A DNA stretch of 64,000 nt, from positions 1,860,001 to 1,924,000 of the forward strand of contig CM035360.1 in the NCBI GenBank assembly GCA_020137815.1, in the 5' to 3' direction. Positions 1-64,000 of this stretch are shown here, one piece after another. Each line of letters starts with the position of its first letter. Positions within the stretch are counted from its first letter, which is position 1. The position numbers were made by a program, and so were the translations under genes. Under the pieces are notes generated by a model, which worked only from the letters and a program-made list of their open reading frames with translations, made no database searches and was not told where the DNA came from. The DNA comes from Hormiphora californensis (Eukaryota; Animalia; Ctenophora).

Positions 1-668
1 CTGGGACAGTAAACAGTCACACAGCCAAGTCTCGCCAACCAGCCAAGAAAGCATAGTGCCGAATCGATGCGGATCATCCTTTTGCTACCAGATTGTCTTC
101 TGTCTAATGGTCCCAGCCACATCATATACAGTGGCATGGCAGGTAGTATGTGAGATCTGATCCTTAGTGTAATGATCTGATCCTGGGTGGGTTGATCTGC
201 GATCCAATCTAATGACGGATATTTTTGGCCTAATCAACATTTTACATGCATGATCAAGTTTAACCCCTTTTCGCATCATGATATAGTAAACAATGTTTAC
301 TAAACATGTTAACTCCGTCCTGCCTTATAATAGGGGCAATAGATTTTAAGTTGGGAAGAGGGGTCAGCCTTACCACTAGAACACTGAAAATTTAGAATTT
401 ATTCTTCCAAACTTTTCTGCCACTTTTATGTTCTTCATCCCTTGATCTTTTGTTCCTCTGAATGACGTTACTAACACCTCGTCGCTCAAGCACCTACTAG
501 TATGCTAAGGTGTTGAATTCCAGTCTTGAATCTCGAATCTACCGCGTGGGCCAATAAAAAGGGAGGGTCTAAAATCTTAAATTTCTCTGTAGCTAACCTC
601 TCGTGACACTTTCTCAATCCAGTGTTCTACCACAAACTTCGCTATGTTTTTGTAGCAGCTAAAATGAG

Positions 669-3600
669 ATGACTCTCTTTGTTTTCGTGTGTTACGTAGT
701 TGTCGTCGCTAGAGGACTTTTCGATGATAACGATGGTGGGTGTCCGATAGCAGTCGACAATGGGTTTTTGGTTAGGTCATGCCAAGACCAAGAAGTTTCA
801 TCCTGGGATGGCTTTCTTATGAAATGCCTTAACTCTTCCACCATGTACTACAAAAAGTTTACATTTGACATTTCCGACAGAAAAATGAAATCCTATGTAA
901 CGACTTTGTGCCCTAACGATTCTATCCAGTATCAGGCTTGCGGAAGTGGCAGTTTCGTGCCCTTGTACGATCCCGCTATAAACCTCTTCCAAACATCCCC
1001 CGTGTGTGGGAAGTTGTGTTACGAACATGACATGGATATGTACGGGTTTCACATGTCATCTCAAACATGTCCCGGGGCTCATAATTATAGTCATGGTCGA
1101 GTTAGGAAAACCATCTCCACCGTTGAGGGCGACATTATTACGATCTTGATTAAAGAAGGAGGCATATGTGACGGTCGTTGTGATGAAGTGGAGCTGGAAG
1201 GAAACATAGCGGCACCTACGTTGACATGTGTTGATGAAAAATCTTGTAATGGATATAATTATGGGGCTGTGGCTAAGCAAGAATATGGTTATGTCTTTAC
1301 TCCCTTCAACGATTTACTCGAACTGATTTCTCTCTCTGTGATAAAGCCTAAGAATAACATGAACACTTGTTCTGATTTTCCGCTTCATAACGCATCACGT
1401 TGCTTTATTCCCTTACCACACTCAACTATATATCTATGTAGTTATGTTGGTGTATCTTATTGTCATGACGGTTTAGACCAGACAAACTGTTCGGATCCAG
1501 CAAAGATTGCCGGTTCGTGCCTTATCGGCGGATATCTCTCTACAGTTTCCGTTTATATTCTCTGTCAGGAGAAGTCAATGTTGTGTGATGATGATATGCA
1601 CAAAAAGTGCCCAACGATTAACCGGTATTGCACCATTCATAAGCATCAGTTATGCAATGGGCAAGATGACTGTGCTATGGGTGCAGATGAGCGGAAGGCG
1701 ACGTGTCTTAAGCTCACCCAACGATCGTGTGTTCGTAGTTTTAGCCAAAATCAGGGTATTCTTAGGATTCCAGTGGACTGGGTCCAGGATGGAGATGTAG
1801 ACTGTCTTGACGGGATAGATGAAAAGGCTAACTGGCAAACGTGCGGCAAAGGCATCAGGAGGACAATTAAATGGTCGACTAAGAAATGTACCAATGTCTT
1901 CCTCTGCAAACATAACATGGAAAATTTTTTAGAGGCCACCCTTTTATGTTCCTTTCCCTCAAACTGTGACGAAGAAGTGTGCCGCATGGCTAAAAGCAGG
2001 CCACAAATATCAAAACAGATGCTAAGCACCAGCCTAACAGAAGGAATAAAACTCAAGAGTTCAGTTTGCACAAAAGGCATTCAATCTATCCTTCTTCTCA
2101 CAGACCAAATTTGTCGATCTAAAACGTTCCATCATCCCTTCCATCTGTTCTTCGGTAAAAACTTTACAACCAAATTAGTTTTTCCGACTACAAAACGCGA
2201 TTGTAGGTACTTGTACGGTGAAGCATATGTGTTTTACAGCTGTTCAGGACTTTGCTACAACACACCGTGTCCCTTGAAAAGACCCATCCTTCATAACACT
2301 TGTAGCAACCTCAGAAACACCTTTTATTCTCTCAACTTCGAGCTTGGCTCAATTACCGTTGTACAAAAGTCTCGTGAACGGTTCCACAACAACTTCTTTG
2401 TTTGTAAAAACACAAAATGCGTCCTGTTTGAGAAGGTGTGCGATCTTGTTGATGACTGTGGGGACAGGTCCGACGAGGAGGAATGTACGAACAACTTCCA
2501 GTGTTCTGATAAGTCCGGATTCTTAGCTTTGAGTCAGAAGTGTGATGGAAAGATTGACTGCAAGGACTTCTCTGATGAATGTAATGAGAGTTGTAGGAGG
2601 AAAGCTGTAAACAGTAATGCCATTTTGGGAGTTGCCTTTGTCATGGGAATTACAGGGTTCGTTTTTGGAATTGGTGGACTTATTAAGAACACCAAACAGA
2701 AGTCGGAAAAGAGTGGCGAATTCATCAATCAAGCCATGGTCCTGATGATTTCGTTTGGAGATCTACTGACATCTGTTTATCTCCTTACCCTCACTATAAT
2801 CCACTGGATCCACGGTTCCGGGTTCTGTGAGTATCAAATTGAATGGATTAGTGGAGCCCCTTGTACCATCATTGGAGTTTTGAATAGCATTGGATCATCC
2901 ATTTCTTCACTTGTGATGGCCTTAGCCAGCTGCTTCCGACTCCATGGTACAGTAATGGCCCTTCGATACCGCCGTTCAAAGAAGGTTACTCTGAAGCTGA
3001 AGATAAATTTAGGTGTATTACTCGCGGTTGTCACATCGATATCTTTAGCAGTATCTACTTTTCCATTGTTCGACACTTTCAATGAATGGTTTGTCAATGG
3101 ACTAGTCTTTGAAAGAGGCTTTACACTTTTTCTTGGAGTGATGGATAAAAGTCAACTGCTGAAGATTGTTCGGGGTTACTATGGAAGCCACGAAACCAGA
3201 CGAAGTCAGTCTGACAACACTGTGTCTTGGAACACATATCAAGAAATGATTTCTGAGATGTTTTCCCAGGATTATGATCCGGTAAGGGGCAAAAGGCTGT
3301 CTTTCTACGGTAACGACCCAGTGTGTATGTTTAAGGCATTTGTCCTGTCGGATGACCCACAAATCATTTTCGTATGGGCATACCTCAGCTTCCATTTTCT
3401 CTGCTTTTTATGTGTAGCGATATGCCATGGGATGATTGCAGTTCTCGTTAAAAGATCACATATCCAAAGTACCAGGACGTCCAGCTCACTCAATTGCAAT
3501 GTCTCTTTGATCTGCCTAACTGATTTTTGCTGCTGGATGCCCTTCCTTATCTGCTGCATCCTCCACACAGCTGAGGTTGTTGATATGTCACCGTGGTACC

Positions 3601-4094
3601 AGATCTTCTCCCTTAACATTCTCCCCCTCAACTCTGTACTGAATCCCGTTTTGTGCAGTGGTGTAGTAGCAACGATTTGGAACTACTTTAATAGTGACCA
3701 AAATGCTGATGGCGCTCGTGATGTCGCTTCTGAAGATGCTCCTGAAGATGCTCCTGATGTCGCTTCTGAAGATGCTCCTGAAGATGCTCCTGATGTTGCT
3801 CCTGATGTTGCTCCTGAAAATGTTTCTGAAGATGCTACTTATTTTGCTCCTGTAGATTTTCACGATCTCCCTCCTGATGTCACTTCTGAAGATGCTCCTG
3901 ATGTTGCTTCTGAAGATGCTCCTGATGTTGCTCCTGAAGATGCTCCTAAAGATGCTACTGACGTTGCTCCTGAAAATGTTTCTGAAGATGCTACTTATTT
4001 TGCTCCTGTAGACTTTCACGATCTCCCTCCTGATGTCGCTTCTGAAGATGCTCCTGAAGATGCTCCTAATGTTTCCCCTTATTTATGCTCCTGA
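669..4094 (+). CDS. Intronless LDL-receptor class A repeat + 7TM rhodopsin-family GPCR (GRL101/LGR-like, no obvious LRRs), intact copy
   Basis: 1141-aa ORF with a hydrophobic signal peptide, several LDLa motifs (CDLVDDCGDRSDEEEC, CDGKIDCKDFSDEC, CNGQDDCAMGADE) and a 7TM region with LGR-type motifs (TDFCCWMP, LPLNSVLNPVL). The C-tail is acidic and repetitive. Confidence 0.9.
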   Translation: MTLFVFVCYVVVVARGLFDDNDGGCPIAVDNGFLVRSCQDQEVSSWDGFLMKCLNSSTMYYKKFTFDISDRKMKSYVTTLCPNDSIQYQACGSGSFVPLYDPAINLFQTSPVCGKLCYEHDMDMYGFHMSSQTCPGAHNYSHGRVRKTISTVEGDIITILIKEGGICDGRCDEVELEGNIAAPTLTCVDEKSCNGYNYGAVAKQEYGYVFTPFNDLLELISLSVIKPKNNMNTCSDFPLHNASRCFIPLPHSTIYLCSYVGVSYCHDGLDQTNCSDPAKIAGSCLIGGYLSTVSVYILCQEKSMLCDDDMHKKCPTINRYCTIHKHQLCNGQDDCAMGADERKATCLKLTQRSCVRSFSQNQGILRIPVDWVQDGDVDCLDGIDEKANWQTCGKGIRRTIKWSTKKCTNVFLCKHNMENFLEATLLCSFPSNCDEEVCRMAKSRPQISKQMLSTSLTEGIKLKSSVCTKGIQSILLLTDQICRSKTFHHPFHLFFGKNFTTKLVFPTTKRDCRYLYGEAYVFYSCSGLCYNTPCPLKRPILHNTCSNLRNTFYSLNFELGSITVVQKSRERFHNNFFVCKNTKCVLFEKVCDLVDDCGDRSDEEECTNNFQCSDKSGFLALSQKCDGKIDCKDFSDECNESCRRKAVNSNAILGVAFVMGITGFVFGIGGLIKNTKQKSEKSGEFINQAMVLMISFGDLLTSVYLLTLTIIHWIHGSGFCEYQIEWISGAPCTIIGVLNSIGSSISSLVMALASCFRLHGTVMALRYRRSKKVTLKLKINLGVLLAVVTSISLAVSTFPLFDTFNEWFVNGLVFERGFTLFLGVMDKSQLLKIVRGYYGSHETRRSQSDNTVSWNTYQEMISEMFSQDYDPVRGKRLSFYGNDPVCMFKAFVLSDDPQIIFVWAYLSFHFLCFLCVAICHGMIAVLVKRSHIQSTRTSSSLNCNVSLICLTDFCCWMPFLICCILHTAEVVDMSPWYQIFSLNILPLNSVLNPVLCSGVVATIWNYFNSDQNADGARDVASEDAPEDAPDVASEDAPEDAPDVAPDVAPENVSEDATYFAPVDFHDLPPDVTSEDAPDVASEDAPDVAPEDAPKDATDVAPENVSEDATYFAPVDFHDLPPDVASEDAPEDAPNVSPYLCS
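3720..4070 (+). repeat. Coding minisatellite (12-bp GATGCTCCTGAA-like units with a higher-order block) encoding DVASEDAPEDAP; second copy at 10642-10992
   Basis: Tandem repeats visible directly in the DNA and the protein. Confidence 0.9.
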
Positions 4095-4820
4095 TGTCCC
4101 GTTTGAAGATGCTGATATCGCCCCTGGAAGTTATCAACGGTGATGCATTTCTGCTAAAAGCCCCGAATCATTACCTTACCTACAGTTCCCGAACAGGTTC
4201 CGACTCACGAATGAACAGCAAAACAATCACGTATAGCCTGAGAATGGTTCAGTGGACACATTAGACTCTAAGCTTTGTTCTTTTGATTTGAATGTGCGGA
4301 GCAAGGAAACAGTGCCAAGCGACTAACTTTTGATATGCTTGATTTTTTTCCTTGTTTGAAGTTACATAAAAATTGCTTTCTTTCTGAAGATGCTTTGATT
4401 GTGCAAATTTTACGTTTACTTTCAAACTGAAACTGTTTTTTCTTCTTGTACTACACCTTCTAACGGTGTTCTCCATAGCAGAGTTCACCCAAGTCCAAAA
4501 TTTCGAACTGATATCATCCGATTTAGAAAACACGGAATCATGGTGTTTCTAGTTTTTCAAGAACCGAAAATAAAACATTCAAATCAGCAAGTGTTTGGCT
4601 TGGTTTTGGTTAAGTGGTTTACCTGATTTATCCCCCAGTCTGAAACAATCACAATACACTGCAGTGGCCATTTTATTTGAGTCTGCTCACTCTCCTCTTA
4701 AAAATTCTTTCAACAAGCACACTCACACAGCTGTATCATGGAGAAGTTTAAAATTAAGAGTCAATCATTACATATTTAAAATGTTCTATAATATCTCGCT
4801 CAAAAATCAAACATTCTCTT

Positions 4821-5425
4821 TCACATCTTTGTGTCTGTTGTCGTGACAGTTTCTGCTGGTGAAACCGTGAATCTTCGTGCCGTTTTTCGCAAAGAGGAAG
4901 ATCTCTGTACCGTACTTTCAGGCATCTTGAAAATCTTTGGACTGAGGGCAGCATAAACTACCCCGTTGTACAGCGACAAACCTACGGGCATACACACGGT
5001 AAAGAGGAAGTTAGGAAGTAACATTTCTGAGACATCGTGGGTGAAGGACTCTGTAAGGTGCATCTTCACACTGGCTAGGTATACGATAACATAGATCAAA
5101 CTGCCCAGATTAGTCACCAGTACTTTAACACTGGTCCGGGGTTTAACACGACAAACAGCGCTACTGTTTGATCGTTTTAACAGGTGTCCAATGGTCAGGA
5201 CTGATGTGATGAAGGCCAACACTTGGAGTCCAACACTGGGAAGGAGAATGTGGGAGTGGGAAACGGGACCGTTTTCACTTATTGTCGTTACAGTCTGAAT
5301 ATAGGCTACATATCTTAACTTCGGACCGGCCGATAGTATAATGTACCCCATAAGTCCAATGACATAACCCACGAACAGGCAGATAGGTACTATCATGTAC
5401 TTGCGTCCCAGGTGCGAAAACGGAA
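4821..5425 (-). pseudogene. 5'-truncated copy of the rhodopsin-type GPCR (lacks TM1-3)
   Basis: Identical to 11738-12342; identity stops at ...gcgaaaacggaa (5425), where LINE sequence begins. Confidence 0.85.
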
Positions 5426-5985
5426 CCGTCCCTTTGATAGAGTGGGGGTTATGCTAGACGTCTGGGGTAGGGGAGCACCTTTGCAGATTCGGAATACGGG
5501 AGCCAGATTGGGCAGCTGTATGTGATGATGGGGGTTATTAGAGCGTCAAAAAGCTTGAACGCTGCCCAAGCCGAGAGGGCGTCTCCATTCACTGTTTTCC
5601 TCAGAAGAAAGACTGCTTTACTCCCTTTGGTGGAGAGGTTAGTAATTGCTGTCTTCATACTTCCGCTGGCAGAGAATACAATTCCCAGATAAGTGTACTC
5701 TTTTACCGAATCAAGTATTTTACCGAGTAGCTGGAATCCATGGCTGTCCTTCAGAACTCTGCCGGAAGGATTGAAGACTAGGATCTTGGTCTTTTCTATG
5801 TTTATCTCTAACTCCCAGGTGGAAGAGTAATTTCCCAAGATAGAGAGGAGGCTATCCATCGAACTTTTATTGAGTGATAGCAGCACTATGTCGTCAGCCC
5901 ATAAGAGGTGGTTGACGTCGACGCCCCCTAGTACTGGAAATAGTCCTTTCACGTTGTATAGGAGTTTGGGTATCCAAATCAATTA
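5426..5985 (-). mobile_element. Non-LTR retrotransposon (LINE) reverse transcriptase fragment
   Basis: ORF 5449-5982 has LLWADDIVLL (YADD motif), INIEKTKILVF, YTYLGI and LFDALITPIITYSCPIW. Confidence 0.85.
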
Positions 5986-6812
5986 GCGGGTTTGGTTTGG
6001 TTAGGGTTGCTCATCTGGGACAGTAAACAGTCACACAGCCAAGTCTCGCCAACCAGCCAAGAAAGCATAGTGCCGAATCGATGCGGATCATCCTTTTGCT
6101 ACCAGATTGTCTTCTGTCTAATGGTCCCAGCCACATCATATACAGTGGCATGGCAGGTAGTATGTGAGATCTGATCCTTAGTGTAATGATCTGATCCTGG
6201 GTGGGTTGATCTGCGATCCAATCTAATGACGGATATTTTTGGCCTAATCAACATTTTACATGCATGATCAAGTTTAACCCCTTTTCGCATCATGATATAG
6301 TAAACAATGTTTACTAAACATGTTAACTCCGTCCTGCCTTATAATAGGGGCAATAGATTTTAAGTTGGGAAGAGGGGTCAGCCTTACCACTAGAACACTG
6401 AAAATTTAGAATTTATGCTGTTGTTTTTAATTTGTATAAACTGCTCGCCGGCTAACCCCGTGCTAGAGCTCTCTGTTGATCTCGGACCAAGGGACAGGAT
6501 ATCTATCTTGTCATCAATCTACTAAACTCGCTATAATGCAATGCTCCCTCAATTTATTTGTGGTAGAGCTCTCTTGTGGATCTGAGGACACGTACGACGT
6601 CTGGTTTTGAGGAACAATGATCAAAATGGAATACAGATTACACACTCCAAGAAAGGGAAATGGTTGACGTACTTTGAAACTGGGGAATCTAGAGGTCCAA
6701 GATACGAAGATGTGACGTGAAATGGAGCTACTAATTCTAACTAGGAACGTTTGACTGACTGGTTTTATGAAGGAGTCATACTTTATCCCAATTCATTCTC
6801 ATTTTGATCTTT

Positions 6813-6866
6813 GTCTACTGATGATTGGTGCCTCCTCGTGGGGCACCATGAAACATGTGTATAGAC
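6813..6866 (+). ncRNA. Type I hammerhead ribozyme
   Basis: gtcta-CTGATGA-t-tggtgcctc-ctcgt-ggggcacca-t-GAAA-c-atgt-g-TA^-tagac: complete core, 5-bp stem I, 9-bp stem II, minimal stem III with palindrome ACATGT. Predicted cleavage after 6861. Confidence 0.9.
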
Positions 6867-7272
6867 CTTAAAAACTGCTGTTGTTTTTAATTTGTATAAA
6901 CTGCTCGCCGGCTAACCCCGTGCTAGAGCTCTCTGTTGATCTCGGACCAAGGGACAGGATATCTATCTTGTCATCAATCTACTAAACTCGCTATAATGCA
7001 ATGCTCCCTCAATTTATTTGTGGTAGAGCTCTCTTGTGGATCTGAGGACACGTACGACGTCTGGTTTTGAGGAACAATGATCAAAATGGAATACAGATTA
7101 CACACTCCAAGAAAGGGAAATGGTTGACGTACTTTGAAACTGGGGAATCTAGAGGTCCAAGATACGAAGATGTGACGTGAAATGGAGCTACTAATTCTAA
7201 CTAGGAACGTTTGACTGACTGGTTTTATGAAGGAGTCATACTTTATCCCAATTCATTCTCATTTTGATCTTT

Positions 7273-7326
7273 GTCTACTGATGATTGGTGCCTCCTCGTG
7301 GGGCACCATGAAACATGTGTATAGAC
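7273..7326 (+). ncRNA. Type I hammerhead ribozyme (second unit)
   Basis: Identical to 6813-6866; predicted cleavage after 7321. Confidence 0.9.
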
Positions 7327-7631
7327 CTTAAAAACTGCTGTTGTTTTTAATTTGTATGAATTTATTCTTCCAAACTTTTCTGCCACTTTTATGTTCTTCA
7401 TCCCTTGATCTTTTGTTCCTCTGAATGACGTTACTAACACCTCGTCGCTCAAGCACCTACTAGTATGCTAAGGTGTTGAATTCCAGTCTTGAATCTCGAA
7501 TCTACCGCGTGGGCCAATAAAAAGGGAGGGTCTAAAATCTTAAATTTCTCTGTAGCTAACCTCTCGTGACACTTTCTCAAGCCAGTGTTCTACCACAAAC
7601 TTCGCTATGTTTTTGTAGCAGCTAAAATGAG

Positions 7632-10600
7632 ATGACTCTCTTTGTTTTCGTGTGTTACGTAGTTGTCGTCGCTAGAGGACTTTTCGATGATAACGATGGT
7701 GGGTGTCCGATAGCAAGTTTCATCCTGGGATGGCTTTCTTATGAAATGCCTTAACTCTTCCACCATGTACTACAAAAAGTTTACATTTGACATTTCCGAC
7801 AGAAAAATGAAATCCTATGTAACGACTTTGTGCCCTAACGATTCTATCCAGTATCAGGCTTGCGGAAGTGGCAGTTTCGTGCCCTTGTACGATCCCGCTA
7901 TAAACCTCTTCCAAACATCCCCCGTGTGTGGGAAGTTGTGTTACGAACATGACATGGATATGTACGGGTTTCACATGTCATCTCAAACATGTCCCGGGGC
8001 TCATAATTATAGTCATGGTCGAGTTAGGAAAACCATCTCCACCGTTGAGGGCGACATTATTACGATCTTGATTAAAGAAGGAGGCATATGTGACGGTCGT
8101 TGTGATGAAGTGGAGCTGGAAGGAAACATAGCGGCACCTACGTTGACATGTGTTGATGAAAAATCTTGTAATGGATATAATTATGGGGCTGTGGCTAAGC
8201 AAGAATATGGTTATGTCTTTACTCCCTTCAACGATTTACTCGAACTGATTTCTCTCTCTGTGATAAAGCCTAAGAATAACATGAACACTTGTTCTGATTT
8301 TCCGCTTCATAACGCATCACGTTGCTTTATTCCCTTACCACACTCAACTATATATCTATGTAGTTATGTTGGTGTATCTTATTGTCATGACGGTTTAGAC
8401 CAGACAAACTGTTCGGATCCAGCAAAGATTGCCGGTTCGTGCCTTATCGGCGGATATCTCTCTACAGTTTCCGTTTATATTCTCTGTCAGGAGAAGTCAA
8501 TGTTGTGTGATGATGATATGTACAAAAAGTGCCCAACGATTAACCGGTATTGCACCATTCATAAGCATCAGTTATGCAATGGGCAAGATGACTGTGCTAT
8601 GGGTGCAGATGAGCGGAAGGCGACGTGTCTTAAGCTCACCCAACGATCGTGTGTTCGTAGTTTTAGCCAAAATCAGGGTATTCTTAGGATTCCAGTGGAC
8701 TGGGTCCAGGATGGAGATGTAGACTGTCTTGACGGGATAGATGAAAAGGCTAACTGGCAAACGTGCGGCAAAGGCATCAGGAGGACAATTAAATGGTCGA
8801 CTAAGAAATGTACCAATGTCTTCCTCTGCAAACATAACATGGAAAATTTTTTAGAGGCCACCCTTTTATGTTCCTTTCCCTCAAACTGTGACGAAGAAGT
8901 GTGCCGCATGGCTAAAAGCAGGCCACAAATATCAAAACAGATGCTAAGCACCAGCCTAACAGAAGGAATAAAACTCAAGAGTTCAGTTTGCACAAAAGGC
9001 ATTCAATCTATCCTTCTTCTCACAGACCAAATTTGTCGATCTAAAACGTTCCATCATCCCTTCCATCTGTTCTTCGGTAAAAACTTTACAACCAAATTAG
9101 TTTTTCCGACTACAAAACGCGATTGTAGGTACTTGTACGGTGAAGCATATGTGTTTTACAGCTGTTCAGGACTTTGCTACAACACACCGTGTCCCTTGAA
9201 AAGACCCATCCTTCATAACACTTGTAGCAACCTCAGAAACACCTTTTATTCTCTCAACTTCGAGCTTGGCTCAATTACCGTTGTACAAAAGTCTCGTGAA
9301 CGGTTCCACAACAACTTCTTTGTTTGTAAAAACACAAAATGCGTCCTGTTTGAGAAGGTGTGCGATCTTGTTGATGACTGTGGGGACAGGTCCGACGAGG
9401 AGGAATGTACGAACAACTTCCAGTGTTCTGATAAGTCCGGATTCTTAGCTTTGAGTCAGAAGTGTGATGGAAAGATTGACTGCAAGGACTTCTCTGATGA
9501 ATGTAATGAGAGTTGTAGGAGGAAAGCTGTAAACAGTAATGCCATTTTGGGAGTTGCCTTTGTCATGGGAATTACAGGGTTCGTTTTTGGAATTGGTGGA
9601 CTTATTAAGAACACCAAACAGAAGTCGGAAAAGAGTGGCGAATTCATCAATCAAGCCATGGTCCTGATGATTTCGTTTGGAGATCTACTGACATCTGTTT
9701 ATCTCCTTACCCTCACTATAATCCACTGGATCCACGGTTCCGGGTTCTGTGAGTATCAAATTGAATGGATTAGTGGAGCCCCTTGTACCATCATTGGAGT
9801 TTTGAATAGCATTGGATCATCCATTTCTTCACTTGTGATGGCCTTAGCCAGCTGCTTCCGACTCCATGGTACAGTAATGGCCCTTCGATACCGCCGTTCA
9901 AAGAAGGTTACTCTGAAGCTGAAGATAAATTTAGGTGTATTACTCGCGGTTGTCACATCGATATCTTTAGCAGTATCTACTTTTCCATTGTTCGACACTT
10001 TCAATGAATGGTTTGTCAATGGACTAGTCTTTGAAAGAGGCTTTACACTTTTTCTTGGAGTGATGGATAAAAGTCAACTGCTGAAGATTGTTCGGGGTTA
10101 CTATGGAAGCCACGAAACCAGACGAAGTCAGTCTGACAACACTGTGTCTTGGAACACATATCAAGAAATGATTTCTGAGATGTTTTCCCAGGATTATGAT
10201 CCGGTAAGGGGCAAAAGGCTGTCTTTCTACGGTAACGACCCAGTGTGTATGTTTAAGGCATTTGTCCTGTCGGATGACCCACAAATCATTTTCGTATGGG
10301 CATACCTCAGCTTCCATTTTCTCTGCTTTTTATGTGTAGCGATATGCCATGGGATGATTGCAGTTCTCGTTAAAAGATCACATATCCAAAGTACCAGGAC
10401 GTCCAGCTCACTCAATTGCAATGTCTCTTTGATCTGCCTAACTGATTTTTGCTGCTGGATGCCCTTCCTTATCTGCTGCATCCTCCACACAGCTGAGGTT
10501 GTTGATATGTCACCGTGGTACCAGATCTTCTCCCTTAACATTCTCCCCCTCAACTCTGTACTGAATCCCGTTTTGTGCAGTGGTGTAGTAGCAACGATTT

Positions 10601-11016
10601 GGAACTACTTTAATAGTGACCAAAATGCTGATGGCGCTCGTGATGTCGCTTCTGAAGATGCTCCTGAAGATGCTCCTGATGTCGCTTCTGAAGATGCTCC
10701 TGAAGATGCTCCTGATGTTGCTCCTGATGTTGCTCCTGAAAATGTTTCTGAAGATGCTACTTATTTTGCTCCTGTAGATTTTCACGATCTCCCTCCTGAT
10801 GTCACTTCTGAAGATGCTCCTGATGTTGCTTCTGAAGATGCTCCTGATGTTGCTCCTGAAGATGCTCCTAAAGATGCTACTGACGTTGCTCCTGAAAATG
10901 TTTCTGAAGATGCTACTTATTTTGCTCCTGTAGACTTTCACGATCTCCCTCCTGATGTCGCTTCTGAAGATGCTCCTGAAGATGCTCCTAATGTTTCCCC
11001 TTATTTATGCTCCTGA
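7632..11016 (+). pseudogene. Duplicate LDLa-GPCR with a 41-bp frameshifting deletion near the 5' end; residual ORF 7741-11016 lacks the signal peptide
   Basis: ATG at 7632 matches ATG 669, but gtcgacaatggg...gaccaaga (41 bp) is missing at ~7715. The rest is identical apart from H>Y at 8521. Confidence 0.8.
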
Positions 11017-11737
11017 TGTCCCGTTTGAAGATGCTGATATCGCCCCTGGAAGTTATCAACGGTGATGCATTTCTGCTAAAAGCCCCGAATCATTACCTTA
11101 CCTACAGTTCCCGAACAGGTTCCGACTCACGAATGAACAGCAAAACAATCACGTATAGCCTGAGAATGGTTCAGTGGACACATTAGACTCTAAGCTTTGT
11201 TCTTTTGATTTGAATGTGCGGAGCAAGGAAACAGTGCCAAGCGACTAACTTTTGATATGCTTGATTTTTTTCCTTGTTTGAAGTTACATAAAAATTGCTT
11301 TCTTTCTGAAGATGCTTTGATTGTGCAAATTTTACGTTTACTTTCAAACTGAAACTGTTTTTTCTTCTTGTACTACACCTTCTAACGGTGTTCTCCATAG
11401 CAGAGTTCACCCAAGTCCAAAATTTCGAACTGATATCATCCGATTTAGAAAACACGGAATCATGGTGTTTCTAGTTTTTCAAGAACCGAAAATAAAACAT
11501 TCAAATCAGCAAGTGTTTGGCTTGGTTTTGGTTAAGTGGTTTACCTGATTTATCCCCCAGTCTGAAACAATCACAATACACTGCAGCAGTGGCCATTTTA
11601 TTTGAGTCTGCTCACTCTCCTCTTAAATTCTCTCAACAAGCACACAGCTGTATCATGGAGAAGTTTAAAATTAAGAGTCAATCATTACATATTTAAAATG
11701 TTCTATAATATCTCGCTCAAAAATCAAACATTCTCTT

Positions 11738-12742
11738 TCACATCTTTGTGTCTGTTGTCGTGACAGTTTCTGCTGGTGAAACCGTGAATCTTCGTGCCGT
11801 TTTTCGCAAAGAGGAAGATCTCTGTACCGTACTTTCAGGCATCTTGAAAATCTTTGGACTGAGGGCAGCATAAACTACCCCGTTGTACAGCGACAAACCT
11901 ACGGGCATACACACGGTAAAGAGGAAGTTAGGAAGTAACATTTCTGAGACATCGTGGGTGAAGGACTCTGTAAGGTGCATCTTCACACTGGCTAGGTATA
12001 CGATAACATAGATCAAACTGCCCAGATTAGTCACCAGTACTTTAACACTGGTCCGGGGTTTAACACGACAAACAGCGCTACTGTTTGATCGTTTTAACAG
12101 GTGTCCAATGGTCAGGACTGATGTGATGAAGGCCAACACTTGGAGTCCAACACTGGGAAGGAGAATGTGGGAGTGGGAAACGGGACCGTTTTCACTTATT
12201 GTCGTTACAGTCTGAATATAGGCTACATATCTTAACTTCGGACCGGCCGATAGTATAATGTACCCCATAAGTCCAATGACATAACCCACGAACAGGCAGA
12301 TAGGTACTATCATGTACTTGCGTCCCAGGTGCGAAAACGGAAAGACAATCTGGACAAAACGTTCAATGGCCATTACGGATGTGATGATACTTGGTGTGAG
12401 GGCCAGCACCCACGCCACCACGGAGTAAACCTGGTCTGGCACCGTGAAGTCCTCCACGAAGCACGTGCTGTTTAATAAGGCCTCCTCCCCAGCACCCAGT
12501 TCACAGACCCGCTCACCCACCATTCCTATCTCAACTCCTGCTTTGATGGGAATCACCAGACTAGTTGCCATGTCAACGATGGCCAGACATTTGAAACCGA
12601 AGGTAGCTGCGTTGTAGCGTCGCTTGTGGTTGTACAAGTAGATAAGGGAGTTGAGGAATGTAGCTAGTACCATGGTGGTGAGCAGGAAAATGACAATGAG
12701 GACATCAGGAAAGGAAAATCCACCGGTACTGAATAGTGCCAT
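11738..12742 (-). CDS. Intronless rhodopsin-family (class A) GPCR
   Basis: 334 aa with seven hydrophobic segments, TM1 N (FLNSL), TM2 LAIVD, TM3 MAIERF and TM7 NGVVY. Confidence 0.85.
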   Translation of the reverse strand: MALFSTGGFSFPDVLIVIFLLTTMVLATFLNSLIYLYNHKRRYNAATFGFKCLAIVDMATSLVIPIKAGVEIGMVGERVCELGAGEEALLNSTCFVEDFTVPDQVYSVVAWVLALTPSIITSVMAIERFVQIVFPFSHLGRKYMIVPICLFVGYVIGLMGYIILSAGPKLRYVAYIQTVTTISENGPVSHSHILLPSVGLQVLAFITSVLTIGHLLKRSNSSAVCRVKPRTSVKVLVTNLGSLIYVIVYLASVKMHLTESFTHDVSEMLLPNFLFTVCMPVGLSLYNGVVYAALSPKIFKMPESTVQRSSSLRKTARRFTVSPAETVTTTDTKM

Positions 12743-12821
12743 ATCTGGTGAAGGGCTAAAGTTATGTTTGGGTTTAGGTTTAGAGTTAGAGAATACAGGG
12801 TAACAGTAATATTATAATATA

Positions 12822-12978
12822 GAGTCAGACCCCGATTTACCGGAACCCCGATTTACCGGGAGGATAATCTTCCCCCGATATAGGAAATCGACGGTATTTT
12901 GCCCCGATATACCGGGCACCCCGATTTACCGGGCAAAACCCTTTCCCCCGATCATCCCGGTAAATCGGGGTCCGACTG
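12822..12978. mobile_element. MITE family A (TIR CAGTCGGACCCCGATTTA, TA target); further copies at 17388-17472 and 52681-52844
   Basis: Terminal inverted repeats, flanking TA, three copies in the window. Confidence 0.85.
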
Positions 12979-13529
12979 TAATAAGTAAAAGACTAAATGG
13001 GAAACCTAAAAAAAAGGTTACCCCTCCAGACTTGCCATATTCTATGAAAAAAAACCCAGATGAGGCACTGAGGCAGAATTTTTTAGAATTTAAAAGTTTC
13101 AAACTGTTCTTCTATTTCTCTCACCCAAGTAGCTGTTGCCACACCTAACAGCACAGCTCTATCTCCCTCTATCTCTCTCTCCCTCTATCTATCTCTCCCT
13201 TTTTTCTCACTCTCTCTCCCTCTCACTCTTTCTCTCTCCCTCTCTCAATCTAAAACAACGCTTCCCAGATAGGACCACTATAGAATGTGATGGTATAGTT
13301 ATTTATAGAGTTGTGACTCGAGAGTGGAGCTGTCAATATGTCTTTCAAACCAACGGGGTAAGATTATAATTTAACCGACTTATTGTGTTTTACGTTATGT
13401 GTACAAGCATTACGTAAAACGCAATAAGTACAACACCCACCGAGAAAATGAGAACAAGGGTACTGGCCCAGTCCGACCGGGGGGACGAAGGGACAAAGGA
13501 CGCTCTGAATTAATATACAACTGAATGAA

Positions 13530-14320
13530 TATGAGGGACCTGGTTCCATAATGGTATATCTGCAGAAAGTGCATTTTGAGATAATCGCAAAAAACTGTTT
13601 TTTAAACTTCAAGCAGTTGCACTCCATTGAATATACAATCTTACCCCGTCAACCCTATGCATTTTAGAAACCTCAAGCAATTATCCTCAACTTCTAGTAA
13701 AAAGTAACAGATTCCAACAAAACAGCAAAAATTCTCGGCCCGTAGAAAAAGTTTAGTCTCAGATATACCAACCTCCTATTATTATAAGTGGTATATCTGC
13801 AGATATACCATTATTGTTTTAGATAAGTGGTACATATGCAGATATACCACCGTTTATAAAAAATATTGGCTGGTATATCTGCAGATGTACCTAGTTTTAT
13901 ATTTTTTTGAAGGTGCATTTTTGCAGATATACCAAAATTTCTATTTCTAATTGGTACATCTGCAGATATACCAAAACTTCTATTAATAATTGGTATTATA
14001 TCTGCAGATATACCATACATGGTAACTATCTAAGGGTGGTACATCTGCAGATATACCCCCAAAGCATCGGTATATCTGCAGATATACCCCCAATGCATCG
14101 GATAGCCTTTTTACTATCTTAAGATATCCCAAGGAGGCCAAAAAACTGCAAAAGTGGTGGTATAAGTTAAGATGTACCAAAGTTTTTTTTTGTGTTCCCG
14201 AGGTCAGATCTTCACCAAAATTGGTCAGGAGGTACATTAGACCATCCCAAACATGCTCCCACTGTTATCTCCATTTTGGTATATCTGCACTTATACCATT
14301 ATGGAACCAGGTCCCTCATA
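13530..14320. mobile_element. MITE with ~35-bp TIRs and about ten internal GGTATATCTGCAGATATACC palindromes
   Basis: tatgagggacctggttccataatggtata ... tataccattatggaaccaggtccctcata. Confidence 0.85.
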
Positions 14321-14599
14321 TATTCCAGACTGAATAGATAGAATATGTTGCTCTAACTCGCCCTTTTCTCTCTGAACAGTTTGCAATTCAGGGCCGGAGT
14401 CTAACAACTGTAACTTTTTCCTAGCCCCATGATAAAGCTTTTGTTATGATACGAATTATAATTTACTGTCCGAACTTAGACTAGACAAACTAGAAACAGA
14501 TTAACGGGTGTTTAAATTATTGACCAACCTAAATTATGTACGAAACAGTAATTGTATGAATAATAATATTATTAATTTATGCAAATAACTATTCCGTAG

Positions 14600-17500
14600 A
14601 TTGTTGGAAAGCTACAATAGCTTGACAGATGAATACCTATCGGATTATTTTAACAACAAACGCATACGGAAACACCTTCGCCAAATGGGATTGGTAAGAA
14701 AGAGAAAGAGAAGGATAGAGTATATCATGAGTGAGTACGTGTGTGTGTGCGTGTGAGAGAGGGAGAGGAAGGAAGAGATTCGCTTTTCTTCATTGACAAT
14801 TATCACTTGAAATAAAATAATCATTGATATATTGTATCTTCATCTGATGTCATATCAACATGATTGCAACAGTCATATTTCTCCCATCGCTCCATAACAT
14901 CTATCTCCCACTTCATTAGCTTAGGCCCCCTTCATTTGTATTCATTTTGTTAAACCACGATCGTACAAGTTTGCCTGAGAGTAACAATGTTTTGAATTTT
15001 CCTGTTCCCGATACTGCTGTAATAAGACCACTCAATAGTTGTGAACAATACAACTCAATAGGCGACAAAAAGAACAGTATACCGACAAAAAGCCCTATAA
15101 AACCCCCTCTAAACAGTAAACACCGTATAATTACCCCTAAAATTACACTAAACCTCCTCTTAAACACCTACTAACACCTAAACACCCCTCCAACAAGGTG
15201 ACAAGGCAGGGCGAGGTAGTGGATGAGACTACATTCCGGTATAACGCGGCTAGAAAAGAACACAGAACGCACGTTCGAGAGATGATGACACAGGCCGTAG
15301 TAAACAAAACTCTAGAATTAGAGGTAAATGAGGGGAAACAATGAGATTCAAGTAGAGATTTAATAAGCTTGGCTCTGGGAAAGAAACTATTTTTTGTAAT
15401 TTTATCCCATGAAAGAACTCCGGGTGAGTTTAAAATACGTGCATAATTTAGTACAGAAATACTGGAGACTAGAAGTACTGAATGTACGTGTCCACTAGAA
15501 AAATGTCTTTATTATTAAATTATTATACAGACGTTGGACAATATAAATAATTCAAATGACCGCATTCGGCAAACATTATTTAATATACGATAAACAAAGA
15601 CTTATGACGCTTGAAGCTTCCATCAGTTCGATGTGGTCTCCTAATATTGTTGCAACTGTAATACATAGTATCTGTAGATACCACATTAACTGGAAGTGAA
15701 AGTATTGGACAGCTTCTGTATCGGTAAATCTCAAAGTGGTTTTAGATCATGAACCAATTAGAATACATGAACAAGGGAAAGCAAAAGAAAGTGAAATAAC
15801 ATCACTTACAGCTAAGCTAGCTAGTTAAAAAGAAAGCAGTGCGGTTATAATATTGCCAAAGAGTAGATCGAGAGAGGTCAAAGGAATTTACTCTTCTCAC
15901 CAATATAAAACCACATCAAATAGTCCTACATCGCCTACCAGACAGGCAATCAATAAGAATTAAGAAAATAAGAAGTTTTATTATCTGAGGAATCTCATTG
16001 TTCTTGATACACTGAATAACTTTTTCTACGCCAGTTTCATCAAGGCAGAATGAAAATAGCAGCGACTGAGAAATGATTATCCTATTTTACTCTGCAGTAG
16101 ATTAGAGTAATTGTTTCAAAACACGTTTAATTTCGTATCTAGGTACTTATTAGCGCTAATTCAGTACAATTTCCGCAGATGAATCGACGTGCTTTTATCC
16201 GGGATAAGCTGATAGAAATACGGAAAATAGAAACTGTTAATCGCGTCAAGGTAAGAGATCGCGGTACTCAATAAAAGTGTTGCCATAAATTTGTTAAATT
16301 CCTGAGAGGAGACACATTGTGTTTCCTCTCAGAAATTTAACAAATTTATTCTTGTTCAGCCAAAGGGCTAGGTTTAACACAAGACGGTACCTAGGTATAT
16401 TATAAACCCTTTGCAATTTCAGAGAGACAGAGACAACAAACAAGCGGGAGGAAGACCAAGAAGTGCCGGATCTTCAAAATCTGAGGTAAGAATTGGTGCA
16501 GCACTCAGTGCAGCTATTAATTGCCTGTTTAGTTTTAATGAACCTTCAACCTATTTGAACCTATAAACATCACAATTCCAATTTTAAAACGACAAAATCC
16601 CTATTCCTATATACTACGCTATTATCGCTCAGTTGTGTCTGGGTCTCATCCCATCTCTCCACAACCCCTCCCACCTCGATATAGGCAGAGTGTGTGGCGG
16701 GTGTTAGTATACCACCGGGTAGCAAAGTAACATGGGTTCCACTAATTGTGCCCCCCTCGGGGAGTACACCCTACCTTGCAGTGAGTCGCATGTGTGCCGT
16801 GCCGTGCTGATTAGTAATTAGCTGATTAGTAAACTGATTAGTAATTAGCTGATTAGTATCTGATTATAATGTGCATGTGATTCTTCTGACATCTGATTTA
16901 TACTAGCGTCTAGCATGGTCTTACATTAGTACTAATCTGTACACATAATACTTTCTGAATTGCAAGATTCATCCTGATCCCTCGTTCCCCCGTGATTTTA
17001 TAGTTGAGTGGTGTACCAGACCACTGTGTTCCCAACCAACCCACAAAACGGTCCACGGAGGTAGCTCAAACATGTTGCTATATAGTTACTGCCGTTGTTT
17101 TAGTTACCGTGTAGCTGCTAGTGTAGTTACCATGTTGTTGTTGTAGTAACTATGGTTACCCGTTACCGTTACCATGGTAGTAAATTCGTGTTAACTTTAT
17201 CGCTATAATAATAGCTATACTGTGCAGCAGCTTGAGTAAAGTTACCGTTCGCGTTGTGATCCTGTACTAAACCCACAAAAGTATCAACGTGCCCACTGCC
17301 CCGTGCTAAATTGTTTGATGTGCCCAGTAGTGCAGCAGTGTGACAGTGTGCTAGTTCCCGTCTTAGTAAGTTTCATTTTGTGATGTAAAGTCGGACCCCG
17401 ATTTACCGGAACCACGATCTATACCGGACGGATGAATTACCCCGAGAATCCCGGTAAATCGGGGTCCGACTGTACAGTATTAAAAGTATCATGAACCCTT

Positions 17501-18652
17501 CTGACTGGAAGCACTAATTACCAGGCAGCACGAGGAATTCACAGCAGCAGTAGTACAACAGGAGGGGTATACAAGACGGCGGGATCACGATCTAAGAAAC
17601 AACAAGAAAAACCACGCTGCATTGTTGTCAATAATCATTCCCCCGCCGCAAAGGTAAAAATTGAGAGGGGAAATTTGGTTGGTTTTTCAGTTTTTCAAAA
17701 AAAAACTGGACCAGATGTCTCCTCTGAACAGTTTTGTGTTTTGGAAAACTGTATCTGTACTTCTTACAGCCTCGCTGATTTAGCTAGACGTTCGCTACTA
17801 TCTTTCATTAGTATTTCATATTGTGGGGGCCATTATTTTTCATCATTCACACCACTTTTCACCCCCCAGCTCCACATTTTCACCCATCACCCCTCCCAGT
17901 TTCCCTCGGATGTCACTCTCTCCACTGCTGCATATTCGTCACCACCACACGCGCAAATTCTCCAATCGTACGGGAGTGCACCAGATCTTCAGGGCTATCA
18001 TAGTACCAAGGTGATCAAAAACATGTGAAATGTTTCAGTAATGTTTTGTAACACAAAATGTTACATGTTTGTGTGTGTAAATTACGTTTGTTCGAACAGT
18101 TAGAAGTAAGTTAAAAGTAAAGCAGATCTGATCCGCCACTGAGAGAGAGAGAGAGAGAGAGAGAGCAGATTATGGGGTCTTGGTACACCATAACAATTGT
18201 TAAATACAGCATGTCTTCTAACTGTTTGTGCTGCAGCATGTGTTTCCGATTATTGTTGTTATTACCTTATTGAAACTCGAGTTATTATCTTCTTTTTCCG
18301 TAGCCTAAACTCTGCCTTTCAGTCGTTGGTTGGTGGAGTTACTCCGCCTCGTCCGAAATCAGCAATAGTGAGGAGCAAGAGGACACAGAACCATGTCAAA
18401 CAACCCGCCTCTCGACCAAGGGTAAACCCAGATGTTCTCACTTCTCAATCTGTGCATGTTGTAATGTTATCTTTTTCAATTCACCCCTTCATTCCTAGAC
18501 TATGCTCTAAAGAGTGTTAGTTACAACAATGAGAGAGCGTGCTTGTGTGTTTGTGTTTTCTCCGACACTTGGTCATGCTACTTGCCGTGCACTTGCTGTT
18601 TAGTCGATATGAGGGAGAGAGAAGGGGTGAGAGAGAGAAAGAGAGAGAGAAG

Positions 18653-18735
<83 letters not shown>

Positions 18736-19313
18736 TCACGTGACCTTGTTCTGGCATGCTCGCTAGCAGGCGTATTAGATCTTGTTCATCATCATTAGAT
18801 ATATTCCTCCGAGATGAAATTGTAACATAAAATACATTCAGTCGGCACACAGGCCAACACGACAAAGCCGCTAGCCAGCAACTCTGTCAGAGTAAGACTT
18901 AGAGAGAGACAGAGCGAAAGAGAGTTGTTACACGAGCAGATAGGATTAGAGATATACTAAACTGAAAATACAAAACACATGATTACAAAGTATATCGACA
19001 TCTCTTTATCTATCTATGGTCGGCAGCAACATAAACCCCCAGACAAACACCGCTAGCCAGCAACCTTTCCTCCAGAGAAGACAGGTAAGAGAGAGACAGA
19101 GGGACAGAGAGAGGGAGACAGAGATAATTATAGAGATTTACTAAAACTTTCAATAATTTCATATTATATACTATCTATAGCTCTCCTATCTCGTCTCTCT
19201 CTCTCTATCTCTCTCTACTCTTGTCTTCTCTCTCTATCTGTCTATCTCTTCTCTCTCTCATCTCTCTCTTCTCTCTCTCTCTCTCTCTCTCTCTCATCTA
19301 TCTACTCTATTGA

Positions 19314-19347
<34 letters not shown>

Positions 19348-19349
19348 TA

Positions 19350-19401
<52 letters not shown>

Positions 19402-19424
19402 ATCTATCTCTATTGATCTCTCTC

Positions 19425-19474
<50 letters not shown>

Positions 19475-19583
19475 GCTCTCTATCTTATCTATCTCTATTG
19501 ATCTCTCTCTCTCTCTCTCTCTCTCTCTTATCTATCTCTCTCTCTCTCTCTCTAGCTCTCTCTCTCTTATCTATCTCTATTGA

Positions 19584-19616
<33 letters not shown>

Positions 19617-19867
19617 AGCTCTCTCTCTCTCTTATCTCTCTATCTCTCTGGTCTTTGCACACTCAATTAATCAGTAGACCAAGTCCACAAACCAAGTTAC
19701 TCCCTTTCTATACTATGATAAAACACAGTAGGTGCAGCTATTGCAGCCGTTTGGGACCCGGGTGGCCCCGAAACAATTAGCTGTCGAGAAAAGTGACATT
19801 GGGCCTTCCCGCGACCCGCTTTTAGTCTTATTCCCTCTTCCATCCCTCATTTTAATCCTCTATCTCT

Positions 19868-19909
<42 letters not shown>

Positions 19910-22900
19910 TTCTCACTGTTGTCTGTGGTTGCTAGGGAGCACATCAGAGGGAGAGCACCGCGACTTCCAACCTGAGACGCGAGACATGTGCTCTTGGCTC
20001 AGGGGTAGAGACAATTACGTAGGGCGCGACAACCACGTTATGTTTGAAGTCTAGAGTGCGGCATTGTGTTGTGGCGCGCGCACACATTTCTTAAGTTTGA
20101 ACCTGGACGGACAGACGAACAGTCAGACAGACAAACAGACAGACATCTGGGGTCATCCTGATATTATTTAATTGACATGAATTTATTGACACCAATTCTT
20201 TCCTCAGATCCATTCGATGTCGCGGATCACATTGAGGTACCTTGGAAAGTCTCTCGATCTTTCATCTGGGGTTTTCGGTGATGCGATCCAGGTATAATTA
20301 TAGGACCCCTTCTTGGACTTTTTTTAGGCTACCCAGTACCCCTGCTCTAGAAAATAATCGTTGCACTGAATATCGTTGGATATGACGGGTAACTCCCCCT
20401 GTTGCCCAACAACACTCAGTGTTTTACAGAGCCCTGCAGAGCTTGAGGGAATCTAAAACATCCTGATGATTGGTGTCCCCTCGTGGGACATCATGAAACA
20501 TGTGTATATAATTATACCTTTAAAACTACCGTTGTTTTTAATTTGTTTGGAATCTAAAACCTCCTAAAATCCCCCACCCTTGTTCACAGTTGTCAACATG
20601 GTGTTGAGTACTCAACAACTCCATACCCCATGTCAGGTAATGATAATGCAGCAACACTGCGGAGGAAACACAGTCTGTGTCTTCCAGGGACTTGTTTCAC
20701 CTAATGAGTGTTTTACTTTCACATCCCGTCGACACAGAGATGCACCATTTGGGATTACAATCTACACCGGCAGTATGATGGTACGTGAAACAAGTGATTT
20801 TAGTTTATACTACTACTTAGCTTAGTAGTTAGTACCCATTGCCATTTTATGACTGTCGTTTGAAGTATATAAATTATAAATAGCTGAATAGTGGACAGAG
20901 AGCAGCATGACAGCAAGTCTAGACTTTTTGTTATCTGTTGGTTTGAACAAGACAATATTTAGTGACTAAACCTATAATACTGTCCGGGTCTAGACAACAT
21001 GGCACTTGTCAGTAATACCAAATGTTCTGAGACTATTAGAAATTTGTCCAAGATCGAGAGGACTGTTTTCTAATTGCCCATTCCGTGTACCTATGTTGAC
21101 AGCTTCCTAATACTGAAATCCCTTCCACTTCCTAGGATACGCGAGTGAGCACGTGCTGTGAATACAAGCACAAACCTGGCCACGTTCTGGGAGGGAAAAG
21201 TGGACATTTTGCACTGGTTCGAGTTGAGGGGTGTTTGCCGTGTTACAAGTAAGTACTGCCAGGCCTTGTTGAGTTACTGTGAGGGGTGGGTGGAAAGCCC
21301 CTTACTAAATCAATCAATCAATCAATCAAAGCTACCACGGTGGGTAGTGGCACTGAGCCGAAATTATACATATAATATCATGAAAGCTTAACCACACGGA
21401 CCAAACTCGGTGAGGGTTCAGAATTGCGCAACAGGGCTAGTTGCACGAAGTCGGTAACTCTGTACTGGCCAATGCTCTGACAGAGTATGTTGGTGTTTTA
21501 TAATAGTGGGATAATAGCACGCCCTATTATCAAACAGTCGGTAGAGCTGAGAAGCTGGGTACTTCAAATATAAAATGAATTCTGTTTTATCCTTTTTGCG
21601 GTATACTCACAACTAGGATGATTCTCCGTACTCACTGAGTACTACTCAGACTGTACAATTATTCATTCGTGTATTAACCCACCCGTAATTGTTTACCACC
21701 TGTATATTGTATGTGGGGCCCGTGCTCTGGCTAGTAGTTAGCCTCATGAAATTAGTGGTGAGGGGAGAAATATAGAAACAGGGAGGGGAGAGAGAGTCTT
21801 TTGGTCAAGCATTTGATAATTAAACACCCGCATAAGATCTTGGAAATAATACATTCATTATTACGTTCCACCTCACGGCTCACCCACATAGCCTTCTCTC
21901 TCTTGTTGAGTAACAACCCCTCTCAATATTATACCCCTTTGTTCGCAAAGTAATACACAGAAAATTATTTCCCCTCTCCATTATAAATACCCCCTTGTTA
22001 CAGAGTCTAAGTACCACCCAGAAAATTATTTTCCAGGTGTTTTGCACACGTGGATGAAATCAAAAAGGAACAAAACGATGCCCATGCACAATTCCAGGCG
22101 GATGTCAGGAATGCCGTGTCGAAAGGAAAACCTGCTACTGGGGAAAGGAAGTCCAGGAAAAGTAGTTCGAGTTCTGAAGATGGGGTTAATCGGGGGAAGA
22201 GGCGAGATCGGGTGTCGAGAAAAAGTAGCTCAAGCTCGGAAGCAGCTCATGATCGCCACTTGAAACCCCGGGTAAGTAATTAATTATTGATTAACTCAAC
22301 ATGAAACAATGAAACTTTCCAATTTAATTCTCAAGCTTTCCGAACCACATGGGAAACTTTATCTTTCCATCCCCTCCTTCATATACCGCTCCCCTAATAT
22401 AACTACCCTTCCCGTGCAACGTAAATTAGAAAGGGTTGATACACACTCACATAATTATTCCTTTCTGAAAGATAATCAGCTCCAAAGAATATGTTTTTCA
22501 CACCAAAGAAAAGTTAGAAAGCTGTAATTTGTAAAAGACTGCGTAATATAATTTCAAGTTTTCAAATAAGGGAAACCCGGTTCCCCAAACTTAGTATACC
22601 CAAAGAGCTCATAGTCTTTCTTATAAAATTTATAAATAAGTTCCCGCTCGTTAGCGTCTAAAAAGTTCATGTATTGATTAACAAAATACATCGTAGCATG
22701 TTCCTCCACTCCTTGTTCCTTCCTTGAACCTGGCCAGAGAAAGTCCGCTGTTCCGGTTCGCTGCTGAATGAACGGCATGTATTCACCCATCCGTTCATAC
22801 TGGACAACTAAATCATAGGGCCAGCTACAAACCAAAATATCCAACCATTGCGGTTTGAAATGGATGTTCTCCAGATACAACCAATCTTGTAGGGGGCCTA

Positions 22901-24338
22901 TAACAAACAACCTGAAGATCTCCTCATCCCTCGCCTTGGCAGGGTAATGGATTCCCGGTTTCAGAAACTGCTCCCTCCGGAGCTGCTTGTCTCGGAACCC
23001 TGACACCAGCCTCGTTACCGGGTTCCGGATCACAACGAACTTGAAACAAGACGTGAATACTGGTTCAGGGGGTAGTTGGGGCTTCGTTTCTATGATAGAG
23101 AAGTGTCCTCCGGTTGTATTATGGACATTCACGATACCATCTATAATCTCCTGAGTAGTGTCCCCTCGTGGTAGTTTCCCATCCGCCAAATAGAGGAACT
23201 TCTTGAAGCTTGTACTGCCCGTTTTAGGGTTGGTTGTGTACAAAATATGAAATTTCTCGTTGTAAATCAGGAGACGCGGCTGTTTTGACTGGATCCACGA
23301 CTTATCTGGGTACTTCCAATTTGTCTTAATACCATCCAAATCACACTGGTTCGTGATCCTCTCCAACAGCATGTCCGATCTTTCCTGGAGTCTCTCTGGG
23401 GTATCCTCTTCCTCCTCTGTCCTCTCTGTGTAGCTGGTTCGGAGCTGGTCACCAGGGAAGATGGGAGTAGAGGGGACGGTTGAGATCAGGGATGTGGAGT
23501 TGTCAATCAAGGAGGGGGCGAGGAGGAATAGGAGGGATGCTGATAGGAACGCTGTGATCCAGAGGATAGAACACCTTTTTAATGTCGAGATTGCTGATCG
23601 GTGAAACATGTCTTTTACTGGGAGAGAGGGATATGTGTTAGGTTAGGTAAATGAGGATCTCAGAGGTCGAAAGAGGGTGTAGATTGGTGTGCGGGGGTAT
23701 CTCCTGGCATAGCTAAATTTGACTGTACTGCAAAACAGATCTCAGAAACAAGATGTGAGTGTTCTGGGAATCCTATCACACGGAATAAGCCCTAAGAGAC
23801 AACGTGGATAAAGATGAAATAGAAATAGGTAAAGGAAATAACTAACTCAGACCGTGTTTCTTTTTTCTATTTTAGAATGGAATTCGCTTCAACATGTGTA
23901 ATCCAAGTGCACGACTCAAGAAAAGATTTTAAACCCCCGGCAGCTGTTTGAACGTCCAGATCAACGCCAGGAGGGATAAAATAATAACAGCTGAAGAATT
24001 TAACTGAAAGTATTATAAATGGAGAGGTCATCATAGAAAGCTGTTGCAGTCACACACGCGTTTGGGTAGTAAAGGAGGGAATATACGGAGAGAAGGGGGA
24101 CGGAATAGAGACAACAAGAAAGTGAGAGGGACATATGGCAAACAAGAAAGTGAGAGAAACATATGGACACCAAGAAAGAGAGAGAACCATGAAAAACAAG
24201 GTGGAGAGAGAACCATGGAAGACAAGGAGGAGGGAATTAGGTGAAACAAACGGGGCCTCATGGGATGCCAACCAGCCGGGATAGCAATACAATGCGGATA
24301 ATCAGGTGCGAGCCGGCCGTCTCTTTTCTTTCTCTCTT

Positions 24339-24386
<48 letters not shown>

Positions 24387-27300
24387 TCCTAAACCCACCT
24401 TGTTTCATACAAAATGCCATGCGGCATGCAGGTCATAAAACAACAGCGCCGTATTCGGCAACATAATCAAGTCCGAAATTTTTACCTAGGCTTGATGCCT
24501 ATCTAATTTTCTCGATAAACCAGCTCGATTATATTCCACTAGGCCTAGTCTTTACACCCACCGGCCCCGGTTCAATTCATACCTGGAACCATGCCATGTT
24601 AATGTCAACAAAAACACATACTTCAGCATGCTAATAGGACAGTTTCTACATCGTTTCAGACACGGCCCCGGCCAAATCTCTCTTTCTCTCTAGGTTTCTA
24701 CATATTTTCTCAACTCTCACTCCAAGGTTCCAAAGGAATATCCCTAATGTCATTGTATACGGTCCTCTAGCAACACAAGGCAACTTATATAACCCACACT
24801 TTGTCCTTCTGCAGGTCAGAGTACGGCCGGGATCAGCACGATCAAGATCAGATCGCAACAACAAGATAGCAGCTCCTGTATCGCCCAGAGAGGAGCCGGG
24901 TGAAGCGGAGATAGAGGAATTTGAGAAATTGGTGATGTTGGACAAGAGTAATGAAAATAGGGAACAGGTAAATTATAGGATTACAGCAATTTGAGGAGTT
25001 ACGCTTTGAGTTGGTGATAAATCCCCTTTGCAGGCTTCGTTTAGCCGCGCTGTGTACCGCTAGTGTAGGGGTGACTGCGTCACCAACGCTTTGAGTGTTA
25101 TGTATATATATAGTATAAACAAAATTTTATTGATATTAGCTGTAGAAACATAGTGTAACAAAATAAGGTGTTACACAACAAAGTATAACTGCACTAACTG
25201 CAGTGCGGGCCAAGGTGCATGTGTAATATAATAGGGGACTCCGGACTCCTAACTGTCACCAACTGTTTAATAATGACGTGCTATACTGACATTAGCCGGC
25301 TTCCCTGTGCCTCCACTACTAAATATATCTCTCTTTCTAATCATCTCTCTGTCTTACTCAATCATTTGAAAGGCCTCGATCATATATTTGTCAACACTAG
25401 GTCGAGTGTCAAAGCGTGGGCATATTCAATATTGATATACATTGCTCTCATCGGTCCTAAGAAAGGAGCTAAATGAGATTCCAATTTAATCAATCACAGC
25501 TGCTACAATGTCCCATTCTGAATTGAACAGCTGTCATGATATGGTTAGAGTACAGACTGAAGTCATACTATGTACATGACCCGGTATTTCGAGTTCGGGC
25601 ACGCTACACAGTTCAGCCATATACGGCCCGTTTAGGAGAGGGAAGTCTTTTGTTATGACAGAATCATGTGACATGTATGAGACCCTTGTATGAGACTCAA
25701 TATACTGGTAGGCGGTAAATGTTAACCAGATCTGAGAGAAAACGTACGTGCAAAACCACGTTTTTGTCCATAACTCAGTTATTTCTTGACCAATTTGCAA
25801 AATCTTGGGCGCGTTGGAAAGAGGACATTGAGCTCTTTCAAATGAGCCCAAAAAACTAAAATCGGCGCAAAATGCGCGGCGTCATGGCGCAAAATGCGCG
25901 TTTTCGCCACCACGCCGCGCAATTTTCGCCAATTTTCATTTTCTTGAGCTCATTTGAGAGATCTCAATGTCCTCTTTCCAATGAGCCAAAGATTTTGCAA
26001 ATTGGTCAAGAAATGGCTGAGTTATGGGCAAAAACGAGCGAAATTCTCACAGATCTGGTTAACATTTACCGCCTACCCAATATACTATGATGGCCTCATA
26101 GAGATATATCGGGTATGTACAATTGATGAGCAGCCGTCTCAAACTCCCTTTGTTTATAGGTTGAGGAACTACTGGTACTAGATTCTTCCTCAGAAGGAGA
26201 AGAGGAGAAGATCGAACTAAAAGACGCACCTCTCCCTCAACAACCATTTCAACCTGAGGTTTGTAGCAGTGTGTGCTGTTGCACCTCCCCCGCGATGAGT
26301 ATGAACAATACAAGTAGCAGTGTGTGTTCTAGATATAATATCTACTCATGGGTTGTTAGTTAATGACTCAGAAACTCATGGGTGGAATGTAATATCGTTC
26401 CAATTCCAACCGTTAGTACAAATAGTAAACCATGTTATGTACTCAACAACAGACTGCTTGAGTCGATTTCTAAACAACTGCTGTAGTTGTATATTTCCTG
26501 CTGGCATGTCACACTTGGCACCGCTTATTGAGTCACAATCTGATCCCGTTACCTTGTTTATCGAGTCCTTCTTGCCACAGGAACCAGAAGATAAGAAGAA
26601 GGAGGAAAATGAGGGAGATTATTCGGATGATAAATTTGATGATGATGTCGATGATAAGGCTTCCATTCACAGTGAAAAATCTGATGTCAGCATCAATTCG
26701 GATGCGAGCATCAAGTCTGAGGCCAGCGCTAAGAGTAACTCCAGTGCTAAGAGCAACTCGAGTATTAAAAGTAGCTCCAGCGCCAAAAGTATTTCCAGTA
26801 TCAAGAGCAACTCTAGCGCCAAGAGTATTTCTAGCATCAAGAGCAACTCTAGCGCTAAAAGTGTTTCTAGCATCAAGAGCAACTCTAGCGCTAAAAGTAA
26901 CGCCAGCCACTCCTCTGATTCAACCATCAAGAGTGGATCCAGTACTCGGAGCATCACTTCGAACCGCAGTGTCAGTCCACTCCGAAGTGAGGACTCTCTA
27001 CAGCCCCTAGTTGACGAAGACAAACCTGCAGCAGAAGATGAAAGAGCGGTTAGTGAAGACAAATCTGCAGCCAGTGACAATGTGCAGACTGACAAAGTGC
27101 AGACTGACAAATCTGCAGCCAGTGACAATGTGCAGACTGACAAAGTGCAGACTGACAAATCTGCAGCCAGTGACAAAGTGCAGACTGACAAAGTGGAGAC
27201 TGAGAAAGTGGAGACTGAGAAAGTGGAGACTGAGAAGTCTGTAACGGATGAAAAAGTGGAGACTATAACCAATGACAAAGTGGAGACTGATAAATCTGCA

Positions 27301-30205
27301 GTCGATGACAAAGTGGAGCCTATAACCAATGAAAAATTGGAGACTGACAAACCTATAACGGATGACAAAGTCCAAGAAGACAATGCCATTACTGAAACAG
27401 TCCCAGAAGTGGTTACTGACAAAGTGACTTCTGAAACTAAAATTGGAGTAACCTCAGATGTCACCGACAAAGATGACAAAACAGACAATGACAAATCAAG
27501 TGACAAATTGGCTGAACGTGTTAGTGTTCAGGAGACGCCAGTTCCCGGGGAGGAGGAGGAGGAGGATAGTCGAGATGATGATGTTACACCTAACGGGTTG
27601 AGCAAAGTATCACCTGACAATGATGTATCACCTGATAATGGTGACAAAGTAACACCCGGGAATGGTGATAAAGAAGATGAAGTTGTTGACGGAAATCCGG
27701 GTGTTGATGATAACAAAAGTAACAAAGTGATAGTGCCGGAGCAGCAGCAGCCGATTAAGGAAAGCATTCAGGATGCAGGACCGGAGGGTCGGGTAAGTGT
27801 GCATGTTGGTTTGTCATGTGGGCATGATTTTTTGTCTTGGTGTGTCTGGCGGTGCCAAACCCCGTTTTGTGACAGTGAGCACAATGTTTTTGTCATGTAT
27901 CGCTTTGTCTGTCTTGGCGTATTTGTCTTGTTTTTCATGTTTGTGCACTTTCATGAACTTTGTCACCCTCTTGAGAATGTGAATGCGTTTTCGCGTGTTT
28001 TGAAGAATATTAGACTGTCTATGCTGGGTATGTATTGTACATAGGATTATGAATTTAGTTTTTGGACTTTTTAGTTACTTACTGAGAGAATGAAGTTCAC
28101 AGTCCAAGTCCACAGTTCATACAAACTTTACCAGTTCTCTTTTTGCACGTAGTTTGCTCAGAATTAGAGTGAATGGATATATTCATTTTAGTTGTGGTCG
28201 CATATATTTTAACCGCAAGATTCATTTATAAACTCATGAATGCACAGATCTTTTCAACTTCTTTCGCATTTGGCATGTTCATTCTTCACGCATTCCAAAC
28301 CATTTTCCACACACACACACACACAGACGCAAAGGCTGAGTAATGAACTATCCGATTCAATCAAGGAGTTTCTAGAGAACATGGAACATGAAGTAGTACA
28401 GCCTGAAGTAAAGGTACGGTCAACACAATAGAGTTATCGTCTTGCATCTTCCATTATAATATAACAAAATAAAGTGTCAGTGTGAGGTCAGGGAGAAATA
28501 TTTTTGTGCCAAAAAAAGTTTGGTCGTAATCGTAATCTATACCTTTGTTGTTGTGCTAGGGGATCAGTAAATTTCTTATGTCTTAGGTATCCTGTCTTGT
28601 ACTAACTTCCCCCAACAACAGGTCAGTGCAGCAGTGGAGGACGCTTACAGTGACAGTGAGATGAGTATCCATAGCAACCAATCTGATACAACCACAAGTT
28701 AGTTACTGCCCATAGCAACCAAATGACAACCCCCAGTTTTTTAGTAACCACGTCAGCCGAACCACAGTTTTTTTCAAATTTTACAAGCACAAATTTTGCA
28801 TGACTTGCATGATTTTCCAAAAGTGTAACCGGGTCTAGGTTCCTATGTTTCAGATATCCACCCGCCCGCTCTACCCAAGATGATGTCCCCCACCCACTCT
28901 ATTTTGTCTACTGATAGCTCAACCCGGATAAAGGATCCAAATCGACACATTCGGTTTTCTGACAAGGTACTACAGTAGTAGATTGGTCAGTAGATTGGTT
29001 AGTAGTTTGGTGATAGGTTCTACTGTTGATGATAATACTCGGAGTGATATTATATATTCTGGGGTTGGGAAAGGTATAGTATTTTTGGGACAATACCGGA
29101 GATTTATATTTCTTGATTGTTCAAACTTCAAGACTACATTCCTCCAGGTACTATCAAGTGATTCCCTCGTTAAATCTACCACAAGCATCACATCACCACA
29201 ACCAACATCATCCACGTCCCTCAATAGTGTCGCTAAAACATCATCAATGTCTCTTACTAAACTTGCTATAATCCAAAGAACTAATTCGGTGTCCTCAACT
29301 CCTGAAGGGGATTCTTCCCCAGAGGTACAGATCCAGTCCTCAACTCAAGATTCTCCAACTAACTCCCCAGAGCTCCAGTCCTCAACTCAAGATTCTCCTA
29401 CAAACACCCTAGAGCAGCTCCAGAGTGGGAGTAACTCCCCAGAGCAAACACAGAGTACTGAGAATGATGTTGAGCCCCTGGTGACTATAACTTTTCAACT
29501 TGAGAATTCTGAACCAAATAGTGACGAGAAGGAGAGGAATGAAACACTGGAAGTAGGAACCCATCCTCCTGGAATTAGGAACGTATCCAGTACCCCGGAA
29601 CAGCTGTTGGAAGCTCCTGAGAAACCTCCTAGGATTAAAGCAGAGTCTGCAGACGGTGCCGAACAGGTGAAATCGCTGCTATCTGTCATAACACGCCAAG
29701 ATGAAATAAACGGAGAAGTGGAGCAGGTGTCTGAAGAGAATGAAACGTCGCCCAAAACACTCGGTCAGAAGCTGAGATCCCTGTCATCAAGGATTGGGTG
29801 CACCATAAAGACATTATCAGTGCGTGGCGGGTCCGTTAACAGCCTTAGGAGTAACCAGAGTAACCATAGCAACACCCCTCACGCAACTAGTAGTTACCAT
29901 AGCAACACCAATCATCATAGCAACACCAGTCACCATAGTAACACCAGTCACCATAGTAACACTGCACCAGTCACACAACTAGCAGTTACCATAGCAACAC
30001 CAGTCGACCTAGCAACACCAGTCACCATATCAACACCAGTCAACCTAGCGACACCAGTCACCATAGCAACACAGATATCTCCAAATTGGTCAGTTTCACG
30101 TTTCATCGCACTATTATTTAACTTGTCTATCAGCTTTCTCTCAAACTAACAACCCCTTTCTCTGCCCAGGTGACTCAGCGTGTTGCCTCCGACGATGAAC
30201 AGTAG
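14600..30205 (+). CDS. ERICH3: Glutamate-rich protein 3 (ERICH3/C1orf173, DUF4590), multi-exon; start codon and last exons uncertain
   Basis: GT-AG exons 14600-14693 (LLESYNSLTDEYLSDYFNNKRIRKHLRQMGL), 15198-15323, 16179-16250, 20208-20291, 20637-20780 (QQHCGGNTVCVFQG...SRRH), 21136-21248 (STCCEYKHKPGHVLGGKSGHF...PCYK) and 22037-22271 match recalled ERICH3 motifs. Probable low-complexity acidic exons at 24814-24967, 26581-27792, ~28327-28413 and 29148-~30088. Confidence 0.82.
16286..16349. repeat. 64-bp near-perfect hairpin (mini-MITE) in an ERICH3 intron
   Basis: ataaatttgttaaattcctgagagga...tcctctcagaaatttaacaaatttat. Confidence 0.7.
18612..19650. repeat. (GA)n and complex (CT)n microsatellites; others at ~24340, 32842-32945, 62529-62608, 62793-62890 and 63980-64000
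   Basis: Direct observation. Confidence 0.95.
20460..20548 (+). mobile_element. 5'-truncated retrozyme copy with hammerhead core and a 12-bp TSD (GGAATCTAAAAC)
   Basis: CTGATGA-t-tggtgtccc-ctcgt-gggacatca-t-GAAACATGTGTA and the same 3' tail. TSD at 20448-20459 and 20549-20560. Stem I is lost. Confidence 0.8.
22554..23609 (-). CDS. Golgi carbohydrate sulfotransferase (Sulfotransfer_2; CHST8-14/HNK-1ST-like), intronless CDS nested in an ERICH3 intron
   Basis: Type II TM anchor, 5'-PSB PKTGSTSFK, 3'-PB RNPVTRLVSGF, HFKPQ and the C-terminal YKKDYELFGY. Confidence 0.9.
   Translation of the reverse strand: MFHRSAISTLKRCSILWITAFLSASLLFLLAPSLIDNSTSLISTVPSTPIFPGDQLRTSYTERTEEEEDTPERLQERSDMLLERITNQCDLDGIKTNWKYPDKSWIQSKQPRLLIYNEKFHILYTTNPKTGSTSFKKFLYLADGKLPRGDTTQEIIDGIVNVHNTTGGHFSIIETKPQLPPEPVFTSCFKFVVIRNPVTRLVSGFRDKQLRREQFLKPGIHYPAKARDEEIFRLFVIGPLQDWLYLENIHFKPQWLDILVCSWPYDLVVQYERMGEYMPFIQQRTGTADFLWPGSRKEQGVEEHATMYFVNQYMNFLDANERELIYKFYKKDYELFGYTKFGEPGFPYLKT
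25701..26083. mobile_element. Foldback MITE with long inverted arms
   Basis: ggtaggcggtaaatgttaaccagatctg ... cagatctggttaacatttaccgcctacc; internal arms are also complementary. Confidence 0.85.
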
Positions 30206-31283
30206 ATTTCTTGAAAATACACGTAGCTGGAAAACTTGATGATATTATTTGTGGGCAATGGGTGGACTTGGTGACAATTCTCACGTTACACGAAGTGAAC
30301 GTGGAATGGGTTAATGAGGGGTTGATTTGAGCTGAGCCGGACTGAGCAAGTTGAAACAATACTGGATTGTGTAGTGTAATGTGTATAATAATAATTGTAG
30401 GTCGTATGATTGTGACACCACGGGACTGTGATTTCCATGCTTCGAGAAACCTAGTTGTATGTCGATGATCATCGATTAGCTTGCAGTTGCATTGTTTTTC
30501 ATTGCCACGTATCACAATCTGGGATCAATTGTGATGATGGGGAAAGCGCTGTTTTGACCAAGAAGTGTCTGTTTGGGAGATTTTGGTTCACCTTGTGTGT
30601 TGGGAGAGATCTTATATCATGTATATACAACGCGACATATCTTTTTTGTGAAAACAGCTTTTTTAGTTTGATTTGAAACATAAATATGACCACTGGACAC
30701 TGGTGTACCGAATGCTTTTCTGGCGATGGCGTCTCTGATCCTGTCTGGCGCTGCCAGACCCCGTTTTGGTTCATAAAGCGACAGTGTGCTCAGACCGGGT
30801 CGGCGCCAGTCGCCAGACAGCCCTGACAGATCGGAATTCTGAACAATTCGAGGAGGAATTCTGAACCGGTTGTTGTCACAGTCTGTGAATATTCCCACGC
30901 CGCGCAGATGAGTTGGCGCCGAGTTGAGTGTTTTGTGTATCTGCGCGTTACTGACATACAGCCGGCATGGTGTGACCAGGGCAGGGGCCACAACGTTCAG
31001 ATTCCATATTTTTTTGGGTTTCCGGTTTGATCAAGATCAATTGACAAGTGACAATTTAAAATACATGGCTTACCAAAGGTGTCGAGTAAATATAAAAAGT
31101 GAATAAGTTAACAAGCACAATTCGCTCTTTTCATAATTCATATGTCACATAGAACATGATACTGTTTCAATGTTTTCCTTTCATCGAAGATCGCTGGGTT
31201 ACTAATTAACAGTTAGTACCGTCTCAGATAAATTGTCCATACATCGACTCAACAGTCAACATTCTAGCACGGGGGAGAAGATA

Positions 31284-34377
<3,094 letters not shown>

Positions 34378-35225
34378 TCAGCACACTAGCTGCCGGCTGG
34401 ACCAATTACTTTTATACTAATAAACATGATATGGTTATTGTATAATGGTTATTCAATAATGATAATGATTCAGATTTAAGTCACAAATTTGACAAAAACA
34501 AATTCGTGTACGAGAAGGGGGCACACCAAAAGGGATTCTGTGCAACTCCGCACTTGACGCCTCCATAGACGTCACCTTCTCTTCCTCTTCTACCCTACGG
34601 AACATCCTCACCCAGACCAAATCTTCGCCTCCTTCTGATAGTACTCCCAACTCCATCTACTCCATTCCCTGCCGCGACTGCCCATCTTTCTACGTTGGCC
34701 AGACCAAGCGACCAGTGAAAACCCGGATTAAGGAACACGAATCAAACTTCTACAACAACTCTCTCTACAACACCGATGGGAAGATGAAATCTGCTCCTGC
34801 TATCCACGCTCGGGAATCTGGACACACCATGGACTGGAATTCTACCTCTATCCTCTCCTCTTCTTCCTCCTGCCTCAGTCTAAATCTACTGGAACAAGCG
34901 GCTATTCACACTCTTCAACCGGCGATTAACCGAACAGATAAAGTTCCTACTGTCAACCTCCAATGGACTCACCTTCTCCCCAGGATTGCTAACTCCTTCA
35001 AACCCCGTCCTGCTGGCATCTCCATCAAACCTAGATCTCCCAAACCTGTTTCCTAATTCTCTTCAGCTCGGATCACCTCTTCTCCCTTCCCGTGGATCAC
35101 CTCCCCCATCCCCTCCTCTCGGATCGCATCTTCCTTCTCGGATCTCATCCCTTCCTCTCTCCTCCCCTCCCCGGATCCCATATCCTCTTCTCCACTACAT
35201 AAACACTTTCATTTTCATTGTTGTT

Positions 35226-35267
35226 ATAGCTGAAGACGTCTGACATAGATCAGTCGAAAGCTCCTGT
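35226..35267 (+). ncRNA. Minimal PLE-type hammerhead ribozyme; second copy at 38146-38187
   Basis: atag-CTGAAGA-cgtctgacatagatcagtc-GAAA-gc-TC^-ctgt: core with ctga/tcag stem II and palindromic AGCT in place of stem III. Confidence 0.78.
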
Positions 35268-35343
35268 TCTTAATTGAATATTAGTACTGCAAAATCGTTG
35301 TTTCTCTTTAATTGTTATACACGGTACTACCACCCTCTCCCTG

Positions 35344-37976
35344 ATGGATCAACCAACACCTGGTCAAGAATCCAAAGATACACCTACATCTTCATCTCCC
35401 TCCTCCCCCTCCCCTCCTCTCTCCTTTAATGCTACCATCCTCTCTACATGTGGACCCACTACTGCCAACCTGACCAAGAAAGCCTCTTCTCTCTTGGCCA
35501 AACTAGCTATCTGTTCCTGCCATATAGGCTTTCTAAAAGCCTGTAAGGATCACCACTTCATACCCAAGGGACTGCGCCTCAGTAACCCGATCAAGTCTAC
35601 CCGTTCTTCTACAATCCTTAACAAGGCTTCTACCCTCCTTCTCAATGAACGCCTGAAACACTACCGGTCTAGCTTTGCTACTACTGAGCGTGTCTACAAG
35701 GAGTCTCTCTCCCGCCTCCTCCACTCCTTCCTACCCCCCTTCGGAACGACTTTGTCAACCTCTGTGCGAAGAAGTCCGCCTCTACCCACTTCTCCCTGAT
35801 GTCCAAACACTCCAAGAAGTTCTCTACTCTCCTGGATTTCTACTCTTCCCCGACTCTCAACCCTTACTCTCTCCTCCGTGATTTCTACATTACCGAACCC
35901 CTGATTAGTGGCCCTCTCAAAACCACCACCCCTACCTCCCCCGCCCTTGACCCTTCCAAAACCGTTATCAATTTATCCTCCACCCCGCTGTCCCAATCTG
36001 AAACTGAAGTCCTATCTTTAGGTTTAAAGTTTGCCCCTACTCCCGTAACCGACCCAATCCCCCGCTTGGCCCCTCTACTCCAATCAGCAACGAGGAAACT
36101 TGGAGAGTCAGTTGATGCAGCTGCCTCATACGAGATCTCGTCTATCCTGTCCTCCTTCCAACCATCCTCGAGGCGATCCAATCTCTCTACAACCCACCGT
36201 CAAGCTCTCAAGGACCTCCAGGAGAAGAAGTCCTCTCTCCGGTTCCTGCCCGCCGATAAGGGTAACGCTACTGTTGTCCTTGCTGAGGAGCAGTATCTCG
36301 AGAAAGTGAACGACCACATCTCCTCTGCTGGAGCCTACGAGCTGCTACCGTCTAATCCTACCTCCTCTCTACACCGTCGACTGGATGCTCTCCTGAAGGA
36401 TCTACAGACCCGGAAGCTACTCTCTGAGCCGCAGAAGAAACAGATGAGACTGACGAACCCCCGTTATCCTCAACTGTACGGTCAACCCAAGATCCACAAA
36501 CCTGGAGCCCCCATCCGTCCTATTGTCGCCTTCTACAACAGCCCTCTCTCTGCTCTCCACTCCTTCCTATCCTCCCTTCTCAAACCCTTGGCTGCTTCCT
36601 CCCTCCGTCTCAAGGACTCTACAGACCTAGTCAACCGCCTCCGCTCCAGCCAATCTCCCTCTTTTCCCTACTACTTCTCTCTGGATGTGGTCTCCTTGTA
36701 CACAAACTGTGACATGAGGGCTGCAGTGGACTCCACTATCAGACGTCTTGAGGAAACTCCTGATATCCTTCCTACTCCCCTCACTCCCTCTACTATCCGC
36801 TCTCTCTTGGACTTCTGCCTCGACAACGCCGACTTCGAGTTCAACGGAAACTTCTACGCTCAACGTACCGGAGGAGCGATGGGTTCTCCCCTCACCGTTA
36901 TCCTGGCTGAGATTCGTGTTACGGAACAGGAACAACACGCTCTCAAGTCCTTCTCCGACCCACTGGGATCTTGGAACCACTTCGTTGACGACGCCATAGG
37001 AGTTGCCAGGGATTATGATCACGCCGAGTCTTTCTTCTCCTACATCAACTCCCTTGCTCCAGATCTCAAGTACACCATCGAGCACCCTAAGGATGGACTT
37101 CTCCCCTATCTTGACGTCCTTCTCCATCCCGACCTCTCTACCTCTGTCTACCGGAAACCTACACATACCAACCTCTATCTCAAGTACAACTCCTCTACTC
37201 CTGCCTCTACACGCCGCTCTGTTATCCAATCCTTAACCCGTCGGGCCTACAACATCTGTTCCCCCCAACATCTCGAAGAGGAACTCGACACAGTCTACAA
37301 CATCTGTCTCTGCAATGGATTTCCTCCCTACGAGATCTCCACTCTGATGTCTACTGTTCGGGACCGCCTTCTACACCCCAAACCGTCAAAATCCCGTCCT
37401 CCTTCTTCCTTCGTCCACCGTGTAGTCCTACCCTATCACCCGGACCTCTCCTCTCGACTCAAACGGACCCTCAACCGCTACAACATAGACGTCACCTTCT
37501 CTTCCTCTTCTACCCTACGGAACATCCTCACCCAGACCAAATCTTCGCCTCCTTCTGATAGTACTCCCAACTCCATCTACTCCATTCCCTGCCGCGACTG
37601 CCCATCTTTCTACGTTGGCCAGACCAAGCGACCAGTGAAAACCCGGATTAAGGAACACGAATCAAACTTCTACAACAACTCTCTCTACAACACCGATGGG
37701 AAGATGAAATCTGCTCCTGCTATCCACGCTCGGGAATCTGGACACACCATGGACTGGAATTCTACCTCTATCCTCTCCTCTTCTTCCTCCTGCCTCAGTC
37801 TAAATCTACTGGAACAAGCGGCTATTCACACTCTTCAACCGGCGATTAACCGAACAGATAAAGTTCCTACTGTCAACCTCCAATGGACTCACCTTCTCCC
37901 CAGGATTGCTAACTCCTTCAAACCCCGTCCTGCTGGCATCTCCATCAAACCTAGATCTCCCAAACCTGTTTCCTAA
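35344..37976 (+). CDS. PLE polyprotein (RT + GIY-YIG endonuclease), split by a single frameshift at ~35715-35740
   Basis: N-terminal FLKACKDHHFIPKGLRL, then ADKGN, LYGQPKIHKPGAPIRPIV, SLDVVSLYTN, GAMGSPL, FVDD, LPYLDV, YRKPTHT and IYSIPCRDCPSFYVGQTKR..RIKEH. Confidence 0.9.
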
Positions 37977-38428
37977 TTCTCTTCAGCTCGGATCACCTCT
38001 TCTCCCTTCCCGTGGATCACCTCCCCCATCCCCTCCTCTCGGATCGCATCTTCCTTCTCGGATCTCATCCCTTCCTCTCTCCTCCCCTCCCCGGATCCCA
38101 TATCCTCTTCTCCACTACATAAACACTTTCATTTTCATTGTTGTTATAGCTGAAGACGTCTGACATAGATCAGTCGAAAGCTCCTGTTCTTAATTGAATA
38201 TTAGTACTGCAAAATCGTTGTTTCTCTTTAATTGCCTCCTTCTAGATGGTATGCTATGGTGTCCTAGTGGCGAAGCTATGCTGCAGAATAAGGCAGCGAT
38301 TTTCAGGAAAAACGCTTTGAACGCCTGCGGAACGTGGGTGAAAGGAAAAAGGAACAAAAAACATCAATTTTAATAAATTATAATAAATTACCCACACACC
38401 GTCATACTCTCATACTCCCTCTCTCTGC

Positions 38429-38812
38429 TCACTTGTCTCGAAAGTCTACATCTTCCACACTAACTGGGACAACCCTTCTCTTGGTTCCCCGAAGCGCAAC
38501 AAGAGTTGATCTTAACAAACTGAATCGTGTCTTTTCTCGGATGAAGGACATGGTTTCAGCGTAACTCTCCTTGTGCTTGTCGCAAATCCTCCTGGCCGCT
38601 TTTTCCAACACCTTCCCAACCTCTACCGCAAAACCTCCCGATGTGGAGAATACAAGGGGCGTGAAGGAACCCTGCTCCACTTCTTGTACCCTTCGCATAT
38701 AGGCCAGCTTCTTTTGGTTTTGGTGCTGTTTATACAGGTTGGAGATGGGCACCTTCAGGTAGGATGGGGCGTTTGGATGGAAAACCCGTACATCCATGAA
38801 ACTGGCCTGCAT
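38429..38812 (-). mobile_element. 3' fragment of a CRE-like non-LTR retrotransposon (restriction-like endonuclease C-terminus)
   Basis: DVRVFHPNAPSY...KKLAY...EQGSFTPLVFSTSGG...FSLLRS..ALRG. Confidence 0.75.
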
Positions 38813-39022
38813 GTCAGACCACAGACCATTCAGGAAAATGGTATTTTGGTGAAAAGTAGAAAATTTGGGCGATTTTTGAGGAAAAAACGAGCGAGCGCGA
38901 TAAAATTTTTAGCGCGCGGCTAAGAAAGTGAATGTTTGGCAACGCTCTCACCATTTGATCGCGCGTTACATTAATTGCGATGCATACTGCAACTGTACTG
39001 AATTTGAACTTAATTTGTATTG

Positions 39023-39320
39023 ATAGGGATCCCTAAATAAGTTCAGTATTTACACAGAGTTTACACAGCCTTTACTCAGTCGTTACACCCAGAGCGGCGC
39101 GTGCTGCGCACAGCGGCTTTTTCCAAGAAAATATTGGATTGTGTGCTGCACAATTGACAAAATTGAGCGCTGCGGCGAAAAAAGTTTCCGAAAACGCTGC
39201 AAATCGAGTGCGAAAGACGCAGTCGTTACACCCAGAGCGGCGCGGGCGCTCTGGGTGTAACGACTGAGTAAAGACTGTGTAAACTCTGTGTAAATACTGA
39301 ACTTTTTTAGGGATCCCTAT
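39023..39320. mobile_element. MITE with ~70-bp TIRs
   Basis: atagggatccctaaataagttcagtatttacacagag ... ctctgtgtaaatactgaacttttttagggatccctat. Confidence 0.85.
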
Positions 39321-40280
39321 ATTTCTTTGATGAAGCAAGATTTCTTAGATCAAACAGATTTCGGGCGCCGTTACGATCTGGGTGTTTGGAGGCCTGTTTA
39401 CAGGTGCGTGCTGCCAAAAAAGTTGATTCACTAAAATGGCTCTAACCTCCAAACCACTCAACCGTTTTGGCTGATTCAAAGTTTATCTGGTAGGGAATGT
39501 CAAGGCCTAACCCCAACCCAAACCCTAACCCTACTTTAGCCCTAACCCTAAAAAACTGTTTGTCAGCACTCCCAAAACACCCAGATTTTAACGCTGGCCA
39601 CAGATTTCAGGTCCAAGAACGCTCTGTGAAACAGAGTTTGTGCTCAGTGTGCTCTCTCTTTGGCAGCTTTTTCTCGGAGGCCTCGAAAATGTTCAGGGGA
39701 TCCAAATCCAGGTCACGCCTACCAATCACAGCTCAGAACAGCTCTTGTAATCCGCCTGTTCTGAGCTGTGATTGGTGGTCGTCACCTGAACATTTTCGTG
39801 GCCCCTCATGGAAAGTGATGCCAGTTTGGGTTATCGTCTCAGATTGTGTGTTCTGAGGATCAGGTGGTCAAAGATCGCTTATAAAAAGTTAAAAAACTAA
39901 TATTAATAAGTTGTGTTTTGAAGTTTCTCCGGTTGTTGCGAGCAAAATTTTCTTGAGTTCATAAAGACAATGTAATCCACTTGAGAAAGTGATAGTTAGA
40001 GAGTGCGTTGGCACCATTTTTTCTACTATTTATTCACTATTGAGTGGTATATTAAATGCATAAATTACATTTACATTTAAAACGGCTTACAGCCCCTAGC
40101 CTCAGTTTGCGAGTGCTCTGCCCCGTACACCCCTGGACCCTTTTGTGAAAGACCTTGTACGAACTTGGGCTCCCCCTGTCAATAGCTGCACACAGCATCC
40201 CTCCTCTGCCCGGTAGTGGGTACGCCCCGGCATAACCATTTTCCATTTTCAAGGTACCACCATCATGTAATACCTCAGTG

Positions 40281-41162
40281 ATGAGTAAATCCAGCCACCT
40301 CCGGTACTTGGGAAGCTTTGTCAGGAAACCGGAGCCACAAATTACCGTTACCAACCTTCAGCCTCACATTGATTATGTCAGCCCTGCCCACAGGCTTTCT
40401 AACATAAGGCAGATCAGGTAAATCAACAAATATCAGCACATATTAAGTTTTCGATTTAGTCGTTTTGTGTAAACTTGTATTTTATCATGAGGAATAATTT
40501 TGCCTTGTTCGACCCTCTCAGCTCTCTCCCCGCACCACGGAGGGTTAGAACATAACAATTATAATTATTGCAATAACCCCTCCTCAGGTATGGCAAGAAG
40601 AAAGATGAAACAGCAGCTGAGAGGACTCTCCGGTTGTATGCTACGGAACTGCACGAGTGGAATCATCGATATTGGGAACAACAAAATCAACAATACATCA
40701 ACCTGAAACAACAGCTTCTTACCGAGGTACACGCACTGGGGGAATGGCCACCTTTGTGCTTGTCAACGCAGTTTAATATTCTATCAATTACGTATCGGCT
40801 AAAACTCAAAGAAGTTGTAACTTGTAACTGCGTTGTGGCGTCGGGTGCGAAGTTTACTGACCACAAGACACAACGCCACTTTGATCCTTTGACATTATAG
40901 CTGCACATTTTGGGCCCTTAATTTTATGTTTTATTTAACACCCTGTATATTTCAGATTGACGGGATTGATGGTGAGGAAGAGGTTGAGAGGATTATGGGG
41001 GAATTTTACCGATCCTACCTGCTTAGCAACAAAGATAATTTTAACAGTTACACCGCTCAGTGGAGGAAATACAACCTCCGTTTAGTGTTCCTGTCTGCCC
41101 GAGCACAAGGATCGCGTGTTGTTAGGACTGTTAGAAACTCAGTTAGTCGATCTAAATCTTGA
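40281..41162 (+). CDS. COA8: Cytochrome c oxidase assembly factor 8 (APOPT1), 3 exons: 40281-40417, 40588-40726, 40956-41162
   Basis: Phase-consistent GT-AG exons encoding DYVSPAHRLSNIRQI, ELHEWNHRYWEQQN and MGEFYRSYLLSNKDNFNSY, matching the APOPT1 family pattern. Confidence 0.82.
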
Positions 41163-41324
41163 GAAAACAGTTACTAGATCTATATAATTACTACAAGTGT
41201 ATTTGCTGTGTCCTTTTTTACTGTTTTTGTTAGTTTTTAATCAAGATTATACATTATCGACTTTTTGATGTTTTATTGTTACCACAAAGATTATACCCGC
41301 CCCTCTACTCAATACCAGCAATGA

Positions 41325-44300
41325 ATGATAATTGCTAGAGCCCTCACCAACACCCGATTCCTGATTAGAGCTATGTCGACCGAGGACGCTGTTGTTACCG
41401 ATCAAATGGCCGCTGTCACGTGAGTGTATAGTGTGTTAGATAGTGTGTTAGATAGTGTGTTAGATAGTGTGTTAGATAGTGTGTTAGATAGCGTGTTAGA
41501 TAGTGTGTTAGATAGTGTGTTAGATAGTGTGTTAGATAGTGTGTTAGATAGTGTGTTAGATAGCATGTTAGATAGTGTGTTAGATAGTGTGTTAGATAGT
41601 GTGTTAGATAGTGTGTTAGATAGCGTGTTAGATAGTGTATTAGATAAGTAGTGTGTTAGATAGTGTGTTAGATTTGGTATTAGATACTACCTGTGTTAGA
41701 TAGAATAGACATTACATTCCGTAATAATTCAACTAATCAGCCCCTTCTGCAGGATTGAAGAGACTCCAAAAGAAGGAGGAAAGAAGGGTAAGGGAGGTAA
41801 AAACAACAAAAAGAAAGGTGGTGGTGGTGGAGGGGGTGGTGGTGCTGGACCCTTAGAACTGTCTCCCTGGCCCTCCTATATCCAAGAGAGAATTGACCTG
41901 TTTGATAAACTGTATGGTCAATATGATGAATTCCTGAAATCAGCTGAGAGGAAGCCTATCAAGGTACTAGTTTTTAAGGTCTATACACATGTTTCATGAT
42001 GCCCCACGAGGAGGCACCAATCATCAGTAGAATATCTATATCCAGATTACAGATTGCCTTGTCTTGCTCGACCCTGTTTGAACAAAACAACAGATACCAC
42101 CCTCCCACAAACAGTGTTTTGTCGGGGCTGTTGGTATTTACTGACTGTGTACTGTGTGTTTAGTGTTTACTGAGTGTGTGTTTAGCGTTTACTGATAGAG
42201 TGTGTGTACATGTTTTTGTGTTTCCTGGTAGACGTGTTGTTGAGTCTGATACTTGCTTTTTTCCAAACCCTTTTTCATTGGTGTGTGGTGAAAGGAAAGT
42301 CTGATACATTTGATGGAAGAGACGGTTTTCTTTCCGTTGTGAAACCTCAAATCATCTTTCACGGTGCATGCTACACACAAACTCACACACAAACATACAC
42401 ATTGCAACAGTTGGGCGTGTCACGTATTGCAACACACATTGTTATTGGACCCGGAAATAAACTAAAACACCGTGAGGCCTTTGTTTTGAGCTTTGTTTTT
42501 TACTAAAGCATGGGAAGATGTTTATTTATCCGAGCCATTTTCTCTCGCATAATATCATCTGACACTCCCCCCTCATCCAATGTCACATGGAAAACAATTG
42601 TATTAGTTTAGGCTCATTGTCCCCCAGCCCCCTTCATGTCATCACTCATGTCTCATCCCCACTAAGATCACACATATAATCCACCCACTTTCACGTCTCA
42701 TGTCAACCCCTCTGGCCTCTTCGAGACTAATGATCCCTCTTCCACAGGTGACGCTGCCCGATGGTAAAATTGTTGAGGGTGAAAGTTGGACTACCACCCC
42801 TTACGATGTCGCCAATGGAATTAGCTCTGGTCTCGCCAACAACAGTGTCATCAGCAAGGTAACATGATAACTAGGTGAGGTTACCATTGGTTACCCTTGG
42901 ACTGTTACATGGTTACCCTTTTATTGTAAAATTTTTCTGAAGAAACATCCCAAAAACAGCCTCAATCTTTGTCTTGAGAAGGGGGTGACCTCATCCACCC
43001 TTTCTCTGCTGCTGCAGCGGTCCGAACAGGCCATGATCCCCGCCCCTTGGCCCCTCTATTCCGTCCCTCTATTGCACGTTTTATTTACCCGCGCGCATAA
43101 AAAGCTAAGTTTTCAGCACTGTGGTTGCGCGGCGCATTCACACGCTCTACCCTCCTCTCTCACGGCCCGCTCCTATCCGCAACGTCACCTCTGCAGAACA
43201 AGTGCAACAGCTTCACATGAGGTTATCAGCTGAAACTACTGCTCATTTGTTCCTGATTGGTGCTTTATCTGACCGGATGCAATGAAGGTCGACAAATTAG
43301 TGTGATCTGGTCGATCTACCGAACCCTCACAGAACACGTGTTGTGAGCCACACAACGATCTAATCGCTAGTTTACCGACTGTTAAAAACACCAATATTTC
43401 AGGTTAATGGAACCTTGTGGGATCTTGATCGACCCCTGGAGGGAGATTGCAGTATTGAACTACTAAACTTTGACTCTCAAGAGGGCAAGGAAGTATTTTG
43501 GCACTCCACTGCTCACGTTCTCGGTTAGTAATTTTAACCTCTCAGATAGTTCTCTTTTCTCTAACTTCCAAGTTCCCCCTGGGCTTAGTTGGTTATTGGT
43601 CCCCCTTACACTAAAACCACCATTATATGCCTCTAAATCTCTAACTACTACCCCTCTCAGGCGAGGCGATGGAACGGAAATACGGTGGTTGCTTGTGTTA
43701 CGGGCCTCCAATTGACGGTGGGTTCTACTATGACATCAGCATGGAACAGTCAGTCTGTGAGGGGGACTACGCAGGACTTGAGACGATAATGAAAAATATT
43801 GTCAAGGAGAAACAGCCCTTCCAGCGTCTTGTAATGACTAAGGTGCGTGTTGTTCTTTTTCAATTCACCCTCTCCATTCATTTCAAAATAAAAATAAATT
43901 CAAATTCCCTCTTCGTCTCCTTCAAAAACATTCCGTTAAAAAGTAAGGATCACCACGGCTCCGTCTTCACCCCCCCCCCTATTACAGGAAGACCTTATGG
44001 AAATGTTCACCCCCCCCCTCCCCATCTATTACAGGAAGACCTTCTGGAAATGTTCACCCCCCCCCCTATTACAGGAAGACCTTCTGGAAATGTTCACCCC
44101 CCTCCCCATCTATTACAGGAAGACCTACTGGAAATGTTCACCCCCCCCCCCCTATTACAGGAAGACCTTCTGGAAATGTTCACCCCACCCCCCTCTATTA
44201 CAGGAAGACCTACTGGAGATGTTCAAGTACAACGAGTTTAAAGTACGAATCATAAACAACAAGATCACTACCCCTACCACCACAGTCTACCGGTGTGGAC

Positions 44301-47300
44301 CTCTCATTGATTTGTGTAGGGGACCACATGTTAGGAACACGGGCAAGATCAAGGCTCTGAAGGTAAGGTCAGACAATTTCAAATTGAACCTCAAGCTTGT
44401 TACAAAGATGCAAGGAGTACAAAGTAACAACACCCCCGTTCCCTTGGTAACGAAGTAACCCCGCCCTTGTCAGCGCTTTCGAGTTTATTTCGTAACATCC
44501 CCGTTCCCTTGGTAACGAAGTTACCTCGCCCTTGTCAGCACGCGAAGGTTTCTGGAGGGGTTATTTCGTAACATCCCCGTTCGCCAGGTAACCAAGAACT
44601 CCGCCACATATTGGGAGGGCAACTGTGAGGCTGAATCTCTTCAACGAGTCTACGGAGTATCCTTCCCTGATAACAAACAGATGAAGGAATGGAAAGTGTT
44701 CCAGGAAGAGGCTGCCAAACGAGATCACAGGAAAATCGGTATGTGACAAAATTCCCTCCGAAAGCCCCTAAACCCCAAACTATTTCCCCTTGCAGAGCTC
44801 TGGACCTCTGCAGAGATCTCTCTCATGACCCATCCCCTCCCCTCTCCATTGCCCCATTCCTAGATCTTGTCTCTCCATTCTATAATTTCCCATCCGTTCC
44901 CCAGGTCTCTGACCTCTCTTGTCTCTCCCTTCTATAATTTCCCATCCGTTCCCCAGGTCTCCAACAGGAGCTCTTCTTTTTCAACGAGTTGAGCGCCGGA
45001 TCCTGTTTCTGGTTGCCAAAGGGTACAATTATTTTCAACACCCTGCAAAAATGGATCCAAGGAGAATACCACAAACGAGGGTTTACAGAAGTGATAACTC
45101 CCAACATATATAACACAAAGTTATGGGAGAGGTCTGGCCATTGGGAGGTAAATAGTTGTAGGCTACCAATTAATTAGTTAATTAATTGGTTAATTAATAA
45201 TTACAATTGAGAAATGATAGAACAGTTTTACGAAATAATAAAAGGAAAACAACTTACAACCCCCAAATTTATCAAGTATGTAACAAACCTACCCCTGCAG
45301 CACTACGCAGAGAACTTGTTTAGTTTTGATGTTGAGAAGGAGAAGTATGCTCTCAAACCAATGAACTGTCCGGGCCATTGTATCTTGTTTGGACACAGAC
45401 CCAGGTCCTGGAGAGAGCTTCCTCTTCGACTAGCAGGTGAGAAATTGTCTTTTGTCTTACAAAATACTGCCCTTCCAGAACCAGCTGCCGTAAATTATGT
45501 AGCGTGTACGAAGAAACAGTCATGTAGTATGAAAACTTTCTCTGCCGTTATCAGAACATCTTCGAATCCCAATATATTCAAACTTCCTATCCCCCCAGAT
45601 TTCGGAGTTCTCCACCGTAACGAGTTATCCGGTGCCCTCAGTGGTCTGACCAGGGTCCGGAGGTTCCAACAGGATGATGCCCATATTTTCTGTGCCCCGG
45701 ATCAGATTGTTGATGAGATCAGGGGTTGCTTGGACTTCCTGCGCGCTGTGTACGGTGTTCTTGGGTACGTAACTAACTTTGAATATATCGTAATAATGAC
45801 ATCAGGAACCGACCGAATCAGGAAAGACTGGTCCCTGATTGGCTGATAACCAATCGATCACGTGACCTAAAAACGAATTGTGATTGGTTGTTTACTTGTG
45901 TCGGTCGGTTCCTGAATGACATACCACTGGAGAGAAACACAGCGTGTAATTTAGAACCGAGTTATTTCTTGTTGTCTCGTGAACAGTGGTAGAACCATAA
46001 TACGAGAACGGTAACACACCATTCGATATTACAGTTTCACCTACGATTTGAAGCTCTCCACCCGACCTGAAAAATACCTCGGTGAGATTGAAGTATGGAA
46101 CGATGCTGAGGCGAGGCTGAAACAGGCACTAGATGAGTTTGGGGAGGGCTGGGAAGTGAATCCCGGGGATGGAGCGTTCTACGGTCCCAAGATTGATATC
46201 ACTGTTAAAGATGCCTTGAGGAGGTCTCACCAGTGTGCTACCATTCAACTTGACTTCCAGTTGCCTATCAGGTAAATACACAACATATTTTGAAGTATTT
46301 AGAGACTAGCGGGTGGCCGAATTAGGCCGGTTTCGAGTCGGCGTTTAGGTCAAGATAGTACATTTAAAATGATATATATATTTCCAGGTTTAACCTCCTT
46401 TACAATGCCCCCGATGGAACTGAGAAGAGGCCCGTTATTGTGCACCGAGCGGTGTTGGGATCTATAGAGAGGATGACGGGAATACTGACTGAACACTTTG
46501 CAGGAAAGTGGCCCTTCTGGCTGTCACCCCGACAGGTAAACGAGAGGGGTAGTATTCTGAACAACTATAAAATTTAATTCTCGTGCAATAAAAAGAGGAT
46601 GAATGATTTGTTCATCCTCTTACATCATTTCACGTATAATGAACTCTCCGAAAAGTCGACATCTTGGTTATTCTGCACTAAACCACGTTACCACCTCCCG
46701 GCTAAATATCCTAACTCCTCCCCGTCCATTTCCAAAATCTATCCTCCTCCAAGATTTAACCCCCCTCAAGATTTGAACCCCACATCCCTCAGGTTATGAT
46801 TGTGCCAGTGATGCCCATGTTCAACGACTATGCCTGCCAGATCAGGGACAAGCTACACAACCAGAACATGGTGGTCGATACTGATCTTGATGACGGGTAG
46901 GTTCAATGGTGCCCCCCCCCCCCGGAGTCGAGTCACCCCACTTTTCCTTGGGTGCGGTGCCTAATGGTAGGTTTGGGCACATCCCCCACTTTTCCTTGTG
47001 TACAGTGCCCCTCTTCCCCGGCCCTGATTCTGATTCTCCCGCACTTTCCAGCGCATGCGTGAAAAGTGAGGGGGTATACCTTAAATGTGCATTACACTAT
47101 CTTTGAGTTGAAATGTTGAGAGCCCTCCCATAATCCACAACAACTATTCAGTAGCTACCTAATCAGGAACTGACCTAATAAGGAAATACTGGTCCCTGAT
47201 TGGCTGATAACCAGTCACGTGACCTAAATAACGAATTCTGATTGGTTGTTTACTTGTGTGGGTCGGTTCCTGTACCTAATACATCTCTTGTCAGCGCAGT

Positions 47301-47895
47301 GATAATACAAACACGTGTTTCAGGGCGACATTGAATAAGAAGGTGCGGAACGCTCAGTTGGCACAGTACAACTTCATCTTTGTTGTGGGAGAAAAGGAGC
47401 AGGGGTCAGGTAAAATAAACCCAATCCCCTCCCAACCCCCTTCTCTATCTCGCCCTTCACATTTCACCCTCCCCAGCCACGCTCCCCTTCTGAAATCTCT
47501 CCTCCCCCTTCGCTCCAGACCCTCTCCCCCCTCACCATTCGGGAATCTAGCTTCAAAGTAATATATTGAATATATTCAGTAAGCTAATAGTACTTCCGCC
47601 TCCCACACACACAGTTCTCAATGCGTTGCCCCTCTTTTGCCCCCTTTCACCTTGCTACCTTTCTCTCTCATTACACGTTTGCGTTTAGTATTGTGCAACT
47701 TTTAGCAATGAAATTGTAGGATTAACAATTGATATCTCTAAATAACAACAATTAATAGCTTTTATTATGTTTTCAGGAACGGTGAATGTGCGTACCAGGG
47801 ACAACGTGGTTCACGGAGAGTTCACGGTTGAAATCATCACGGAGAAGTTGGTGAAACTCCGGGATTGCAAGTCCAATCTTGACAACCTTGAGTAG
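41325..47895 (+). CDS. TARS1: Threonyl-tRNA synthetase (cytosolic type), 15 exons, with two in-frame ATGs (41325 and 41373)
   Basis: Exons 41325-41419, 41753-41963, 42748-42858, 43403-43523, 43661-43842, 44204-44362, 44588-44738, 44957-45147, 45301-45436, 45599-45764, 46035-46271, 46388-46535, 46793-46896, 47324-47409 and 47777-47895. Motifs [44 protein letters not shown] and HRAVLGS. Confidence 0.96.
41428..41704. repeat. 12-bp minisatellite (GATAGTGTGTTA)n filling ThrRS intron 1
   Basis: About 20 visible units. Confidence 0.95.
41980..42031 (-). ncRNA. Hammerhead ribozyme of the retrozyme family, antisense within ThrRS intron 2
   Basis: Reverse complement: tcta-CTGATGA-t-tggtgcctc-ctcgt-ggggcatca-t-GAAACATGTGTA-taga. 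Confidence 0.85.
43968..44225 (+). repeat. Six tandem copies of a 3' splice site plus exon start (Cn-TATTACAG|GAAGACCT..GGAAATGTTCA)
   Basis: Acceptor positions 43988, 44035, 44075, 44119, 44161 and 44204. Confidence 0.92.
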
Positions 47896-48187
47896 TAGTA
47901 GTGATGACGTAATAGCTTTTTAGTTTGTGACGTCATGATATCAACTGTGACGTCAGAGCCTTGTTTTCAGTAGTGTTTTCCGAAGTCGTAATGGAGTGGT
48001 AATGAAGAATTTTATTTGTCTTAAACCTTTTTTTTGAGCAAACCCACAGCATTTTTTATTCTGACTATAACCCCTACCCATGAACTTTACATCCTGATTA
48101 CAGAATTAATGATTCCAAAAGATCCCAATTTTTATACCGAATGTAAACCCCCTCATGCGCATGCTAACAAACCATACTTTTATAGCC

Positions 48188-48963
48188 ATGGTAGGTCGAT
48201 GGGCATTGCCCATCCTCCTGACAACTATGGTAGTGGATTGGGTTGCCGGGGCGTGCTCCGATAGTGGCTTCACTACCGGACTTGCTTGCTCCAACTGTGA
48301 GCAACTCGACAAGTTCAACCTTGGATTCCTCTCAGGCGAGGTAATGCTCCCCCCCCCCTTGTTGTGGGACAGCCTGCCAGTGGCAATGTTTATTTTGGAT
48401 GTTCCCAGCAAACATACCCGTGACTTCTGGCTTCTAATAAATATTATGTGTCCCAAAATTCGTTGTCAGGCACTGACTGTAACATCGCGAGGCTGCTAGA
48501 GAACAGTCTTATATGAGACAAAAAATTCGACCCATTTTTAAAATCCCTCTTCTTTTCAGTGTAACTCGTGCTGTGAGAAAGACAATGCGGAGGCAGCCTT
48601 GGTCAGGTTTTCCTCTGCTACACTAAAAGTATGCGGATGAAAATTAGGTCGCTTCCCTCAAATTAAGGTAAACCTGATGAATATTTCTCTGGATTGAATA
48701 TACAATTGAACTCTTGACCAGATAACTAAGATTTGGAGTTTATTATCTTTTTTACCTCTCCCCAGGCATTTGTAAATGATGAAAAGAAGAGTAAACAGTT
48801 CGAGAATCTAACTGTGGAGTATGCACGTGGTGCGATGCCCACTCTGATTCTAAAGGATGATAATGGTGATGTGCAGGAGACTCTGGCTATCGATAAATGG
48901 GATACTGATACCGTGAAGGAGTACCTTGGGACAGCATCTCAAGATGTAATCAGGGATATGTGA
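48188..48963 (+). CDS. SELENOF: Selenoprotein F (Sep15), exons 48188-48340, 48560-48667 and 48766-48963, with Sec TGA at 48638-48640
   Basis: Signal peptide, Cys-rich CSDSGF..LACSNC...CNSCC, LKVCG-U-KLGRFPQIKAFV and IDKWDTDTVKEYL. Confidence 0.93.
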
Positions 48964-49263
48964 GAGGATGTATTGGGACATTGTTAGAAGGAGAGAAAGC
49001 AGGACTGGGATTAGTAACAATCGGAGATAGAGTGTGGGACATTTTGATTGGGTAGCCGGTAGAGTTTTTTAGTTAGTTAATTTATTTTAGTTTTTAAGGG
49101 ATGTATGAAGGAGTGTAGGTGTTGTAATGACACATGGAAAATCGCAACTAATGTTTACTTTTGACTAAACACATATATATTTTGACAAACCAAATGCCTT
49201 TGAGGGAAGGCGACCAGGGGTCTGACCAACCCCGACCACTTTTCTGGCTTTCTGCCAGAAAAC

Positions 49264-49327
49264 CCAGTTGTATATGACGTGATGTAACTAAACTGTGACA
49301 CAGGGTTATGTTACTGATAGCAATTGG
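49264..49327 (+). promoter_or_regulatory. SECIS element (form II) in the SELENOF 3' UTR
   Basis: Helix I ccagttg/caattgg, ATGAc...tGAt quartet, 11-bp helix II gtgatgtaact/ggttatgttac, apical AAA and a ctg/cag mini-stem. Confidence 0.9.
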
Positions 49328-49436
49328 TTACACATAATAACACATTTGATTTATGTTTTTGATGATGAGAATTCAGAATTTACAAATTAAATTAACAACA
49401 CAGAGATAGCGTGTTTTCATTATTCCACAATTCGAA

Positions 49437-50597
49437 TTAGGTCCTCCAATTGACCTGTTGCTGGGCCTGTTGTGCCGCACCACTATTCTGGGTTGAAATG
49501 GTGGGATTCCGTCTCAACATCCAGAAGGGTTTAGGTTCCCAGGCAGAGAACGTTAGCTTGTATTTGGGGTTGCTGTAGGTTTGGAAGGATGCCCGGGTTA
49601 CTTGCTGCAGAACGGGAGAGTATATCTCGTGCCCTAATAATTCAGTCCAATGTTCCTCTGTCCCCATTTCTGTAGCATTCAGATAGGATTTGTAGTAATT
49701 CATCTTGAGGTAGTCGATCTTGCCCCTTAGCTCTGTCACATCCTCAATAGTAAGGTTGCTGGGATGCTTACTCAGCTCACTGAGAGCTAACCGGGGTAGC
49801 TGAACCAAATCCTTTCTCCTCTCATTCAGACTCCACACGTGGAGATTGTTTGAGTGGGCGACGGTGTTTAATCGCATGTCCTTCAGTTGGCAAGGTGAGG
49901 CGATCTGGGACCATCGGAGTCGGAGTTTCTTCCTCCTTGCCTCCCGGAGCTCATATGCGTCCTGGTTCCTCATTCCAACGGGAGGGTAGTCAGGTGGAAG
50001 GATTGGGGCCTGCTGGAAGGGGGAAGCAGGTCGTGATCTTGTATCTGGTGCTGTAGACTGGGTCTGAATAGGCTTCCCTCCCTTCACCGCCAAAATGTAC
50101 TGGTTCAGAATTGTGGGAATATTGATGAGTGTCTGTCGATATCTCCGCTGTAGTTCAGTTGGGGACTGAAGCGTTTTGGAATGGCCAACAACAAGCTTCA
50201 AGATCTTAGAGCAGAGTGCTTGGTTTGCTCTCTGTGCTGGTCCACTGTTGGAGTCCTCTCGACAGTTGTTGTACATGAGATATCGTTCCAGAGCAACCGC
50301 ATCCAGCAGTAATCGATCCAGATCTAATAACGATCGCTCTCCACCATTTTCTCCGGTAATGATGTTGTAGATGAGGGCTCCCACTAGGCCCTCTGTTAGA
50401 TGAATGCCCAGTATCCCCAGAACTTTGTTCATCGTGCCAGGGTTCACTGCCATGTTTTTCAGTGTCGAGGACAGGACAATGAATTCATTTTCCGTGAGGT
50501 TGAGTTCCTCGACCAGGTTCTTCAGGCCATCAGCATCATACTGGCATGTAAGGCCCTGGGGCCAGGTAAAGAAGCCCGTCCCTGTAGACTTGTTCAT
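49437..50597 (-). CDS. Orphan intronless 386-aa protein of unknown function
   Basis: Long non-repetitive ORF with a helical-looking sequence and a PPDY motif; no family recognised. Confidence 0.6.
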   Translation of the reverse strand: MNKSTGTGFFTWPQGLTCQYDADGLKNLVEELNLTENEFIVLSSTLKNMAVNPGTMNKVLGILGIHLTEGLVGALIYNIITGENGGERSLLDLDRLLLDAVALERYLMYNNCREDSNSGPAQRANQALCSKILKLVVGHSKTLQSPTELQRRYRQTLINIPTILNQYILAVKGGKPIQTQSTAPDTRSRPASPFQQAPILPPDYPPVGMRNQDAYELREARRKKLRLRWSQIASPCQLKDMRLNTVAHSNNLHVWSLNERRKDLVQLPRLALSELSKHPSNLTIEDVTELRGKIDYLKMNYYKSYLNATEMGTEEHWTELLGHEIYSPVLQQVTRASFQTYSNPKYKLTFSAWEPKPFWMLRRNPTISTQNSGAAQQAQQQVNWRT

Positions 50598-52629
50598 GCT
50601 AGAGATTGCAGGGATCAGGGATCAAGCCATGGGAGGTTTGCACGTGCAGATTCTTGAGTTACCCTGACACCCGTGCATCTATAGACACTGTCGGCATTAG
50701 TTTCCTGATGCACTGACGGCCGGCCCCTGTGATAGACTACTACTTTTTCAGCAGCCTGACCGCTGTTTATACACGAAAATGCAAATGTATATTTTGTATA
50801 AAATTGTACTCTCGTGCGCGTGATAACTCAGTAATGAGTCATCGCGCGTTCCGTTTACATTACTTAGCTAGTAAGATCAAAGAAGTGACGGTCTGTTGGA
50901 GACGACCCGATCTAAAGTCCGTTTCAAGCGACTTGACCCGTAATTCTTGGAATTTGGCGCATTGCGCGTGTATTTACAAAGGGGAAATCCTGAATTTCCA
51001 GGAATCTCAGGTCAAGTCGTTTGAAACGCACTTTATATGAACTATGAACGTTTGTAGACTGGCGCGTTATGAAGTTGGCTGTTCCCAGCGCGAGCTGGGG
51101 ACAGCCAACTGGAGTTTAATCGCCCGGCAGGGCGATTAAACTGGTTTAAATCCCGACGCCGATCCCGAGGCGCTAGCCGAGGCTAGGGTTCTCTTTTTAG
51201 AAGACGATAAAATTTCGAAAAAGAGCCCCCTAGGATGTTTAGATAACATGTTCTAGAGTGACAAAATGCCCGGAAGTAAGAGAGAAGTGTGTCATGGAAT
51301 TAGCGCGGAGCCCGCGGAAGTTTGCGAAAGAATAAGATGAAAAGCGGAAATTTGCGATAATTTTCGACAAATATTTAACCTTTGCGTAGAAAGTGCTAAC
51401 AATTTGGGCGCGCAAACTTTTCATAGAAAGAACACGCTTGGATTGCGCGCGCGTTGTTTTTAACCTTTTCCCCCGTCGACACTCGACTAAAAAGCCGGAC
51501 CATAACCGTTCGTTACGAATTAAATACAAGTTATCTTAGTTGTCAAAGATAAAAATGTACAATATTGATGACAATTTAATATGTCACAAATAACCAGCAA
51601 AACGGTGTCACCTGAATAAGTAAATTCATAATAATAATAATAACACTCAAACGAATATCCTGCCCATATTCTACAGGTGCAGCAGAGCTTTACAGATGCT
51701 GCCACTGAAAGAAACTCAGAGCACTTAACTAAAACTTGAAACACTTTAATAGACTAAACTAAAAAACGGTGGAAAATCCAAGTTATCCGGCTCACATATG
51801 TGGGAAAACATAATAGGCTCATTACACTCAAAAACTCGAAAAAGGCCACAGGTTATATATTACCATTTTCATTTGATCACTCCATAGACACAGATGTTCA
51901 GAGAACAGATTCTGAAAAAACTGGGAAAGCTGAAAAACGGAATAAAATTACACACTCGTGCTTCACTGCAAACTCAAAGAATAAAGCTAAGTTAAAACTT
52001 GTCATGAGGAGGATACAGACTTAAGAACAATACTGCACCAACGAAGAGATGTGTTTTCAGCCGGGTTTTGAAATGAATTAAACAAATAACCGATAAACTT
52101 ATCACACGATATCGCTTGTCATCTCTATTATAATTTGGAGATGAACGTCGAAGTGGTGGTCGTTCGTTCAGTGCGTTTCTACGCGACAGTGCTCCTTCAT
52201 AAAACACTTTATGTGACCAAAGCTGTAAAGCTGTTGCTCACACTTTTGGAACTTCCAGTGGAAGTTTGTTAATATTTTCGAATGAATTTTAAGATGCCAG
52301 TCTTCATGGTTACCAATTCAGTTGCCATGGCAACCGTGTTATTGACGTTGAAAGGGCGAAAAGAACTGCCCGGCGAAGCCGGGTGGGTTGTCAAAAAGCC
52401 CTTACTTGAGGCGCACCCAATGGGTGCGCTAGTATATATATATATATAACACCATGCTTGGCACAACTGCCCATTAAATTGTCAATAAATATCAATGTCA
52501 CTACTCGATTACATTTTAGTTTAGTGTTATCAGACGACAGACGGGATAATCACACCGCTCAAAGAGCCTGGTAGAACCTCAGCTTAGTATCACCAATCAA
52601 CCAACCAACCTGTGGTAATAAAGAATTAG

Positions 52630-55600
52630 GCTGAGAATTTTGCGATATTTTGCGTGTAATCTCAAAGATTTAGGACATTACAGTCGGACCCCGATTTAGT
52701 GGCCCCGATTTAGTGCCCCCGATTTAGTGGCAGGATTTTTTCCCCCGATATAGGAAATAAACATTATTTGACTCCGATTTAGTGGCACCCCGATTTAGTG
52801 GCAGGATTTTTTTCCGGGGATGCCACTAAATCGGGGTCCGACTGTTATACTTACTGGGCAACATATATGGAGATAGACAATTCCTCAGAAGAAATAGATG
52901 ACAATCCTTATCGCCATGATATTCCTCACAACCCGTAGTAATGAAAAATTACGCTGAGCACAGCTGAAATTATTGATTGAGTGTTAATTGAGAAATGAGA
53001 TGATTTGCGTAGAAATGCGAGACTTTTGAGTAATTTTACGAACAAATATTGCGATTTTGCGATGATATGCGTGTAATCTCGGAAGATCTAGGACATTACT
53101 TACTAGGCAACATATGGAGATAGACCATTCCTCAGAAGAAATAGATGACAATCCTTATCGCCATGATATTCCTCACAGCCCGTAGTAATGAAAAATTACG
53201 CTGAGCACAGCTGAAATTATTGATTGAGTGTTAATTGAGAAATGAGATGATTTGCGTAGAAATGCGAGACTTTTGAGTAATTTTACGAACAAATATTGCG
53301 ATTTTGCGATGATATGCGTGTAATCTCGGAAGATCTAGGACATTACTTACTAGGCAACATATGGAGATAGACCATTCCTCAGAAGAAATAGATTACAATC
53401 CTTATCGCCATGATATTCCTCACAGCCCGTAGTAATGAAAAATTACGCTGAGCACAGCTGAAATTATTGATTGAGTGTTAATTGAGAAATGAGATGATTT
53501 GCGTAGAAATGCGAGACTTTTGAGTAATGTTTACGAACAAATATTGCGATTTTGCGATGATATGCGTGTAATCTCGGAAGATCTAGGACATTACTTACTA
53601 GGCAACATATGGAGATAGACCATTCCTCAGAAGAAATAATTGACAATCCTTATCGCCATGATATTCCTCACAGCCCGTAGTAATGAAAAATTACGCTGAG
53701 CACAGCTGAAATTATTGATTGAGTGTTAATTGAGAAATGAGATGATTTGCGTAGAAATGCGAGACTTTTGAGTAATTTTACGAACAAATATTGTGATTTT
53801 GCGATGATATGCGTGTAATCTCGGAAGATCTAGGACATTACTTACTAGGCAACATATGGAGATAGACCATTCCTCAGAAGAAATAGATGACAATCCTTAT
53901 CGCCATGATATTCCTCACAGCCCGTAGTAATGAAAAATTACGCTGAGCACAGCTGAAATTATTGATTAAGAGTGTTAATTGAGAAATGAGATGATTTGCG
54001 TAGAAATGCGAGACTTTTGAGTAATTTTACGAACAAATATTGTGATTTTGCGATGATATGCGTGTAATCTCGGAAGATCTAGGACATTACTTACAGAGTT
54101 GAAGGGTGAGTCGAGCCGTCAGTACGGATTGTAAAATGCTCCACGTCAGTAAAACCTCCCGATTGTGTGTACTCGACCATATCCAGCTGCATATAAAGCT
54201 CCTAGAGCCGATTATTACATTTATCTTAGATGGGGATTCCATTGTGTCTAGAAGTGAAACTGAGGACACCTTTTATCCCAATTATGAGCTCCCCTCCATT
54301 ACCTAGTGTTCCCCTTTTTAGAGGATAGCCATCACGGCAAGAAAAGATAAAGGAGCCCCGAGAGAATATTATGGAACACTGAGTATAGTTGTGCTAAGTG
54401 GAATGGGTCGGTTAAAAGGTGGAAATTAATTCCACGATAAATGTAGAGGTTTTGCTTGGCCGCTCTCTAACCGCAACCCACATGTACATGGCCATAGCAT
54501 AAAACGCAACGATGACATATAAACATTTAATACTCAAATACCTCAACTACTCTCGTAACATGTCAATATCAAGTCCAGAAACAAAGCAAATTTAAGCTCT
54601 TAGTTCGAGCAACCTCACAAAAATAAACATTCCTCCATTTCCCTCGCTCATGTCTTCATTCACCCACACGTGCTTCCCCATACTCCAATGGACCATTCCT
54701 CAGAACAGATAGAAAAAAATTCCAATAGTCAGATAATTCTTCATAACCTGTAAATTTAATGAGAAATTACGCTGAGAATAGAGAATGTGAGGAAAATGCG
54801 ATGTTTTGCGTATAGATGCGAGACATTTGAGTAATTTTACGAACTAGTATCCTAATTTAGCGATATTTTGCGTGTGATTTCGAACATTTAGGACTTTACT
54901 TACTAGGCAACATATAATGGAGATAGTTACATAATAGACCATTCCTCAGAAGAAATAGATTACAATCCTTATCGCCAGGATATTCCTCACAACCCGTAGT
55001 AATGAAAAATTACGCTGAGCACAGCTGAAATTATTGATTGAGAGTATTAATTGAGAAATGAGATGATTTGCGTAGAAATGCGAGACTTTTGAGTAATTTT
55101 ACGAACAAATATTGTGATTTTGCGATGATATGCGTGAAATCTCGAAGATCTAGGACATTACTTACTGGGCAACATATGGAGATAGACCATTCCTCAGAAG
55201 AAATAGATTACAATCCTTATCGTTAGGTTATTTCTCACAACCCGTAGTAATGAAAAATTACGCTGAGCACAGCTGAGAATATTGAATGAGTGTTAATTGA
55301 GAAATGAGATGATTTGCGTAGAAATGCGAGACTTTTGAGTAATTTTACGAACAAATATTGTGATTTTGCGATGATATGCGTGAAATCTCGAAGATCTAGG
55401 ACATTACTTACTGGGCAACATATGGAGATAGACCATTCCTCAGAAGAAATAGATGACAATCCTTATCGCCATGATATTCCTCACAGCCCGTAGTAATGAA
55501 AAATTACGCTGAGCACAGCTGAAATTATTGATTGAGTGTTAATTGAGAAATGAGATGATTTGCGTAGAAATGCGAGACTTTTGAGTAATTTTACGAACAA

Positions 55601-57480
55601 ATATTGTGATTTTGCGATGATATGCGTGTAATCTCGGAAGATCTAGGACATTACTTACTAGGCAACATATGGAGATAGACCATTCCTCAGAAGAAATAGA
55701 TGACAATCCTTATCGCCATGATATTCCTCACAGCCCGTAGTAATGAAAAATTACGCTGAGCACAGCTGAAATTATTGATTGAGTGTTAATTGAGAAATGA
55801 GATGATTTGCGTAGAAATGCGAGACTTTTGAGTAATTTTACGAACAAATATTGCGATTTTGCGATGATATGCGTGTAATCTCGGAAGATCTGGGACATTA
55901 CTTACTAGGCAACATATGGAGATAGACCATTCCTCAGAAGAAATAGATGACAATCCTTATCGCCATGATATTCCTCACAGCCCGTAGTAATGAAAAATTA
56001 CGCTGAGCACAGCTGAAATTATTGATTGAGTGTTAATTGAGAAATGAGATGATTTGCGTAGAAATGCGAGACTTTTGAGTAATTTTACGAACAAATATTG
56101 TGATTTTGCGATGAGATGCGTGTAATCTCGGAAGATCTAGGACATTACTTACTAGGCAACATATGGAGATAGACCATTCCTCAGAAGAAATAGATGACAA
56201 TCCTTATCGCCATGATATTCCTCACAGCCCGTAGTAATGAAAAATTACGCTGAGCACAGCTGAAATTATTGATTGAGTGTTAATTGAGAAATGAGATGAT
56301 TTGCGTAGAAATGCGAGACTTTTGAGTAATGTTACGAACAAATATTGCGATTTTGCGATGATATGCGTGTAATCTCGGAAGATCTAGGACATTACTTACT
56401 AGGCAACATATGGAGATAGACCATTCCTCAGAAGAAATAGATGACAATCCTTATCGCCATGATATTCCTCACAACCCGTAGTAATGAAAAATTACGCTGA
56501 GCACAGCTGAAATTATTGATTGAGAGTGTTAATTGAGAAATGAGATGATTTGCGTAGAAATGCGAGACTTTTGAGTAATTTTACGAACAAATATTGTGAT
56601 TTTGCGATGATATGCGTGAAATCTCGAAGATCTAGGACATTACTTACTGGGCAACATATGGAGATAGACCATTCCTCAGAAGAAATAGATTACAATCCTT
56701 ATCGTCAGGTTATTTCTCACAACCCGTAGTAATGAAAAATTACGCTGAGCACAGCTGAAATTATTGATTGAGAGTGTTAATTGAGAAATGAGATGATTTG
56801 CGTAGAAATGCGAGACTTTTGAGTAATTTTACGAACAAATATTGTGATTTTGCGATGATATGCGTGAAATCTCGAAGATCTAGGACATTACTTACTGGGC
56901 AACATATGGAGATAGACCATTCCTCAGAAGAAATAGATTACAATCCTTATCGTCAGGTTATTTCTCACAACCCGTAGTAATGAAAAATTACGCTGAGCAC
57001 AGCTGAGAATATTGAATGAGTGTTAATTGAGAAATGAGATGATTTGCGTAGAAATGCGAGACTTTTGAGTAATTTTACGAACAAATGTTGTGATTTTGCG
57101 ATGATATGCGTGTAATCTCGGAAGATCTAGGACATTACTTACTAGGCAACATATGGAGATAGACCATTCCTCAGAAGAAATAGATTACAATCCTTATCGC
57201 CATAACATTCCTCACAACCCGTAGTAATGAAAAATTACGCTGAGCACAGCTGAAATTATTGATTGAGTGTTAATTGAGAAATGAGATGATTTGCGTAGAA
57301 ATGCGAGACTTTTGAGTAATTTTACGAACAAATATTGTGATTTTGCGATGATATGCGTGTAATCTCGGAAGATCTAGGACACTACTTACTAGGCAACATA
57401 TGGAGATAGACCATTCCTCAGAAGAAATAGATTACAATCCTTATCGCCATTTAACATTCCTCACAACCCGTAGTAATGAA
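52630..57480. repeat. 247-bp tandem satellite, about 16 units, interrupted by MITE A (52681-52844) and ~600 bp of unrelated sequence (54094-54690)
   Basis: Period measured from aatcctt at 52903, 53150 and 53397. Confidence 0.95.
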
Positions 57481-57655
57481 AACAAATATATCAACTGATC
57501 CCTCCTTTTTCGATAATTAACACCTCTTTATTGGTTGTCACGGCGTGTGCCCCTAGGGTATGGATTTGGATTATGGGAGTTCTTCGAATATTTCTGCGCT
57601 GGCAGGAGCAAAGTGTGTCATTTTCAAGCCGTCATTATATTATATAGGTTCACAA

Positions 57656-60600
57656 TTACCGAGTGTGCGTTATCTTTCGAGAAAACTTCTTGTACCCTGC
57701 CGCTATCGACAAGGCTTCGCCCATCTGTAACTTCAGATTTTGTCCGGGGGTGTTGTCCACGGCAAGTGATGTTACCCTAACATTCCTTTCCACAGCTGCA
57801 GTGTGGCAAGGCATTGGCGCATTGTTTGGAAGGACTGGCGCCTCAGGTATGGGCATCCACGGCTGGTTGTTATCAGATATGTAGACTCGGTACTCGTGGT
57901 ACACCGGTCCCTCACGAATGAAAATGAGGTCCCGTACAGACGTTGCCTTATCGTTCAGTAGGGGTGGCCGGTAAGTAGATAGCCCGGGCTTTCGTTTAAA
58001 GCTGGTGTCCCCTAGTTTTAAAGTTTTGGTGTTGCAACTTATTATTGCGATTTTCGTGGAAAGCGTTCAAAGTTTATCATAGCAATTCGAGCCTTCCCTT
58101 GATCAATCCCAGTTAAGGCCTAAGCCCTACGGGCATATGAAAATGTTTTTTATTTGATTATTTACTGTGTACCTTGAAGAAGATGATCTGGGTGAATAGC
58201 ATGTGCGTTTTTCTTGAGTGAATCCACCAGTTCAGGGTAGTGGTCCCTCACACGCGTTAGCAAATCATAAAAATGTTGTGGTCCGTTTTTTAGCTCCCAT
58301 TTCCTCCTTACCACTAGGTGTGTCTGTAAAGTTGGAAGTTTATCTTAATTGCACAATACTACTTTACTATACTCTACCCCCTACTTTACTCTACCCCCAC
58401 TTACATTGAATCGCCTGTTATACCTCATCAGTAGTCACATCATACCAAAACATTTCAGTTCACTACCCTAAGTATCTATGCCCACCACACACTCTATCAT
58501 CCATTCGGTTGACGACGAATACCAAAGTGATGGTAACTTATTTATAGTACCAATGTAACTCGTGGTTTCATTGGTTATTGTTAAATGAAAGGGTTCAACT
58601 TTACTTACTGGTAGGTAAACAGAGAGAATGTAGTTCACAAATCGGAACATTTCGGGGGTGGTCGCTATAGGGTCTGTTGACATGAAAATTCTCAGTCCTC
58701 GGCTTGCCCTAGTGTACCAACGAACTGAAGAGAGTTTGCCTATCTTCTTCTTGGCCTCTTTGTCAGTGAGATTTCCTGTAAAAAGTAATCTTTTAATATA
58801 TATGACACCACCTAGCGAATGGTATCCTACCTTGTGTACTGAAAAATATATAAAAATTAAAAATCATTAGCGCACAACTTACCATTGCATAACGCTTCCG
58901 CAAGTGAAAAAAGTTGCTTCAAGTCTGAAGACAATTCTAGCTTATTATGCCCCTCAATCATTGGTTTCAGTGCAGTGAAAGCTGGGAACTTCCTTACAGG
59001 TAGCTCCCACACTGCACATCCCAGCTTCTCCCCCAGCTCCCCCTCAAATGTAGTTGGTCCTGGACAACAACTAGTATCAAGATCACAGTTAATTCACAAC
59101 GTGGCAACAAAACTCTGTGTCGGCCTAAAAATACCTTTCGTTGCGAGGAGTATTTTCTCCTGGTGAGAGTTGTCCGGAGTGTACTTCACATGTTTCAGTA
59201 GTACTTCCCCAAGATGAACCAAGCATATGGCACGGATAACCCGACGTTCCAACAACCGTTCCAATAGTGATATCAACGCATCCTGAAAATGATTGATTTA
59301 CATTAAATACAGATTTTACTGGACTCGACCGATTTACCCCCTCCTCTATATATATATATATATGTACTGGGCTTTCAATCTTTCCACATAACCGGATTTA
59401 ACTAAGCAAAATGTGAACTAACTTACCACTCCAACATTACAATTCTCCCCATCAGTTCCAATGACAATTACTAACTCAAAGGACCCGCCTGTCATTTTCA
59501 TAAACTCCCTGAGAGCCTCAAGCTGGTTTTTCGCTGAAGTTTAATTGATATGAAACAAATGAAAAGGGTCGGTGATTCAAAAACAAATCTGGTAGATTTA
59601 AGCGCTTAGAAATTTAAAATACCTGAAGCAGGCCCAAGTATTCTTCCAAAAGATAAATATCGTGACCCAGGCTCGGAGACAATTGTCAAATTTTTGAACT
59701 CCTCATCACATTTTCCATCAATATACAGCCCTTAAAAATGTATTAGTTTTAACAAGTAATAAAAGTCATAACAAAAAATCAGGACCATGGACGCAATTCG
59801 TTCAACATAATTTATAATGAAAATTTCGAGAACTGGTCTTATACATTAGTCATTACATATATACGGTAAGATCAGTACTCGAAATTGTCAACATTACCCA
59901 CCTAATGGACTTCCGACATCAAGAGAATTGAAATGGTTCTGTCGCATTCTAACGGCTGCTAACCGCACCTTTGATTCAGTGACAAGAGGGATGTTATGAG
60001 GGGTGCTTTGGAATGCCTCAGAAACTATCCTTGAAAGGGTGTTGAGGCCTACCGACAGCATCCTACTCAATTGAACTAAATCCTCAAGCTGCAATGTGTT
60101 GTAAGGCCTAGTACTATCCTGGGGAAAAAATTGATAGCTATTTTAATAAGCAGAATAAAGAGATCTGAGCAAGAATTAAATAGGGAGTGGTAGAGCATCG
60201 AGCGCGTCTCTCTGGAGGTCCCTGGTTCAATTCCCGGTCGAACCCAGTATTTTTCGATTTTCTTCCCTATTTAATTCTTGCTCAGATCTCTTTATTCTGA
60301 ATATTCAATTAATCTCTCCTTGACCGAGATCTGCCCGTGTGTGTGTGAAATTCCCCTATATAACCGTTGTACGGAGGGCGTGTGAGTGTGTATCAGCACC
60401 AGAAGGAGATATCAAAATTACTTCCTCTATTTTAATAAGTAAGAGATAATAATTATTTTACCTCGAAACTATCACTTGACGTGTAAATTACAGTCGCCTT
60501 CCTTAGTATCTTGATTGCTCTCTCAGTGTTATCTAAAGGAATAGAAGGTATAAACATGCATCAAATCATACAACACTCCTCTTACTCAAAACACTAAAAC

Positions 60601-60968
60601 TCTATTCAATTAACCGTTCACCTATAGGCTATATCTGACAAAGAACGGGATGGTCATGGTAGCGATAACGGGGCTCGGTAAATATTCTCACCTTGGGTCT
60701 CTCCATCTTGAGAACCTATGGAAATGGAAATATTCCACTGTTCTTCAAGAGATTCAATGACCGAAGCAAACTCTTCGAATCTCAGATCCAACAGCGTGTC
60801 CTTGAGAGCTCTTTGTGGAGTTACTTGCGTTGATATCTCAACTGTACGTGGTCTTTTTGGTGTGGTTAGATCGCTGATAAAAATTGTGGTTGATAAAATG
60901 TAAGGATCTAAGCATTTTTCCCTGCCAAGATGGATGCGAAGCATCCACTCGGATAATAATTTTAGCAC
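57656..60968 (-). pseudogene. Intron-containing hATm-like DDE transposase, disrupted; may extend to ~62510
   Basis: Exonic motifs GLYIDGK..SEPGSRY, IGTDGENCNVG, LERLLERRVIRAICLVH, GPTTFEGELG, RWYTRASRGLRIF, GPQHF, HPDHLL and PCHTAAVERNVR. An ~89-bp insertion at 59095-59183 and frameshifts at ~57980-58110 disrupt it. Confidence 0.75.
60151..60426 (+). mobile_element. tRNA-derived SINE with a 5' inverted duplication and a 13-bp TSD (CTATTTTAATAAG)
   Basis: A box agtggtagagc and B box ggttcaattcc. TSD at 60138-60150 and 60427-60439. 60151-60185 is the reverse complement of 60265-60299. Confidence 0.75.
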
Positions 60969-62527
60969 TTGTGCTAAAACGATTATTCAGGGTTCACAAA
61001 TCTCCGATTTCTTGGAGGTTACTCGCGAGCACGATTTTGCGGAATTCAAACTCTCATTAGCTAATTGAAGGCGGTCAGAACACATACACCTATGAAATTA
61101 AACGCAGAGAAACTCGGCACTATGGACCCATAATGCAGATAATCTTGTTTTATTATATGTTTTAAGGAAAGTGGATAAACATTGTTACTGTTTGGAAAAA
61201 AATTAGTTTTGTATAATGTACAATACAGACTGATCAAAGAGAACATGTACTCGATTATAAATGTATGTACAATAAATATATATATCATATATTTCTACTA
61301 TCCTTTATACCAGGTATCAGTTCAAATATTTCTAAAATATGTACTGGCAGTAATTACATTCCATTACAATTATACCTCGATTTTTCTTGGATCACGCTTT
61401 CGTCACATTGAAAAACAGGTAATGGATCACTGAAGTGAAATTTATTAGTACTTTTCACACCAGGGACATGATTAATTGTTGTGGTATCGATACAAACTAA
61501 AGATAATCTCTGAATGACGAATGGTGATGGAATAAAATCACACCTTATATTCGTAGGAGTAGAGTGCACAATGTTTTTATCCGTGTTTGGGAAGTCGTGT
61601 CCGTCCTCGGGTATGGAACTTTCCAAATCATCATTTGATTTTGACCTAAGTTGATAAATTTAGATCACATAACCGCTCACATGACACCCAACAGTCCACT
61701 GTGTCACCAGAGACAGTGGACTGCTGTGATTACGCATAATGAATACTGTGACTTAATTACGGGCCCTTTTCGCTCGAAAGACGAAATGCATTGACTAGTT
61801 GTTGAAAATCGTAACACCCCGAATATGCTAGCAACAGTATTAGAGAGTTTATATCTAAATGTTATTTAATTTTTTCCTTCATTATTTCTGCGTCACAAAT
61901 AAATCATAAATATCATATGTTATATGACGAGGAGACCCATCGTGTTTGTCACGCAAATTAATAATAACTATTATTATATCTTACTAACATCCCCACGACG
62001 AACGGTTTCACAAACGACTGGAGCTGTTTTTTTCTGTCACTTGTGTCTCTTCTCTTCACTAGTAAATTTGCCCTTTCGTACAGTTTTTTTAACTTCCTGT
62101 GAGTACAAGAATTATTGCATTATTCATTCAATCTGCTAATTTCTACACCCTGAATGATATTTTAGCACACTTGCTAAAGAGACCATCCGGGTGACCTGAG
62201 TTTTATGAGATTGTGACGTGGTTGGCCGACACGACACACTTTGTTTATTTATATTTTAGGGGCCAGTGGGGGGACGGACATTGTTAGTTTAATATCACAA
62301 GACTAACTTACAAACTGATTCTTTTGGCATCGTCTTCCTCGAAGAATAACGAGGCCAACTCCTTCCCTGCTTCTCTATACACTGCTTGAACACCAATCGT
62401 TTTCGATCCTTGGTTCATTCGGAACTTTAACCATCCCAGCACAAGTTTCTCTGATGGCAATTCTACTGTAAAACGTTCAACGGGCGGGAAAAACTTCTCG
62501 AATCCCATGGCTAATGGTGAGCGACGT

Positions 62528-62611
<84 letters not shown>

Positions 62612-62792
62612 GGATCCGTTCGGCCATCTTGTAGCCAGGACGTCACTTTAGTAGCGGGCCCTTGAGTATAGTTTCCGGAAATTGGTTTCCAGGAACGAGG
62701 AAAGAAGAAACTTAAATGCAAGAAATTAATGAAGGAACTTATATGAGATTTAATGAATAGCACCAGTTCACCAGTGCTATTGTCTCTCATAT

Positions 62793-62890
<98 letters not shown>

Positions 62891-64000
62891 GAAGGGGGTG
62901 ATAAAGAGGAAAAGAGAAAGTGTAAGAGGGCTGGTGGTAGGGGTAGTAGTCGAGGGGAAAGATGGGGTAATCACTATAGTCGATTGAAAAAAACACAGTT
63001 CTTGAAATGTAGAATATTTAAAAGCACGAATGCATGGTAGACTACCTACAGCATTGGATTTGACATGATTTAGCTAATTAATTTCTGAGAAACCTCGAGT
63101 TTTCAATCAAATTAACATTTTGAATACATGAAAAAGGAAGAGCTCTACGAAACGAACGATTAATGGGGTAATCACTATAGTCGATTGATAAAAACACAGT
63201 TCTTGAAATGTAGAAGATTTAAAAGCAGTCCCCTGGATTTGACATAATTTAGCTAAATCATTTAGCTAAGTTTTCAATTAAACAGACCATGGCATCACAT
63301 AATAAAAACTTCACCCACGTTTGAATAGAGCCCTACGAAACAATTCTTTACCGGGACAGATAATAGAGCTGGTGGTAGAGGCTGTAGTAACATAGGGGAA
63401 AGATGGGAGAAAACATTCAAGATCTCTTGGCCTTGCTCCGTAGGTTCATCCGTGGTTCAATATTGTTAATTATCCTTAATATTCTTTTACCATTCTCTTT
63501 CTCAAACTTAACCTTCTGTGAACAAAATATAGACGATCACTGCGCTGGCAAGCGCAAAGGTTACCCCCCCCCCCCAAAACGCTGCCAGAAACGTTTTATG
63601 GGTGTTTGGCTGAAAAGCCGGATTTCAGAAGTCTATAGCGTGGCTCTCTTTCATCCATTTGACTTGAAATTTGGAATGCATACCCGGCTCGGGGTCTTTG
63701 ACTTATATTACAAATCTCAAGTCTCTATCTCATCTGGGTCCGGAGTTACAGACTGGACCCATATTTGCTATAGATTCAGTGTAACGGACAGCGTGGCCAA
63801 ATACCTTAGTCGGTGGTTCTCTCGAGGACAGGGGTGAAGCGTCTCCAGTGGCATCTGTCATGGAGGGCAGCAGGGGTGATGTGTGATCTGTCATGGAGGG
63901 CAGCAGGGGTGATGTGTGATCTGGTCCACCATCTTCTGAAGTGAATGAGCGGGGATATTATGAGAGGGAGAAGGATAGCGAGAGAGAGAGAGAGAGAGAG

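Follow-up and report, generated by a model that had tools for sequence, protein, structure and literature searches.

The window, a stretch of 64,000 nucleotides that was analysed as a whole, carries a 941-bp insert that we read as a non-LTR retrozyme which was mobilised by a Penelope-like element (PLE) enzyme, with a probability of roughly 0.7–0.75 as judged from the sequence. Its structure and its relatives in sequencing-run contigs support a young, dispersed, multi-copy and recently mobile retrozyme-type insertion. The retrozyme class, its link to PLEs and the tail mechanism have already been published; what is new here, as far as was searched, is an apparent ctenophore member.

The insert, its target site and its copies

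The window begins with a near-identical repeat, of which copy 1 occupies 1-5425 and copy 2 occupies 6015-12342. Copy 2 carries 941 extra bp (6417-7357) that have no counterpart in copy 1 and that consist of two stretches of 460 bp, 100% identical to each other, followed by 21 bp matching the first 21 of the unit. The 8-mer GAATTTAT flanks the insert at 6409-6416 and 7358-7365 as an 8-bp target-site duplication (TSD), and is present once in copy 1, at 395-402, which represents the empty site; the 5' junction has a one-base ambiguity (T). Alignment of the two copies thus confirmed the insert, TSD and empty site that an earlier note on this DNA had described. The corresponding features are:

395-402, forward strand: empty target site in copy 1; the LDLa-GPCR start codon follows 267 bp downstream
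6409-6416, forward strand: left TSD, 8 bp, from sequence comparison with copy 1
6417-6876, forward strand: putative retrozyme unit 1, 460 bp, non-coding
6877-7336, forward strand: putative retrozyme unit 2, identical to unit 1
7337-7357, forward strand: 21-bp tail, the start of a third unit, with the same end in copy B
7358-7365, forward strand: right TSD
20460-20548, forward strand: copy B, 89 bp, 5'-truncated and diverged, helix I partner lost
41969-42031, reverse strand: copy C, 63 bp, hammerhead only, 62/63 identical

The unit has a GC content of 41.5%, and when it is circularised its longest ATG-started reading frame encodes 34 amino acids and its longest stop-free frame, on the minus strand, 92. 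No LTR structure was seen in the insert, and the two units show neither an internal TSD nor a mismatch between them.

Three loci of the unit, namely the main insert and copies B and C, lie within the 64-kb window. Copy B is 83% identical to the unit over 84 aligned columns, begins at the hammerhead core and is flanked by a 12-bp TSD (20448-20459 and 20549-20560); its 3' end is the same as that of the main insert, 36 nt beyond the predicted hammerhead cut (position 7357 in the main insert). At least four contigs of one sequencing run (X3) also exit the unit at 6898 into unlike sequences (agreement 0.58; among 24 of 483 loose ends). On these two window copies and four contigs, +36 is a shared 3' end, and the end of the tail would mark the start of reverse transcription. 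Copy C, for which no tail and no TSD were found, stops at +15 from the cut, 21 nt earlier than the common 3' end, and the main insert begins in the unit at +16, so that +15/+16 may be a second landmark. Copy C lies antisense in an intron of a threonyl-tRNA synthetase gene (41964-42747), 5 nt past the splice donor. Copies B and C both end within 3-4 nt of where the hammerhead core begins on its 5' side, and reverse transcription may tend to stall there. Both TSDs contain GAAT(T/C)TA at their start or one base from it, a motif chosen post hoc from n=2 TSDs that is found 25 times on both strands of the window.

Of the 22 sequencing runs listed, six contain at least half of the sequence words; all six were guessed to be DNA and come from one organism and two samples. 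Lower word shares were found for organisms B and C (0.11-0.13), for runs recorded as RNA (0.07-0.19, n=4) and for one run of organism A guessed to be RNA (0.00), the values for RNA runs being no measure of expression. Contigs of four runs (X2, X3, X5 and X6; two samples, two studies) were compared with the window. The empty-site joint, 6408 to 7358, was present in all four, and variant empty alleles or paralogues in these runs also have a single GAATTTAT, which points to an insertion and to an ancestrally empty site. Contig depth over the element, compared with that of the contig over 5200-5381, was 889-5127 versus 9 in X2, 46,461-127,798 versus 309 in X3, 11,787-55,512 versus 848 in X5 and 14,420-50,804 versus 604 in X6; the summed depth thus exceeds that of this single contig by factors of tens to hundreds, which do not translate into a copy number. 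This excess identifies the unit as a repeat family. Depth is high over the entire unit in 4/4 runs, and the family is polymorphic (6846 C>T, for example). Identical units, empty site, TSDs, further copies and depth all support the recent activity that had been claimed for the family. Very high contig depth was also seen over 7475-7565 and 5928-6109 in all four runs, pointing to other repeat families beside the site.

The host is likely a ctenophore, judging from protein matches. The receptor gene beside the insert carries an LDL-receptor class A repeat and is 29-30% identical to homologues from Mnemiopsis; matches of up to 88% were obtained with EukProt proteins whose identifiers begin with 'sb/', which we take to be Pleurobrachia bachei gene models. 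The named matches are to Mnemiopsis and Bolinopsis. This intronless LDLa-repeat gene lies on the forward strand at 669-4094 in copy 1 and at 7632-11016 in copy 2, where 41 bp are missing after codon 28, putting the rest out of frame, and where the putative retrozyme lies 267 bp upstream of the start; the copy 2 gene is likely dead. A second receptor-like gene (11738-12811, minus strand) is shortened in copy 1, and a homologue search with its reading frame came back empty.

Elsewhere in the window we noted a single-frame sulfotransferase gene (Pfam Sulfotransfer_2; 22554-23642, minus strand), a 371-bp element with long inverted ends, MITE-like, at 25707-26077, and a dispersed repeat of about 110 bp (31507-31618, 32399-32505, 45801-45914 and 47159-47272; 85-94% identity, both orientations). 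A 247-bp tandem satellite occupies 52848-54094 and 54688-57482, in about 5 and about 10 copies with 97-98% matches; it was considered as a second retrozyme and rejected, as no core in it is followed by a hammerhead fold.

The hammerhead motif and its predicted folding

Each unit contains a type I hammerhead core, and the previously claimed composition of the insert (two non-coding 460-bp units plus 21 bp, with one such core each) stands. The two cuts proposed after 6861 and 7321 are indeed predicted at positions 460 nt apart.

6802-6873, forward strand: type I hammerhead 1, core 6818-6824, predicted cut after 6861
7262-7333, forward strand: type I hammerhead 2, core at 7278, predicted cut after 7321
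6614-6632, forward strand: stretch complementary to the helix I 5' strand (6795-6814), repeated at 7074-7092

The motif has a helix I of 5 bp with a possible 6-bp extension, a helix II of 7+2 bp with U.U at its base, and a helix III of 2 bp closed by a 4-nt loop. Among 5000 dinucleotide shuffles of the unit, searched on either strand, a relaxed hammerhead descriptor matched 4. A search of the unit against Rfam returned no hammerhead at the gathering score or at E values up to 10, and exact hammerhead patterns had no match in metagenome contigs and none in viral contigs. Helix II is paired in 3/3 window copies, among which one change is compensatory and another gives a wobble pair; covariation is not significant (171 of 500 shuffles), as the changes are too few.

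Folding predictions point to a weak and partly blocked ribozyme. The active fold is less stable than the local minimum by 5.7 kcal/mol and than the free circle by 6.3, and the pairing probability of helix I is approximately 0.01 in both dimer and circle. The stretch at 6614-6632 pairs with the helix I 5' strand at -19.5 kcal/mol, which was equalled in 11 of 1000 shuffles and ranks second among 77 windows of the unit; it is predicted to block the ribozyme fold. Such blocking of helix I could protect a circle, or could simply leave linear multimers uncut. The circularised unit is predicted to be 62% paired at -113.8 kcal/mol, a fold no better than those of its shuffles (z of -0.93 against 60). 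As for a double hammerhead, the catalytic 8-bp register of helix III and an off-register one of 6 bp tie at -6.0 kcal/mol, and since the two score alike, activation of the dimer is neither favoured nor disfavoured.

Penelope-like elements, known retrozymes and the template

Non-LTR retrozymes have been described by Cervera and de la Pena in 2020 (PMC7229834) and by Li, Clavereau and Pollet (bioRxiv 10.64898/2026.07.22.740005). In the accessible parts of these texts, the metazoan members resemble the insert in having tandem non-coding units with one type I hammerhead each, a GC content below 50%, TSDs longer than 4 bp (8 and 12 bp here), no apparent LTR, PBS or PPT, and a PLE in the same genome; the insert also corresponds to the working definition in 10.64898/2026.07.22.740005, two consecutive units with complete motifs. 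At 460 bp, the unit is just over the 150-450 bp given in PMC7229834 and within the 51-972 bp given in 10.64898/2026.07.22.740005. The insert differs in its ctenophore-like host, a group not among the taxa named in the accessible text, and perhaps in its predicted circle, which is not unusually structured, whereas a highly self-paired circle would be expected of the class. An internal ribozyme-blocking stretch such as the one predicted here is reported in the available portion of PMC7229834 for plant retrozymes and viroids, and not for most animal ones. The closest parallel in that text is axolotl HHR_Amex2 (Rtz_353), in which helix II likewise has U.U at its base and a tetraloop caps a helix III of 2 bp, although helix II (7+2 bp) and the unit itself are longer here. 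The HHR_Amex2 monomer is weak in vitro (22% cut in 1 h, with the dimer cutting better), as the present unit is by prediction, and its family has circles in vivo. According to the same partly accessible source, retrozyme circles have been shown in coral, mussel and axolotl, and according to the bioRxiv text, as far as it was available, eight of nine dimers of predicted Xenopus retrozymes showed no cleavage in vitro.

Searches of the accessible literature turned up no ctenophore retrozyme, which agrees with the earlier note's unawareness of a described family; most subscription papers lie outside this body, and supplements may list ctenophore hammerheads. In the portions available, ctenophores are listed as hosts of Naiad PLEs (PMC8557442) and serve only as an analogy in 10.64898/2026.03.07.710320.

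The insert also shares several properties with endonuclease-bearing PLEs, as these are described in the accessible text of PMC11167929, PMC8557442 and PMC4209133: a partial-tandem form, a fixed 3' end near the hammerhead, a short tail, an AT-rich target and 5'-truncated copies containing only the hammerhead. In contrast to these elements, it has no coding frame or detectable remnant of one and it retains a short helix III, and its tail is 21 bp long versus 30-40. In the anole PLE, according to the part of PMC11167929 available, two neighbouring internal start sites of reverse transcription lie downstream of the hammerhead and delimit the tail between them; nicking favours 5'-ATT-3', and mutating the hammerhead does not impair insertion in vitro. 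The start lies 36 nt past the cut here, compared with 85-92 nt for the anole element, as calculated from the coordinates in that paper, and 51 nt in the PLE of the window. By analogy, the insert reads as two whole units plus a Penelope-type tail. The earlier note had neither this reading of the 21 bp nor the 3' end shared with copy B, nor the full-length PLE of the window.

The PLE of the window lies 27 kb from the insert:

34564-38234, forward strand: young full-length PLE, 1.26 units of 2920 bp
35344-37976, forward strand: PLE reading frame, reverse transcriptase plus C-terminal GIY-YIG, with one frameshift near 35700-35800, near a run of C
38146-38188, forward strand: PLE minimal hammerhead, also at 35226-35268, predicted cut after 38183

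Its pseudo-LTRs (34564-35314 and 37484-38234; 751 bp) are identical, it ends 51 nt beyond its own predicted hammerhead cut, and its TSD is short, 4-6 bp around GCCTCC. The nearest named homologues, from Bolinopsis and Mnemiopsis, are 52-56% identical, and a profile search against solved structures gave no match. The sequence ahead of its hammerhead core resembles a 3' splice site. In a related PLE locus, L012, two identical minimal hammerheads at 2934 and 5534, 2600 bp apart, show a partial-tandem layout as well. With a layout like that of the insert, the window PLE is a candidate for the type of helper involved. As a parent of the unit it was rejected: its DNA has no significant match to the unit, its hammerhead is of a different type, common to its relatives L001 and L004, and its target, GCCTCC, is unlike that of the insert. 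No partner PLE was found among 80 PLE-related loci, which counts against the reading proposed here: none has a significant match to the unit, and the 16 that contain a hammerhead by descriptor do not match it. A similarity between the flanks of the retrozyme and PLE hammerheads is weak (shuffle p of 0.03, genomic background of 0.0014, for regions picked post hoc) and is absent in the three closest PLE loci reaching that far.

In the mechanism that we propose, a PLE endonuclease would nick AT-rich DNA, as the GAAT(T/C)TA of both TSDs suggests, and reverse transcription would begin at a constant internal position, 36 nt beyond the hammerhead cut, and proceed for 941 nt over two uncut hammerhead sites. 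The likeliest single template would be a ligated 460-nt circle, read 2.05 times. The new dimer would then be transcribed by read-through and weakly cut, probably as a double hammerhead, releasing a 460-nt monomer.

The nature of the template is the least settled part of this scheme. A cut linear monomer is unfit, because a start at +36 would copy 36 nt only. Since copying crosses two uncut sites, the template must be larger than one linear monomer: a circle, an uncut multimer or one that was jumped. If the element is what we take it to be, a 460-nt circle has somewhat less than an even chance of having been the template, and the two units are identical despite a polymorphic family, as would be expected from one template read twice. 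An uncut linear multimer comes close behind on the same condition, and the sequence of one locus is insufficient to choose between the two.

Relative to the predicted cut sites, the insert is composed of 36 + 460 + 445 nt. The earlier note was right that its ends do not coincide with the cleavage site; the 5' end, however, is merely 15 nt short of a would-be third site, a distance with a chance of about 16/460 (~3.5%). At that third site, RNA cut by the hammerhead would have its 5' end. The proximity supports the possibility, which we consider real though doubtful, that the same element was copied by a PLE enzyme from a linear multimer, either uncut or cut in part, whose source would be a tandem array at another locus, with no circle involved. 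The predicted weakness and blocking of the ribozyme would fit such a template, and unprocessed, uncut linear RNA is the main substrate of the PLE enzyme in vitro in the accessible text of PMC11167929. It would require, however, a source array of at least three near-identical units, of which none was seen in the 64-kb window, and the 5' end lies not at the cut itself but where copy C has its 3' end, a coincidence that suggests a second Penelope-type landmark. The rolling-circle template claimed in the earlier note was thus not established and stands at about even odds, given that the 5' end and the predicted weak ribozyme fit an uncut linear multimer.

Alternative readings of the locus and of the unit

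The claim that the insertion took place after the duplication is not established, since the junction 5425|5426 was not seen among the contig pieces listed, so that the copies may be alleles. The empty and filled sites could then be allelic, or the assembly could contain a false duplication, in which case the insertion would be polymorphic and not dated by the duplication, and the number of units might be mis-assembled; we consider this rather unlikely. In 4/4 runs the contig over 5200-5425 continues into other sequence at 5425 and position 5318 is G, compared with A in both window copies; among the contig pieces listed for the four runs none contains 5425|5426, and among the rows listed none bridges the filled-site junction. 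The animals sequenced in these runs, however, probably differ from the assembled one, and their contigs therefore neither prove nor refute the duplication. Heterozygosity is high in ctenophores, and the two copies differ over 5425 bp by merely three substitutions, low for two random ctenophore haplotypes, and four further indels (41, 3, 2 and 6 bp). Three of these indels and one of the substitutions cluster within approximately 65 bp (4660-4723 versus 11583-11641). The interval between the copies, 5426-6014, consists of 46 unassigned bp followed by a LINE reverse-transcriptase fragment (5449-5982, minus strand). Whether duplicates or alleles, the insert is real, as a TSD together with a family-typical 3' end is not producible by mis-assembly.

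That the unit instead derives from an autonomous PLE, as its terminal part or by internal deletion, and that the dimer arose because the template was jumped or because one copy landed in the tail of another, appears improbable. The long helix II and short helix I do recall PLE minimal hammerheads as described in the available part of PMC4209133, copies B and C resemble ordinary 5'-truncated PLE ends, the tail contains AATTT, similar to the genomic target, and PLEs are able to nick their own pLTR, according to the accessible text of PMC11167929. A coding remnant, on the other hand, was not found in a six-frame comparison of the unit with 120 PLE homologues and the two frames of the window (best E value 1.9), and a PLE profile gave negative scores, the comparison covering one PLE group; the junction between the units carries no internal TSD or mismatch; and depth is high throughout the unit in all four runs.

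Mobilisation by a LINE of a satellite or SINE-like repeat whose hammerhead-like motif arose by chance is hardly credible despite the missing Rfam hit and the LINE fragment 430 bp upstream of the insert, given the rarity of the descriptor in shuffles, the helix II kept in three copies, the PLE pattern of more-than-unit length with a fixed internal 3' end, and the outcome of a search of the unit for a poly(A) tail, a simple-repeat tail, Pol III A and B boxes and tRNA, none of which was found; this outcome also led us to reject a tRNA-derived SINE with a tRNA-like head.

As far as the cited texts are accessible, circular templates for PLE copies longer than one unit were proposed in 2014 (PMC4209133), mobilisation of retrozymes by PLEs was proposed in 2020 (PMC7229834), and kinship between retrozymes and pLTRs was shown in 2026 (10.64898/2026.07.22.740005); mobilisation from circles is a proposal backed there by co-occurrence and by this kinship. 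The fullest version of our reading, in which a Penelope enzyme with a fixed internal start made more than two turns around a 460-nt circle, whose complementary strand is predicted to lock the ribozyme so that the circle survives, and which would be the first ctenophore retrozyme, recorded with its empty site beside the filled one, is tentative and, in its entirety, unlikely. If true, it would join the circle model of retrozymes to the internal start of PLEs at base resolution, and would add comb jellies to the animals with circles made by ribozymes. Because the family is young and has exact junctions and a fixed 3' end, the step of mobilisation by a PLE becomes testable.
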